Source: Pseudomonadota bacterium
GTDB lineage: Bacteria; Pseudomonadota; Alphaproteobacteria; RF32; CAG-239
Reading direction: 5' to 3'
Length of the DNA stretch: 64,000 bases
Assembly (NCBI GenBank): GCA_918234285.1
Contig: CAKJXZ020000024.1
Span: forward strand, 1 to 64,000
The stretch's first letter is position 1, and each line of letters starts with the position of its first letter. This document shows positions 1 through 64,000 of the stretch, piece by piece. A program made the position numbers and the translations under genes. The notes below the pieces were generated by a model that was not told where the DNA came from, did no database searches, and was given only the letters and a program-made list of their open reading frames with translations.

Positions 1-921
1 GGTTTAACCGAACTGCCGGACTTATCCAAGGTAACGGTAAAAGGAAATTTTATTTGCTATGGTAATCAACTAACTTCTCTGACCGGAGCACCGCGAGAAG
101 TCGGCGGAGTTTTTTATTGCAACGACAATCAACTTACCACCTTGCAAGGAGCACCGCAAAAAGTCGGCGGAGATTTTTATTGCAGCTACAACCAACTTAC
201 TTCCTTGACCGGAGCACCGCGAGAAGTCGGCGGAAGTTTTCGTTGCAACGACAATCAACTTACCACATTGGAAGGAGCGCCGCAAGAAGTCGGCGGAGAT
301 TTTTATTGTGACAACAATAAACTTACTTCATTACAGGGAGCACCGCGAGAAGTCGGTGGAGATTTTCGGTGCTACGATAATCAACTGACCACCTTACAAG
401 GAGCGCCGCAAGAAGTCGGCGGAGATTTTTGGTGCTGCAGTAATCATCTGACTACCTTACAAGGAGCACCGCAAGAAGTCGGCGGAAGTTTTCGTTGCTA
501 TAAAAACCAACTTACGTCCTTGACCGGAGCACCGCAAGAAGTCGGCGGAGATTTTGAGTGCCACTACAATAAGCTTACTACCTTGACCGGAGCGCCGAAG
601 GAAGTCGGCGGAGATTTTAGTTGCAGTAAAAATAATGACTTATTATCTTTATTCGGATTGCCTCAAATGTCGGATGATAAAAGTATATACTGCGACAATG
701 ATTTGATGGAAAGATATAATTGCCCGAAGGCGGCAGATGTAGGCGGCAATTATTATATTAAATATAAAGATTTGATTGAAAGCGCAAAGTATCAAAGCGA
801 GTTATCCGTCTATAAAATTCGGCAGAAAAAGCATGAGGAAAATAAGGTTAATCAAGCGCAATTCAAGGCCGGCTATGCCGCATTCAAAAAGAAATTTAAG
901 CCGTCCGAGCGCGAAGAATAA
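1..921 (+). CDS. Leucine-rich-repeat-like protein (21-aa repeats), 5'-truncated by the window edge; basic C-terminal tail
   Basis: Frame 1 is open from base 1 (GLTELPDLSKVTVKGNFICYGNQLTSLT...). About 9-10 copies of GAPxEVGGxFxCxxNxLTxLx, an LxLxxNxL-type LRR variant. Stop TAA at 919-921. Confidence 0.85.
   Translation, partial: GLTELPDLSKVTVKGNFICYGNQLTSLTGAPREVGGVFYCNDNQLTTLQGAPQKVGGDFYCSYNQLTSLTGAPREVGGSFRCNDNQLTTLEGAPQEVGGDFYCDNNKLTSLQGAPREVGGDFRCYDNQLTTLQGAPQEVGGDFWCCSNHLTTLQGAPQEVGGSFRCYKNQLTSLTGAPQEVGGDFECHYNKLTTLTGAPKEVGGDFSCSKNNDLLSLFGLPQMSDDKSIYCDNDLMERYNCPKAADVGGNYYIKYKDLIESAKYQSELSVYKIRQKKHEENKVNQAQFKAGYAAFKKKFKPSEREE
46..640 (+). repeat. 63-bp tandem repeat array (~9.5 units) coding the LRR-like solenoid
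   Basis: GGAGCRCCG starts recur at 85,148,211,274,337,400,463,526,589 (63-bp period). Confidence 0.95.
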
Positions 922-942
922 AAATATTACGGTATATCATTC

Positions 943-971
943 TTGACAAAAATCGCAAAATACACTAATAT
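943..971 (+). promoter_or_regulatory. Putative sigma70 promoter for 990..2603
   Basis: TTGACA(943-948)-17bp-TAATAT; GAGGA SD before ATG 990. Confidence 0.5.
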
Positions 972-989
972 TGGTGCAAGAGGACAGAG

Positions 990-2603
990 ATGGATTTTAA
1001 AAACAAAATTCGCAAATATTTTAAACGTTATCGGGTACCGGCGCTGGCCGCACTAATATCCGGTTTTTCCGTTTTGGGCGGATTTATGTTTAAGCCGAAT
1101 TCCGCCAAGCCGGTAAAAAATGCGCCGAAAATCGCAAAAGTTGCTGCATCGCAAACCGAACCGCAGCACGTTAAAAATCCGGTATTGAATATTACTTATC
1201 GTACCGATACATTGGAACACGCGCCCAGTACTTTGCTTTTTTACAGCCGCGGTTCGATTACGCGCAATTATGTTGAAAACAACAACAGTTTCCGTATGCA
1301 GCTGCCGTATTTTGCGCATGAAAATTGGCATCATCACAACTACCTTATCGGTTATCGCACGCACTATTATTTTACACCGGTGGAATATTATAAGCTGTGT
1401 ATGCACGATGAAATTTCCGCCAACATTGCCGCGGTTTTGACGGCACGTTACGAATATTTGGCCGCGCCGACCAAGGCCGAGCGCAAAGCCGTGATTAAGC
1501 GCTATAAATCTACTTATTTGCGTTTTTATTTTGCGGAAGTTGAAAAAGGCAAGATTAATCCGGAACGGCGCGATAAAAAGCATTTTGACGCCGAAATGAG
1601 CTTTATTGCCAACGAAACGCAAAAAATGTGGTTGCAGAGATATGCGGCACACTATGCACCGCGCACCTATCGGATGTTGCAGCGTTATGTTGCCCGCAAC
1701 GGATTGGTTGAAGACAGTAAAAAAAGTTACAGCTACGTACTTAATAAGATGTACAACATCGGCGGGGTTAATTTTGCCGAGTATATGAAAGAAGACATCA
1801 ACACGGCCGATGATAAAGTCAGATTGGCCGAGCAACTGCGCAAGGTTAAGAGTATGCGTTTCGGTGGAATCGATATTATGAATCACGTCAGCGATTCATA
1901 CAATCTGATGGAAAAAGTAAGCGCCGAAAATACCACGGAAGCTTTTCAGAATTTATTGGTTGCGGCGAAACTTAAATATATGTTGCAGGATAAAACCGCC
2001 AAACAACTGGAAGATAATCCGCAACTGGTGAATTTATGCTTTGTTAAAATAATGAATCAGGTTCGCGCCGACAAAACCTTTAAAGAAGCGGTTATCAATT
2101 ATCCGATGATTGCTGATAATCGCGTCAATTTAAACCGCGACGATAAGACAGATATCGCAGCAATCAGACAGATGTATCAATTTAAGGGGGTGGACTTGTT
2201 ATCGCTGATTTCGAGTTATAAACAAGAAGCCATGCCGATTCGCCGGATGGAAGATCTTTGCACTTTTGGAAATTACGGACTTGATTTTATTTCGGCAACG
2301 GAAAATGACCGTATTGATGATTTATTTGATGAGCATACGGCTTTTTCGCCGTTTTTGCCGGATGTTTCACAAAAGGAGGCTTCTTCGTTTACGAAAAATC
2401 ATATCAGCGCACCGCAAAACCTAAGGATTCCGAATTTGCACGAACCGATTTTGACGGCGGCAACGGCCGATGATTATTTTCAGATTCTGCAATGTATGCG
2501 CGAATTTGCAAGCATTCCGCAAGTCCTAAAAGAGTGTAATACCGCGGCGCAGAAAAAATTTTTACGCGAGCACCCCGAATATACCAAACAAAATGCAAAA
2601 TAA
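990..2603 (+). CDS. Hypothetical membrane-anchored/exported protein with HExxH zincin-like motif
   Basis: Basic N-terminus plus hydrophobic anchor (VPALAALISGFSVLGGFMF). HENWH at 1317-1331 followed by YYKLCMHDEISA. Similar by eye to 15367..17379. Confidence 0.75.
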   Translation: MDFKNKIRKYFKRYRVPALAALISGFSVLGGFMFKPNSAKPVKNAPKIAKVAASQTEPQHVKNPVLNITYRTDTLEHAPSTLLFYSRGSITRNYVENNNSFRMQLPYFAHENWHHHNYLIGYRTHYYFTPVEYYKLCMHDEISANIAAVLTARYEYLAAPTKAERKAVIKRYKSTYLRFYFAEVEKGKINPERRDKKHFDAEMSFIANETQKMWLQRYAAHYAPRTYRMLQRYVARNGLVEDSKKSYSYVLNKMYNIGGVNFAEYMKEDINTADDKVRLAEQLRKVKSMRFGGIDIMNHVSDSYNLMEKVSAENTTEAFQNLLVAAKLKYMLQDKTAKQLEDNPQLVNLCFVKIMNQVRADKTFKEAVINYPMIADNRVNLNRDDKTDIAAIRQMYQFKGVDLLSLISSYKQEAMPIRRMEDLCTFGNYGLDFISATENDRIDDLFDEHTAFSPFLPDVSQKEASSFTKNHISAPQNLRIPNLHEPILTAATADDYFQILQCMREFASIPQVLKECNTAAQKKFLREHPEYTKQNAK

Positions 2604-2637
2604 AATCCGTCGAGCTGTTAACTCGACGGATTTTATT
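2599..2637. terminator. Bidirectional rho-independent terminator
   Basis: 16-bp perfect inverted repeat aataaaatccgtcgag/ctcgacggattttatt between convergent genes, overlapping both stop codons. Confidence 0.85.
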
Positions 2638-3238
2638 ATTTGTGATACAATTCGTAGATTTTTCGGGCGGTTGAGAATCGCGGGTCAAGCATGACCACTG
2701 CCTTGATTTCCGGCTGAAAGTCCCACTTGGTGCAGAACCTACATAAGAGATTGATGTAGTTCTGACTAGCAAATGTTTGTGTCGGCTTTGTATAAATGGA
2801 AACGAGCTTTCGCTGTAATTCCATATCCTCATGGTCGCCGATATTGGCGATAAACATATCCGTTAATTCCGGATAGTGCTCAATATAGGCCAACACATCA
2901 TTGAACTGATAGAAATCATTCACATGCTCGACAAACCAGGTATCCATCTCGTTGGAATCGCGGAAAATCAGGCTGCGCTTGTTCACTTTTTGAATCTTAT
3001 TCCACAACTCGTTGTGCTTAGGATTATCCCGCAGTGACTTGTCCATTTCCGGTCGGTTGTAACTGTTTTTGGTAATACAGCTTTCCGCCGTCATGGGAGA
3101 ATAATAATCACAGAGATGCTTTTCCTCTTCCTCCTCCTCGATTTCTACAATCTCGGGCTGCCGATTGCGACGCTTGAACCACACCGCCACTACAACGATT
3201 GCTACAATCGCTGCAATGAAGAATAATACCATTTCCAT
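2636..3238 (-). CDS. Hypothetical protein with N-terminal transmembrane anchor (ORFan-like)
   Basis: 200-aa ORF; MEMVLFFIAAIVAIVVVAVWFKRR anchor then an acidic run; own promoter-like TTGATT-16-TAATCT upstream. Confidence 0.75.
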   Translation of the reverse strand: MEMVLFFIAAIVAIVVVAVWFKRRNRQPEIVEIEEEEEEKHLCDYYSPMTAESCITKNSYNRPEMDKSLRDNPKHNELWNKIQKVNKRSLIFRDSNEMDTWFVEHVNDFYQFNDVLAYIEHYPELTDMFIANIGDHEDMELQRKLVSIYTKPTQTFASQNYINLLCRFCTKWDFQPEIKAVVMLDPRFSTARKIYELYHK

Positions 3239-3338
3239 AATTGTAAAATTTTGTATCTTTAGATTACCATAAATTATACAAAAATCAACAAAAAAATGAT
3301 TTAATTGAATTTAAGGGATTGTTTGAGGCAGAAAAAGC

Positions 3339-5675
3339 CTAAATTTTTACACTGACATCGAGAATGTTGCGGTCTTTATCGCGTCTATATTCCACATTAT
3401 CCGTTAATTCTTTTACCAAATAAATACCCAAACCGCCGATATTTCTCTGTTCTGCCGTACCGGTTAAATCCGGAGTTTCGCGTTTTTGCGGATCATAAGC
3501 AACACCATTGTCCGTAAAGCACAGATGATATGAGCCGTCTTTAATATATGAATATATGCGCACCAAACCGTGCGAATGATAGGCATATTGCGCAACATTG
3601 GAGAAAATTTCTTCGGTTGCCACCATTATTCGGGACTGCTGATTTAGCGGAACATTATTCTTTTCCATATCGTTTTCAACATAAGCCAAAACCGTATCGA
3701 TAAATCTGACTTCCGCTTTTATGGTCAGTGCGCCTTTCGGTAACGCACAATAAACCAATTCCAACATGGTTAAATCGTCTGATTGCTCCGCGCCGTCGGC
3801 AAATTCCGCAATATCGTTTTTTATGGTCAATAACACGTCATAAGGCGATTGCAAAGGTTGGTTCAGCATTTCCATCATTCGCTCGTTGCCGTAAAATTCT
3901 CCGGCTTTATTCTGAGCCTCATTTACGCCGTCCGTATAAAGAAACATACGATCGCCCGCACGCATTTGCAGTTTTTCTTCTTTAAATACTATATCTTCAA
4001 TTCCGCCCAAGACAATGTTGCGCTTTACTTCAAGCATCCGATAGCCGTTTTGGTCGCGGTAACACGGCGGATTGTGGCCGGCATTGACATAATGAAGTTC
4101 GCCGTTTCGCAAGTCCAATACCGCCATAAACGCGGTTACAAACAAGTTGCCGCCGCCGCGACACAATTCGTTGTTCACTTTTCCGAATACTTCGGTCAAT
4201 GATACTCCGGATTTTGCCGTGCTGCGAATCAGAGCTTTGGCGTTCATCATATATAAAGCGGCCGGAATTCCTTTTCCGGAAACATCGGCAATCACTACGG
4301 CAACGTGATTATCATCCGTGTAAAAGAAGTCGTAGAAGTCGCCCCCCACCTTTTTTGCCGCGGTCATATAGGCATAAACTTCAAATGATTCGTGAAACGG
4401 AAACTCAACCGGCAGTGCGGATTGCTGAATTTTTTGCGCAATCTCCAACTCACTTTTGGCGCGTTGTTTTTCGCCGGCGGCTTTTTTCACAAGTTCAATA
4501 TGCTGCAACAGATTATCGCGCATTTTATGAAAAGCGTCATTCATAGCGCCGATTTCGTCATTTGGCATATTTTCCGGTAAGGTTGCTTCAAAATTGCCCT
4601 CGCCGTACTGAATTGCCACTTTGCTTAAATCGTATAAAGGCTTGGTCGAGCGGCGGAAGATAAGATGGAGAATAAACAATAATCCGATTAACCATAGCAG
4701 CATAAAAGAAACTATTTTTATCTGCAAATCTCTGAGCGGCGCGACAAACTGCTTTTTGGAACAAACAAAGCCAACTCCCCACTTTGAATCGGGTATCGGT
4801 GCATATAACACCATAACGGCGGAATCATAAACGGTTGAAACCGGAATTTCAATACTGCCGTCGCGCTGATTTTGTATATCTTCATAAGCTTTCATCAGCT
4901 GCGGCAACTTGTTTTTTTCCGCAATTTCCTGAATGGTGGTAATATTTTGTAGATTTACGTCAGGATGAATAATAAATCTGCCTTGCGGAGAAATTACCCA
5001 AAATCGTCCGATACTGTTTTTCTCAATCTTTGCGATATCTTTACGCAAAACATTTAAATCCATGGAAACGGCAACCAAACCGTCAAATTTTTCCGAGCCG
5101 ACAAATTTAAAAGGTATTAAGCAAGTTATAACCGGCGATTTTTCATCAAAGCTTTCGGCAATATACGGCTCACTCCAAAAAACGGCTTCTTCTTTCGGCA
5201 CAGCCTTAAACCACGGATACAACTTATAAAAATCGGTCATTTGCGTCGATTTGAATTGAAAATTTCCCTCGTCCATAACCGCCGAATACATGGTTCCGGT
5301 AGTTACGTCTTCGTTTTCAAACACATAAACCCACGCGTGAGCCGCGTCCGATTCGTCATGAATGAGAGTTTGCATTGCGGAATGCAGCAGATGTCGCATC
5401 ATCTCCACATCGGTGCTGGATAATTCTTTTAAAGTGTTTTTGATGGTAAATGCCGCGCTTTCCGTCTCCCAACAGGTAGCTTCCAAATTTTTTACCACAT
5501 CTTGCAAAGGTCGGCGAGCCAATCCTTCCATATGGGATCTAATAATCGGCCTTGAATGCTCGGTTAAAAAAATCCACAACCATACTACGCCTATAAACAC
5601 ACATATTGAAATGCTGACACTCAATTTGAAAGTCAGCGGTTGCCGTCTGTACCAATTGCGGACGGCGGTAAACAT
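3339..5675 (-). CDS. Sensor PP2C/SpoIIE phosphatase with Cache, HAMP and C-terminal anti-sigma kinase (HATPase_c) domains
   Basis: Two TMs around a Cache-like region; HAMP (NDEIG); PP2C motifs VGGDFYD, IADVSGKG, LYTDGVNEA, SDDLT; HATPase motifs EEIFSN, DNG, GGLGIYLV. Confidence 0.92.
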   Translation of the reverse strand: MFTAVRNWYRRQPLTFKLSVSISICVFIGVVWLWIFLTEHSRPIIRSHMEGLARRPLQDVVKNLEATCWETESAAFTIKNTLKELSSTDVEMMRHLLHSAMQTLIHDESDAAHAWVYVFENEDVTTGTMYSAVMDEGNFQFKSTQMTDFYKLYPWFKAVPKEEAVFWSEPYIAESFDEKSPVITCLIPFKFVGSEKFDGLVAVSMDLNVLRKDIAKIEKNSIGRFWVISPQGRFIIHPDVNLQNITTIQEIAEKNKLPQLMKAYEDIQNQRDGSIEIPVSTVYDSAVMVLYAPIPDSKWGVGFVCSKKQFVAPLRDLQIKIVSFMLLWLIGLLFILHLIFRRSTKPLYDLSKVAIQYGEGNFEATLPENMPNDEIGAMNDAFHKMRDNLLQHIELVKKAAGEKQRAKSELEIAQKIQQSALPVEFPFHESFEVYAYMTAAKKVGGDFYDFFYTDDNHVAVVIADVSGKGIPAALYMMNAKALIRSTAKSGVSLTEVFGKVNNELCRGGGNLFVTAFMAVLDLRNGELHYVNAGHNPPCYRDQNGYRMLEVKRNIVLGGIEDIVFKEEKLQMRAGDRMFLYTDGVNEAQNKAGEFYGNERMMEMLNQPLQSPYDVLLTIKNDIAEFADGAEQSDDLTMLELVYCALPKGALTIKAEVRFIDTVLAYVENDMEKNNVPLNQQSRIMVATEEIFSNVAQYAYHSHGLVRIYSYIKDGSYHLCFTDNGVAYDPQKRETPDLTGTAEQRNIGGLGIYLVKELTDNVEYRRDKDRNILDVSVKI

Positions 5676-5677
5676 TT

Positions 5678-5971
5678 TTATTCTATGTCCATAATATTGG
5701 TGAAGCCGACGATTTCAAAAATTTCCTTTACGGACGGCTGCACATTAATCAATTTCAACTTTCCGCCGTTGGCGTTCATAATCTTCTGTGCCTGCAGGAA
5801 AATACGCAAACCGGCCGAAAACACATAATCTACATCGCTTAAATCATAAACCATCTCTTTCAAGTCGGTAAAATCAACTGCCTCAAGTAACTCCGGTGCC
5901 GAATTGGTATCAATGCGTCCCATTACCGTGCATACTGCTTTATCGCCGTTTTTTTCTACTTTGTATTCCAT
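5678..5971 (-). CDS. STAS-domain anti-sigma-factor antagonist
   Basis: GRIDT...DLSDVDYVFSAGLR motif with the phosphoacceptor Ser; start placed at ATG 5971 after GAAAGGG. Confidence 0.9.
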   Translation of the reverse strand: MEYKVEKNGDKAVCTVMGRIDTNSAPELLEAVDFTDLKEMVYDLSDVDYVFSAGLRIFLQAQKIMNANGGKLKLINVQPSVKEIFEIVGFTNIMDIE

Positions 5972-6111
5972 TTTTTTCCCTTTCAAAAAGCTTCATTGAG
6001 AAGGAGTATAAAACAAATTTTCTTATTAAGTCAAACAAAAATCCTGTTCTCCGCAAACTTTTACTTGACAATAATCGTTTTTTGTGCAAGATTATAGACA
6101 AATTCAATATT

Positions 6112-6972
6112 ATGAAGAATATTATTCTTTCCATCACAGCGTTCCTGATGATGGTACTGTGTTTGTCGTCTTGTACACAGGATCCCAGATTGGATAAAGA
6201 CAAGGCAATGCATGAGAATATCCCTCATTTGGATAGTCTCAGCAAAGAAGCTCGCTATAACGTGCAACGCGCCTATGGTATTGTTGATCGGATTTTTACG
6301 TTTATCGCCTTTTTGGAGAGTGATGAAGGCGAAGGAAAACCGTATTTTGACAATTCGGCCCGTTGGACGGTATGGTTCGGAACCACGGTTAAACCCGACG
6401 GTTCACGCGTTAAAAAAACCGATCCATGGATTCCCCGTTCCGAGGGTATTGTATACAGTTACTGTCATTTGTTCAAACATGTGTTTCCGTTTTTTCAGTA
6501 TTTTGATAAACGGGAACTCAGCGATGGACAAATTATCTGCACAGCGTTATTCATTTATAACGTAGGCGGAGAAATGGTAACCGGATACAACGACAAGGGG
6601 CGGAAGATAGGTAAAGCAAGTTCGTATTTGCAGGCGGTTAATGCCGGCATGAACAGCGAATATTGCGTTAACTGTCTTACCGGATTCAGAAGATCGGGTA
6701 AATCGCGTGCCGGCGGATTGCTGAAAAGACATTGGGTAGAGGGAGCCGCATACCTTGAAATTTTAACCGCAGATAATATTCTGCCGTTAATTCCTGCGCA
6801 GTTCTACAATACCAAAAACTACGGCAATTATTTCTGGCTCAACAAGCGCCGCCATATTCTTCAGGAGAAGGGTTTTTATAAGCTTCGTTATGACGAAACC
6901 ACAATAAAGACTTTCTTTAAGATGAATACGGCCGGCCCGAGGCAGAAAAGCGTTGGCAGCATCATTAAATGA
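6112..6972 (+). CDS. Lipoprotein with GH24 (phage-type) lysozyme domain
   Basis: Start ATG 6112; lipobox LSSC; DEG..PYFD....WTVWFG, ALFIYNVG and GLLKRHWVE match GH24 motifs; TTGACA at 6065. Confidence 0.75.
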   Translation: MKNIILSITAFLMMVLCLSSCTQDPRLDKDKAMHENIPHLDSLSKEARYNVQRAYGIVDRIFTFIAFLESDEGEGKPYFDNSARWTVWFGTTVKPDGSRVKKTDPWIPRSEGIVYSYCHLFKHVFPFFQYFDKRELSDGQIICTALFIYNVGGEMVTGYNDKGRKIGKASSYLQAVNAGMNSEYCVNCLTGFRRSGKSRAGGLLKRHWVEGAAYLEILTADNILPLIPAQFYNTKNYGNYFWLNKRRHILQEKGFYKLRYDETTIKTFFKMNTAGPRQKSVGSIIK

Positions 6973-6976
6973 AACA

Positions 6977-7017
6977 TGGAAACCTGTCTTTAGATATAGA
7001 CAGGCTTTCATTTTTTT
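6977..7017. terminator. Terminator between convergent lysozyme and PBP genes
   Basis: Stem cctgtct/agacagg followed by a T-run. Confidence 0.6.
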
Positions 7018-7025
7018 AAATGGTG

Positions 7026-9047
7026 TTATTCGGTACGGTCAATCAAAGCGCCGATGGCATCTTCGTCATCTTTATCTTCTGATATACCAATCAACTCGCC
7101 GATATTTTTTGCCGGTGTTGCCAGCGGAGCATACCGCGGTGCGCCGGCCGGCGTATCTTTGAGCGTTGTCAGCATAATATCGTGCCATATTTCTGCCGGC
7201 AAACTCCCTCCCCCTACTTTATTCATCGGCTTTTCGTTATCATTACCTACCCAGACGGCGGCAACATATTTGTTGGTCCAACCGATAAACCAGGCATCGC
7301 GATAGTTCTGCGTTGTACCGGTTTTGCCGGCGGCAAATATCGGTAAACGAGCTTTACGGCCGGTTCCCTGATTGATAACGGCCTCCATCATCTGTGTTAA
7401 TTTAAGCACTGCATCGGCCTCCAGGATTCGTGCCGGTTTTTCCTCTTGGCGCAAATAAATCTGCCGGCCGTCGTGGGTGGCGACTTCGTTGATTGCGTGC
7501 GGCCAAACTTCATAACCGCCGTTGGCCAGCGTGGCGTAAGCAGTTGCCATGTCTATAACCTTAACCGTATTTGTTCCCAAAACCATTGACGGTGTCAGTG
7601 TTAAATCGGTGGTTATACCCATTTTGTGGGCATTGGCGGCAATATCCTTGAGATACAATTCCTGCGACAAGCGCACGGTGGCCGCATTGAGCGATTGCGC
7701 TAAGGCATAGGTAAGAGAAACATCCCCGTAATAGCGTTTGGTATAGTTTTCCGGCTTCCATTTACCAATGGTAATCGGCGCGTCGGAAATAATGCTCGAC
7801 GGCGTAAATCCCACTTGCAAGGCGGTCAGATACACAAACGGTTTGAAGGACGAACCGGCCTGTCGGCGAGCCTGCGTTGCTCGGTTGAACTGGCTGCGGT
7901 TATAATCAACACCGCCGACCATGGCTTTGATGGCACCGGTTTTATCCAAAATCACGACGGCACCTTCGGTCACGTTTTTATCTTTGGCTGCCGCAATTTT
8001 TTGGCTCAAGATTTTTTCGGCGGTTTCCTGTAATTTCTGGTCGAGCGAAGTCATTACCACGATATCTTCGGTACGTTCACCGATAAATTCGTTAATTTTA
8101 TCATACACGTACTGGGCAAAATGTTTGCCGCCGACCACCCGATATTCTTGCCCGTTGCCGATTGGCATATCAAGCGCCTGTTTATATTCTTTATCGGTAA
8201 TAAGCTTGTATTTCTGCATATTTTTCAGCACTACGGCGGCCCGCTCCAACGCCTTTTTTCTTTGCAAAATCGGATTATAGCGATTCGGTGCTTTCAGCAT
8301 ACCGGCCAAAATCGCGGCTTCGTGCAGGTTCAAATCATATACGCTCTTATTGAAATACCAGTTGGCAGCCGCATCGGCACCGTAATTGCCCGAGCCGAAA
8401 TATACGCGATTAAGATACAGCGCCATAATCTGCTCTTTGCTCATTTTTTTTTCCAGCCACAGCGCCAGCAAAAGTTCTTGCACCTTGCGCCGCACGGTTT
8501 TATTCGGGGTAAGGAAAATGTTTTTTGCTACTTGCTGGGTTATGGTTGAAGCCCCCTGTGCATAGCGTTTGCGGAAAACGTTGGTAAAGGCGGCACGGGT
8601 AAAACCGAAGGCATCAAAGCCGAAGTGTTTATAAAAGCGGTGGTCTTCAATGGCAATAACGGCATTGGTCAGATTTTTCGGCAGATTGTCCGGATAAATA
8701 ACCTGCGCATAAATATTGCCGAATTTGGCGATATCATTACCGTTTTCCGCCATAATTACGGTAGACGGTTGACGAGTGCGCGCCACGGCTTTTTGAATGT
8801 CCGGCATGGTAATATAGCAATAAAAAACATAGCCGCAGAGCAGTAAAAACAGCGCCAGTCCGCTCCAAAATATCCATTTAAGCAGCCGCCATTTCCACGA
8901 TGTGCGGTGTTTTTTGCCGCTTGTTTTTTTCTTTGGTTTGGCACTCGGTTGTTTGCGCAAAGCATGATTTTGCCGTCCGGTATTTTCGCGTTTTAATTTG
9001 CCGGATGCGGTTTTGTTTTTGTTGGTTTTAATATTTGTCGCAGTCAT
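7026..9047 (-). CDS. Class A penicillin-binding protein (PBP1A family)
   Basis: Transglycosylase motifs EDHRFYKHFG, GASTITQQ, RKVQE; transpeptidase motifs SSFK, SLN, KTG. Confidence 0.95.
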   Translation of the reverse strand: MTATNIKTNKNKTASGKLKRENTGRQNHALRKQPSAKPKKKTSGKKHRTSWKWRLLKWIFWSGLALFLLLCGYVFYCYITMPDIQKAVARTRQPSTVIMAENGNDIAKFGNIYAQVIYPDNLPKNLTNAVIAIEDHRFYKHFGFDAFGFTRAAFTNVFRKRYAQGASTITQQVAKNIFLTPNKTVRRKVQELLLALWLEKKMSKEQIMALYLNRVYFGSGNYGADAAANWYFNKSVYDLNLHEAAILAGMLKAPNRYNPILQRKKALERAAVVLKNMQKYKLITDKEYKQALDMPIGNGQEYRVVGGKHFAQYVYDKINEFIGERTEDIVVMTSLDQKLQETAEKILSQKIAAAKDKNVTEGAVVILDKTGAIKAMVGGVDYNRSQFNRATQARRQAGSSFKPFVYLTALQVGFTPSSIISDAPITIGKWKPENYTKRYYGDVSLTYALAQSLNAATVRLSQELYLKDIAANAHKMGITTDLTLTPSMVLGTNTVKVIDMATAYATLANGGYEVWPHAINEVATHDGRQIYLRQEEKPARILEADAVLKLTQMMEAVINQGTGRKARLPIFAAGKTGTTQNYRDAWFIGWTNKYVAAVWVGNDNEKPMNKVGGGSLPAEIWHDIMLTTLKDTPAGAPRYAPLATPAKNIGELIGISEDKDDEDAIGALIDRTE

Positions 9048-9180
9048 TTTATCCTCATTATTCGTTGCCGAACATTATGCGCCTCAGAAGTTAAAGAAAT
9101 CATAAAGTTTGGGGCAAAATTTAAAATACTTTGCGCCGCCGGCAAAACGGGATTATATTGTTGCAAGAGGGAGAAAAAAT

Positions 9181-11895
9181 ATGAGTAAAGTTTGCCTTAT
9201 CGACGGTTCGGGATATATTTTTCGCGCGTTTTATGCCTTGCCGACCATGACGGCGCCGGACGGTACGCCGGTTAATGCCGTGTACGGTTTCGTAACAATG
9301 TTTATGCGTCTGCTCAACAATATTCCGTGCGACTATTGTGTGGTGTTGTTTGATGCCAAACGGCAGAATTTCCGTAATGATTATTTTGCCGATTATAAGG
9401 CTAACCGCGCCGAAATCCCCGAACTTTTGATTCCGCAATTTGATTTAATTCATCAGGCGGTGGAACTGATGGGGTTGCCGTATGTTATGCAAGAGGGTTA
9501 TGAGGCCGATGATTTAATCGCAACTTATGCCAAACAAGCAATCGATTCGGGCAAAGAAGCGGTAGTGGTTTCGGCCGATAAGGACCTGATGCAACTGATA
9601 AAAGACGGTGTGTCGTATTATGACGGGATGAAAGATAAGTTTTACACTCCGGAAGATGTGAAAGAAAAATTCGGGGTTTATCCGGATAAGGTGGTTGATG
9701 TGCAGGCGCTTTCCGGCGATAAAATCGATAATATTCCGGGTGTGCCGGGCATTGGTCCGAAAACTGCCGCAGAACTGGTAAATGAATATGGTTCGCTGCA
9801 AGGAGTGCTTGACAATGCCGATAAAATCAAGCAGCAAAAACGCCGCGAGCTCTTGCTTTCGCATCGCGATGATGCTGAGGTTTCGCTCAAACTGGTCACG
9901 CTGAAAAATGATGTGCCGGTGGAACATCAACTGGAAGAATTTAAATGCAAGGCTCCGCAAAATGACGATTTACTGGCATTTATTGATAAATACGGTTTCA
10001 AAAGCATTCGGCCGAAAATCGAAAAATGGGCGCAAGAGCGTTGTACGGCATCCGGCAACGTTATCGAGACCATAAAATCCGAGCCGATTCGACAAACGCA
10101 CTACGAAAAAATCGAAGACCGGCGGCAACTCGAAGATTTATATAAAAAAATAAAAACCTCGGGACAGACGGCATTTCAGATAATGTATAACGGCAAAGAT
10201 GTCGTCGGTATCGGTTTGAGTCCCGAAGCATACACGGCATATTATCTGTCGGTGCCGCAAAAATTTTCCGGAGGAGACTTATTTGCTTTCGAATCATCGC
10301 AACAACCCGGTGTGGAATTTGAGGTTGTGTGCAAATTTTTGCAGGCCATTTTGACTGACAGGGATATTTTGAAAATTGCCGCCGATATTAAAACCCAATG
10401 GCATCGTCTGAACGCTCTCTGCGGCGAAAAACTTGATTTGTGGCCGTATGATGACTTGGCAATTATGTCGTATGATTTGGACAGCTCGACACACGAACAC
10501 ACGTTGCCGGTACTTTCCGAAATGTTTTTGGATAAACAACTTTCGGTACCTAAAGCGCCTTCTCCGCGTGATAAAATTGATTTTACGTCGCCGGAATATG
10601 GTGATTATGTGTTTGCGGCGGCTGATTATGCTATGCGGCTTTATCCGTTGCTCAAAGAGCGCCTGTTTACCGAGAAAAAGAACTATGTTTATGAAAATCT
10701 TGATCGGCGTTTGGCGGCGGTGTTGCTTGATATGGAAGATGCCGGAATAACAGTGAACAGCCGGGCTTTGCACGAACTTGACCTCGAATTCGAAAAACAA
10801 ATGGCGGATATTGAAAAGGAGATTTATGCCTTGGCCGGCGAAGAATTCAATATCAACTCGCCGATGCAAATCGGGCAGGTTTTGTACGAAAAAATGGGAT
10901 TAAAGGGCAAAAAAACCGCAACCGGTCGCTATAATACCGGTGCCGAGGTGTTGGAACAACTGGCGGAAGAACATGCCATTGCCGCCAAGATTTTGGAGTG
11001 GCGCACCTATGCCAAACTTAAATCAACCTACACTACCGCTCTGTTGGAAGCACGCGATTCGCAAAACCGCGTACATACGACATTTGCGCAAACGGTGGTT
11101 AATACCGGCCGCCTAGCCTCATCTAATCCTAATTTGCAAAATATTCCGAATCGCACCGACATCGGACGCAAGATTCGCGCATGTTTTGAAGCAAAAAAAG
11201 GCTATAAACTGGTAGCTGCCGATTACAGTCAGATGGAATTACGGCTGATGGCGTCGGTTGCCGATGTAAAAGCCTTAAAAGACGCGTTTGCGGCCGGTGT
11301 GGATATTCATGCGGCCACGGCGGCGCGAGTGTTCGGGTTGGCGCCGGATAAAGTGGATCGCGAACATCGCAGTCGCGCCAAAGCCATTAATTTCGGCATA
11401 ATTTACGGTATATCACAGTTCGGTTTGGCTAAACAAATCAACGTTTCGCGTGATATGGCAAAACAATACATCGATTCGTATTTTGTAATTATGCCGGAAG
11501 TCAAAGCTTTTATGGATAAAACCATGGCATTTGCGCACCGTTACGGCTATGTGGAAACACCGTTCGGCCGCAAGTGTGCGGTAGCGGGGATAAACGACCA
11601 AAATCACCGGGTGGCATCATTTGCCGAGCGTGCGGCGATAAACGCTCCGATTCAGGGCGGGGCTGCCGATATTGTTAAACTGGCGATGCAGCGAATAGAA
11701 GGCGCTTTGAAAGAACGCGGCCTGGATGCTCGTTTGTTGTTGCAGGTTCATGACGAATTGGTGGTCGAGGCGCGGGAAGATATTGTGCCGCAAGTTGCCG
11801 AACTTATGCAAACCATTATGGAAAATGCTGCAGATACGGCGGTTAAAATGGTGGCAGAGGTCGGCTCTGGAGATAATTGGAACGATGCACACTGA
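9181..11895 (+). CDS. polA: DNA polymerase I
   Basis: LIDGS, YEADD and PGIGPKTA (5' nuclease); TGRLASSNPNLQNIP, DYSQMELR, AKAINFGIIYG, LLQVHDE (polymerase); start at ATG 9181 after GAGGGAG. Confidence 0.98.
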   Translation: MSKVCLIDGSGYIFRAFYALPTMTAPDGTPVNAVYGFVTMFMRLLNNIPCDYCVVLFDAKRQNFRNDYFADYKANRAEIPELLIPQFDLIHQAVELMGLPYVMQEGYEADDLIATYAKQAIDSGKEAVVVSADKDLMQLIKDGVSYYDGMKDKFYTPEDVKEKFGVYPDKVVDVQALSGDKIDNIPGVPGIGPKTAAELVNEYGSLQGVLDNADKIKQQKRRELLLSHRDDAEVSLKLVTLKNDVPVEHQLEEFKCKAPQNDDLLAFIDKYGFKSIRPKIEKWAQERCTASGNVIETIKSEPIRQTHYEKIEDRRQLEDLYKKIKTSGQTAFQIMYNGKDVVGIGLSPEAYTAYYLSVPQKFSGGDLFAFESSQQPGVEFEVVCKFLQAILTDRDILKIAADIKTQWHRLNALCGEKLDLWPYDDLAIMSYDLDSSTHEHTLPVLSEMFLDKQLSVPKAPSPRDKIDFTSPEYGDYVFAAADYAMRLYPLLKERLFTEKKNYVYENLDRRLAAVLLDMEDAGITVNSRALHELDLEFEKQMADIEKEIYALAGEEFNINSPMQIGQVLYEKMGLKGKKTATGRYNTGAEVLEQLAEEHAIAAKILEWRTYAKLKSTYTTALLEARDSQNRVHTTFAQTVVNTGRLASSNPNLQNIPNRTDIGRKIRACFEAKKGYKLVAADYSQMELRLMASVADVKALKDAFAAGVDIHAATAARVFGLAPDKVDREHRSRAKAINFGIIYGISQFGLAKQINVSRDMAKQYIDSYFVIMPEVKAFMDKTMAFAHRYGYVETPFGRKCAVAGINDQNHRVASFAERAAINAPIQGGAADIVKLAMQRIEGALKERGLDARLLLQVHDELVVEAREDIVPQVAELMQTIMENAADTAVKMVAEVGSGDNWNDAH

Positions 11896-11967
11896 GTTCG
11901 ATTCGCAAAAAAATATTCAATAAAACAAAAAATGTAACAAAAAATTCATACAAAACATATAAAAATA

Positions 11968-11976
11968 TGCTATAAT
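11968..11976 (+). promoter_or_regulatory. Extended -10 promoter element
   Basis: TGCTATAAT upstream of 12013; AAGGAG SD at 12000. Confidence 0.55.
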
Positions 11977-12012
11977 GCAAAATGTATATATACGTTTAAA
12001 AGGAGAAAAACG

Positions 12013-14226
12013 ATGCGCATTAATAAGTATATGTCCCGATGTATGTTGGGCGTCATGGCGGCGGCGCTATGGTGTTTTTCGTTCGTTTTACCGGCAAGAG
12101 CAGATATTTGTTTCTTACCTACAGGTATTTGCGAACAAGGCGCTCAAGCCAAAGTTGCCGAAGGCAAAACATGCGATGATTATTTGGATATTTACTATCC
12201 TTCAGAACAAGAAGGCATGAGTTGCCAACCGGCAAATATTCCGGGCTGTGATCTTTGGAACTGTACGGGTTTGGATTGTGAAGACCAAGGTTATAAATCC
12301 GGTACCAGTAACTCTCCGACTAAGTATCCGACGGCATTCCCGTCATCAATGTTTGATTGTGAGTATTGCTTACTCGACGGAACCTATTACTGGAAATGTA
12401 ACGACAAGGAGTGTGCGGACGGATATTTTGTAAGAAATGATCCTAATCATTCCTGTACCGGTAATTTGGTCTGGGTGGCAAAAAGCGAAGGCGGTATGTC
12501 CGGCCACCAAGAGTGCGGTAAATGTGAGCAGTGGGATCAATTGTGTCCGGAAGGTAACGATATTTATACCTACATCCCGGCCGGTTGTAAAACCTGTCAG
12601 GTAGTTGAAGATTTCGGTAACGGACATATATGCTATAAATGCCATAATATGTCGGCCGAATATGTGACGGCAGCTGAAAAAGAAGCACAATTTGATGATT
12701 CCTGCTTTAAGTATGAAACAAAAACAGCCGCCGATGCTTCTACCTGTTACAGACCGATAGATATGGAGTGCGGTACGGATCAATATAAGACTGAAACTAC
12801 CATCAACGGCAAAAAGATGTGTAAGTGCTATGACCACACCTACGAGTTCCGTTTGACGAATTCCAGCGATGCAAATATTGTTCTTTCGGCCGCGGGAGAA
12901 AACAGAAATGTTGACGTGACATCGTTGCGTTGCGGTAACGGTTGCGAATTCTGGGAGTTTACGCAATCGGTTATTTCCGGTAACGGCCAACTGAACGTCA
13001 CAAAGGCTAACGGCAGTTCGTCACTGCTAATCAAAGGTCCGGTAAATAAGAGTCAGACCGATGATTTGTACTACAAAATCAAGCTTACGCAGATGTGGGG
13101 GGATGAGGCTTCCTACAGTCCGGATTTATACATCGACGTAAGAGTTGAACACGATACCTGCCCGAATAATCTGCAGTTCCCGGCAACCTGTCAGCCGGGC
13201 TATAAATCCAAGGTTGAAGGCACTTCTGTAACCGGCGAAAACTGCCATAATTGCTACAACGATGACTGCGGCGACTATACCAATTACGGTGTAGGCGGTA
13301 CTTGCCCGACCGACGGTAACTACAATATTAAGTATACCGATTTCGGCAGCACTTGTTGCGAACCTAAGCCGGATGATTGTCCGCCTGATTATACTAAGGG
13401 CGCAACTCCGACAGTCGGTAAATATTTTACCACAACGACTGCATTCGGTTCGAATTGCTACATGCCGAAACCGGATAATTGTCCGTCGTCTGACTACACC
13501 AACTACGGTATAGACGGCACCTGTCCGACCGACGGTAACTACGATGTTAAATACACTGATTTCGGCAGCACTTGCTGTGCTCCGCTGTCCGATGAATGTC
13601 CTGGTGTACAGAAAAAATCCGGACAATGCGAGTGCGGTGAAGCCACTGCAGGAGATAAGACTCCGTTTGGTTCACAGTGCTACTATTGTCAAGATTGTTG
13701 CCCGGTCGGCGATAACGGTGCTTACGGTCCTGGTACCTGGGGCGCGGCTTGTCAATCTGATAGTGACTGCCAGGCTTCTTCCGACTTCTCGCTGATTTGC
13801 GTCAATAAAGTGAACGGCTGCGGCGAGTGTAAGGAATGCGGCAAGGAGGATTATCAGAACAATACGATAGAAGACTGTAAAGATGTGACCAGACGTAATA
13901 ATAAGGGCGCTATCAATGAGTTCCATTATATTGAGTCTACTTCCGGTCCTTGCGAATTATACATTGGTAATCACTGTATGGTAAGAGACCCTGTACAACA
14001 ATATGATGCAACCATCGATGGTGGTATTTGTCCGAATCACCCATGTTCAGAGGCTAAGGACTGCCAAGTTCCGGATGGTCAACCGAATGCCGGAGCTTGT
14101 AAACCTGGATGCTATCCGGATATCAAATATGATAGTACTTCGATTTGGTGGTACAGATGTCAAATACCGTATGATGGTTCCGAGACTGTTAGATGTACCT
14201 CCGAAGGTGAGTGTGTCTGGCAATAA
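12013..14226 (+). CDS. Secreted cysteine-rich repeat protein
   Basis: Signal peptide ending ARA; Cys-dense throughout; internal duplication DYTNYG..GTCPTDGNY..KYTDFGSTCC. Confidence 0.85.
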   Translation: MRINKYMSRCMLGVMAAALWCFSFVLPARADICFLPTGICEQGAQAKVAEGKTCDDYLDIYYPSEQEGMSCQPANIPGCDLWNCTGLDCEDQGYKSGTSNSPTKYPTAFPSSMFDCEYCLLDGTYYWKCNDKECADGYFVRNDPNHSCTGNLVWVAKSEGGMSGHQECGKCEQWDQLCPEGNDIYTYIPAGCKTCQVVEDFGNGHICYKCHNMSAEYVTAAEKEAQFDDSCFKYETKTAADASTCYRPIDMECGTDQYKTETTINGKKMCKCYDHTYEFRLTNSSDANIVLSAAGENRNVDVTSLRCGNGCEFWEFTQSVISGNGQLNVTKANGSSSLLIKGPVNKSQTDDLYYKIKLTQMWGDEASYSPDLYIDVRVEHDTCPNNLQFPATCQPGYKSKVEGTSVTGENCHNCYNDDCGDYTNYGVGGTCPTDGNYNIKYTDFGSTCCEPKPDDCPPDYTKGATPTVGKYFTTTTAFGSNCYMPKPDNCPSSDYTNYGIDGTCPTDGNYDVKYTDFGSTCCAPLSDECPGVQKKSGQCECGEATAGDKTPFGSQCYYCQDCCPVGDNGAYGPGTWGAACQSDSDCQASSDFSLICVNKVNGCGECKECGKEDYQNNTIEDCKDVTRRNNKGAINEFHYIESTSGPCELYIGNHCMVRDPVQQYDATIDGGICPNHPCSEAKDCQVPDGQPNAGACKPGCYPDIKYDSTSIWWYRCQIPYDGSETVRCTSEGECVWQ
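13273..13578 (+). repeat. Internal 87-bp coding duplication (13273-13359 and 13492-13578)
   Basis: Near-identical 29-aa units 219 bp apart. Confidence 0.9.
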
Positions 14227-14252
14227 CGGATAACAAGCGATAAAACAAACAA

Positions 14253-14283
14253 GCGGGGTGGATTTATCCCCGCTTTTTTATTA
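14253..14283 (+). terminator. Rho-independent terminator, copy 1 of a 31-bp direct repeat
   Basis: gcggggtggatttatccccgcttttttatta, directly after the stop of 12013..14226. Confidence 0.85.
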
Positions 14284-14321
14284 AATGCACAAATAAAGAA
14301 AAGTGTTGTTAAAAGACTAAA

Positions 14322-14430
14322 CGTCATTCTGAGGCATAGCCGAAGAATCCAATCGTTTCTTAAAGAAACGATGTGATGCGTTGCATCACTGGATACTTCC
14401 ACTTCACTGATGTTCAGTATCAGTATGACG
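14322..14430. repeat. CGTC-tagged REP-like palindromic element
   Basis: Ends CGTCAT...ATGACG; internal hairpins atcgtttct/agaaacgat, gtgatgc/gcatcac, actga/tcagt. Confidence 0.75.
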
Positions 14431-14495
14431 ATAAAACAATGTGTTATATAACACAAAAAACAACGCTTTTCATTATTTGCGCGTTATTAAAATAA

Positions 14496-14639
14496 TGTCA
14501 TACCTTTCGTAGCGCGGTGCGTCTGCGAGTCAAGGTATCTGGTCTTTGGCACGCAGTGCCGCTGTCGATTAAAAAATAGCGCTGCGCAAAGATAAGTTCC
14601 CTTGACAAAGTGACGCACAGCGCACTTTGAGGGATGACA
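14496..14639. repeat. Second TGTCAT...ATGACA palindromic element
   Basis: Terminal inverted ends; internal arms gcgc/gtgcgtc/gtcaagg pair with ccttgac/gacgcac/gcgc. Confidence 0.7.
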
Positions 14640-14648
14640 ATATTTCTG

Positions 14649-14679
14649 GCGGGGTGGATTTATCCCCGCTTTTTTATTA
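14649..14679 (+). repeat. Copy 2 of the 31-bp terminator direct repeat
   Basis: Identical to 14253-14283. Confidence 0.9.
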
Positions 14680-14733
14680 TTGGTTGCATATTAAATATTA
14701 TTGTGTTATACAACAAAAACCAAAGGAAAAAGC

Positions 14734-15306
14734 ATGGCAGAAGATGATAAATACAAAAAGTGCCCGGAGTATTGTCCGTTTTTGAAAGCAAACAACACGT
14801 TTTGCGAGTTGTTTCGCCGTCCGTTGCAGCTGACACACGGTTTGTCGCTGAAGTGCGAAGAATGCAAAAATCCGGATCAGCGCAAGAGCTCGTATAAAGC
14901 TCTCGGCCTTTCCATTGATGACCGCGAACAAATTTGGCAGAAGGCGATTTTGAAGTATAACGAAATCGAACTCGGCAAAAAGCGCGAAGAAGAAGGCGTG
15001 CGCAAAAAATTTGCGGCTTTATTGGAGGATAAATACGGCGCACGTCCGCCGCTTGAGGGTAACACTTTTGTGAAGAATTTAATTATCAATCTGTATATGG
15101 TGCTTGATGCCACCGAGCGCAATATGATGATGTCGATTTTGAACGGGCGCAACGGCGATAAGCTGATTGAAGCCATTGACCGCATGCCTAAGGACGAGAA
15201 TTTGTTGCGTAACTTCCGCCGCGAACTTGATGACCACTTTAAGAATCATCAGCTCGAAATCAAGCGCGAGCAAAATCAAAATACAACTGTTAACCAACGC
15301 ATGTGA
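14734..15306 (+). CDS. Hypothetical protein with N-terminal Cys cluster (possible Zn-binding)
   Basis: Start ATG 14734 after AAAGGA; CPEYCPF..C..CEEC; helical remainder. Confidence 0.75.
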   Translation: MAEDDKYKKCPEYCPFLKANNTFCELFRRPLQLTHGLSLKCEECKNPDQRKSSYKALGLSIDDREQIWQKAILKYNEIELGKKREEEGVRKKFAALLEDKYGARPPLEGNTFVKNLIINLYMVLDATERNMMMSILNGRNGDKLIEAIDRMPKDENLLRNFRRELDDHFKNHQLEIKREQNQNTTVNQRM

Positions 15307-15312
15307 TTTTTG

Positions 15313-15340
15313 TTGCTTTTTTGTCAAATAATGCTATAAT
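15313..15340 (+). promoter_or_regulatory. sigma70-like promoter
   Basis: TTGCTT-16bp-TATAAT with TG extension; AAGGAG SD before 15367. Confidence 0.6.
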
Positions 15341-15366
15341 GGACTCAATTTGAAGGAGAACAACTT

Positions 15367-17379
15367 ATGGCAACCGAAACTTTATTAACCAGAACCAGAG
15401 ATAATTGCGTTATCGCGTTTACCATTGATTTCAGTAATGAGGCGGAAAAACGGCGCCTTAAACTCGAGTGCGAAAATATTGCGAGCAATATAGATTATCA
15501 TGCCGGTTTCAGAATAAATTTCGGTCCCGGTATCAATTATGATGATGCGAATACCAAGTTTTTAAATAAGGAAATCTCCGGCTATCACTATCGCAAAGAT
15601 AGGGCGAGTTTTGATAACGGTATGCGCAGTGATCCGCCGGCTCAGCCCAATACTCTTTCGCTTTCGTATCGTATGGATGATGCTTTTTTTCCGGAAGTGA
15701 TTAAAAATCTCGGTTTTAAAATAATTCCGGCAGATAAAACCTACAATATGCGCTACGATGCAGCGAGCGGACAATTTAAGGCCGAGGGCTTTGTCCGGAC
15801 AACCGCCACGGTTAATGCCGGCAAAAGAGAATTGGAAATCGTACGCAACCATTATCGCTTTGCGCCGAGTGACTACCGGCGTTTGCAACAGTTGCAGGCA
15901 GATTTTGCCCGTGCCAAGGCCGCTAATCCGCGGCTTACCGAACGTGATTTTTCTCATAACAATTTAAGCAACAGGCGTGACCGTGCCCTCTTTAACTTTT
16001 ATGGTCAAAAGAAAGCAAATGTCGACAATCTCAGCACTACTATTTCGCACGAAATGAAGCATATTAAAAATGCGGTGTTTGATGCCGGTTTAACCCTTAA
16101 AACAGATAACAAACGCCTGAGCGTCGACAACTATTATCGGGTTGCGGTAGAAGATGAGCGCAGTGCGTATTTGGAAGAATTGGTGCACAACATCAATACT
16201 TATTTACAACGCGGTGATTATGACGATTTTTCAATGTTTTATGTAAATAACCGAGAGATTATAACCGAATTAAAACGATTGAGAACTCCGGCCGAACGCG
16301 TAGCTTATGTGCAAAATTGGCCGCAGCTGGTGGCATTCAAAATGCGTGACTTTGAGCAAAATCACCGTCGGGCATACGATTTTGAGCCGGATAATTATGT
16401 GATGCGTCCGGAAGATTATGATGCCGACGGCGACAGCAAACAGCGTCAGTTTTTGCAAACCACTAAGTCATATATAAAGCGGGCTCCGCTGAATGCGCCG
16501 GAAGATGTTGATGGTGCTGAGTTCAGAAAATTACGTTCACTGTTTTACAATTATCAAATTTATAATCCGACAACCCGTCGCATGGAGGCGGTAAACTTGG
16601 CGCAATATATCACTCCGGATTTGGAAGTAACCATAGATGACCGGATTCGCAACGATATTATCCGTCCGCAACAACTTCGTTTGAATGAACGTCTGCATGA
16701 ATTTGCGGAACAGAGAGCACGCGGGGAGATAAATCAGGTATTGATAGAACCGGCAAAATCTCTAATGCGCGGTGGTGTTTGCGGCAGTTCGTTTGTTAAC
16801 GAAATCGATAATTTCCGCATTTCAACTTTGTATGAAGACGGGCAAAGTACCCCTACTCCTACACCTACGCCTACTCCTACCCAGGTGCCTGATCCTCATG
16901 CCGATTGGAGCAATAACTTGCAGACATATTGGCAAGGTGTTGAAGGCTATCGTGAAATTGCCAAGACCGGCAGTGAATATAAATTTAAGGTTAATGATGC
17001 AACGGTGCGTTACACTTCCAAAAAAGACGTACAAGTCAGCAAAAATGCCGATTATGAGCTGTATGTCAAGTTGTTGCGCGAACCGAGCAACCACGATGCT
17101 CCGGTTGAATTTTTGGATACATTGAGCCGTGAACAGGCCTTAATGTTATATGTTGCGTGTGTTAATAACGGACGAACAATGCGCGGTGCCGTGCCGACCG
17201 ATTTATCCGGCATCGAGCAAATTCGCGGGATTTCGGCGGCGGAAATGAATAAGTTTCGCTATCGGATGCAAAACGACCAAACCCGTCGGCAGCAGGAGCG
17301 ACCGGGTGCAACGCAATCGCACAAACCAAATTCACACGTTTTAATGCCGAAGACAAAAATCAATCAAAATACTCGCTGA
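15367..17379 (+). CDS. Hypothetical signal-less protein with HExxH zincin-like motif, (PT)n linker and C-terminal domain
   Basis: HEMKH at 16048-16062 followed by YYRVAVEDERSA; TPTPTPTPTPT linker at ~16850-16882. Confidence 0.8.
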   Translation: MATETLLTRTRDNCVIAFTIDFSNEAEKRRLKLECENIASNIDYHAGFRINFGPGINYDDANTKFLNKEISGYHYRKDRASFDNGMRSDPPAQPNTLSLSYRMDDAFFPEVIKNLGFKIIPADKTYNMRYDAASGQFKAEGFVRTTATVNAGKRELEIVRNHYRFAPSDYRRLQQLQADFARAKAANPRLTERDFSHNNLSNRRDRALFNFYGQKKANVDNLSTTISHEMKHIKNAVFDAGLTLKTDNKRLSVDNYYRVAVEDERSAYLEELVHNINTYLQRGDYDDFSMFYVNNREIITELKRLRTPAERVAYVQNWPQLVAFKMRDFEQNHRRAYDFEPDNYVMRPEDYDADGDSKQRQFLQTTKSYIKRAPLNAPEDVDGAEFRKLRSLFYNYQIYNPTTRRMEAVNLAQYITPDLEVTIDDRIRNDIIRPQQLRLNERLHEFAEQRARGEINQVLIEPAKSLMRGGVCGSSFVNEIDNFRISTLYEDGQSTPTPTPTPTPTQVPDPHADWSNNLQTYWQGVEGYREIAKTGSEYKFKVNDATVRYTSKKDVQVSKNADYELYVKLLREPSNHDAPVEFLDTLSREQALMLYVACVNNGRTMRGAVPTDLSGIEQIRGISAAEMNKFRYRMQNDQTRRQQERPGATQSHKPNSHVLMPKTKINQNTR

Positions 17380-17511
17380 AAAACGACCTCAATAAATGCG
17401 CAAGGAGGTTGCAATTTTGCAAAAAATGAGTTACGGTGCTTAAAAATTGCAAAAACCGCCGTAGAGTCAAAAAAACGGCCTTATTTTTGATTGTGGATTT
17501 AGAGGTACAAT

Positions 17512-18852
17512 ATGGATAACAAAACAATATATGCCTTGTCGACGTTGTTCGGAAAATCCGGAATTGCGGTGATTCGTGTTTCCGGAAAAGCGGCTTTTTC
17601 CGTTTTTGATAAAATGACGAATATTGCGGCGCGTGAAGTGATTGATCGCAAAATGTATCATGTCAGAATTTTTGACGGTGTTTCACATGAAACATTGGAT
17701 GATTGTCTGCTGGTCGGATTTAAGGCGCCGAACTCATTTACCGGCGAGGATACGGTCGAAATAAACTGTCACGGTTCTAAAGCGGTTATTCGTAGCGTGC
17801 TTGAGGCGCTGTCTGCCCTACCCGACTTTCGTCTGGCTGAAGCCGGAGAGTTTTCGCGCCGCGCCTTTTATAACGGCAAAATGGACCTAACCGCTGCCGA
17901 CGGTTTGGCCGATTTGATTGATGCTGAGACCAAAATTCAGCAAAAAACAGCGTTACGCCAAATGGGAGGAACGCTGTTCAATCTTTATGAATCCTGGCGA
18001 GAAGAACTTGTGGCTATGTTGGCATATCTTGAAGCATTTATCGATTTTCCGGATGAGGAAATTCCGCAAGACACCGTTTTTAAAATAGAAAACACTGTAT
18101 TTAAATTAACCGAGACGATTTCAAAGCATATTGCCGACAACAAAATCGAGGAACGCTTGCGCGACGGCTTTCAGGTGGTTATCTCCGGCCCGACCAATGC
18201 CGGCAAATCGAGTTTAATTAATGCCATTGTTAAGCGTAACGTGGCGATTGTCTCCGATATTGCCGGTACTACTCGTGATGTGATAGATGCTTATGTAGAT
18301 ATAAATGGCTTTCCGGTTATTTTTTCGGATACTGCCGGCTTGCGGGATTCGACGGACGCTATTGAGCAAATCGGCATAAATTTGGCGCGCGAAAAAATAG
18401 CAAGTGCCGATTTCAATATCTTTTTGTTTGATGCGGAAAACACCGAATCGGATATTTTTGCTGACTATATTCGAACGGAAGATAATTTTCTGCTGGCCGC
18501 AAACAAGTCGGATAAGCTTTCTGCCGACCGCAAAAAAGAATTGCTGGATAAGGGGTGTGTACTTATTTCTGCCAAGAATAATGAAAATATTTCAGCAATT
18601 ACAGATAGATTGGCAGCTTACTTTGAATCAATTTATCAACAAAGTTCTGCTTCTTTAATGACACGGCATCGTTATAAAGAAGCTTTATCCGAGTGCTTGG
18701 ATAATTTGCGGCGGTTTAATTTACAAAAAGAAATCGAATTGGCTGCGGAAGATATTCGTCTGGCGTGTCGAGCTATAGGCAAAATCACGGGGCGCGTTGA
18801 GGTTGATGAAATTCTTGATAAAATTTTCAGTAGCTTTTGTATTGGAAAATAA
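17512..18852 (+). CDS. mnmE: tRNA modification GTPase MnmE
   Basis: SFTGED, GPTNAGKSS, GTTRD, DTAG, NKSD, terminal FCIGK. Confidence 0.98.
   Translation: MDNKTIYALSTLFGKSGIAVIRVSGKAAFSVFDKMTNIAAREVIDRKMYHVRIFDGVSHETLDDCLLVGFKAPNSFTGEDTVEINCHGSKAVIRSVLEALSALPDFRLAEAGEFSRRAFYNGKMDLTAADGLADLIDAETKIQQKTALRQMGGTLFNLYESWREELVAMLAYLEAFIDFPDEEIPQDTVFKIENTVFKLTETISKHIADNKIEERLRDGFQVVISGPTNAGKSSLINAIVKRNVAIVSDIAGTTRDVIDAYVDINGFPVIFSDTAGLRDSTDAIEQIGINLAREKIASADFNIFLFDAENTESDIFADYIRTEDNFLLAANKSDKLSADRKKELLDKGCVLISAKNNENISAITDRLAAYFESIYQQSSASLMTRHRYKEALSECLDNLRRFNLQKEIELAAEDIRLACRAIGKITGRVEVDEILDKIFSSFCIGK
17679..17694. promoter_or_regulatory. parS site (1 mismatch) inside mnmE
   Basis: TGTTTCACATGAAACA. 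Confidence 0.85.
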
Positions 18853-19010
18853 CACTGTATTTAAACAAATTGAATCAAAAATTAAACTCGTTTAGCTAAC
18901 ATATTGATATGACTCAAATAAATAAACAGTGTATTTAAACCCTGTGCAGATTTTTTGTTTGCTTTTTATTTTAAGTTGTTTTATGTTAGGCGCAACTTTA
19001 TGAGGGAAAA

Positions 19011-20858
19011 ATGATAGAACTTGTTGATGTAATAGTCGTGGGCGGCGGTCATGCCGGTTGCGAGGCAGCTGCAGCAGCTGCTCGTATGGGGGCAAAAACC
19101 CTGCTGATTACGCATAAAATCGATAAAATAGGGGAAATGTCCTGTAATCCGGCCATCGGCGGTCTGGGGAAGGGGCATTTGGTACGCGAAATCGACGCGC
19201 TTGACGGTTTAATGGCACGAGTTATTGATAAAGCGGGTATTCAATTCAGAATGCTGAATTTATCCAAAGGACCGGCAGTTCGCGGACCGCGCGCGCAGGC
19301 TGATCGCAAACTCTACAAAAAGTTTATGCTGGAAGAATTACGAAAAATCAATAACTTATCAATATCAGAAGCGGCAGTTGAAGGGCTAATTATTGCCGAC
19401 AATCGCATCAACGGCGTAATATTGGCAGACGGAAGCAAAATATCGGCTGCAGCGGTTGTACTTACTACGGGGACATTTCTCAACGGTGTAATGTTTACCG
19501 GACATCAAACCACGGAAGGCGGTCGTGTCGGCGATGAAGCATGTCGCGGTATAACACCGTATTTAAAGCGGGTCGGGCTGACTTTGGGACGTCTTAAAAC
19601 CGGCACACCGGCACGTCTGAACGGCAAAACCATAAATTGGGATATTTTAGAACGTCAGCCGGGTGATGAAGTGCCGCAGGCTTTTTCATTTTTAACTAAA
19701 GAGATTGTCAATCCACAAATAGATTGCGGGATAACCTATACAAATGAATCAACACATAAAATTATTCGTGAAAACTTTTCAAAATGCGCACTTTTTTCCG
19801 GTTTGATAACAGGTCGCGGCCCACGTTATTGTCCTAGTATTGAGGATAAATTGGTGCGTTTTGCCGACAGAACATCGCATCAGATTTTTCTGGAGCCGGA
19901 AGGATATGATACCGATGTTGTGTATCCTAACGGGATTTCAACTTCGTTGCCGGCAGACGTACAGGATGCGTTTATCCATACGATGAAAGGGCTTGAGAAT
20001 GTGGAGATTCTGCGCTATGCGTATGCTATAGAGTATGATTATGTTGATCCGCGGGAATTAGATCATTGTTTGCAAACGAAAAAGGTGAGCGGTTTATATT
20101 TAGCAGGACAAATAAACGGCACAACCGGGTATGAAGAAGCAGCAGCCCAGGGACTGCTGGCTGGAATAAATGCCGCGCTTAAAGCAAAAAACGATGAGCG
20201 GGAATTTTATATTGATCGCAGCCAGGGTTACCTCGGGGTTATGGTTGATGATTTGATAACAAAAGGTGTAGATGAGCCATACCGTATGTTTACTTCGCGC
20301 TCGGAATATCGTTTGTTGTTGCGAGCAGATAATGCGGATATGCGTTTGACTGAGTTGGGGCATGACATCGGTTGTGTTGGTGAAGAAAGATACGCTGTAT
20401 TTAAACAAAAACGCACGGAAATTGCAAAATTTAATGCGTATTGCGAAGGAAAAACAGTGTCTTTTACTGATATTGAAAAGCAAGGATTGAGTGTTAAACA
20501 TAACGGCAAAAAGACATTAAAAGATGTAATGAGCTATCCGAATGTTTCACGTGAAACAATGGAAAAAATTGATTCCGAAATAGCTAAAACCGATCCTAAA
20601 GTTTATGAGCAGATTGAGATTGATGCTAAATATTCGGGATATTTAAAACGTGAATACGAGGATATTGCCGTATTTAAAAAAGATGAAAATCTGAAAATAC
20701 GCGAGGATCTTGATTATAGTAAAGTAGGGGGATTATCTACCGAAATGGTGCAGCGTTTCTCAACCGTGCGCCCGAAAACCATCGGAGAGGCTTCCAGAAT
20801 TACCGGCGTTACACCGGCCGCGGTCACTGCTTTGTTGGGGTATATCAAAAATGCCTGA
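19011..20858 (+). CDS. mnmG: tRNA uridine-5-carboxymethylaminomethyl modification enzyme MnmG (GidA)
   Basis: [56 protein letters not shown]. Confidence 0.98.
20543..20558. promoter_or_regulatory. parS site (perfect) inside mnmG
   Basis: TGTTTCACGTGAAACA (encodes NVSRET). Confidence 0.95.
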
Positions 20859-21696
20859 GTTTCAACCATATACGTATCATAGCCATACTAATTTTTCCGA
20901 CGGCCATGATGAATTGCTTGCCATGGTTCGGCAGGCCAAAGAAATCGGTTTTACCGAACTTGGTGTCAGTGACCACTTAATTGTCCATAAAAATATGAAG
21001 CAAAGTTTAAGTTGGTCATATTTAGAAAAAAATCGCGCTTCGTATGTATATAACGATAATTTTAAAAGTATTTTGGAAAAATATCAACGCCATTGTGAAG
21101 AGATAAGGCGCGTTTCTCGGCAGGAGAATTTTCGATTGCTGGTCGGATTTGAGGTTGATTATTTTCCGTATAACGGTTGGGAAGAAGAATTTAAGTGGTT
21201 TGTTTCGCAGCTTGATGTTGATTATTTACACAGCGGCAATCACTTTTTTTGCAGTGAGGATTGCGAACAGATTATTAATATGACTTTCTTTTTAAGTGTA
21301 TGTAAAGATGCGTCATTGCATAAGCAGTATTTTTCGCAACACTTTAAGATTTTGGAACGGGCCGTTAACTCCCAAATGTTCAAATTTTTAGCGCACATGG
21401 ATTATATGCGACGCTTTGCCGGTGATGAATACGGCGTTGATACGTTGCGGCCGGAGAAAGAAGTAGTGTTAAAGGCATTGCGTGATACCGGCACGGCGCT
21501 GGAAATCAGTACTAAAGGACTGCGGAAAATAGGGGATTTTTATCCGGATTTCTCTATTTTGCAATTAGCCGGAAAAATGGGAATTTCGGCAGTGATAAGT
21601 GATGATGCACATTGTGTTGCCGAGCTGGGAATGGATTTTAAAAAAGCGGAAAATGCTCTGCAAAAGGCCGGAATAACCAAACGACTTAAGCTTTAG
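20851..21696 (+). CDS. PHP-family phosphatase (histidinol-phosphatase HisJ/HisK-like)
   Basis: YHSHT, SDH, GFEVD, GNH, AHMD, EIST, SDDAH metal-binding motifs. Confidence 0.88.
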
Positions 21697-21832
21697 GATA
21701 TTAACTATCGTAGCGGAGTGTTTTTTAGCAAAAAAAACATTGTAAATTTCGCTTAAAAATTTTTAGTTTAAAAACCCATATATTTTGTTGCAAATTTAAA
21801 AGAATCTTCCATACTATCGCTCAGAGGGTAAA

Positions 21833-22459
21833 ATGGATATTGATTTTGAACTGCAAAAATACAATGTTTCACGTGAAACAATCCAAAAATTGCAAGATTT
21901 TGTGGCGATTTTGCGCGACTGGAACGAAAAAATGAATCTGGTCAGCAAAAATTCCATGGAAGATGTATGGGTACGCCATATTTTGGATTCTTTACAATTG
22001 ATAGAGTATTTGTCGCCGGATGTGAAAAGTTTGGTAGATATCGGTAGCGGCGCCGGATTTCCCGGAGTAGTGCTGGCAATCGCTATGCAAGAAAAATTTC
22101 CGACGTCGCAAATCACTCTGGTTGAGAGTATTACTAAAAAAACGGTGTATTTAAAAGATGTATGCCAAAAATTGGGTCTTAATAATGTAAAGATTGAAAA
22201 TAATCGCGTCGAGAGCATTGTATTTAAAGATGTGGATGCAATAACGGCACGCGCGGTTGCTGCTTTGGAGATTTTATGCGGCTATGCTTATAAAATCGGT
22301 AACAAGCAGACCGAGATGCTGTTTTTGAAGGGGCAAAGCTATGCGCAGGAGGATGCCGCGGCAAGGCAGAAGTGGCGCTACGATGCAGATGTATATCCTA
22401 ACCGCTACGCTGAAGGCGGTGTAATTATGAAGTTGCGTAATTTAAGGAAGCTCAAATGA
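21833..22459 (+). CDS. rsmG: 16S rRNA m7G527 methyltransferase
   Basis: WN..MNL, RHILDS, DIGSGAGFPG, TARA; located between mnmG and parA. Confidence 0.97.
   Translation: MDIDFELQKYNVSRETIQKLQDFVAILRDWNEKMNLVSKNSMEDVWVRHILDSLQLIEYLSPDVKSLVDIGSGAGFPGVVLAIAMQEKFPTSQITLVESITKKTVYLKDVCQKLGLNNVKIENNRVESIVFKDVDAITARAVAALEILCGYAYKIGNKQTEMLFLKGQSYAQEDAAARQKWRYDADVYPNRYAEGGVIMKLRNLRKLK
21865..21880. promoter_or_regulatory. parS site (perfect) inside rsmG
   Basis: TGTTTCACGTGAAACA. Confidence 0.95.
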
Positions 22460-23223
22460 AGATAATATCTATTGCGAATCGTAAAGGAGGAGTTGGTAAA
22501 ACCACTACCACAATCAATATTGCCACGGCGCTGTCGGCCGTCGGTAAAAAGGTATTGGTGATTGACTTTGACCCGCAGGGAAACGCCACAACGTCGTTAG
22601 GTATTGCCAAGAAGAAAGGTCAATTTTCTTCATACAATGTATTGACCGGAGGCTGCGCGGCGGCTGAAGCAATAGTTCACACCGATATTACGCAGTTTGA
22701 TTTAATGCCTTCTTCAGCGGACCTTGCGGCGGCGGAAATTGAGCTGGTTGAGTTACCGAATCGCGAATTCGTGCTTAAAAAAGCTTTGCAAAATTTGCAA
22801 AGTATCTACGACTATATACTAATTGATTGCCCGCCGTCGCTTAATTTGATAACCATTAATGCGTTGGTATCTTCGGCATCGGTTATTGTGCCTTTGCAAT
22901 GCGAATTTTTAGCGTTGGAAGGGTTGGCGGATTTAATCAAGAATATCAATGCAATCAAACGTAATTTTAATCCGGAATTGAAATTGCAGGGAATTATTCT
23001 GACTATGTTCAGTCGGCAGAATAATTTAAGTAAAATGATCGAGGCCGATGTGCGCAAATATTTCGGCGACAAGGTCTATCGAACCGTTATTCCGCGGTGT
23101 GTGCGGATTGCCGAGGCGCCGTCTTTCGGTAAGCCGATTTTGGTGTATGATTTTAAAAGCACCGGTGCGCAAGCATATATTCAGTTAGCTAAAGAATTTT
23201 TAAAGCGTGAAAAGGAGATGTAA
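22456..23223 (+). CDS. parA: Chromosome partition ATPase ParA
   Basis: KGGVGKTT, DFDPQGNA, DCPP, EAPSFGKP. Confidence 0.97.
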   Translation: MKIISIANRKGGVGKTTTTINIATALSAVGKKVLVIDFDPQGNATTSLGIAKKKGQFSSYNVLTGGCAAAEAIVHTDITQFDLMPSSADLAAAEIELVELPNREFVLKKALQNLQSIYDYILIDCPPSLNLITINALVSSASVIVPLQCEFLALEGLADLIKNINAIKRNFNPELKLQGIILTMFSRQNNLSKMIEADVRKYFGDKVYRTVIPRCVRIAEAPSFGKPILVYDFKSTGAQAYIQLAKEFLKREKEM

Positions 23224-24120
23224 ATGAACGCAAACAGCAGAAATCCTCTGGGTAAAGGTATAGGAGCATTATTGGGTGACGACGTCGATATCTTACTTGA
23301 TGATGATAACGATGTCGAAAATTTTGTGCAGAACACTGTATTTAAAGATTCTAAAATCAACCCGTTTGAAGTTGCTACGGATTTGATAAGTCCGTGTGCT
23401 TTTCAGCCGCGGTCTGCATTTGATGAAGATGCTCTGGTATCTTTAAGCGAATCAATCAAAGAAAAAGGAGTTTTGCAACCGCTTTTGGTGCGCAAAAAAG
23501 ATAATCGCTATGAAATCATCGCCGGAGAGCGTCGTTGGCGTGCTGCCCAAAAAGCCGGACTGAGAACGGTTCCGGTAATAATTAAGGATTTTTCAGATCA
23601 AGAGACGCTGGAAGTTGCTTTGGTTGAGAACTTGCAACGTGAAAATCTTTCGCCGATTGAGGAAGCCGAGGGTTTGAACCGATTAATGGCAGAATATGAA
23701 TATACACAGGAAACTCTGGGAAAAGTTATCGGTAAATCTCGCAGTTATATTGCTAACAGTTTGCGTCTTCTGGTCCTGCCTTTTGATGTACAACAAATGG
23801 TTGCCGACGGCGCTTTGTCGGCCGGACATGCCCGAGCACTGGTGGGGTTGCCGAATGCTACCGAAATTGCCAAAGAAGTGGTTCGTAAAGGTTTGAATGT
23901 TCGCCAAACCGAAAAAATGATTGCCGGAATGAAGGATAACAAACCAAAACCGGAAAAATTAACCGACAAAGATTTACTGCAAATTATTGCTGATTTAGAA
24001 CGTAAATTAAGCCTAAAAGTCAAAATTAATGCTGGTAAAAACGGAAAAGGTAGTGTAACATTAAAATACAATAATCCGGCGGAGCTCAGCTCCATTCTGG
24101 ATATTTTGGAACAACGCTGA
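23224..24120 (+). CDS. parB: Chromosome partition CTPase ParB
   Basis: LGKGIGALL N-terminal peptide, QPR, AGERRWRA, ENLQRENL, HTH. Confidence 0.97.
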   Translation: MNANSRNPLGKGIGALLGDDVDILLDDDNDVENFVQNTVFKDSKINPFEVATDLISPCAFQPRSAFDEDALVSLSESIKEKGVLQPLLVRKKDNRYEIIAGERRWRAAQKAGLRTVPVIIKDFSDQETLEVALVENLQRENLSPIEEAEGLNRLMAEYEYTQETLGKVIGKSRSYIANSLRLLVLPFDVQQMVADGALSAGHARALVGLPNATEIAKEVVRKGLNVRQTEKMIAGMKDNKPKPEKLTDKDLLQIIADLERKLSLKVKINAGKNGKGSVTLKYNNPAELSSILDILEQR

Positions 24121-24138
24121 TATTATAAGGAGACGAAA

Positions 24139-24384
24139 ATGCCTACAATCTTGGAAATGATGTTGGAAAACTGCAAAAAAGCCGGATACCATCCGACACA
24201 AAATATTGAAAAAATCGCTAAAGCCAAGAATATGATGTTTGGTGAAAGCGAATGGCGTCGCTGCCCGTGCGATGGCCAAAACGAAAAAAGATATTGCATT
24301 TCGGAATTATGCCGCAGCGATATTGAGCGTGACGGTATTTGTCATTGTCGTTGCTATCAAAAAGTTTCCGGCGATAATAAATAG
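24139..24384 (+). CDS. Small Fe-S protein, ferredoxin-thioredoxin reductase catalytic-subunit-like
   Basis: CPC...C....C...GICHC pattern; AAGGAG SD. Confidence 0.7.
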   Translation: MPTILEMMLENCKKAGYHPTQNIEKIAKAKNMMFGESEWRRCPCDGQNEKRYCISELCRSDIERDGICHCRCYQKVSGDNK

Positions 24385-24416
24385 ACGTCTGATCTTTAAA
24401 CTTTCGGAATTTACAG

Positions 24417-27400
24417 ATGCGTAATCCGCAGTTCATACATTTGAGAGTGCATACGGCTTATTCGCTTTCACTGGGCGCAATACCCGTGTCTAAGCTGACG
24501 GAGCGCTTGCATGAACTGAATGTACCGGCTTGCGCCATAACCGATCGCGGTAACCTGTTCGGCGGGAAAGCTTTTTCCAAAAGCGCCGCCGATATGGGTA
24601 TTAAACCGATTCTCGGGGCGGAATTGAGTCTGCATAATGACGATTCCGAAAATCTTTCCTTATCTAAAGGGCAGGAGCTTGAGCCGCAACGCATAATATT
24701 GTTGGTGAAAGACGCACAAGGTTATGCTTCTTTAATGAAATTATTTCACCGCTATTATCTGGATAATATGGAGAACAGCATATATCCGCAGATAAATATG
24801 ACGGATTTGCGCAACTATGGTGCGGGGTTAATTTGTCTGACCGGCGGCTATGAAGGGCCGCTGGGGCAACTTATTTTGCAAAACCGCAAGGCAGATGCCG
24901 AGAAAAAACTGTTGGAACTGAAAGAGATTTTCGGTGACCGGCTGTATGTCGAAATTTCACGTGTCGGCTATGATGAAGAGGCTGCCACCGAACCGGTGTT
25001 TTTGGAACTAGCCTACAAACACAATATACCTTTAGTGGCAACTAACGATGTTTTCTTTTTTGATGAGGATATGTATGAGGCGCATGATGCCCTAATTTGT
25101 ATTGCCGCCGGCGAATATGTTGCCGACGACACGCGCCGTAAATACTTACCGACAAATCGTTGGCGCAGCGAAAAAGAAATGGTCGAATTGTTCGCTGATA
25201 TTCCGGAAGCTATTGAAAATACAGTAAAAATTGCTGAAAGATGCAATTATTTATCTAAAAAAGTCGAGCCTTTGCTGCCGATATTTATATGTCCGGACAA
25301 CAAAACCCAGGATGAATTTATTACCGAAGAAGCCTACAAGGGATTGCACGAGCGTATGGTAGCTCAAGTTTATACGCCGGAGATGACACCGGAAGAACGG
25401 TTGGCGATTGATGAAGAATATTATGCGCGACTGGAATATGAACTGAGTGTCATTAAAAAGATGGGATTTCCCGGCTACTTTCTCATCGTTTCGGACTTTA
25501 TTCGCTGGTCTAAAACACACGGCGTGCCGATTGGTCCGGGGCGCGGATCCGGTGCCGGTTCGATTGTGGCGTGGTCACTCAAAATTACGGACTTGGATCC
25601 GATTCGGTTGGATTTGTTGTTTGAGCGTTTTTTGAATCCGGAACGTGTCAACATGCCGGATTTCGACGTTGACTTGTGTCAGGAGAATCGCCACAAAACC
25701 ATCGAATATGTGCAAGAAAAATATGGTCATGAAAAAGTAGCGCAAATCATAACTTACGGTAAGTTGCAGTCAAAGGCGGTGATTCGCGATGTGGCGCGCG
25801 TATTGCAAATGCCGTATAGTCAGGCTGATAAAATCTCCAAAATGATACCTCCCGGTTCCGGCGGCAAAAATCCGACTCTGCCGCAATCTCTGGAAATGGT
25901 GCCGGAACTGCGTGAAATGCGCGATACCGATCCGCAAATCAATAAGTTGTTCGAGATTGCCATAAAACTAGAGGGGTTGTATCGCAACTCCGGTATGCAT
26001 GCGGCCGGAGTAGTTATCGGTGACCGTCCGCTGGATGAACTGGTGCCGCTGTATAAAGACCCGCGCGCTGATATGCCGGTGACGCAATATGATATGAAGT
26101 TTGTAGAAGAAACCGGCCTGATTAAGTTCGATTTTTTGGGCTTGAAAACGCTGACGGTAATTGAACGGGCGGTTGAATGGGTCAAAAAAATTCACGGGGT
26201 TGAACTCAAAATGGCCGAAGTGCCGCTTGATGATGTAGAAACCTATAAAATTTTGCAGGAAGGTAATACCAGTGCCGTCTTTCAATTTGAATCCGCCGGT
26301 ATGCGCGACGTGATGAAACAAATCAAACCGGACCGTTTTGAGGATTTAATTGCGGTGATTTCGCTTTATCGACCGGGCCCGATGGCTAATATTCCGACAT
26401 TTATCAATCGTAAGCACGGCATTGAAAAAATCGAATATCTGCATCCGGATTTGGCTCCGATACTTGATGAGACCTATGGCATTATGGTGTATCAGGAGCA
26501 GGTGATGAAGATTGCGCAGGTGCTTGGCGGATACACCCTCGGAGGTGCCGATAAATTGCGTAAGGTTATGGGTAAAAAAATGGTGGCGGAGATTCCGCAT
26601 CAACGCGAAATGTTTACCGAGGGTGCCACCAAAAAAGGCATTGATCCGAAAATTTCCGGAGCTATTTTTGACCAGATGGCCAAGTTTGCCGAGTACGGTT
26701 TTAATAAATCTCACGCCGCTGCTTATTCGCTGATTTCCTATCAAACGGCGTATTTAAAAGCGCATTACCCGGTGGAATTTATGTGTGCGGTTATGGATTT
26801 TGATATTACCAATACCGATAAAATAGCGTTCTACACCGACGAAGTGCGGAAGATGGGATTTAAAGTTTTGCCGCCGGATATAAATCGCTCCGATGCATTG
26901 TTCAAAGTGGAAGACGGTAATATTCGTTTTGCCCTTGCCGGAATCAAAAACGTGGGCGAGGCCAATATGAATGCAATCGTTGAAGAACGTGAAAAGAACG
27001 GTGTATTTAAAAATCTGTCGGATTTTATTCATCGGGTTGATATCAAACAAATCAATCGCCGGCAGATGGAGCAACTGATAAAGGCCGGTGCCTTTGACGG
27101 GCTGGAACAAAACAGAGCAAAATTATATAATAATATCGATACGGTTTTACGCCATATTGCTGCGGCGTGCGAAACCAAAAACAGCGCGCAGACTTCGCTG
27201 TTCGGCAACCAGGAATTGGTGGCGGAAGTCAAACTGGAAAATGCCGGCGGTTGGTCCGACTTGGAAAAATTGCAGTATGAAGCGGAGGCCATCGGCTTCT
27301 ATCTGTCGGCACACCCGCTCGACGTTTATAAAGACAGCGTTGAAAGATTGGGTATCAAAAAATATATGGACGCCGTAAAAGGTATCAAAAACGGCGATAA

Positions 27401-27890
27401 AGTATTGGTAAATTTAGCCGGTTGTGTGCAGGGGCTGCAAAAACGCATCGGTAAAACCGGTAAAGAATACGGGATATTGCGGGTAAGCGACACCACATCT
27501 GCGTTTGACGGTTTTGTTTTCGGTGATTCGCTGTCGGCGGCAAAAGAGGCGGTCGCACAGGGAGTTCCACTATTTTTGGGAGCGCGGATTGAGAAAAAAG
27601 ATGATGATACTCCGCCGCGTATAATTTTTGATATCGTGCGTACGCTTGATGAACAGATTACCGATAATTCCAAAGGTTTGGTAATCGGGATATCCGATGT
27701 GGCGGCGGTACGTCCGATTAGAGAAATGTTGTCGCATGAACACTACGGACCGTATAAAATATATATAGAGCCGGAATTACCGGATTGGGATATCAGAATC
27801 CAACTGAAAAACAGCTATGCGCTGGATAACGGCAAACTGATGACCAATATCCGCGCGGTTTCCGGCGTAACCTTGGTAAAGGAATTGTAA
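24417..27890 (+). CDS. dnaE: DNA polymerase III alpha subunit
   Basis: HLRVH PHP domain, GPGRGSGAGS, MPDFDVD, HAAG, FNKSHAAAYS. Confidence 0.98.
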   Translation: MRNPQFIHLRVHTAYSLSLGAIPVSKLTERLHELNVPACAITDRGNLFGGKAFSKSAADMGIKPILGAELSLHNDDSENLSLSKGQELEPQRIILLVKDAQGYASLMKLFHRYYLDNMENSIYPQINMTDLRNYGAGLICLTGGYEGPLGQLILQNRKADAEKKLLELKEIFGDRLYVEISRVGYDEEAATEPVFLELAYKHNIPLVATNDVFFFDEDMYEAHDALICIAAGEYVADDTRRKYLPTNRWRSEKEMVELFADIPEAIENTVKIAERCNYLSKKVEPLLPIFICPDNKTQDEFITEEAYKGLHERMVAQVYTPEMTPEERLAIDEEYYARLEYELSVIKKMGFPGYFLIVSDFIRWSKTHGVPIGPGRGSGAGSIVAWSLKITDLDPIRLDLLFERFLNPERVNMPDFDVDLCQENRHKTIEYVQEKYGHEKVAQIITYGKLQSKAVIRDVARVLQMPYSQADKISKMIPPGSGGKNPTLPQSLEMVPELREMRDTDPQINKLFEIAIKLEGLYRNSGMHAAGVVIGDRPLDELVPLYKDPRADMPVTQYDMKFVEETGLIKFDFLGLKTLTVIERAVEWVKKIHGVELKMAEVPLDDVETYKILQEGNTSAVFQFESAGMRDVMKQIKPDRFEDLIAVISLYRPGPMANIPTFINRKHGIEKIEYLHPDLAPILDETYGIMVYQEQVMKIAQVLGGYTLGGADKLRKVMGKKMVAEIPHQREMFTEGATKKGIDPKISGAIFDQMAKFAEYGFNKSHAAAYSLISYQTAYLKAHYPVEFMCAVMDFDITNTDKIAFYTDEVRKMGFKVLPPDINRSDALFKVEDGNIRFALAGIKNVGEANMNAIVEEREKNGVFKNLSDFIHRVDIKQINRRQMEQLIKAGAFDGLEQNRAKLYNNIDTVLRHIAAACETKNSAQTSLFGNQELVAEVKLENAGGWSDLEKLQYEAEAIGFYLSAHPLDVYKDSVERLGIKKYMDAVKGIKNGDKVLVNLAGCVQGLQKRIGKTGKEYGILRVSDTTSAFDGFVFGDSLSAAKEAVAQGVPLFLGARIEKKDDDTPPRIIFDIVRTLDEQITDNSKGLVIGISDVAAVRPIREMLSHEHYGPYKIYIEPELPDWDIRIQLKNSYALDNGKLMTNIRAVSGVTLVKEL

Positions 27891-27891
27891 A

Positions 27892-28881
27892 ATGCGTAAG
27901 AATAAATATACATTTTTCGGAGTTTTGCAAACGTGGACACAGCTGATAGTGCGCGCTTGCCGACAGTGGCGAATTTTCGGAGCATATGCTGCCGTGATAA
28001 CGGTTATAGATGCGGTTTTCGGAAACTGGTCTTATTCTTGCCGCGGTGACGAGCCGGAGTTTTGGTGTGTCACTCTTCCGAACAATAAATATGTGGTAAT
28101 TGCCGCTATGTGCATATTTTATTTATTGCTGACATACCTGATTTGCGCATTTGCAACGGATTTACACAATTCGCTGTTCAAGAACAGTGTATTTAAATCG
28201 CGGAACGTATTCTCTATCAGCAAGCAAAAGCTAAATATAACTGTTGTTCTGGCCGGATTGTTTTTGGGGGCGGCAATTTCTTTATTGGTAGCTTATTATA
28301 TTATTCAGCGCCCGGCTAATCCGGATTTTGAGGTTGAGTTTGGCTACTTTCTGATAGTGTTTGTGTTGCTGATGATACCGCTGATGATGATTCGATGTGC
28401 GGCTTGTTTTGCCTATTATATCGACACCGGGCACTTTGCTTTGGGCAAAGTATATAACTACACGAGCGGTCGTTCTTATATCAGTGTGATGATGTTTTTA
28501 CTGTTGGCGATAGTTTTGCTGATAATAAGCATGAATGCCTACGGATTTTTCAATCGTATCTCATTTGAATATAACAGTCTTACAACCGCTGTGGCAACCG
28601 ATTTTACCGATAATCTGCTTAAATTGGTAATAGTAACGGCATTTTTATTGTTTGCACAGGCGCAATATATTCGTATGGAAGAAACTGAAGAATTGCACAG
28701 GGAACTTGTTGCTGCCGAAATTAAAGCTCATTTGGAAAGAGAAATCCCGGCAGATTCTCAAACATCTGCAGCTTCTCTAACAGAAACCAAATTAACCGCG
28801 AAGGCTGCCAAAAAGAAGAAGAATCAGCATAAATCATCAAAGGTGTCCACAGCAAAAACCGCGAGGAAGCAAAACAGATGA
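27892..28881 (+). CDS. Hypothetical integral membrane protein with basic C-terminal tail
   Basis: About 6 hydrophobic segments; starts 1 nt after the dnaE stop. Confidence 0.75.
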   Translation: MRKNKYTFFGVLQTWTQLIVRACRQWRIFGAYAAVITVIDAVFGNWSYSCRGDEPEFWCVTLPNNKYVVIAAMCIFYLLLTYLICAFATDLHNSLFKNSVFKSRNVFSISKQKLNITVVLAGLFLGAAISLLVAYYIIQRPANPDFEVEFGYFLIVFVLLMIPLMMIRCAACFAYYIDTGHFALGKVYNYTSGRSYISVMMFLLLAIVLLIISMNAYGFFNRISFEYNSLTTAVATDFTDNLLKLVIVTAFLLFAQAQYIRMEETEELHRELVAAEIKAHLEREIPADSQTSAASLTETKLTAKAAKKKKNQHKSSKVSTAKTARKQNR

Positions 28882-29624
28882 AATACATAATTTCGATATT
28901 GTTCGGTTTGTTTTTATGGCCGGCATCAATAAGCGTTGCCGCACCGAGCGTTGCCGATGTTGAAAACGCCATAAAAAAGAGTGATGTTGCTACGTTGGAA
29001 AAAATGATTAAGAGCGAGCTCGATTTGAATATGCATGATTCACATGGAAATTCGCTGTTTTATTTTGCGCTTACCAATACGCGTTCGCCGCAGATATTAC
29101 GCTTTTTGGCAGATAACGGTGCCGATTTGAATACGCCGGTACCATCGACCGGAGAAACTCCGTTGGTTTATGCTGTTGCGGCAGCAGACAGGATACAGGC
29201 AGACGCCGAGCGGGTATTTATCGGAGAACTATCGCCGCGGGATCGAGAAAAAATGGCGGATGATTTTAAAAAGGTTGCGGCCAAAGAAATGAAACGTGCC
29301 GTAGAAACGGTGCGTCTGCTTGTGGATTTAGGGGCAGATATCAATCAGGAAACACCGCTCGGCACCCCGTTGATGAAGGCGGCAACCAATGCGTGGAATG
29401 GTGAGATTGTGGCTATGTTGCTTGAAGCCGGAGCCGATGTGAATCAAGAAGATCAAAACGGACGTACGGCTTTGTTTTATGCCGAAGCATACGGCAATTC
29501 CGACATTTCTCTGCAGCTTATTGCCGCCGGTGCCGATGTTTATCACACCGACGTCAACGGCAAAACATATATCGAAGCTGAGAAAAAAGACTTGCAGCCC
29601 GAAGAAATTATCCACGATATGTAA
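28878..29624 (+). CDS. Exported ankyrin-repeat protein
   Basis: Signal peptide; GETPLVYA, GTPLMKAA, GADVNQEDQNGRTAL. Confidence 0.9.
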   Translation: MKYIISILFGLFLWPASISVAAPSVADVENAIKKSDVATLEKMIKSELDLNMHDSHGNSLFYFALTNTRSPQILRFLADNGADLNTPVPSTGETPLVYAVAAADRIQADAERVFIGELSPRDREKMADDFKKVAAKEMKRAVETVRLLVDLGADINQETPLGTPLMKAATNAWNGEIVAMLLEAGADVNQEDQNGRTALFYAEAYGNSDISLQLIAAGADVYHTDVNGKTYIEAEKKDLQPEEIIHDM

Positions 29625-29736
29625 AATTTTATCACAAAGATAGTGAAAAGTATTTTTTTATGCTTTAGTATACACTCAACCGGTCAGGGTAATGAAATTA
29701 CTTTGGCCAAAGTTTAATTTTAAAAAGGAAGGAAAA

Positions 29737-32256
29737 ATGTTTAGCAAAGCAAAGATTTGTAAGGTTGCATTATCAGCCTTGACTATATTGTTTTCTGCTA
29801 TAAACGTTGCCAATGCTTCGGAATTGGATTTGGTTATTCCGAATTTGGGTGACGCAACTTATAGCATTTTCGGTCATAGTACGATTTTCGGCTGTCCTAT
29901 TACCGGCAATTTGTTACTTTTGTGCGGTATGGGTATCTGTCTTTTGGGTATGATTTTCGGTTTGTGGGAATTTCTCAGCATTAAAAAAATGCCGGCCCAC
30001 GAAGTAATGCTCAAGGTATCGGAAACCATCTATGCCACCTGCACTACATATATGAAACAGCAAGCCAAACTGTTGTTTGTTTTGGAGCTGTTCATCGGTG
30101 CATGCATCGTTTATTATTTCGCAGGCTTAAACGCTACTCCGTTGCCGCAGGTTGTTATCATTCTGTTATGGTCAATCCTGGGTATTTTGGGTTCGTTTAC
30201 GGTAGCATGGTTCGGTATGCGTATCAATACTTATGCCAACTCTCGCACTTCCTTTGCCTCGCTCAAAGGTAATGCTTATCCGGTTATGCACTTACCGCTT
30301 CGTTCCGGTATGTCTATCGGTGTATTACTGATTTGCGTTGAATTAATTATGATGATGTTCATCTTGGTATTTGTTCCACGTGAAACCGCCGGTGCCTGCT
30401 TTATCGGTTTTGCCATCGGTGAATCTTTGGGTGCTTCGGCCTTGCGTATTTGCGGCGGTATTTTTACCAAAATTGCCGATATCGGTGCCGATTTGATGAA
30501 GATTATCTTCAAAATTGATGAAGACGATGCACGTAATCCGGGCGTTATTGCCGACTGCACCGGCGACAATGCCGGCGATTCCTGTGGTCCGACCGCCGAT
30601 GGTTTTGAAACCTACGGTGTTACCGGTGTTGCTTTAATCAGCTTTATTGTTTTGGCTGCCGGACACTTCTTTACGGCCGACGGTTCTTTGGCTGCCGACA
30701 TCAATGCTCAACAATTACAAGCTCGTTTGATTACTTGGATTTTCGTAATGCGCATTTTGATGATTATCACTTCGGTATTCTCTTATGCCATTAACGGTTT
30801 CTTCGCTAAATTGATTTACGGTAAGTCTAAGGAATTTGACTTTGAAAAGCCGTTGACCAGTCTGATTTGGATTACCTCGCTGATTTCTATTGCCGTAACT
30901 TTCGGCGCTTCTTACCTGATGTTGCCTAAATCTCAGTTCGGCCCGTACATTTGGTGGGAAATGTCGGTAATCATCAGCTGCGGTACTTTGGCTGCGGCGA
31001 TTATTCCGGAATTTACCAAAATCTTCACTTCTTCCAAGTCTAAGCACGTACAAGAAGTTGTGAATGCCAGCCGCGAAGCCGGTGCTTCGTTGAACATTCT
31101 GTCCGGTATCGTATCCGGTAACTTCTCCGGTTTCTGGCAAGGTGTGGTTATTGCCGGCTTAATGGCATTGGCTTATGCTACCGCCTCCGGTCATGTTGCC
31201 GAATTTTTCAGCAGCTGGCTCGGTTATGAGGTTTTGCCGCAAGCTCACATCGGCGCAATCATGATTTATCCGACGGTATTCGCCTTCGGTTTGGTTGCTT
31301 TCGGTATGCTCGGCATGGGCCCGGTAACAATTGCCGTAGACAGCTATGGTCCGGTTACCGACAATGCGCAATCCGTATTTGAATTATCGCAAATTGAAAG
31401 CATCAAAGGCATTAAGAAAGAAATCAAAAAAGAATACGATTTCGAGCCGGATTTTGAACATGGTAAACATTTGCTCGAAGCCAACGATTCGGCCGGTAAT
31501 ACCTTTAAAGCCACTTCCAAGCCGGTATTAATCGGTACGGCCGTAATCGGTGCTACCACCATGATTTTCTCAATCATTTTGCTGCTGAACTTACAACTGA
31601 ACTTGATTGATGCGCGCGTATTAATCGGTATGATTTTGGGTGGCGCCGTGATTTACTGGTTCTCCGGTGCGGCGATTCAAGCCGTTTCCACCGGTGCTTA
31701 TCGTGCGGTTAACTACATTAAAGAGCATATTAAGCTTGATACCAAGAAAGCTGCTTCGGTTGAAGATTCTAAGACGGTGGTGAAGATTTGCACGCAATAT
31801 GCACAAAAGGGTATGTTCAATATCTTTATCGTGATTTTCTCGTTTGCGATTGCGTTTGCTTTCTTCGGTCCGGAATTGTTCGCCAGCTATCTGGTTTCCA
31901 TCGCTATTTTCGGCTTGTATCAGGCACTGTACATGGCTAATGCCGGCGGTGCTTGGGATAACGCCAAAAAGGTAGTTGAAGTTGATTTGAACGAAAAAGG
32001 TACACCGTTACACGATGCTTCCGTTGTCGGCGATACGGTGGGCGATCCGTACAAAGATACGGCTTCGGTTGCCTTGAACCCGATTATTAAATTTACCACA
32101 CTGTTTGGTTTATTGGCTGCAGAAATGTCGGCAAAAGTATCGGAAGAAAATCCGAACCTTGCTTTCGGTATTGCCTGCACCTTCCTGGCCATCGGTTTGG
32201 TATTTGTATGGCGTTCATTCTACGCTATGCGCATTGAAGCCAAAAAAATGGATTAA
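29737..32256 (+). CDS. hppA: Membrane-bound ion-pumping pyrophosphatase (divergent subfamily)
   Basis: GGIFTKIADIGADL, EDDARNPGVIADCTGDNAGD, DSYGPVTDNA, GNTFKAT, GDTVGDPYKD; start at ATG 29737 after AAGGAAGG. Confidence 0.95.
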   Translation: MFSKAKICKVALSALTILFSAINVANASELDLVIPNLGDATYSIFGHSTIFGCPITGNLLLLCGMGICLLGMIFGLWEFLSIKKMPAHEVMLKVSETIYATCTTYMKQQAKLLFVLELFIGACIVYYFAGLNATPLPQVVIILLWSILGILGSFTVAWFGMRINTYANSRTSFASLKGNAYPVMHLPLRSGMSIGVLLICVELIMMMFILVFVPRETAGACFIGFAIGESLGASALRICGGIFTKIADIGADLMKIIFKIDEDDARNPGVIADCTGDNAGDSCGPTADGFETYGVTGVALISFIVLAAGHFFTADGSLAADINAQQLQARLITWIFVMRILMIITSVFSYAINGFFAKLIYGKSKEFDFEKPLTSLIWITSLISIAVTFGASYLMLPKSQFGPYIWWEMSVIISCGTLAAAIIPEFTKIFTSSKSKHVQEVVNASREAGASLNILSGIVSGNFSGFWQGVVIAGLMALAYATASGHVAEFFSSWLGYEVLPQAHIGAIMIYPTVFAFGLVAFGMLGMGPVTIAVDSYGPVTDNAQSVFELSQIESIKGIKKEIKKEYDFEPDFEHGKHLLEANDSAGNTFKATSKPVLIGTAVIGATTMIFSIILLLNLQLNLIDARVLIGMILGGAVIYWFSGAAIQAVSTGAYRAVNYIKEHIKLDTKKAASVEDSKTVVKICTQYAQKGMFNIFIVIFSFAIAFAFFGPELFASYLVSIAIFGLYQALYMANAGGAWDNAKKVVEVDLNEKGTPLHDASVVGDTVGDPYKDTASVALNPIIKFTTLFGLLAAEMSAKVSEENPNLAFGIACTFLAIGLVFVWRSFYAMRIEAKKMD
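30372..30387. promoter_or_regulatory. parS-like site inside hppA
   Basis: TGTTCCACGTGAAACC; one mismatch to TGTTNCACGTGAAACA. Confidence 0.7.
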
Positions 32257-32284
32257 GTCGTTGACTAATTCGTTTTAGTTTGTT

Positions 32285-32322
32285 AGAACGGCGGCATTAT
32301 TACGATGTCGTCGTTCTTTTTT
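32285..32322 (+). terminator. Rho-independent terminator after hppA
   Basis: agaacggcggcat/atgtcgtcgttct stem plus T-run. Confidence 0.75.
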
Positions 32323-32338
32323 ATAAGGAGAGTTTGTT

Positions 32339-32971
32339 ATGCTTAATTCTGTGTTTGAATTTATAAAAACCTTTAACATAACGCAATTTACCGGTGCGTT
32401 TATTGTTTTGTTTGCCATTATCGATATTATCGGCACTTTGCCGATTGTGATGAATTTGCAACGCAACGGCCGCATTGTCAGCGCCCCTCGCGCCAGTATC
32501 ATATCGTTTGTTTTATTTGTCGGGTTTATGTATATGGGGGAAGCCTTTTTGGGGTTGTTCAGCCTTGATTTATCTTCATTTGCGGTTGCTGGTTCTATAA
32601 TCATTTTTGTTATTGCTATGGAGATGGTGCTCGATTTGGAGATTTTCCGCTCCAATAATGCTACCGGAAACGATGCTACTTTTACGCCGGTGGTGTTTCC
32701 GCTGATAGCCGGTGCCGGTTCGTTTACCACTTTGCTTTCGATTCGTTCGCAGTATTCCGACTTCAATATTTTGTTGGCGGTGTTGGCAAACGTCATCATT
32801 GTTTATTTTGCTCTTAAGTCTTCTAAAAAACTGGAGAAAATATTGTCTCCGGGTGTTATATGTATCTTCCAGAAGGCATTCGGGATTATTTTATTGTCAA
32901 TCTCGGTAAAGCTGTTTACTTCCAATTTGACCATGATTGTCGGCAGTATTTCGCATAATTGCGGCGGATAA
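32339..32971 (+). CDS. MarC-family membrane protein
   Basis: LFAIIDIIG, SFAVAGS, PVVFPLIAGAG; about 6 TMs. Confidence 0.9.
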   Translation: MLNSVFEFIKTFNITQFTGAFIVLFAIIDIIGTLPIVMNLQRNGRIVSAPRASIISFVLFVGFMYMGEAFLGLFSLDLSSFAVAGSIIIFVIAMEMVLDLEIFRSNNATGNDATFTPVVFPLIAGAGSFTTLLSIRSQYSDFNILLAVLANVIIVYFALKSSKKLEKILSPGVICIFQKAFGIILLSISVKLFTSNLTMIVGSISHNCGG

Positions 32972-32985
32972 TATTTGAATAAAAG

Positions 32986-33013
32986 AAAAGCCTCGCTTAT
33001 CGGCGGGGCTTTT
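32986..33013. terminator. Bidirectional terminator between marC-like gene and virD4
   Basis: aaaagcctcgc/gcggggctttt. Confidence 0.8.
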
Positions 33014-33032
33014 ATCATAAATAAAGCGGTTT

Positions 33033-35246
33033 TTAGGCTTGTGGAGCATCCATTTCGAAACCTTCGCTGTCATCCTCCTCGGCGTTGTATTCAATGCCCA
33101 GTTTGGCCAACATATCGTCATTGATGTCTTCACGCTGTGCCACCACCCAATCCGGAACGTTAGCGCAAGGCGGAAGTTTTGCTAACTTGGTCATTCCCTT
33201 ATCCAAATACCAACGAGGCGAGTCGGCAATAATCGGACGGTCGATGTGGCTTTGCATCAATACCACTTGCTTTAACATCGGCAAACTCAGTAGTTGGGTC
33301 GAACTGATAACCGGAATACCCTGCAGTTGGTAGTTAACGTTTTTAGCCAGCGGGTTAAAGTCTTTACCCAAAGAACCTTCCGTACGTGAGAACGAAGAAA
33401 TACGTACCGTTTTGTTACCAATCATCTTGGAGAAACGTTGCGCCGTAACCTCGTTGTTTTGGGACAGAATAACTTTACAGGCGGTAGTGGAAATCACCGT
33501 TTCCAAGTCATCCTTACCGTATTTACCGGAAATTTGGCCCAAATCTTGTCCGATAAGTAAATACGACACCTTCTGACCACGACCTACGGCCGGTCCGTCA
33601 ATAATAGCTTTCATCTTAGGCATTTGCGGAAACTCGTCGAGCACGAACAGAGCAGGGAAAGGCCCCATCTTGCCGTCGGTACGGTTGACGTGATTCGGCG
33701 GGTTAGAAATCAGATAAGAACTCATCAACTCAATAAAGGTGGAGCTGATAACGCCCAACGCACGCGCATCAACCTGGTTAACCGACAAATAAACCGAAAT
33801 CGGTTTCCATTCACCGGTAATCGGGTCTTTCATACCGCGCAAATCCTTAAACTGCAAATCGGAAAAACTGGTACGTGCTTTAACCGCCTGGTTCTTAAAT
33901 ATGTTAATACCGGCAAATGCGGTAGAAAGAATGGAACCGCGCTCCTTATCCGGGGTGTTACTCAAGGTACTTAACTCGGTAACGCAACGCTGGGCATATC
34001 CGTAATTACGTGCTTCTTTAATAGCTTCTTCCAACATATCGTGGGTCGGATCGGCCATCGCCGCCATCTGATCGCCTTCATCCAAACGACGCTGAATTTC
34101 TTGAGCGGCATTGATTTGCGCTTCGGTAATCCATTCCATAATCATGGCAATACAAGCTTCACGCCCCATCCATCGTGCCGGCAACAAGTTCCAAGTGCCG
34201 ATAGGCAGGTAGTTTTCCATGGTTAAAGTGCCGTTCTTGAGGTTTTGAATAGCGCGCGGCGCACCCGGATCACGCATATCTTGATAATAACCCTCCAGAA
34301 CTTCCTTATCTTTTTCATCAAGCTTGCCTTCATAAATGCGGCCGATGAAATAGTCATTGGCACGGGCGCGGTCACATTTGGAAACCACAAATTGAATAAA
34401 CCCGGTTAATGCGGCACGTCCGGTTTGTGACCAGTGCGGGTCGGCACCGCCTTTAGGGTCTTCCACCAAAATATTGCACATGGAGTCAACGTACATGTCG
34501 CGGTCCGGACCTTGTTCCGGAATACAGTTCGGTGACAACGGGTTCCAACTCGGGTAATAAATACCTTCGCTCGGGTTATCTTCCGCACCCCAGTTAATAA
34601 TGAATACCGGCCCTACTTTAGCGCGTGCACCGGAAGTCTTATAACAAAGCTCCGGTTTCGGGTCATTAATCACCAAACTCAGACCATCGGAGTGGAAAAT
34701 CGTCGGCATCACCACGCCCACGGTTTTACCGGTACCAGGAGGTGCGCAGCACAGGGTTGCCAGTGTTTCTTTCAAGAGCAAAAACTTGCCGTCGAATTTT
34801 CCGACCACTTGGCAGAAGCCGTCAAAACCTAAAAGAGGCATATGTTTAATGTCGCGCAAGTCGGCAATTTTGGCCTGACCTTGATAGTTGACTTGGAATT
34901 TATACGGACTGAAAATAGCACTGATGATAATACCGAGCGGTATGGTGATAAACGGTAATATCGGAATCCACAAACTCAAAGAAAACGGTCCGCGGTGATT
35001 CCATAACTGTTTCCACCATTTGCCGTACATGGTAAATAAATGGTCAGGATGTTGCCATACCAGTGATAAAAACTTTTGTACCACGGTAGTTGATGATTTA
35101 GATACACCATGTCCGACAATGTATGATAACGGCAGACTGAAGACAAATAAAATGGCGCTCAATACAATGCAGATAAGCAGTGTAATCAACATCCATTTGA
35201 CGGCTTTGTCATATTCTTTCCATTCCTCGCCACGATCATTTGCCAT
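33033..35246 (-). CDS. virD4: Type IV secretion coupling protein (VirD4/TraG family)
   Basis: Two N-terminal TMs; Walker A APPGTGKT; NDPKPEL; WNPL; Walker B FVLDEFP; IGQDLGQI..KYG; acidic C-terminal tail. Confidence 0.92.
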   Translation of the reverse strand: MANDRGEEWKEYDKAVKWMLITLLICIVLSAILFVFSLPLSYIVGHGVSKSSTTVVQKFLSLVWQHPDHLFTMYGKWWKQLWNHRGPFSLSLWIPILPFITIPLGIIISAIFSPYKFQVNYQGQAKIADLRDIKHMPLLGFDGFCQVVGKFDGKFLLLKETLATLCCAPPGTGKTVGVVMPTIFHSDGLSLVINDPKPELCYKTSGARAKVGPVFIINWGAEDNPSEGIYYPSWNPLSPNCIPEQGPDRDMYVDSMCNILVEDPKGGADPHWSQTGRAALTGFIQFVVSKCDRARANDYFIGRIYEGKLDEKDKEVLEGYYQDMRDPGAPRAIQNLKNGTLTMENYLPIGTWNLLPARWMGREACIAMIMEWITEAQINAAQEIQRRLDEGDQMAAMADPTHDMLEEAIKEARNYGYAQRCVTELSTLSNTPDKERGSILSTAFAGINIFKNQAVKARTSFSDLQFKDLRGMKDPITGEWKPISVYLSVNQVDARALGVISSTFIELMSSYLISNPPNHVNRTDGKMGPFPALFVLDEFPQMPKMKAIIDGPAVGRGQKVSYLLIGQDLGQISGKYGKDDLETVISTTACKVILSQNNEVTAQRFSKMIGNKTVRISSFSRTEGSLGKDFNPLAKNVNYQLQGIPVISSTQLLSLPMLKQVVLMQSHIDRPIIADSPRWYLDKGMTKLAKLPPCANVPDWVVAQREDINDDMLAKLGIEYNAEEDDSEGFEMDAPQA

Positions 35247-35264
35247 TTTATATCACCTCATAAG

Positions 35265-36767
35265 TTATTTTATGCTTTTTAATAATTTACGTAAGTTATC
35301 CAATTCTTTTTTAGAAACCCTACCGTCAGCTTCGTTTAAGAGTTTAGAGAACAGTTTGATTTCTTTCGGCGCACCCCGATTAATACGTGTGACCTCTATT
35401 CCCATTTCGTTCCAGATTTCGAACATATCATCGGCATTGATGATGTTGGCCATCTGAATAACCACACACGAAGTTATTTTTTGCTCGAATCCGCCGTCGT
35501 CCAATGCACTTTCAATTTGCTTCTTGACGTTGTTTAGTTTGCATACCGGAGAAACGCGGTGGCTGCTTTCTGAGAACCACAGCGGTTCTTCGCCGTTGAA
35601 CATTTCTTCATCGGCAAGCCAATCTCCGCTTTCTTTATCAACCAGGCACAAATAAATATCATTTTCCGAAACGCCGACAAAGTCGATAACGGTGTTATTG
35701 ACCGTAACATTACTGATAATCTCATAATTCTTCTGCGCCAAGGCATCATATACAGGTCCCTGAGATACATCAGCCGATTTGCTCTCACTGGTTTTGCCGC
35801 GGCGATTACTTTCTCCATCATCCTCGGTATTGCGTTGCGAGCGGGTGCTGCGTTTTGGAGTATCTTCGGATTTACGGCTTGTTCTACGGCTTTCTTTCTC
35901 CTTACTTTCACGACGGTTCGACGCCGATTTTTCAAATTTGGCTTCAGCCTCATCATCATCGTCATCGTCATCATCATCAAAATCATATTTCGGTTTCGCC
36001 CGTTTAGAACGCGTGAACTCCTCATCGTCATCATCTATCGGGCGTTTTTTAGCTTTACTTTCTCCGGACTTCTTCTTATTGATATCCGCTTTTTCAAACG
36101 AATCTATATCCAAATCGAAATCATCATCATCGTCATCGTCAAATTTAAACAAAGCATGATCGATTGTGGCTGCAACATCAGTTTTCTTCTTAACCGGTGC
36201 CGGAGCCGGAGTTGCAACGGCCGCCGGAGCAGAATACGGTGAAGAATAAGATGACACGGTAGATGTGGTCAACGGAGCGGATGTGGTCGAACTGCCGTAA
36301 TCGGAAATCGGTACGCGCAGAGTGTTAATTCCCGTCGGACGAATCAGTTTATAAGACTTGCGTTTAACCACACCGTAACGATTGTTTGTAGTAATTGCGG
36401 TCGGAGCGGATTTACTGATATATTTGGTATAAAGGGTATATGGAAGTTTCAATATGTTCCAAATAATTTCTTCCCAGGCAACCATACATAAAGTCCACCA
36501 ACCGGTAATTAACATCGGGAAGAAAACGATAATCAGCATAATAAAGGCCCACTCTTTCGGCGCTCGCGGAAACCAACCTGCTCTCCAGGCGGTTGCAAAT
36601 TGATGCCAGTGATCAGGCCAAAAAATATCAAAATGCCAGTTGCACAGCATGATTACACGGATGCCTTCGGTAAAAACAATACCCCATAGGCAACCGACAA
36701 TCAAAATTCTAAGAAATACCAATACCGATTTCAACCGTGCACTCCGTAATTCTATAAACGTACCCAC
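35265..36767 (-). CDS. Hypothetical membrane protein: N-terminal TMs, acidic disordered linker, C-terminal nuclease-fold-like domain
   Basis: TM pair; poly-D tracts; C-terminal IDFVGV...LCLVDK resembles a degenerate PD-(D/E)xK/NERD pattern (inference). Confidence 0.75.
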   Translation of the reverse strand: MGTFIELRSARLKSVLVFLRILIVGCLWGIVFTEGIRVIMLCNWHFDIFWPDHWHQFATAWRAGWFPRAPKEWAFIMLIIVFFPMLITGWWTLCMVAWEEIIWNILKLPYTLYTKYISKSAPTAITTNNRYGVVKRKSYKLIRPTGINTLRVPISDYGSSTTSAPLTTSTVSSYSSPYSAPAAVATPAPAPVKKKTDVAATIDHALFKFDDDDDDDFDLDIDSFEKADINKKKSGESKAKKRPIDDDDEEFTRSKRAKPKYDFDDDDDDDDDEAEAKFEKSASNRRESKEKESRRTSRKSEDTPKRSTRSQRNTEDDGESNRRGKTSESKSADVSQGPVYDALAQKNYEIISNVTVNNTVIDFVGVSENDIYLCLVDKESGDWLADEEMFNGEEPLWFSESSHRVSPVCKLNNVKKQIESALDDGGFEQKITSCVVIQMANIINADDMFEIWNEMGIEVTRINRGAPKEIKLFSKLLNEADGRVSKKELDNLRKLLKSIK

Positions 36768-36810
36768 AATATTAATAACATGTAAATGTTAAAAAAGTGA
36801 ATATATTTTT

Positions 36811-37287
36811 TTATTTTTCAGACTTTTGTATTTTTTCAATAATTTCTTTTCTAAAATCAGTTGAACCGCTGGTTTGGTTTTTCTTTTTCTCCAAATCAAG
36901 CCGTTCTTTAATAAACTGATCTAAGGTTTTTTTCTCTTCAATCTTTAAGTTTTTGATGTTTACATCCGGAGCGACATAGTTGTCGAATCCGCTGTTAAAT
37001 ATCTTATTCAGCGGCACCGTCAGCAGTTTCATATACTTAAAGTGATAAAGACGGTACAACCCGTAAAAACAAAGCGGTACCAATAGGATAATTGTCATAA
37101 TAAAAATTAAATCATGTCCGTGAAGGACATAGCCTTGATTCCAAAAAAGAGCCAGTTTTTGATAAAATATCAGCGGGGTGGTGTGATACATCAGCATAAT
37201 GGCTGATGATACCAAAACGGCCAACAAAGCAATCCACAAGCATGAAGCAACAATCACGCAAATGCAATGGAAAAATTTTTTAATCAT
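36811..37287 (-). CDS. Hypothetical membrane protein resembling the N-terminus of 35265..36767
   Basis: Two TMs; W..G / FIM.II...P pattern shared. Confidence 0.75.
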   Translation of the reverse strand: MIKKFFHCICVIVASCLWIALLAVLVSSAIMLMYHTTPLIFYQKLALFWNQGYVLHGHDLIFIMTIILLVPLCFYGLYRLYHFKYMKLLTVPLNKIFNSGFDNYVAPDVNIKNLKIEEKKTLDQFIKERLDLEKKKNQTSGSTDFRKEIIEKIQKSEK

Positions 37288-39431
37288 TCACGCGGCCCCT
37301 GATTTTTCTGGATTCTTGTCTGTTTTGTCTGGTATTTACCTTCAATGCGCCGTTTAAAGTCTTTTACTTTAACCTTCCGTTGAGCGTTTTTACTTCTATC
37401 GGCCTCATTTTGTGCTTTTTTGGCACCTATATCGTCTTCCCATGTCTGTTGTTTTTTCTCCCCGGTCTGCTCGGCGTGAGCTGCTTTCACTATATCCATA
37501 GGTTCGGTGTTGCCTTTTTTACGGGTTTCGGTAGGTTGCACATCATCGTCCGGCGAGCGATATTTGTTATAAATCTTATCAAATTCGGCGGACTTGATGC
37601 GAATTTCCTGTTCCAACAGATTTTTCTGGGTAGCATCCGTCGCGACATGACGTTCACACAATTGTTGCGTCAAATCGCCGCCGGCATGACACATTTTCTC
37701 AAAATATCCCTTCATCTCGACAGCGGCATTTTCTGCAACTACCTTCAACTGTTCCTTAGAAAGTTCGGCATCCGGCCGCAAATTGTTGTTATGCTTGAAC
37801 TTAGTTTCTTCTTCGCGAAGAATATGCGCGGCAGTTTCCGTCATATCCTTGAACTTAATCAACGTGTCTTTACGAATCTTTTCTGCGGCTGCGGCATTGC
37901 CGTCCAAATCTTTGCCCGGATGTTTCCGAATATAGTCGATGGTGGCTAAAGCCGCACACATTCTGATTTTATCTTTGGAGAAAAGCTCGGATAAAATTTT
38001 CGGGTTCTTCATCAAAGTTGCCAAATTGCCGCGGAACAGGGCTTTATTGGCAAAAAACGATTTATTCAGACTTGCCGCAAATTCCGAATGATTATGCGGA
38101 TTAAATCCGTCGACCGCTGTCCACAAGTGCAGACCTTTGCCGACATTGTTTTGAATGCACTCAAGAACGGCTTTAAGTGTTTTGGTATCTTTCATAACCT
38201 TGCTGAATTCGTTGAGATGATTATCTCTGGCCATATCAATCATTCGGGCCATTTGCTTGTTGAATTTCATGGCTTCCGGACTGAATTCAAAACCGTTACG
38301 TCCGCCGGTTGTCGGGCCGGTAGGAGTCTGTTGTGCTCCGTTTGCCGGATTGCGTGTCGCTACCGCAGAACGTACCGGCGCTTTACCGGAATCCCCACAC
38401 AGATAGTCGATGGCGCCGTCAAGGCCTTGAAAAGCCTTCTTCAAGGTCCAGTTAATCAAGCCCAAAAACCATACGTTATAAAGATATTTGATTAAATCCT
38501 GTTCGGATACCGGCTTAAAGTCAAAGGATGATTTGCCGTGTTTGGAATCTCTTTGCTGTTTTTCCAACTGCGCCGGCTTTTCCTCCGTTTCGTCATCCGT
38601 CTTTTGCGGCGGCGGAGGAGTATTGGTTGAAACATTCAGATTATCCGGTTGCGCCGAAAACGTAAGCGTATCTGAATTTTCCGGCATTCCGCCGAAGCGA
38701 ACCGGTTCTCCCGCCGGAGTATTTTCTGTTTGTGTGCGTGCCGGTTCGGCCTGATGCTGAGCGGCATAACGCTCTGCTTTTTCAAGGCCGTCCTTCATCA
38801 TAAACGATTTCTTTGCCAAATCACTGTATTTAAAATTCCTGCCGGTATGGTCATCTTCTTTATTAAATGCTTCATACAACAATTCTCCGTCAAGTTTGCC
38901 GAGAGTATTTTGAATTTCCGCGGCTGCTTCGGAGTTTTTATATAATTTTTCGCGTAATTTGGTTAAATCGTCGCGCAAGTCGTCGCTGATACCTTCTTCC
39001 TGCAATTTTTTATCAAATCTGGCATCTTTAAACTCTATGGCATAAGTGTTTAATGCCACTTCGGCCAACAGGGTTTTGCCGTAGCGATAGCTGATTTCGC
39101 CGTTTTCGTCTTTTTGCTCAATCCGTTGCGGTTCGGTTAAAAAGGCCAGCATATCTTCTTTGCTGATTGCCCCTTGAGCATATAAATCTTGCATAACGTG
39201 CAGAGTATGGTTGATTTTATCCAAGTTTTTAAAACCAAGTTTTTCGGCATCTTTTTTGCCGCGCGGAGTCGGTTTCGGAAATATCGCCGCTTGAAACATC
39301 GCTTTTTGCGAATCGGTAAGTTGCGAAAAGCCGAATTTTTCGATGCCGGCTCTGATTTTGTCAGGATCCGGCGATGATTTTTTTAATTCGCTGCAGAAAG
39401 CTTTAAAATCCGCATCATTAGTATCAGCCAT
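37284..39431 (-). CDS. Hypothetical helical protein with basic C-terminal tail
   Basis: Long ORF; start at ATG 39431 after GGAG; stop overlaps the next start (ATGA). Confidence 0.8.
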   Translation of the reverse strand: MADTNDADFKAFCSELKKSSPDPDKIRAGIEKFGFSQLTDSQKAMFQAAIFPKPTPRGKKDAEKLGFKNLDKINHTLHVMQDLYAQGAISKEDMLAFLTEPQRIEQKDENGEISYRYGKTLLAEVALNTYAIEFKDARFDKKLQEEGISDDLRDDLTKLREKLYKNSEAAAEIQNTLGKLDGELLYEAFNKEDDHTGRNFKYSDLAKKSFMMKDGLEKAERYAAQHQAEPARTQTENTPAGEPVRFGGMPENSDTLTFSAQPDNLNVSTNTPPPPQKTDDETEEKPAQLEKQQRDSKHGKSSFDFKPVSEQDLIKYLYNVWFLGLINWTLKKAFQGLDGAIDYLCGDSGKAPVRSAVATRNPANGAQQTPTGPTTGGRNGFEFSPEAMKFNKQMARMIDMARDNHLNEFSKVMKDTKTLKAVLECIQNNVGKGLHLWTAVDGFNPHNHSEFAASLNKSFFANKALFRGNLATLMKNPKILSELFSKDKIRMCAALATIDYIRKHPGKDLDGNAAAAEKIRKDTLIKFKDMTETAAHILREEETKFKHNNNLRPDAELSKEQLKVVAENAAVEMKGYFEKMCHAGGDLTQQLCERHVATDATQKNLLEQEIRIKSAEFDKIYNKYRSPDDDVQPTETRKKGNTEPMDIVKAAHAEQTGEKKQQTWEDDIGAKKAQNEADRSKNAQRKVKVKDFKRRIEGKYQTKQTRIQKNQGPRE

Positions 39432-39511
39432 CAGAATATCTCCCATAAAGCAATTCCATTTAACATGATAATATCATAAAAAAACATTTTTGTCCACATT
39501 TATTTTTTTGC

Positions 39512-40501
39512 CTAAACTTTTACTTTTTTCATGAATTTACCGATTTCCAGATTAACGCGAATACCATCCTTCGGGGTAACTTTAACCAGCCCGAAGAAAC
39601 GCGGCTTGATTTTGGCAAAGTCAATCGGAGCAAAAATAGCCGGATTGGTCGTAAGCGCCGCAAATGCGCCGTCAATATCTTTTTGCGCCACCCTGAAATA
39701 GTTACTGATCAAGCGTTCGGCATCAATCGGGAAGTTTTTCTTTTTAACCGCTTCAACAAAGCGTCTTTGGCGTTCTTTGCGTTCCAAATATTCTTCATAC
39801 AGCAAGCGTTTGATGTGTTTTTCCTGATATTTCAGAAGTTTTGCCTGATATGTCAGTTCGCAGCTTTCCATATCAATCAGGATTTCTACATAAGAAATAA
39901 CCGCCAGTTGCAGGTTTTGGTCACGTAATGTTTCGGCAAAATTCAAAAATTCCTCGTCTGTTGATGAAACCCTGAATTTGCCGATGGTATCCGGAAAAAT
40001 TTCTTGCAAAAGGTTCCAGCCGGCAATTAAGTCTCCGGCTAATAAATGACCTACGCTCGGCTTGTAGTTAGGATACAGATAGTCAATATCAAATTCCCAA
40101 TTCAGAGGGGATATTTGCTTGTTTTTGCATATTTTATCTATAGAGCTTTTATAATTGATGAAAGCCTGAGCAAGTTCCGATTCTTCACCTCTTAGTTCCG
40201 GACTTTGATCTTCTTCTTCAATCATGGTGCGTGCTACATCAAACGTTTCGGCAACTTCTTTTTCAAATTCCGCAGATGCTTCTTCATTTTCGCTCTGTCC
40301 CTGCGGACTCAGTCGCAACTCATCTTCATCATCGCCTTCTTCCAGCGGAAAATCTTCCGTCCCGTCGTCATTTTTTTTGTTTTTAGCTTCTTTTTTATCG
40401 TCATCATCGTCATCATCAAAGTCATCTACTTTGGAATTGATGAAGCTGTTCAAGAGTTTTTCAAAATCATCGCCGTCGCTAAAAGTATCTTCATCGCTCA
40501 T
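39512..40501 (-). CDS. Hypothetical protein with acidic N-terminus
   Basis: Start at ATG 40501 after AAGGGAG; D/E-rich first third, helical C-terminal domain. Confidence 0.8.
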   Translation of the reverse strand: MSDEDTFSDGDDFEKLLNSFINSKVDDFDDDDDDDKKEAKNKKNDDGTEDFPLEEGDDEDELRLSPQGQSENEEASAEFEKEVAETFDVARTMIEEEDQSPELRGEESELAQAFINYKSSIDKICKNKQISPLNWEFDIDYLYPNYKPSVGHLLAGDLIAGWNLLQEIFPDTIGKFRVSSTDEEFLNFAETLRDQNLQLAVISYVEILIDMESCELTYQAKLLKYQEKHIKRLLYEEYLERKERQRRFVEAVKKKNFPIDAERLISNYFRVAQKDIDGAFAALTTNPAIFAPIDFAKIKPRFFGLVKVTPKDGIRVNLEIGKFMKKVKV

Positions 40502-40600
40502 AAAATCAGCACTCCCTTTAAACTTTTCTTGCAATTGAGTATATCAACCCTTATTATAAAAGAAAAGTAAAATCGTAAAATATAATAAAAAAAGCTTAAA

Positions 40601-41575
40601 ATGGATACGGAAAACCTGATAATAACGCCGGAAGCCGGCGCGGCCGAAGCCAAAATGCGCTTAGATAAGTACCTGGCACAGAAAATGCCGGATATATCGC
40701 GCTCGCGAATCCAAAAATTAATCGCTACCGGCATGGTGACTTGTGAAGATGTTATAATTACCGATAATTCTTTTGCGGTGCGGGCGGGCGATTCGTTTCA
40801 GGTTACTCTGCCGCCGCCGCAAGAGGCAGAGCCGATTGCCGAGGACATTGCATTAGATGTGGTCTTTGAAGATGATGACTTAATCGTGATAAACAAGCCG
40901 GCAGGTATGACGGTGCATCCGGCAGCCGGCGCGTATAGCGGGACATTGGTTAATGCGCTTTTATATCATTGTCGCGATAACTTATCGGGAATCGGCGGCG
41001 TCAAGCGTCCAGGTATTGTGCACCGCATAGATAAAGAAACCAGCGGTTTGTTGGTTGCCGCCAAAAATGATTACGCTCATAATTTTTTGAGCGAGCAATT
41101 TGCCGAACATTCTATTGAACGAACGTATATGGCGGTGGTTTACGGAGTTCTTAATCCGCTAAACGGCAGAATTGAAGGTAACATCGGCCGCAGCAAATTT
41201 GATCGTAAGAAAATGTCATTGGTGGAAAGCGGCGGGAAATTTGCCGCTACCAATTACAAAACTCTGCAAGCATTCGGCAAGGCGGCATCTTTGGTGCAGT
41301 GCAATCTTGAAACCGGCCGCACTCACCAAATCCGTGTACATTTAAGCAGTAAGGGCAATGCGCTTATCGGCGATAAAGTTTATGTTAAAAACAAAAAATC
41401 CGAATTGGCGCTGCCGACCGATTTGAAAAACTATGTCAATACTTTTCCGCGACAAGCGTTGCATGCTAAGAGTTTGGGGTTTGTGCACCCGCGCAGCAAA
41501 CAATTTATGCAGTTCGATTCGGAATTGCCGGCGGATATGGCTGAATTATTGGCAAAGTTGGCGGCGGTTTCCTAA
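40601..41575 (+). CDS. rluD: 23S rRNA pseudouridine synthase (RluA family)
   Basis: S4 domain RLDK; NKPAG; RPGIVHRIDKETSG; LETGRTHQIRVH; upstream of rpoH. Confidence 0.93.
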   Translation: MDTENLIITPEAGAAEAKMRLDKYLAQKMPDISRSRIQKLIATGMVTCEDVIITDNSFAVRAGDSFQVTLPPPQEAEPIAEDIALDVVFEDDDLIVINKPAGMTVHPAAGAYSGTLVNALLYHCRDNLSGIGGVKRPGIVHRIDKETSGLLVAAKNDYAHNFLSEQFAEHSIERTYMAVVYGVLNPLNGRIEGNIGRSKFDRKKMSLVESGGKFAATNYKTLQAFGKAASLVQCNLETGRTHQIRVHLSSKGNALIGDKVYVKNKKSELALPTDLKNYVNTFPRQALHAKSLGFVHPRSKQFMQFDSELPADMAELLAKLAAVS

Positions 41576-41675
41576 ATTAATATAATCCCTTATATGTTTT
41601 TAAATCTAAAGTTCAGGTTGTGAAACTTTCGGTTCGTTCTTATCATTTGGAACGGTCAACAGAAAGGAGGACAAC

Positions 41676-42548
41676 ATGGAAACTGCTCTTACCGGACTGG
41701 ACTTTTCACCCGACAACAATTTGTCGCGCTATTTGCAAAACATTCGCAAATATCCGTTACTCACTCAAGAAGAAGAATATGAGCTGGCGGTAAAATACAA
41801 ACAAACGCAGGATAAAGATATTGCCTATAAATTGATAACCTCGCATTTGCGGTTGGTAATCAAAGTTGTTTCCAAATACAAAGGCTACGGTTTACCGATA
41901 AACGAGATGATTTCGGAAGGTAACATAGGTTTATTGTATGCTATCAACAAATTTGAGCCGGATAAAGGGTTTCGTTTTTCTACTTATGCTTTGTGGTGGA
42001 TTAAGGCCGCGGTGCAAAAATACATCCTCAATTCGTGGTCGCTGGTTAAACTCGGCACGACTGCCGCGCAAAAAAAGCTGTTTTTTAATCTGCGTAAGAT
42101 AAAAAACAGCCTTAATTTAACCGACGACCGCGAACTTTCCGACCGAATAATACAGGATATAGCCGATTCGCTTGATGTCAGTACTCAAGATGTTACCGAT
42201 ATGAACACGCGGCTGAAGGCGCATGACGGTTCGCTGAATATTGTGATTGATAATCAGAGCTCGGACGGCGGGGCCGAATGGATAGATTTTATCTATGACA
42301 CCAAACCTAATCAGGAAGAACAATTGGCCTATCGCGAAACTATGAATTATCGCCGCAAACTGTTTAATCGGGCCATCACGGTTTTAAACCCGCGTGAAAA
42401 AGATATTTTATATAAACGCCGCCTGAGCGAAGAAAATATTACATTGGATGATTTGAGCCGCACCTATCATATTTCAAAAGAACGGGTGCGGCAGATTGAA
42501 CTTAACTCGATTCGCAAAATTGCCAAAGCCGTTGAGGTAATGCAATAG
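41676..42548 (+). CDS. rpoH: Heat-shock sigma factor sigma32
   Basis: RpoH box QKKLFFNLR; WWIKAA..YILNSWSLVK; SKERVRQIE. Confidence 0.95.
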   Translation: METALTGLDFSPDNNLSRYLQNIRKYPLLTQEEEYELAVKYKQTQDKDIAYKLITSHLRLVIKVVSKYKGYGLPINEMISEGNIGLLYAINKFEPDKGFRFSTYALWWIKAAVQKYILNSWSLVKLGTTAAQKKLFFNLRKIKNSLNLTDDRELSDRIIQDIADSLDVSTQDVTDMNTRLKAHDGSLNIVIDNQSSDGGAEWIDFIYDTKPNQEEQLAYRETMNYRRKLFNRAITVLNPREKDILYKRRLSEENITLDDLSRTYHISKERVRQIELNSIRKIAKAVEVMQ

Positions 42549-42608
42549 CCGGCACTTGAAAACACAGACTTACGGCATATTTTAGCAGATGACAATCCGG
42601 AGGATATT

Positions 42609-43742
42609 ATGAAAGAAAATCATAAAAGAATAATCGGACGTGTTGCGGCGGTTATATTACTGGTGCTCGGGCTTAACCTCGGATATTGGTTGTATCATCA
42701 TAGCCATTCTCCCATAGCCATCAAGGCAGAAGATTTGCCGCAAGTGGTAGCAATTAAACCGCAATCGCACGAAATCACCGTAACCGACAACTATATCGGG
42801 CAGGTAGATGCCATAAATCAGGCGCAGATTGTGCCTTATATCAGCGGATACATTGTCAATATTACCGCCGAGGGCGGTAAGTTTGTGAAAAAAGGCGAAA
42901 TTCTGGCCACCATTAAACAGGAGCAATATATTGCCGCATTAACCCGGGCCGAAGCGGATGTATCGGCAGCCAATGCCGATTTGTTTAACGCCAAAACCAA
43001 ATACGAGCGTATGCAAAAAGCCGGGGACAAGGCTGTTTCACCGGCAGAAATGGATAGTGCCGAAGCCGATTATCTGACGGCGATTGCTGCCTTAAAAAAA
43101 GCTCAAGCGGGGAGGGAAACGGCGCAAACCGAGTATGATTATACCTATTTGATTGCGCCTTTTGACGGGGTTTTAGGCAACATTAACCTGTCAATCGGGC
43201 AATATGTGTCGCCGCAAAGTCGCAATTTGATGGAAATCGTGCAATATAATCCGATTCGTGTGGTATTTTCCGTATCTGACAAGGAATATTTAAATCATTT
43301 CAGAAATTTCGAGCCGCAAAATTTGGTGATAAGACTTAAATTGGCCAACGGTGAAATATTTGAACAAACCGGCAATATAGAATATGCCGCCAACATCGTA
43401 AACGAGCAAACCGGTTCGGTAGCGGTATATGCCGAGTTTGCCAATCCCGACCGCAAGCTGATACCCAATGCGTTTGTAGAAGTTTTGTTGGAGCGGACAT
43501 ATGACAACGTGTTGCTTTGGCCTAAAAATTATGTGGATATGCGGCCGGACGGAAATTATATAAATATCGTGCAAAACGGAATACTGCAAACGCAAAAAAT
43601 CCACATATACGGCACATATGATAACCAATATGTTATCGGCGATGAATTTTCCGCCGACACTTATTTGGTTAAAGAAAGTGTTGAACCGCGCTTACTCAAT
43701 CAAAAAGTTACGATTAAAACCCCTCAGGCGGAGCAAAATTGA
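42609..43742 (+). CDS. RND efflux periplasmic adaptor (MFP)
   Basis: N-terminal TM, lipoyl halves (GKFVKKGE; IAPFDG) and coiled-coil hairpin. Confidence 0.92.
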
Positions 43743-46700
43743 TGTTTTCGGCATTTTTTATCAATCGGCCTCGCTTTGCCATTGTAGTTTCAATAGTGAT
43801 GATCATACTCGGTCTGTTGGCGGTGGCGGTGCTACCGGTGGCACAATATCCGGAAATAACCCCGCCGCAGATTGTTGTTTCCACCACCTATATCGGTGCC
43901 GATGCCAAAGTTTTGGCCGATACGGTGGCGGTACCGGTAGAAAACGAGGTCAATGGTGTAGACAACATGCTTTATATGTCATCTTCTTCCGATGATAACG
44001 GTTCGTATAAATTGACGGTAACGTTTGAGGTGGGAACCGATGCCGATATCGCACAGGTTAAGGTGCAAAACCGCCTGCAACAGGCAATGTCGGAATTACC
44101 GTCGGAAGTTACGCAGTACGGTATAAATGTCAAAACGCAAAATTCCAATATATTGGCAATGCTGGTGTTGCGTTCGCCAAACCATACTTACGACGATTTG
44201 TTTTTGAGCAACTATGCTTATGCTAACTTAAAAAATGAACTCTCCCGCGTTAAAGGGGTTGGCGATGTGCAAATATTCGGACCGCAATACAGTATGCGGA
44301 TATGGCTAAACAGCGACAAACTGTATTCTATGGGGTTGACGGCGGCCGATGTAATGAATGCGGTTAAAAACCAAAACGTGCAGGCTTCAGTCGGCAGCAT
44401 CGGTGCGGCACCGAGCAGCCCGGATAACAAAATAGTGCTTTCGTTGACGGCTAAAGGATTGTTGCAAACGGTGGAAGATTTTGAAAATATCGTAATCACT
44501 TCTGCTGCTGACGGCGGTATTGTTTATCTTAAAGACGTTGCTCACATCGAACTCGGAGCCGATATTTATAACTTAAAATCGGCATACAACGATTCGCCGG
44601 CATTGATAATGGCCATCAATCAAACGCCGAATACCAATTCGCTGCAAATTATGAAAAATATTCGCAAAAAAATAGAAGAAATGACAACAAAACTGCCGGA
44701 AGATATAGAGTTTCGCGTCTTATACGATTCAACCGATTATGTGCGAGCCTCAATTAAAGGTATTTTGGATACGCTCCTAATAACATTTATTTTAGTGATT
44801 TTGGTTACCTACGTATTTTTGCAAAAAATAACCACCACCTTGATACCTTTGTTGACTATTCCGGTTTCGTTGATTGCCACCTTTGCCGTGATTTATGTGT
44901 TGGGATATAATATTAATATCCTGACTTTGTTTGCGATGATTTTGGCCATCGGTTTGGTGGTTGACGACGCTATTATCGTGGTGGAGCGGGTGCAATATTT
45001 AATCAGTCGGAACAATCTGAACGCACACGAGGCAGCAATAACGGCGATGCGGGAAATCGGCAGTGCGGTTATTGCCACGACTTTCGTACTGTTGGCGATT
45101 TTTATTCCGGTGGGGCTGATGGCCGGCATAACCGGCAAAATTTATCAACAATTTGCCGTTACCATCGCTACGGCGGTCAGCTTCTCTTCAATAAATGCAT
45201 TGACCTTAAGCCCGGCCTTGTGTGCTATTTTTCTCAAAGATGAAAAAACGCAAAAAATCGGTATATTCTTTCAAAAATTTGATGAATTGCTGGCCTGGAG
45301 CCAAAAACATTACCTTAGCTTTGTCGGCTATTTTGCCGAGCGATTAAAGCTGACCGCGCTGGTTGTTTTGACGGTGATAGCCGGCATAGGATTAATGTTT
45401 TGGCGGACTCCTACATCGTTTTTGCCTGAGGATGACCAGGGAATTTTATTTGCCAACGTGCAGCTTTCCGATATCTCCGGTATAAACCGCACCAACGAAG
45501 TTATCAGCAAAATGAATGAGCGGGTTTTACAGACACCCGGAGTTAAATATTTCATGACGGTTGCCGGATACAGTATGCTCGGCGGTGGCGGTGAAAATGT
45601 AGCCTTCGGAGTTATCGGGCTGGAACCATGGGACAAACGCACCGCGAAAAATCTGTCGGTTGAAGCGATTCGACAGACGTTAAGTCGCAAATTTGCTGAA
45701 TTTAACGAGGCGGAAATTAACTTTTTTGCGCCGCCGGCTATTGTCGGGGTGGGGCAAAGCAACGGCATTTCGTTTGAATATTTGGCAACCGATAATCAAA
45801 TATCGGCTTCGGAATTAGCTGCTTCACTCAATAAATATTTGCTTAAAGTAAATCAATCTCCGGATTTCAGCTATGCATTTTCTACTTTTACCGCCGATAC
45901 ACCGCATATATACCTCGATATAAATCGCCGCAAAGCCGAGTATTATAAAGTAAATGTTGCGGATTTGTTTGCGGTATTGCAAAATAATCTGGGCTCACGC
46001 TACATTAACAACATTACTCTGAGCGGACAGGTTAATAAAGTTATTTTGCAGGCGGATTATGCCTACCGCGGCAATATGGAAGATATCGGACGTCTGCAGG
46101 TACGTTCGCAAGACGGCAAACTTATTCGTATCGACAGTTTTGCCAAGGTGCAGACGGAACTTTCACCGAAGACAATTTATCGTTTTAATCAATATACTTC
46201 AGCCGGTGTTACGGCTATGTCACGCGAAGGTATCAGTAGCGGCACTGCGTTGAAAACTTTAGAAACTTTGCAACAAAAATCGGGTAAAGAGTTCGATATT
46301 TCGTGGACCGGACTAAGTCTGCAAGAAGTGGAAAACCGCGGAGTTGCCGGCTTTCTCATTGCTTTGGCGGCAGTGTTTTGCTACTTGTTCTTAGTGGCCT
46401 TGTACGAAAGTTGGTTTCTGGCCTTATCGGTGATTTTTTCCACCGTGTTTGCAATATTGGGAGCATTGGTCGGCCTGCATTTTATGGGAGAATCGCTGAG
46501 TATTTATGCTCAGCTCGGCTTGGTAATGCTTATCGGATTGGCTGCCAAGAATGCAATCCTTATTGTAGAGTTTACCAAAATGTATAGAGAACAGGGTTTT
46601 AGTATTGTTGAGGCAGCCGAAAAAGGTGCGGAGGAGCGGTATCGTGCGGTTCTGATGACGGCATTTACCTTTATTTTGGGAGTATTCCCGATGATTATAG

Positions 46701-46867
46701 CCAAAGGTGCCGGTGCCGGTTCGCAAATAGCCATCGGCTCGGCGGTGTTTTTCGGTATGATTTTTGCCACCGTCATCGGCATAGTATTTATTCCATCGTT
46801 GTTTGCAATTTTTGAACACTTAAAAGAACATTTTCAGTCTTCGACCAAGGAGAAAGCAAATGGGTAA
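43739..46867 (+). CDS. RND efflux permease (AcrB/HAE1 family)
   Basis: [47 protein letters not shown]. Confidence 0.96.
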
Positions 46868-48236
46868 GATTTTATGGTGCAGTGCACCGATTTTACTTTG
46901 TGTTGCCTGTAATGTCGGACCCGATTACGTGCGGCCGGAATTTTATGACGACGCGACAATATCAAGAGAATTGCATCTTAAAGAAAATCGGCCGCTGCCG
47001 GAAAAATGGTACCGTCGGCTCGACGATTCGCAACTTAACAATCTGGTGGAAAAAGGTTTGCAAAATAATACCGATATTCATTCTGCGCTCGAGCGATTGC
47101 ATCAGGCTCGCGCCACTTCACGCATAAATTCGGCTGATTATTTGCCGCAGGCCGGTCTTAAGGGTGGTTACAATTATGAAAAATACGGCAAAAATAACAA
47201 CGCTGTCGATTCGCATTATTATTCGGCCGGATTTGATGCTTCATGGGAGCTTGATTTATGGGGTAAAGGTCGCCGTCAGAGCGAAGCAGATACGGCAGCG
47301 ATGCGTGCGGCCGAATATACTTTGCAAGATGTCCGTAATGTGGTTGCGGCTGAAATTGTCGCCGATTATATCGGTTTGTTGCAAAATACGGAAAATCTGC
47401 GCTTTGCCGAACAAAATGCCCGATTGCAGCAAGATATTTTTGCCACGGTCAGAGCCAAATATGAAAGCGGACTAAGTGACGAAACCAGCTATCGCGAAGC
47501 ACAATATTTGTTAGAAAACACGCGAGCGCAAATTCCGCAATATCAGGCGGAAATTGAAAAATACAGGAATGCTCTGGCTGCAGTTATCGGCATATTACCG
47601 TCGGGATTAGATTCGATGAAGTTCTCAAAAAAAATGTTGTCGCTTTCGGCAACAGAGGCGAAATTATTTAATTTTCCGCTGTATGTGGTGCGATTACGGC
47701 CGGATGTGGCAACAGCCGAGCAAAAACTGGCGACGCAAAATGCGTTGGTAGGTGTCGCGGTGGCGGAGCTTTATCCCGATGTTAACATCAGTGCTTTGTG
47801 GGGTTATGCGGCACAAAGCGGCAATAAACTGATTCGCTCAAGCAGTCAGACCTATAATTACGCTCCTTTGTTGACCATGCCGTTTTTGGATTGGAATAAG
47901 TTGCAAAATAACATAAAATTGCAAGAATCGGTACGGCAAGAAGCTTTGGAAAATTATAAGCGAGCGGTATTAAACGCCGTGGCTGAGATTCGTAATGCGC
48001 AAACCGCATATACCACAAGCAAAAGCAGTGCACGCAACAAATATATGGCATGGCGCAATATGCAGACCGCGGCAGAACTGACGCAGAAAAAATATGAGAG
48101 CGGGTTGGGGGAGTTTGCCGATGTAATGCGAACGCAACAAAATCTGATAACAGCACAACAAGACTATGTTTCCGCTATGGCGCAAACCATACAAAACCTC
48201 GTTGCTTTTTATAAAGCAATCGGAGCGCCGGTATAA
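46860..48236 (+). CDS. RND outer-membrane factor lipoprotein (NodT/OprM family)
   Basis: Lipobox VAC-NVGPDY; SWELDLWGK; RPDV; YKAIG. Confidence 0.92.
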
Positions 48237-48253
48237 TTTTAATCCATGATAAA

Positions 48254-48715
48254 TCAGTAATAGTTCAAATCTTCAAACGGTATACGGTCGGACGGTTTTT
48301 GCGGCTTATAAACATATACGTTGGTTACGGTCGGAATATTGTATTTGCGATGCCAGTATCCCTTCTTTTCCATACACAGACGATAATCTTTCGGATTGGA
48401 TTCGGCCGAGTCGCGAATAGAATTAACGAGAAGCGGCGAAGCACCGCGATACGGCACATAACTCGCCCAGATACCTTTTTCTTTATGCCAATCGACATGA
48501 ATATTGTAACGATATTCTTCGGAATAGAACCAGTTGGCAAAATTAGGCCAATGGAACCAGCTTTCAGCCTGTTTTAAGCACTCCGAATGGTCGCGCGAGA
48601 ATTTTGCCACACCGGTATTTTCCCGCTCCCAGTGATAAATTACCTGTCCCTTGCCTCCGTAAGTAGAAGAGCAGGCACCTAAAAACAGACTGAATAAAAA
48701 CAACAAATATCTCAT
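48254..48715 (-). CDS. Hypothetical lipoprotein
   Basis: Lipobox LGAC; D..EC...CM..KGY pattern. Confidence 0.75.
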   Translation of the reverse strand: MRYLLFLFSLFLGACSSTYGGKGQVIYHWERENTGVAKFSRDHSECLKQAESWFHWPNFANWFYSEEYRYNIHVDWHKEKGIWASYVPYRGASPLLVNSIRDSAESNPKDYRLCMEKKGYWHRKYNIPTVTNVYVYKPQKPSDRIPFEDLNYY

Positions 48716-48716
48716 G

Positions 48717-49382
48717 TTAAAAATCCAAATTGGTATAATGGGTTGACGGATATATATTCTTGATACGGTCGTTTAAAATTTCTTTAAAACTCGGCCGCGA
48801 CTTAATTTGCGAATACCACTGTTTGGCATTTTTAAAATCTTCCCACGGTACATCGCCTAGATAATCTATGATGGATAACTGCGCTGCCGCACTTATATCG
48901 GCCATGGAAAATCCGCCGTTAACCAGATAATTATTACGCTCAACCATCCAATCGATATATTCCAGATGGAATCGCAGATTGTTTATTCCTGTCTGAATAC
49001 GTTTGGATTCCGGCGGTTGATGCAAGGCAAATCGTTTATATATTTTTTCACCGACAATATACTGATAAACTTCCCGATGGAACTTGTTATCAAACCAGTC
49101 GACCAACCGGCGGGTTTCGGCACGTTCTTTATTGTTACCGTTAATCAGACGATTTTGAGTGTACGTTTCCTCCAAAAATTCGGTGATGGCATAGTTGCCG
49201 GAAATAATGTTGCCGTCAAAAATAAACACCGGTAATTCTCCGGCCGGATTAATCTTTTTGATATCCGTAGACAAGGCCCATGGTGTTTCTTCTTTCAAAA
49301 CATACAGCATTCTCTTTTCGGCCATTAATATCCGAATTTTGCGGCATTGTGGTAAAATATTGCTATGTACCAAAAGAACCAT
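48717..49382 (-). CDS. fzlA: GST-fold protein, FtsZ-binding FzlA-like
   Basis: GST fold (INPAGELPV, SMADI, KSRPSF); C-terminus HYTNLDF resembles alphaproteobacterial FzlA. Confidence 0.8.
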   Translation of the reverse strand: MVLLVHSNILPQCRKIRILMAEKRMLYVLKEETPWALSTDIKKINPAGELPVFIFDGNIISGNYAITEFLEETYTQNRLINGNNKERAETRRLVDWFDNKFHREVYQYIVGEKIYKRFALHQPPESKRIQTGINNLRFHLEYIDWMVERNNYLVNGGFSMADISAAAQLSIIDYLGDVPWEDFKNAKQWYSQIKSRPSFKEILNDRIKNIYPSTHYTNLDF

Positions 49383-49390
49383 AAAACCTC

Positions 49391-50389
49391 CTAGTAAATT
49401 CCCTCTATAACCTCATCTATCGATTTTTCTTCGACTTTTTGTTCAATTACGTGTCCGCTCCTGCCGGCTAAATCATCCTCAACTTCCAAAAAGTTTTCTT
49501 GTGTATCTTCGGTATCGTATTGAACAAATGACGGCGGCACCGTACCTTCATAGCGGCGTTCTTCTTCGCTGACGATGCGTATAATTTCTTCCTTAACCGC
49601 GGTGGCGTACTCCGGTTTTGCAAACTCATCCTGAAAAACCTCCATATATTGCGAAAGCCGAGGGGTTACTTTGGATATAGCAATGAATACCGGGATTTTA
49701 AACAACGGTTTTTGTGAATAAGACAAAAAACTTCCAACGCCGTAGTGGCTTGCCATCATGCGGTTATAATACAATCCTCCCACCATATAATCGGCTTTTC
49801 CCAATATAATTCTTTCGTAACATTCATACGGTGTGTCTACAAATTCCACACCCAAATCTGCAACTTTGCGTACGATGAAATCGCTTAAGAGTTCGGTTTT
49901 AGACATGACACCGCGCATATTTTTTAAGTCTTCAAAGTTTGAGATTTTGGTCATACTGTCCGCAGAAGTAATAACGTGAATAGGGTTGGAAACACTGGCC
50001 GGAAAAATCATCTGTAAGCCGCTGTAGAGCTGGGTATTTGAATATGCACCTATAAATACTTTATGTTTGCCGCTTCTGACATCAAGCAACATCAATTTTA
50101 AATCCAACTCATCATCGTCAAGCTCGACCGGAACAATGTTTATGCCGTGCTTACTCATAACGTCAATTGTCGGCTTCAAAAAGGCACTCTCCAACTCCAT
50201 CAGACCATATTTACCGACTTTTTTCGAAGGCACATAACGCGAAAACGGAGGATAATCAGCCCATCCCACGGTATTTAGAGGTGTGTCGAAATAATTTTCC
50301 ACTTCAACCATATTGGTAGAATCTTCGTCTGCATAAGCAGCAGCGATGCCTAACGCCCAAAAAAATATAAAAATCCGCAAAAATCTCAT
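49391..50389 (-). CDS. Periplasmic solute-binding (family 3-like) protein
   Basis: Signal peptide AYA; DYPPFS; EDLK..RG; GKADY. Confidence 0.75.
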   Translation of the reverse strand: MRFLRIFIFFWALGIAAAYADEDSTNMVEVENYFDTPLNTVGWADYPPFSRYVPSKKVGKYGLMELESAFLKPTIDVMSKHGINIVPVELDDDELDLKLMLLDVRSGKHKVFIGAYSNTQLYSGLQMIFPASVSNPIHVITSADSMTKISNFEDLKNMRGVMSKTELLSDFIVRKVADLGVEFVDTPYECYERIILGKADYMVGGLYYNRMMASHYGVGSFLSYSQKPLFKIPVFIAISKVTPRLSQYMEVFQDEFAKPEYATAVKEEIIRIVSEEERRYEGTVPPSFVQYDTEDTQENFLEVEDDLAGRSGHVIEQKVEEKSIDEVIEGIY

Positions 50390-50532
50390 AGCTTTATATC
50401 CCGTTTTTTTATGCCGTTAATGCCATTATTTACCACATTAAGCATAAATAAATTGTGTTAAAAAGATTTTAACCGATTGCATAAAAGCAATAATTCTGTA
50501 ACATATTACAAAAGAAAATTGAAAAGTACAAG

Positions 50533-51314
50533 ATGGTAAATATAAATAAAAATTTATTTTTGCAACGAAACCGCAATATTATTGCTATAACTTCGGGTGT
50601 CGGCAGCATGGGTAAAACTTGGCTGACTCTTACGCTCGCGCACGCACTTAACATCTTGCAACAATCGGTTTTGTTATTTGATGCGGATAACGGACTGTTA
50701 AATGTTGCGGCGCAGACAGATGTTTCGTCTCTGTACTCCCTCAACGATGTTTTGACTTCTGATATTACGCTCAATCAAGCTATAGCACCGATTAACCGAA
50801 GAAAATTTGATACCGTTTTCGGAGAAACCGGAAGTAATATTCTGGAAAGTACTCCCGTCGGGCGTTTGCAGATATTGCGCGATGATTTGTTGCTGGCGGC
50901 CCAGGATTATGATTATCTGTTGATAGATTTACCGTCTTCGGAAAAAATTTCGCTTAATATTTTGCCTTCCGACGGTAACTTGATTTTGGTGTGTACCAAC
51001 GAACCGTCTAATTTGGTGTCGACCTATAAATTTTTACAAGATACCGCCGCTACCGAACGCTATAAAAATATGCAGATTGTGGTTAATCATGCCCAATCGT
51101 ATGAAGAAGGATTGCAAACCTATAATACTCTGCGTCATGCTTGCGAAGAATATATTACCAAAACTCCGGCGCTGTTGGGAGTGGTCCGACGTGATACCAG
51201 AGTGCGTGACGCCATCCGCAATCGTTTTTTACTTCTTAACCGCTATCCCAATTCCGAAGCCGCGGAAGACATGATGCAGATTGCGCGCAAAATTTTGCAA
51301 AAAGGAGAAGAATA

Positions 51315-51315
<1 letters not shown>
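50533..51315 (+). CDS. MinD/FlhG-like P-loop protein with degenerate Walker A
   Basis: TSGVGSMGKT, LFDAD.GLLNV, IVVN, GVVRRDTRVRDAI. Confidence 0.8.
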
Positions 51316-53587
<2,272 letters not shown>

Positions 53588-53588
53588 T

Positions 53589-54539
53589 ATGAGCAAAGGT
53601 GCCGAAGTTAACGATAAAGTTTTGGAAAGCTTTAAAAAAGAAAACAAAAAAGCGGGTATCAGAGTTTTTGTGGCCGGCGGTTCGCGTTCCGGCAACGAAA
53701 AACAATATGCGCAAGAGGCGTATATTCTGGGCCGCAAAATTGTCGAAATGGAATTTAAGCTCGACTTCGGACTCTCCAACAGAGGTATTATGGGCGCTGT
53801 GGCCCGCGGTGTTATCGATGGTTGGAATGATAAACAGGAAGAAAAAGGCGAGTTTCCGATTCAAGGTATCACCACCAAAAAATATTTTGATTTATATCCG
53901 AGCGATGATGAACTTATTCGCAAAATGGATATTGTGGTGGCGCGCACACTTGAGGAACGTAAGCGTAAATTACTGAAAGCCGATTTTGTGGTGTTTACAC
54001 CGGGCGGTGTCGGTACTTTGGACGAACTGGCCTACGATTGCGTGGCCATGCAGGACGAAATGTTGCCGATAAAGCCTTTCATCATTTATAATATTAACGG
54101 TTTTTTCCATCATTTGTTGGAGTTTTTGAAACATATTGCGCAGGAGGGATTTGCCGATCCGGTTCCGTTTATCGTGGTAGATAACCCGGAAGAATTGGAA
54201 ATAGCCTTTCGTTGGCTGAAGCTGAAAAAAAACGATTACAGCAGCAGCAAAGAAGTGTTTGTTATGTCACGTAAGCTGATTTATGAGCTACCGTATTACA
54301 ATAAGCAAAAGGAGAATTATAATATGGATGTCGAAACGTGTGCCGAGCGGATGGATATTATCAAAGAACACGGCAGCGATTTTGACCGACAGGTTTTGCA
54401 AGATGAAATTCGCACCGCCTATTTTGAAAATGAAATCGAAAAAATGTATAATCGTTTGGCGCAAACCGGTCGCGATACCGGTATGGTCAGCGAAAAATTA
54501 GCCGCCCTTAAAAAGCGACGGAAAGAGATGTTGGAATGA
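53589..54539 (+). CDS. LOG-family protein with C-terminal extension
   Basis: GIMGAVA, EERK, PGGVGTLDE. Confidence 0.85.
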   Translation: MSKGAEVNDKVLESFKKENKKAGIRVFVAGGSRSGNEKQYAQEAYILGRKIVEMEFKLDFGLSNRGIMGAVARGVIDGWNDKQEEKGEFPIQGITTKKYFDLYPSDDELIRKMDIVVARTLEERKRKLLKADFVVFTPGGVGTLDELAYDCVAMQDEMLPIKPFIIYNINGFFHHLLEFLKHIAQEGFADPVPFIVVDNPEELEIAFRWLKLKKNDYSSSKEVFVMSRKLIYELPYYNKQKENYNMDVETCAERMDIIKEHGSDFDRQVLQDEIRTAYFENEIEKMYNRLAQTGRDTGMVSEKLAALKKRRKEMLE

Positions 54540-56272
54540 ACGTATTTGCCTTTATTTTAAAGTATTTACGCAAAACAAAATTTATGGCGAGCGTTATCGT
54601 GATCGGCATGATTATTCGCAGTGTGGCCGATCGCGGCGAGGTTTATGCTATGTCGCAAACCATCGGTATTTTGCCGCAATACGCCAGCGACCACAGTGTG
54701 TTGAACCGCATTATTTTTTACATCGGGTTATTGGCGTTTTTCCTGGTTATCGAAGCAATTTCTAACTATATGTGGCGCTACATGGGCGGCAAATTTCAGC
54801 CGTATTTCTCCAGCTTGATTTACCGCGATATTTTTGCGGCGGTGCATCACCAATCGGTTAGTTTTTTTAATATGGAGATGTCGGGCAAAGTGGCCTCCAA
54901 AACCAAAAACATTGTCAGCGGAATTCGTGATATTTATGTAAACTCTTTGTTTGGATTGTTGCGACCGGTTACCGGTATTGTTGTCAGTTTGTATTTAATT
55001 TGTCGTGCCGATTTGCTGATGGGGGCGATAATTACCGTTTTGAACCTGATTTTTATCGGCATAAACATTATCATCCGCAAAAAAATCGGCTCATTTTCGG
55101 AAAAGCGTGCACGTTTCAGTGCGGAAACCGACGGGGTGTTTATCGATACGGTCACCAATTCCGATTTGGTAAAGAGTTTTGCCAATTATTTTTATGAAAA
55201 AGGGCGATTTTACCATGTTTTGCGCACGGCGGTGCGTTCCGAACAGGAAGAGCGCACCAAAGACGCATGGTTTGATTTGCTGGGAAAAATAGTGTTTTAT
55301 TCCGTTTATCTGGCCTCGTGTATTTGCGTGTTTTATTTTTGGTATTTGGGGCGCTTGGAGTTGGCGGATGTGGTGATGAGCACGTCACTGATGACCGGTT
55401 TGATGATGGAAGTCACCAACATCGGCTTTTTTGCCAGTGAATTTTCGCAACTCTACGGACAAGTTAAAGACGGTTTAAATCTGATTTTTCAGCCGTATCA
55501 GGTTAGAGATGCGCCGGATGCCCACAATATTAAAATGCGCGGCAGTGCCATAAATTTTGATAAAATTACCTATCATTACGAAGGTAAAGAAAACTTGTTT
55601 AATAAGTTTAATCTCAAGATTAAGTCGGGCGAAAAAGTCGGTCTGGTCGGTCATTCCGGCAGCGGTAAGTCCACACTGATAAAGCTTTTGGTGCGCTATT
55701 ATGATGTTGACGGCGGCAAAATTACCGTCGGCGGCGAAAATATTGCCGATGTGCGGCAAAACAGCTTGCGGGCGCAAATTGCCGTGATTCCGCAAGACAC
55801 AACCTTATTTAATCGTACCATTATGGAAAATATTCGCTACGGCAACGTTAAAGCCACCGATGAGGAAGTAATAGCTGCCGCCAAAGCCGCCTATGCCGAT
55901 GAATTTATCCGCCAGCTTCCGAACGGCTATGAGAGCAAAGTAGGGGAACGCGGAGTAATGCTCTCCGGCGGCGAACGTCAGCGCATCGCTATTGCCAGAG
56001 CTATTTTGAAAGACGCACCGATTCTGATTTTGGACGAGGCAACCTCGGCGCTCGACAGCGAAAGCGAGCAATATATTCAAAAGTCGCTCAAAAAACTGAT
56101 GAAAGGCAAAACGGTGATTGCCATTGCCCACCGGCTTTCCACTTTGCGCGAGATGGATAGGTTGATAGTTATGGATAACGGTAAAATCGTCGAAGAGGGC
56201 AGTCATGACGAATTATTGAAGCGTGCGGGCGCCTATTACGAATTTTATCGCATTCAAAGTTTGAACAAATAA
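54536..56272 (+). CDS. ABC exporter, fused permease/ATPase
   Basis: TMD plus GHSGSGKST, LSGGERQR, ILDEATS, IAHRLST. Confidence 0.95.
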   Translation: MNVFAFILKYLRKTKFMASVIVIGMIIRSVADRGEVYAMSQTIGILPQYASDHSVLNRIIFYIGLLAFFLVIEAISNYMWRYMGGKFQPYFSSLIYRDIFAAVHHQSVSFFNMEMSGKVASKTKNIVSGIRDIYVNSLFGLLRPVTGIVVSLYLICRADLLMGAIITVLNLIFIGINIIIRKKIGSFSEKRARFSAETDGVFIDTVTNSDLVKSFANYFYEKGRFYHVLRTAVRSEQEERTKDAWFDLLGKIVFYSVYLASCICVFYFWYLGRLELADVVMSTSLMTGLMMEVTNIGFFASEFSQLYGQVKDGLNLIFQPYQVRDAPDAHNIKMRGSAINFDKITYHYEGKENLFNKFNLKIKSGEKVGLVGHSGSGKSTLIKLLVRYYDVDGGKITVGGENIADVRQNSLRAQIAVIPQDTTLFNRTIMENIRYGNVKATDEEVIAAAKAAYADEFIRQLPNGYESKVGERGVMLSGGERQRIAIARAILKDAPILILDEATSALDSESEQYIQKSLKKLMKGKTVIAIAHRLSTLREMDRLIVMDNGKIVEEGSHDELLKRAGAYYEFYRIQSLNK

Positions 56273-56283
56273 ATAAAAAATAC

Positions 56284-56405
56284 TTGATTTTTGCGGAAAA
56301 CCTCATATTATACACTCAATATGTTGCGGCTGCGAAGAGATTCTGCAGTCGGCTTTTTTAACCTTAATGAAGATGCCTATATAGCAAAGATATAGGTGTT
56401 TTTTG
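56284..56405 (+). promoter_or_regulatory. greA promoter plus leader with two terminator-like hairpins
   Basis: TTGATT-16-TATTAT (56284-56311); hairpins at 56327-56359 and 56370-56404, each followed by a T-run. Confidence 0.6.
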
Positions 56406-56425
56406 TTTGATTTTTGGAGGATGAA

Positions 56426-56899
56426 ATGGAAAAGTTTCCGCTGACAAAGACCGGCTATGCCATGTTGGAGCAGGAATTAAAAAGACGTAAAGGCGAAGAT
56501 CGCCCGAGCATTATCGAAGAAATTGCCGAAGCACGCGCTAAAGGTGATTTGTCGGAGAATGCCGAATACTCTGCGGCCAAAGAAAAACAGAGTTTTAACG
56601 AAGGACGTATTCAGGAACTGGAGGCGGTTATCAGCCGTGCTCAGGTAATTGATCCGACGCAAATGAGCGGCAATATCGTTCGCTTCGGCGCCACGGTTTT
56701 GTTGGCCAATATCGATACCGACGAAGAACGCGAATATCAGATTGTCGGCGATTATGAGGCTGATATCGAAAAGAACAAAATTTCGCTTTCTTCGCCGCTC
56801 GCTAAAGCGCTTATCGGTAAAGAAATCGGCGATATTGCCGAATATCTGGCACCGTCGGGCAAACGTTCGTACGAAATTTTGCAAGTTAAATGGTTATAA
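56426..56899 (+). CDS. greA: Transcription elongation factor GreA
   Basis: GDLSENAEY, FGATV, SPLAKALIGK; start at ATG 56426 after GGAGG. Confidence 0.97.
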   Translation: MEKFPLTKTGYAMLEQELKRRKGEDRPSIIEEIAEARAKGDLSENAEYSAAKEKQSFNEGRIQELEAVISRAQVIDPTQMSGNIVRFGATVLLANIDTDEEREYQIVGDYEADIEKNKISLSSPLAKALIGKEIGDIAEYLAPSGKRSYEILQVKWL

Positions 56900-56902
56900 A
56901 AC

Positions 56903-56929
56903 AAAGGCCCTCATCCAAGGGCTTTTTTT
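56903..56929 (+). terminator. Rho-independent terminator after greA
   Basis: aaggccct/agggcttt plus T-run. Confidence 0.75.
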
Positions 56930-57036
56930 AACGCTATAGCTCAGGCTGATGTACTAAAAAATAAATAATGCTTGCAAAAAAAGTCAAATGGCATATATTC
57001 AAGCCAGATGAAATTTAATTTTTATGGGAGATAAAA

Positions 57037-58086
57037 ATGGCTTTAGTTTCTATGCGTCAGATTCTTGACGATGCAGCCGAGCACAATTACGGCGTGCCGG
57101 CATTTAATATCAACAATATGGAACAGATTATTGCCGTAATGCAGGCAGCGCAAAAAGTAAACGCTCCGGTGATTATGCAAACTTCGACCGGTGCGCGCAA
57201 ATATGCCGGCGACCCGATGATTCGTCATATGGTGGCGGCGGCAATCGAAATGTTTCCGAACATTCCGGTTTGTATTCACCAAGACCACGGCACATCGGTA
57301 GATATCTGCCAATCGGCGATTGTTAACGGCTATTCGTCGGTGATGATGGACGGCTCCCTTGAAACAGACGGCAAAACTCCGGCCTCGTTTGAATATAATG
57401 TTCGCGTAACTCAAGAAGTGGTAGCACGTGCTCACGCTGTCGGCGCTTCGGTGGAAGGCGAGCTCGGTGTTATCGGTTCGCTCGAAACCGGTAAGGCCGA
57501 CAAAGAAGACGGTATCGGTGCTGAAGGTAAGCTCGACCGCAAGCGTTTGGTAACCGATCCGGATGAAGCAGCCGAATTTGTGGCTCTTACTCATCTTGAC
57601 GCTTTGGCGGTGGCTGTCGGTACTTCGCACGGCGCTTACAAATTCACGCGCAAGCCGGACGGTGAAATTCTGGCTATTGATGTGATTGAAAAAATTCATG
57701 CCAAGTTGCCGAATACCCACCTGGTGATGCACGGTTCTTCATCGGTTCCGCAGGAATTACAGGATCTGATTAATGCGTATGGCGGCCAAATTCCGCAGAC
57801 CTACGGTGTGCCGATGGAAGAAATCGTTCGCGGCATTAAATCCGGTGTGCGCAAAGTCAATGTTGATACCGATTCGCGTATGGCTATTACCGGCGCGATT
57901 CGCAAGGTTTACGCCGAGAAACCGTCGGAATTTGACCCGCGTAAATATCTCAAACCGGCAATCGAAGAAATGCAAAAGGTTTGCGAAGAACGCTATATTG
58001 CCTTCGGCGCGGCCGGCTATGGCGATAAAATTAAGCCGATTAAACTTTCGGATATGGCCAAGCGTTACGCTGCCGGCGAAATTTAA
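57037..58086 (+). CDS. fba: Class II fructose-bisphosphate aldolase
   Basis: [41 protein letters not shown]. Confidence 0.97.
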
Positions 58087-58100
58087 TTTTTGCAAAACAC

Positions 58101-58144
58101 AAATAAAAAAGCTGTCGGAATAAAATCCGACAGCTTTTTTATTT
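58101..58144. terminator. Bidirectional terminator
   Basis: 19-bp perfect inverted repeat aaataaaaaagctgtcgga/tccgacagcttttttattt overlapping the stop of 58143..59465. Confidence 0.9.
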
Positions 58145-59465
58145 AACAGATAATCTTACCTGCACTATGGTTGGAAGGAGGTAACTTAATCCAACCGGCC
58201 GAAATTGCCTTGAGCATAACCTCATTATCAAGAGTGTAGCCTTGGGCAAAATACTTACAAATGAGTTCCTCATCATTATCCGGCTCAAGCAGATGCTGAT
58301 GCAGCTCCTGCGGCAGCGGCCAACGAGTAATATACTCCAACGCCAAATCCCCGGCAGACGGACAGTCAAACATCTTTTCGATATCAACATAATCCGGCTT
58401 AATGCCTTTCTTCATCTGCTTTTTCATCCGCTTGGTGAAATCCTCGATTTCTTCCTGCAAAATCGGCGGAATGTTCACGAACCTCTTTAAACAGAATTTG
58501 ATGTTTTCGCTCTGAATAGCGAACTTGGGCTCATAACGGAAAATCAACCGACAATAAGTAGGCGTAGTGTTGCAAATCAGATAGGCAATTGCCGCCTTAT
58601 CCAGCAGATGCCCGGTTTCGTGGAAGATTTTGTACTGCTCATCATCCATCTCCATTTGCGCACCAGCATAAATTTTGCTGTTGAGCTTGCAGAACTTCCG
58701 CCATTTTGCCGGATTGTTTACATTTTTCCGACAAGCCAAATCGCGCACGATACACTTTTGCAAGTGCGTTTGGTAAGCATCATTGACGCGCTCTTTGAAA
58801 TCGGGCGTTGCATCGCTGTTGGCAATCTTTTTCAGCAAATCTTTGCTCAGATTGCAGTGCTCGATGTATTCGCACAAAATCCTCGCCAGACAGCCGTAAG
58901 GATATTTGTTGCTTTCCGCAATAGCCTTATCCACCAGAATGCTCGCCTTTTGCTTGGTCAGCGTGCCGAAGTGCATATACTCCTTCATCAGCGAGCTTTC
59001 TTTTTGCTCGGCTACGGTGGAATCCACCAGAGCAGCAAACAAATCGTCGCGCAAGTCCATTGCGCTGATAACATACGAAAGCCTGCTTACATGGCCGTTT
59101 TTCATACACAGAATCCACGCTTCGGGACTCATCGCATTGAACACCTCATTGTCGTTGCGCACCTCGTTCAGATAAACCAGCTGCTCATCCACCGAATAGT
59201 TCTTCAAGTCATCAAGTTCAATCCACCACTTTGCCCACTTAAAAGGCCACTTTAAGGCCAATCGGGTATAAAAAGCGCGAATACGATCACCGAACAGAAC
59301 ATCCCAACGGACAAGCTTGGCTGCAGTTTGCGGCCGACGCCAGTGGAGTAAAAACATTGAGAGAGGATTTCCCGCAAGGAGAAATAGCACAGATGCAATG
59401 CCGTAGACACATAAGCTCATCAGCTTGGTCGATACCGGCGACTGAATGAAATTTTTGAAAATCAT
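58143..59465 (-). CDS. Hypothetical helical protein with hydrophobic N-terminus (ORFan-like)
   Basis: 440-aa ORF with its own promoter and terminator; no recognisable motif. Confidence 0.75.
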   Translation of the reverse strand: MIFKNFIQSPVSTKLMSLCVYGIASVLFLLAGNPLSMFLLHWRRPQTAAKLVRWDVLFGDRIRAFYTRLALKWPFKWAKWWIELDDLKNYSVDEQLVYLNEVRNDNEVFNAMSPEAWILCMKNGHVSRLSYVISAMDLRDDLFAALVDSTVAEQKESSLMKEYMHFGTLTKQKASILVDKAIAESNKYPYGCLARILCEYIEHCNLSKDLLKKIANSDATPDFKERVNDAYQTHLQKCIVRDLACRKNVNNPAKWRKFCKLNSKIYAGAQMEMDDEQYKIFHETGHLLDKAAIAYLICNTTPTYCRLIFRYEPKFAIQSENIKFCLKRFVNIPPILQEEIEDFTKRMKKQMKKGIKPDYVDIEKMFDCPSAGDLALEYITRWPLPQELHQHLLEPDNDEELICKYFAQGYTLDNEVMLKAISAGWIKLPPSNHSAGKIIC

Positions 59466-59686
59466 AGTCGTAAAATTTTACGATTACTGCTCTGTCCCTC
59501 TTGAGCAAATATTTGTGAGACTGTTCGGGGGAACATGAAAACCGCTAGCGCTTCTCAGACGAACAATCTGCTTACGTGCAATGAACTCCTTGGTTTGACC
59601 TATCTTGACATTACCGCTTGATCCACAAACCAGATCGGATAAATAATAAATCAATAATAGAATATCATTATACATAAAGCAGTACA

Positions 59687-59714
59687 ATTATAGCAAATAC
59701 GGAAAATTTGTCAA
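59687..59714 (-). promoter_or_regulatory. Consensus sigma70 promoter
   Basis: TTGACA-16bp-(TG.)TATAAT on the minus strand. Confidence 0.8.
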
Positions 59715-59763
59715 GATTGTTTTTTTGTGGTTTGCAGTGATAAAAGCGCAAAGTTGCTTACAA

Positions 59764-59791
59764 AAAATCCCGCCGTTAACAGCGGGATTTT
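59764..59791 (-). terminator. Terminator of the Fo operon
   Basis: aaaatcccgc/gcgggatttt just after the atpF stop. Confidence 0.8.
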
Positions 59792-59809
59792 AATTTCTAC
59801 TTTTATAAA

Positions 59810-60457
59810 TTAAGAAGCAAATTTGTCCAACTCGGCGATGGCTTCATCAATAAGCGCACTTTTATCGGTTTTTTGCAAATAACGATTAATGGTTTTTTGC
59901 GCCAACTCAACCGAAGCCTTACTGGCCGAAAGATTGATTTCATCCTGCGCCTTTTGCGTTGAGGCTCTGATACGGCGTTCCGCTTCTTTTTCTTTATCCT
60001 TCAAATCGTTTTTCAAGTTACTTAACTCGCGCTTTTTCAGATTTTCCAGAGTGCTTTTAGCCTTTTGCATAATCTGCGACGCTTCTTTTTGCGCATCAAC
60101 ATATTTACGCTCATAGTCAGCCAACAGAACTTGGGCATCATCCCTCAACTTAGCGGCATCGTCAATATCTTGTACCACCTTGTCGATTCGCTTATGCAAG
60201 CCCGAAAGAATGGCACCGGTCAGCGGTTTAAGCAAAATACAGACGGACAGCACGAAAGCCACAGCAATCCAGAATTCTACCTCGGAATAAAACGGCACTT
60301 CGTGAATTTCGGTTGCCGCGGTTTTGCCGGCGGCAATCACCTCAGACACGTTTTCCGCAGCTCCCATAATCATATTCTGCGTTGCATCGATTATCTCCTG
60401 ACCGGCAGAAGTTGCGGTTGCATCACTTTGCGTTTCCATCAAAAGTTCTTCATTCAT
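59810..60457 (-). CDS. atpF: ATP synthase Fo subunit b
   Basis: EFWIAVAF TM followed by coiled coil; last gene of the Fo operon. Confidence 0.88.
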   Translation of the reverse strand: MNEELLMETQSDATATSAGQEIIDATQNMIMGAAENVSEVIAAGKTAATEIHEVPFYSEVEFWIAVAFVLSVCILLKPLTGAILSGLHKRIDKVVQDIDDAAKLRDDAQVLLADYERKYVDAQKEASQIMQKAKSTLENLKKRELSNLKNDLKDKEKEAERRIRASTQKAQDEINLSASKASVELAQKTINRYLQKTDKSALIDEAIAELDKFAS

Positions 60458-60938
60458 GCGCTTTATCCTTTACGGCCAAGGCTGAAACATCTTTTCTGCT
60501 GATTTGCTTAAAGCCGAGTTTTTGCACGATTTCATACGCCAAGTCAACGGCAATTGTTTCAATTTGTTGCATGGTGTCTTTCTTTTCTTTTGCCAGCGTA
60601 AATTCATTGTCGGCAATTTTTCGATTCAGCTTTTTAGATAAGTCGGCCTCGGTGTTTTTCAGATATTTTTGCAACTCATCGCGGCCTTTCTGAATTTCGG
60701 CCTGAGATGTATGCTCAGCCTCATTCAAAATCGCATGATATTTATCAATCGATTCTTTGGCCTGCTGATTGAGTGCGTCGGCTTTTTGGATATACTCATC
60801 GATTTTGCGCTTACGTTGCTCCATAACATCGGCAATTTTCGGAATCACAAACGTCGAAAGCAACGCCCATAAGCAGCAAAAGCAAACGAGCATCCAAAAC
60901 AGTTGAGAAATGTATGACGACGGGTCTAACTGCGGCAT
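60450..60938 (-). CDS. ATP synthase Fo subunit b'
   Basis: MPQLD..SQLFW N-terminus typical of b'. Confidence 0.9.
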   Translation of the reverse strand: MPQLDPSSYISQLFWMLVCFCCLWALLSTFVIPKIADVMEQRKRKIDEYIQKADALNQQAKESIDKYHAILNEAEHTSQAEIQKGRDELQKYLKNTEADLSKKLNRKIADNEFTLAKEKKDTMQQIETIAVDLAYEIVQKLGFKQISRKDVSALAVKDKAHE

Positions 60939-60959
60939 AACCTGTTCCTCAATTTGTTA

Positions 60960-61196
60960 TTACAGAATCATCAACAATGCGATAACCAGAATATACAAAG
61001 CGATGGATTCGATGGTACCCATACCAAGGAAACCGAATACCGTAACATCTTTTTTAACTTGCGGATTGCGACCGACCGTTTCAATCAAAGAAGTCCACAA
61101 CTTGGTCAAACCCCAAGCGGCAACGCTCATGCCCAAGGCGCAGATACCGGCAGCAATAAAAGCTAAAGATTTGTCTTGTAAGATTTCGTTTTCCAT
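60960..61196 (-). CDS. atpE: ATP synthase Fo subunit c
   Basis: Helical hairpin with RNP loop and conserved Glu (IESIALY). Confidence 0.93.
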   Translation of the reverse strand: MENEILQDKSLAFIAAGICALGMSVAAWGLTKLWTSLIETVGRNPQVKKDVTVFGFLGMGTIESIALYILVIALLMIL

Positions 61197-61228
61197 TTTT
61201 TTATCCTTTCTGTAGATTTAAGTTAATT

Positions 61229-61954
61229 TTATTCTTCGTTACTTATCGCCTGACTTAGGTATACGCAACTTAAAATCGTATAGATGTAAGCTTGCAATAA
61301 AGCGATAAACATTTCAAACATAATGATACACATATCCGCAACTAACGGGATAAAACCGAAAAATTGCATTGCAATAATAAATGTACCCAAAACTTTCAAC
61401 ATAATGTGTCCCACCGACATGTTGATAGCCAAACGCAAAGTCAGGCTGAACGGTTTTGCCAGCAAAGACAAGGTTTCCACCGGAATAATCAGCGGTGCCA
61501 TAAATATCGGCAATCCTTCCGGACAGAAAGTATGAAAATAAGAAAGACCGCGGTGCTTAATACCCAAAATTATGTTCAATATAAAGCAAAACAGCGAGAG
61601 TGTGCCGACGGCGGCAATATGCGATGTAAAGGTAAAGCTGTACGGAAACAGGCCGAGCAAATTACCGAAAGATACAAACACAAACAGCGTAAACACAAAG
61701 GCCACGAACTTGAAACCCTCTTTGCCTAAAGTTTCGCCGATTATGTCCTGCACAAATTCATAAATCGATTCCGCAAAAGCCTGCCCCATGGTCGGAATAA
61801 TGTTGCATTTTCTTAAACTCAAACACAGACCGAGAAAAACTACCACAACCGTGATAACCATACATAAGGATGAATTGGTGAAAGATATATCAATCCCGTT
61901 AATGTCAAGCGGAAATATCTTTTTAATCTCAAATTGTTCCAAAGGATTTTCCAT
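61229..61954 (-). CDS. atpB: ATP synthase Fo subunit a
   Basis: PLEQF, FTNSS, GNLLGLFP, SLTLRLAINM..GH, LQAYIY. Confidence 0.96.
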   Translation of the reverse strand: MENPLEQFEIKKIFPLDINGIDISFTNSSLCMVITVVVVFLGLCLSLRKCNIIPTMGQAFAESIYEFVQDIIGETLGKEGFKFVAFVFTLFVFVSFGNLLGLFPYSFTFTSHIAAVGTLSLFCFILNIILGIKHRGLSYFHTFCPEGLPIFMAPLIIPVETLSLLAKPFSLTLRLAINMSVGHIMLKVLGTFIIAMQFFGFIPLVADMCIIMFEMFIALLQAYIYTILSCVYLSQAISNEE

Positions 61955-61959
61955 CCCGA

Positions 61960-62265
61960 TTACTCCTTATCCATATCTTTATCAATCTGTTGCGCGGCCC
62001 GGTATAAATTCAGTGTCCCGGCGGCAACACCGAAAATTGCCAGAATCAGCATAATTATCGGCTTGGTATGCAGCAGCCTGTCCAAAACATAACCGATGCA
62101 CAATCCGATGATTACCGGTGCGCCAAACTCGGCTGCCATTCGGAAAGCATATTCCATAAAAATACGCAACCGCGACCGACTTTTATGTTGTGTTGCCATT
62201 CTTTTATCCTGCATTTTACGGATTCTCAAATCCATATCGCGAATGTCCGACGGCAACTTATTCAT
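61960..62265 (-). CDS. atpI: AtpZ/AtpI family protein
   Basis: E...IG..IGY.LDR..T.P pattern; first gene of the Fo operon. Confidence 0.85.
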   Translation of the reverse strand: MNKLPSDIRDMDLRIRKMQDKRMATQHKSRSRLRIFMEYAFRMAAEFGAPVIIGLCIGYVLDRLLHTKPIIMLILAIFGVAAGTLNLYRAAQQIDKDMDKE

Positions 62266-62276
62266 TTCTCCGCCCC

Positions 62277-63005
62277 TTAACGTTGCAACCGTGCCAAACG
62301 GCTGTCCAAATATTCTTTGAATGAAGAATATGTTACAACACCGTGAACAATCTCTTTACCGTCCGGACCGACCACCAAAAAGGCCGGCGTACCTTTGATA
62401 TCCAGCTGTTTAAACGCTTCGTATCTGGTTGTGGCGATATCCGTTGCTTTTTTCTTGTCTTTCAGGCAGGCAACCGCTTCATCATAATCCAAACCGAACT
62501 CGGTTGCATAGCTGAGAAGACGTTCCGATCTTTTATCCATCCACCATGAACGTTGGTCATAAAACAGCTTATTGATGAAAGGCGCATAATTTTCATAAGT
62601 CATGCATTCCGATAAAAGGGCAGCCTTCATGGCATTTTTATCCAGAGGATAATTAACAAAAACCACTCTAAGCAGACCTGTCGCAACATATTCATGTTCA
62701 ATCAGCGGCATGGTATCAAGATGAAAGTCGGCACAATGCGGACAGGTCAACGACGAATATTCAAACAAAGTTAACGGTGCCTTGGCAGAGCCGACGGCAT
62801 ATTTTTGCGAAGCGTTAATTGCTATATCTGCCGGCAAAACGGTAGCAATTCCGTTATATTCGGCCGCTACTGCCGTTTGTTCGCGCAAATAAATTTTGCC
62901 GTCCTCATAAACAAAACCCTTGTAATTAAAATAAATTACGGCCGAAAAACAAAACATCACAATCAACGAGAGCGTGTTACTTATTTTCTTTATTATTTCA
63001 TCCAC
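62277..63005 (-). CDS. DsbA-family thioredoxin-fold protein
   Basis: EYSSLTCPHCADFH, GTPAF; N-terminal TM. Confidence 0.9.
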   Translation of the reverse strand: MDEIIKKISNTLSLIVMFCFSAVIYFNYKGFVYEDGKIYLREQTAVAAEYNGIATVLPADIAINASQKYAVGSAKAPLTLFEYSSLTCPHCADFHLDTMPLIEHEYVATGLLRVVFVNYPLDKNAMKAALLSECMTYENYAPFINKLFYDQRSWWMDKRSERLLSYATEFGLDYDEAVACLKDKKKATDIATTRYEAFKQLDIKGTPAFLVVGPDGKEIVHGVVTYSSFKEYLDSRLARLQR

Positions 63006-63010
63006 TGATG

Positions 63011-63538
63011 TTACTCCTGACGGTTATTATCGGTATACACTGCACGCCCCAATCTTTCGATTGCGTCTCGAAGATCGTCACGTTCGATATCTTTAACTAA
63101 CTCCGTAATATATGATTCTTCCTCGGCAGATACAACAGTTTTTTTAACTTTATTAATCGGTTTTTTCTTGATTAAAAAGTCTGCGGCGTTACCGTTTTGC
63201 AAAATTTTGATTTTAGTCACGGCCGAATAGCCGAAAAAAGTATTGATTTGCGTTATGATTTTAGCTTCATTTTGCTTGATTTCCATGGCAAAAGCTCCGG
63301 TCGGCACCATAATGGTCAGACAGCCGTTGCCGCGCTCGTTTTTCGGGAATATCAATTTTTGCGGCAGACTGTATTGGGCTAAATTTTTGCCGACAATCGT
63401 TTCCCATGACGAAAGTAACTCAATATGCGTAAATCCGTGCTGCCCCAAAAGCTGCTGCGCCAGGGGCAGGGCGGTCTGGGCAATGCCTGTCAACCCTTTC
63501 AACGTGTGTTCTTTGTTGATTTTGATTCCGCGCGTCAT
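63011..63538 (-). CDS. dciA: DUF721/DciA-like helicase loader
   Basis: W..IVG..LA....P, IN.FFG...V..I.I.Q; start at ATG 63538 after GAGG. Confidence 0.75.
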   Translation of the reverse strand: MTRGIKINKEHTLKGLTGIAQTALPLAQQLLGQHGFTHIELLSSWETIVGKNLAQYSLPQKLIFPKNERGNGCLTIMVPTGAFAMEIKQNEAKIITQINTFFGYSAVTKIKILQNGNAADFLIKKKPINKVKKTVVSAEEESYITELVKDIERDDLRDAIERLGRAVYTDNNRQE

Positions 63539-63540
63539 CT

Positions 63541-64000
63541 TTATTCCTCGTCTCTGTTTGCATATTTTGCCAACGGATGTTTTTGACATACGGTATCGAG
63601 AAGTTTTTGCGACGTGATATGGGTATATATCTCCGTTGTGGTAATATTTTCGTGCCCGAGCATTTTTTGCACCGAACGCAAATCGGCATCGTTATTCAAT
63701 AAATGCGTGGCAAACGAGTGGCGCAGGACGTGCGGTGAAATACGTGACGGATAAATACCGCATTCTGCCGCCAGCTTTTTCAAATCCTTAAAAAACGCAT
63801 CGCGAGTCAGATGTCCGTCAACTGCCGTCAATGATGGGAACAGATAATTGGAATGAGCATTCTTCTTTATAAATTCCTGTCGCAACTCGGCATATTTTTG
63901 CAAAGTGTTTCCGGCGCGTTTTGCCATCGGCACAATGCGTTCCTTGCTGCCTTTGCCGAAAATGGTAACTTGCCCTTTATCAAAATTTACGGCCGTTATC
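63541..64000 (-). CDS. xerD: Tyrosine recombinase XerD, 5'-truncated by the window edge
   Basis: Frame open to the window end (GKGSKERIVP); SPHVLRHSFATHLL, DLRSVQKMLGH, TTEIYTH. Confidence 0.9.
   Translation of the reverse strand, partial: ITAVNFDKGQVTIFGKGSKERIVPMAKRAGNTLQKYAELRQEFIKKNAHSNYLFPSLTAVDGHLTRDAFFKDLKKLAAECGIYPSRISPHVLRHSFATHLLNNDADLRSVQKMLGHENITTTEIYTHITSQKLLDTVCQKHPLAKYANRDEE

Follow-up and report, generated by a model that had tools for sequence, protein, structure and literature searches.

Few cis-elements that organise bacterial chromosomes are known, namely parS, the DnaA box, matS, KOPS, ram and, recently, ricS. The ram element is a GC-rich inverted repeat with 25 sites distributed over about 600 kb and no polarity. 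KOPS, SRS and Chi are asymmetric, strand-polar words of 5–8 bp that occur genome-wide and flip at the origin, and small winged-helix or ribbon-helix-helix proteins, among them recombination directionality factors (lambda Xis, P2 Cox) and plasmid ParR and omega, bind head-to-tail to tandem direct repeats of about 7–13 bp that are packed closely together at att sites, promoters or plasmid centromeres. In Staphylococcus aureus, RicO binds nine origin-proximal, 18-bp non-palindromic ricS sites (bioRxiv 10.64898/2026.03.06.710092).

The stretch of DNA analysed here, 64,000 nucleotides long and referred to as the window, carries an array of the 15-bp word AACRSYGTATTTAAA. Like ram, which anchors the origin in sporulating Bacillus subtilis through RacA and is, in the excerpted description, a dedicated centromere-like motif beyond parS, the word is concentrated near the origin. 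Its resemblance to RicO/ricS, as far as the excerpt of that report goes, extends to a non-palindromic sequence of similar length, about nine copies and an origin-proximal location alongside parS; unlike ricS, with a spread of about 700 kb in the same excerpt, the copies lie mostly within 10 kb, interleaved with parS, they are co-oriented, a property that the excerpt does not report for ricS, and the host belongs to the Alphaproteobacteria rather than the Firmicutes (bioRxiv 10.64898/2026.03.06.710092). As with ParB/parS, the copies share the locus, lie inside conserved genes at conserved positions and are very few elsewhere. However, the word is asymmetric, co-oriented and unrelated to the 16-bp parS palindrome TGTTTCACGTGAAACA, canonical parS is present separately, and a second cluster of the word has no parS close by; the word was thus rejected as a parS site. 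Asymmetry and strong strand polarity are shared with KOPS, SRS and Chi, but the word is longer and clustered near oriC and parS, with 12 of the 37 copies of its core GTATTTAAA in the genome falling within 18.1–28.2 kb of the window (0.5% of the genome), and it does not flip at oriC, which argues against a KOPS- or Chi-type replichore-polar word. Head-to-tail tandem repeats recall the sites of Xis, Cox, ParR and omega, although the copies of the word are kilobase-spaced in chromosomal housekeeping genes; the 9-bp P2 cox box presumably resembles the reverse complement of the word core. Comparison by eye with the consensus sequences of CtrA, IHF, ECF or extended -10 promoter, XerD arm and type I restriction sites gave no fit.

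All nine exact copies in the window are on the plus strand (Table 1), as the sequence-only reading had reported for a 10-kb cluster (18091–28197), and no exact copy appeared in 100 dinucleotide-preserving shuffles of the window. The core was found 14 times in the window versus 1.59 times expected. The near copies and the outliers proposed in that reading also held, the former with one or two mismatches and the latter consisting of 38820 (plus), 13546 (minus, two mismatches) and a bare core at 3981 (minus), outside the cluster. Since the 720-aa ORF hosting the 38820 copy is poorly conserved, the membership of this copy in the array is uncertain, and matches with two mismatches are so common (94 genome-wide) that 13546 and similar sites carry no signal. 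The array is interleaved with four parS sites, which are the only ones genome-wide with at most two mismatches. The unconstrained consensus approximates wwAAC-A-N-T-GTATTTAAA, and no flank is conserved beyond the word. An ACRSYGT palindrome noted earlier holds at the consensus level only, the middle triplet varying freely (NNY) across orthologous sites.

Table 1. Copies of the word, parS sites and host genes in the window.
Feature	Position	Strand	Remarks
mnmE, mnmG, PHP/HisJ-like phosphatase, rsmG, parA, parB	17512..24120	+	NCBIfam matches
parS	17679..17694		1 mismatch
Near copy GACACCGTTTTTAAA	18070..18084	+	2 mismatches; mnmE, 21 bp before next copy
Exact copy	18091..18105	+	mnmE, frame N-x-V-F-K
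Exact copy	18851..18865	+	across mnmE stop codon
Exact copy	18925..18939	+	mnmE-mnmG spacer
Exact copy	19553..19567	+	mnmG, second frame T-P-Y-L-K
Near copy	20391..20405	+	1 mismatch; mnmG
parS	20543..20558		perfect
Near copy	20664..20678	+	2 mismatches; mnmG, core intact, less conserved among kin
parS	21865..21880		perfect
Exact copy	22141..22155	+	rsmG, second frame
Near copy	22214..22228	+	2 mismatches; rsmG, core intact
Exact copy	23332..23346	+	parB, ~36 codons from start
dnaE (DNA polymerase III alpha)	24417..27890	+	Pfam
Exact copy	26744..26758	+	dnaE, second frame T-A-Y-L-K
Exact copy	26997..27011	+	dnaE, K-to-V replacement (NGKFK -> NGVFK)
Exact copy	28183..28197	+	329-aa membrane-protein ORF
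parS-like	30372..30387		2 mismatches
Near copy	38820..38834	+	1 mismatch; inside 720-aa ORF of the minus strand

Copies of the word use two reading frames, both of them real as previously claimed, and also occupy spacers. At the 18091 site, GTA TTT AAA is retained in 27 of 28 orthologous loci and the middle codon is variable; at 19553, none of the 28 sequences departs from the TAT and TTA codons, and 89% retain CCG; the parB copy at 23332 was found in 25 of the 26 orthologous loci listed, with a two-mismatch copy, core intact, in L032. Across 27 codon columns of the motif core the majority codon was used at a fraction of 0.89, versus 0.656 in 1953 background columns with conserved residues, and codon identity reached at least 0.95 in 55.6% of the motif columns versus 8.9% of the background (Mann-Whitney p = 1.3e-9, a value overstated because kin are not independent). 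The synonymous positions of the core are thus nearly invariant in kin, in agreement with the earlier suspicion of selection on the DNA. Moreover, copies have been gained despite a change of residue, K to V in DnaE and Q to F in MnmE. The DnaE replacement is restricted to the closest kin; NGVFK is indeed present here, as noted earlier, but the usual sequence in kin is NGKFK and not NGPFK. At the sites orthologous to 18070, MnmE reads DTVQK in some genomes and DTVFK in others, indicating that the copy was gained in some lineages. Judged from these alignments, selection is on the DNA rather than on the protein.

The 2.0-Mb genome contains 14 exact copies, nine of which sit in the window array. 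The region had been described as a parS/origin region, and the array does coincide with the parS cluster, but oriC is located outside the window, in the coaE|rho spacer of contig C10. Its position was assigned from coaE|rho synteny, clusters of TTATNCACA and the GC-skew switch in six genomes (G000, G031, G058, G069, G050 and G076); the coaE|rho spacer of G000 holds no copy of the word. In genera g14, g18 and g23 the distance between the main array and oriC is 1.5–12 kb, compared with 22–45 kb in the genus of the window, and the motif is confined to the origin-proximal region. All genomes compared are MAGs of uncultured bacteria.

The motif is present in 58 of the 59 sampled genomes of the family, spanning 15 genera across which the copy positions are orthologous, and the origin-proximal clustering expected by the sequence-only reading is conserved. 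Among other families of the class no copy was found in 10 of 11 genomes, and the word occurs once in the eleventh. The motif has disappeared, wholly or almost, from three complete genomes of the family (G094, G049 and G089) that have kept parS, which indicates that the system is dispensable. The single genome sampled from the sister family (G019) lacks the word and carries the variant AACANNNYTCTTTAAA instead, with 10 copies genome-wide, six of them co-oriented across rho-mnmE-mnmG-parB; its parB gene has the variant at a place similar to that of the family word, in another frame. Such a co-varying variant would be the expected outcome of a diverging protein-DNA pair.

The word is not uniformly frequent in the genome, codon or dipeptide bias does not account for it and clustering is not lost in kin, so that an origin/centromere-organising binding site, as first suggested, is still the best reading. 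We tentatively favour the view, without holding it to be established, that the copies act in cis as targets of a sequence-specific protein whose recognition site is asymmetric and which organises the origin/centromere domain; both the binding and the role of this protein are inferred. By analogy with RacA at ram or RicO at ricS, the putative protein would organise or position the domain from an array of 8–15 co-oriented copies among parS sites adjoining oriC, together with smaller satellite groups elsewhere within the origin-proximal 50–160 kb. It would bind head-to-tail, a mode suggested by the occurrence of copies as tandem units with a 13-bp offset (G050, G061 and G076).

Several candidate binders were considered. 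A conserved 190-aa Cys-rich ORF immediately upstream of mnmE (window 14734–15303) was rejected as genus-restricted, being present in 6 of 6 genomes of the genus and, with a single-protein query, in none of 54 genomes of other sampled genera; it matched no Pfam family, PDB sequence or atlas entry, and its model (pLDDT 69) no fold (best Foldseek E-value 4.3). Excisionase-type HTH_17 proteins are sporadic (33 of 61 genomes), the copy of G000 adjoining an integrase, and the best-matching extra ParB_N protein of G000 lies on a mobile-looking 1.6-kb contig, with other copies on C3 and C15. A Pfam screen of ORFs near oriC and the arrays in five genera yielded no binder; it returned HAD hydrolase, FeoB, HD domain, EPSP synthase, SecB, Tim44, MltA and Smr matches and a single HTH_3 protein in a possible prophage fragment. 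Likewise, none of the 60 G000 ORFs matched in at least three of four genera was conspicuous by size or location. None of these candidates was identified as the binder.

In five origin-mapped genomes, 55 of 56 copies share a common absolute direction, which follows neither transcription nor replichore and is independent of gene strand. The polarity is unchanged across oriC in kin, copies on the coaE arm pointing to oriC and those of the array pointing away from it. In the genus of the window the parS block sits on the other chromosome arm, and the polarity follows the parS array; satellites in the asmA/atp12 region take opposite senses relative to their genes between the two chromosome layouts, but in each layout are oriented like the parS array. 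The earlier hint that polarity switches somewhere from 13.6 to 18.1 kb was not supported, since the left-hand matches are at chance level, oriC is elsewhere and the polarity of kin does not flip there. A protein acting purely as an anchor would have no need for every site to be co-oriented across a span exceeding 100 kb, given the flexibility of DNA between sites kilobases apart. The uniform direction hints at a mechanism that follows the DNA or reads a single strand, and for this the RacA/RicO analogy offers no explanation. It is conceivable, though on balance unlikely, that the array does more than anchor and serves to read strand or direction, the copies occupying a single physical strand over 100 kb or more around oriC. 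If so, it could allow the cell to discriminate between the two newly replicated origins, or could equally confine loop extrusion or clamp sliding to one side of parS; to our knowledge, no cis-element of either kind has been described in bacteria.

Related to this is a directional element read by a DNA-tracking machine. It would serve as a unidirectional gate or barrier to SMC extruders or ParB clamps departing from parS, or to a translocase or replication fork, and a motor would encounter the sites head-on on one side of parS and from behind on the other. The uniform polarity, its independence of gene strand, its persistence across oriC and the behaviour of the asmA/atp12 satellites all agree with it. 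However, a search of G000 for a Tus homologue gave no PF05472 match, and we know of no bacterial polar barrier that matches the word. A Tus-Ter/RTP fork trap was rejected on the same search and because the sites are origin-proximal and one-way, not in two opposed groups around the terminus; a barrier to origin-derived forks is unlikely, as these forks would run into the coaE-arm copies and the array copies from opposite ends. We regard a directional element of this kind as unlikely.

The copies could also mark strand identity, a strand-specific modification or its reading distinguishing the sister origins and biasing which sister moves. The absence of a flip at oriC and the transfer of polarity with the parS array onto the other arm are what would be expected if the strand, and not replichore or gene, mattered. 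Against this, no methyltransferase or reader is linked to the word, which has no known methylation target, in G098 a single exact copy on contig C11, about 160 kb away from the main array, lies on the other strand, and the idea, which we judge improbable, is entirely inferential.

Non-canonical, low-affinity DnaA sites forming a datA-like titration or regulatory locus at the centromere are a similarly doubtful alternative. The reverse complement of the core equals the DnaA box at 6 of 9 positions and TTATACACA, a variant used in the genome's own origin, at 7 of 9; head-to-tail arrays would suit DnaA oligomers, and DnaA reportedly binds near parS in Caulobacter. Nevertheless, the mapped origins use clusters of canonical TTATNCACA, which lie in the coaE|rho spacer instead. 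DnaA domain IV presumably contacts DNA through its RDHTTV.HA and PRQIAMYL residues. This signature, including the PRQIAMYL helix, is conserved relative to Bacillus DnaA 8btg, with no sign of an altered binding domain, and the divergent DnaA box once proposed for the word finds no support. In addition, the word is six bases longer than the box and its invariant positions include non-box bases, the sister family alters exactly the box-like part and keeps a canonical origin layout, and the array shows no notable enrichment of DnaA-box-like 9-mers (5 in 10 kb, versus 26 in the window, with about 15 expected in the latter).

A signal acting at the RNA level or coupled to transcription in long co-oriented operons (antitermination, pausing or processing) would fit the window and the cluster on contig C10, where all copies are sense with respect to their host gene or operon. 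In kin, however, seven copies are antisense in family-supported genes, all following the array direction. G076 contributes five of them (three within a PolyA_pol gene, two within an OEP gene), and G058 and G050 contribute one each, in an M23 peptidase gene and an atp12 homologue, respectively. Tandem copies are also antisense in the spacer of a minus-strand operon, copies show no regular relation to gene ends, and no Rfam match reached the gathering score in window 14000–31000, making such a signal very improbable. Chance, codon or dipeptide bias, or mobile-repeat remnants have a negligible probability: the N-x-V-F-K frame does recur in several proteins, but the shuffles, the spacer and two-frame copies, the synonymous conservation, the orthologous positions and the unconserved flanks all speak against these explanations.

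When the full-text literature was searched with the core 9-mer and its reverse complement, the matches listed were primers or unrelated sequences, and those listed for origin-proximal, parS-associated motifs contained no description of this word. The word would be a new chromosome-organising cis-element, defined from sequence alone and family-wide in abundant uncultured gut and rumen Alphaproteobacteria, unusual for its dense, parS-interleaved array and for a uniform polarity that ignores the directions of transcription and replication. It provides a handle on the origin/centromere domain of bacteria that cannot yet be cultured, with a 15-bp bait, a sister-family variant and natural loss lineages. 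If functional, its polarity would suggest that chromosome segregation includes a step in which direction or strand is sensed.

The asymmetric 15-bp word AACRSYGTATTTAAA matches the window exactly at nine places, which lie between 18091 and 28197 and are all on the + strand; it turned up in none of 100 dinucleotide-preserving shuffles. Its 9-bp core, GTATTTAAA, occurs 14 times in the window against 1.59 expected, and near copies noticed in the sequence-only reading are present at 20391 (one mismatch) and at 18070, 20664 and 22214 (two mismatches each). The assembly of the window's genome (G000; 2,005,265 bp, 71 contigs, 43% GC) holds 14 exact copies, namely the nine of the window, three on contig C10 and two singletons, and 12 of its 37 core 9-mers fall within the 10-kb array. 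Since matches with two mismatches number 94 across this genome, the left-hand match at 13546 (-), to which a switch in polarity had been tied, carries no weight. The array extends through mnmE, mnmG, a PHP-family phosphatase gene, rsmG, parA, parB and dnaE, followed by an ORF for a 329-aa membrane protein. The four canonical parS sites of the window are the only ones in G000 and lie around the array, which is therefore nested within the parS zone.

Coordinates of parS sites, the probable origin, copies of the word and other observed features (positions without contig name refer to the window, and C numbers alone to contigs of G000; other G numbers are related genomes, L numbers loci)
Feature	Location	Strand or direction	Remark
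parS	17679		1 mismatch
parS	20543		perfect
parS	21865		perfect
parS	30372		2 mismatches
Exact-copy cluster	C10, 33.5-35.5 kb	-	n=3; pattern scan of G000
Probable oriC	C10:42773-43205 (L001:16774-17206)		coaE|rho spacer
coaE-arm copy	G058, 20435	toward oriC	
coaE-arm copy	G069, 54771	toward oriC	
coaE-arm copies	G050, 7877, 18611, 18624, 25837, 28267	toward oriC	
coaE-arm copy	G079, 205524	toward oriC	
coaE-arm copy	G082, 168776	toward oriC	
Dense group	G078:C1:187486-188222 (L124:7486-8222)		four copies within 740 bp, three within 70 bp; ~38 kb from oriC
T-variant palindrome	C29:15280-15309 (L003:6281-6310)		perfect, 30 bp; between convergent fabA-like and hsp33 genes
Similar overlapping inverted pair	C30:104895-104915		
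T-variant tandem pair	C22:36757-36791 (L002:6758-6792)		copies 20 bp apart; spacer downstream of RNase J gene
Region with no copy	G094:C14:4001-34000 (L135, L136)		genus g19; ~50% GC vs 38% in congener G072; two perfect parS
mnmG-parB block	G089:C12:97665-114923 (L139, L140)	toward oriC	head-on to replication
Sister-family ParB ORF	G019:C44:6917-8176 (L128)		419 aa vs 298 aa in window; variant word at both gene ends
737-aa ORF	12013-14226	+	Cys-rich, secreted-looking, internal repeats; no family match; fast-evolving (37-86% identity among kin)
190-aa protein	14734-15303	+	well conserved; five invariant Cys near N-terminus, confident helical C-terminal half; only in window's genus; paralogue at C17:56319-56855; no family, PDB or fold match
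670-aa ORF	15367-17379	+	TPTPTPTPT linker; no family match; fast-evolving (37-86% identity among kin)
Ankyrin-repeat protein	28878-29624	+	closest kin only; best NCBIfam matches weak, to Legionella Dot/Icm ankyrin effectors
Mobile-element fragment	C13 (1567 bp)		short; plasmid/ICE-type ParB-like protein
Mobile-element fragment	C68:1576-2514		pentapeptide-like protein, C-terminal HTH_17 domain; adjoins tyrosine recombinase

The claim that selection acts on the DNA was borne out by comparing orthologous sites across as many as 30 loci with a ParB 55-96% identical to that of the window; by their record titles, the related loci derive from MAGs of uncultured gut and rumen Alphaproteobacteria. Across these sites, GTA TTT AAA in one reading frame and ACA CCG TAT TTA AAR in the other were near-invariant, and the middle triplet and flanks of the word varied freely. 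When the comparison was limited to codon columns whose residue is conserved and degenerate, the mean majority-codon share was 0.89 in 27 motif-core columns versus 0.656 in 1953 background columns, and codon identity was ≥0.95 in 55.6% versus 8.9% of them (Mann-Whitney p = 1.3e-9, a value that overstates the case because the sequences are kin). Some copies have also arisen through changes of residue, at a cost to the protein: DnaE carries NGKFK in most kin and NGVFK in the window and the five relatives closest to it, and MnmE reads DTVQK or DTVFK depending on the lineage. In spacer copies, position 6 is T in 98% of cases and an A/T-rich lead-in is present, past which no conserved flank appears. 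No Rfam match was found in the array region.

The array region had also been taken to contain the replication origin, yet no origin was found within the window, and oriC maps instead to C10. The cumulative GC skew on this contig turns at ~44-48 kb, and the AT-rich spacer that separates coaE (-) from rho (+), 434 bp long and with three TTATNCACA boxes at the GC-skew minimum, is the probable oriC of G000 on the basis of synteny, box clusters and GC skew. Its neighbours are dnaQ (on the - strand with coaE), smr, mltA, a Tim44-like gene and secB. On long contigs of G031, G058, G069 and G050, the skew switch again falls at the coaE|rho spacer, which holds clustered boxes there too; in G076 the spacer and boxes are present and the skew is too weak for a clear switch. 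The dnaA gene lies apart from the origin spacer, on C49, and the domain IV signature of DnaA is canonical. The three-copy cluster on C10 is located 7-10 kb from the origin, in asmA-like, ATP12 and acylphosphatase genes; the order of C10 and C24, the window's contig, was inferred from kin, and all genomes compared are MAGs. In most genera the mnmE-mnmG-rsmG-parAB block adjoins rho and oriC (G058:C3, G069:C1, G050:C5, G076:C1); in the window's genus the block has been relocated to the opposite arm of the chromosome and lies 22-45 kb from oriC (G031:C1, G090:C1), with dnaE directly after parB.

When only copies that keep the core and have at most one mismatch are counted, 55 of 56 in five origin-mapped genomes point in the same direction within their contig (G076, 15/15; G050, 10/11; G069 and G058, 8/8 each; G031, 14/14). 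This direction does not track with transcription. Within genes backed by homology or a family match, seven copies run antisense: in G076, three in a PolyA_pol gene and two in an OEP gene; in G058, one in an M23 peptidase gene; and in G050, one in the atp12 homologue. A tandem pair in G050 is likewise antisense, in a spacer of a minus-strand operon. Nor does the direction follow replication. Genera g14, g18 and g23 have the main array on the rho arm, directed away from oriC, and conserved coaE-arm copies directed toward it; in the window's genus, in which the mnmE-dnaE block occupies the coaE arm (22-31 kb from oriC in G090, 36-45 kb in G031), all copies point away from oriC, including those in asmA, atp12 and acyP. 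This polarity across oriC is read from one to five satellite copies per genome, that is, smaller groups apart from the parS array. Copies in the atp12 region are thus sense under one chromosome layout and antisense under the other, and run parallel to the parS array under both. As an exception, a single exact copy in G098 sits ~160 kb from the main array, on the same contig but on the opposite strand.

Head-to-tail tandem copies with a 13-bp offset occur in G050, G061 and G076. The densest group seen, in G078, stops just 5' of the ribosome-binding site of a 206-aa gene. In G000, the palindrome on C29 consists of two copies of a T-variant (GTTTTTAAA core) placed tail to tail.

As for conservation in related genomes, which the sequence-only reading had proposed to check, the exact word is present in all 18 sampled genomes of the window's genus, and the word extends to 58 of the 59 sampled genomes of the family CAG-239, across 15 genera. 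Elsewhere in the class, it is absent from 10 of 11 genomes and has one copy in the eleventh. Most family genomes carry nearly all copies on a single assembly strand, and the split counts of a minority could result from contig orientation. Three complete family genomes have lost the word, or nearly so, and have kept parS: G094, whose lineage has 49.7% GC, lacks the word throughout the 30 kb around oriC and parS, G049 has one copy, and the 30-kb region of G089 has one exact copy and two T-variant copies on opposite strands. The array of G089 has decayed to this single copy, and the orientation of its mnmG-parB block may be linked to the decay. The sister family, represented by a sole genome (G019, 79% complete), has the same coaE|rho-mnmE-mnmG-parB layout with parS and no copy of the word. 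In its place G019 has AACANNNYTCTTTAAA, with 10 copies genome-wide versus 0 for a reversed-pattern control; six of the ten are co-oriented within that block, among them one that is read in a different frame close to the 5' end of parB. No word of this kind was seen in G027, from another order.

The uniform polarity of the copies hints that a single strand is read or that some process moves along the DNA from parS; we consider both less likely than a role in organising the origin domain, although simple anchoring leaves this polarity unexplained. The earlier suggestion of a divergent DnaA box is disfavoured on three counts: the boxes found in the origins are canonical, DnaA itself looks so too, and in the sister family it is the box-like part of the word that differs. 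A function as RNA is disfavoured because copies occur antisense in genes. None of the candidates tried was identified as the binding protein. Systems that organise or position the origin domain are known, RacA/ram among them. A further one, RicO/ricS, resembles the present case in being built on a non-palindromic, origin-proximal motif, which is 18 bp long and present in nine copies (bioRxiv 10.64898/2026.03.06.710092). Together, the observations speak for a cis-acting DNA element to which a specific, putative factor would bind, with a specificity that would have diverged between the sister families. Given that its copies are placed around oriC, and chiefly among the parS sites, the most economical reading is that this element helps to organise or position the origin/centromere domain.
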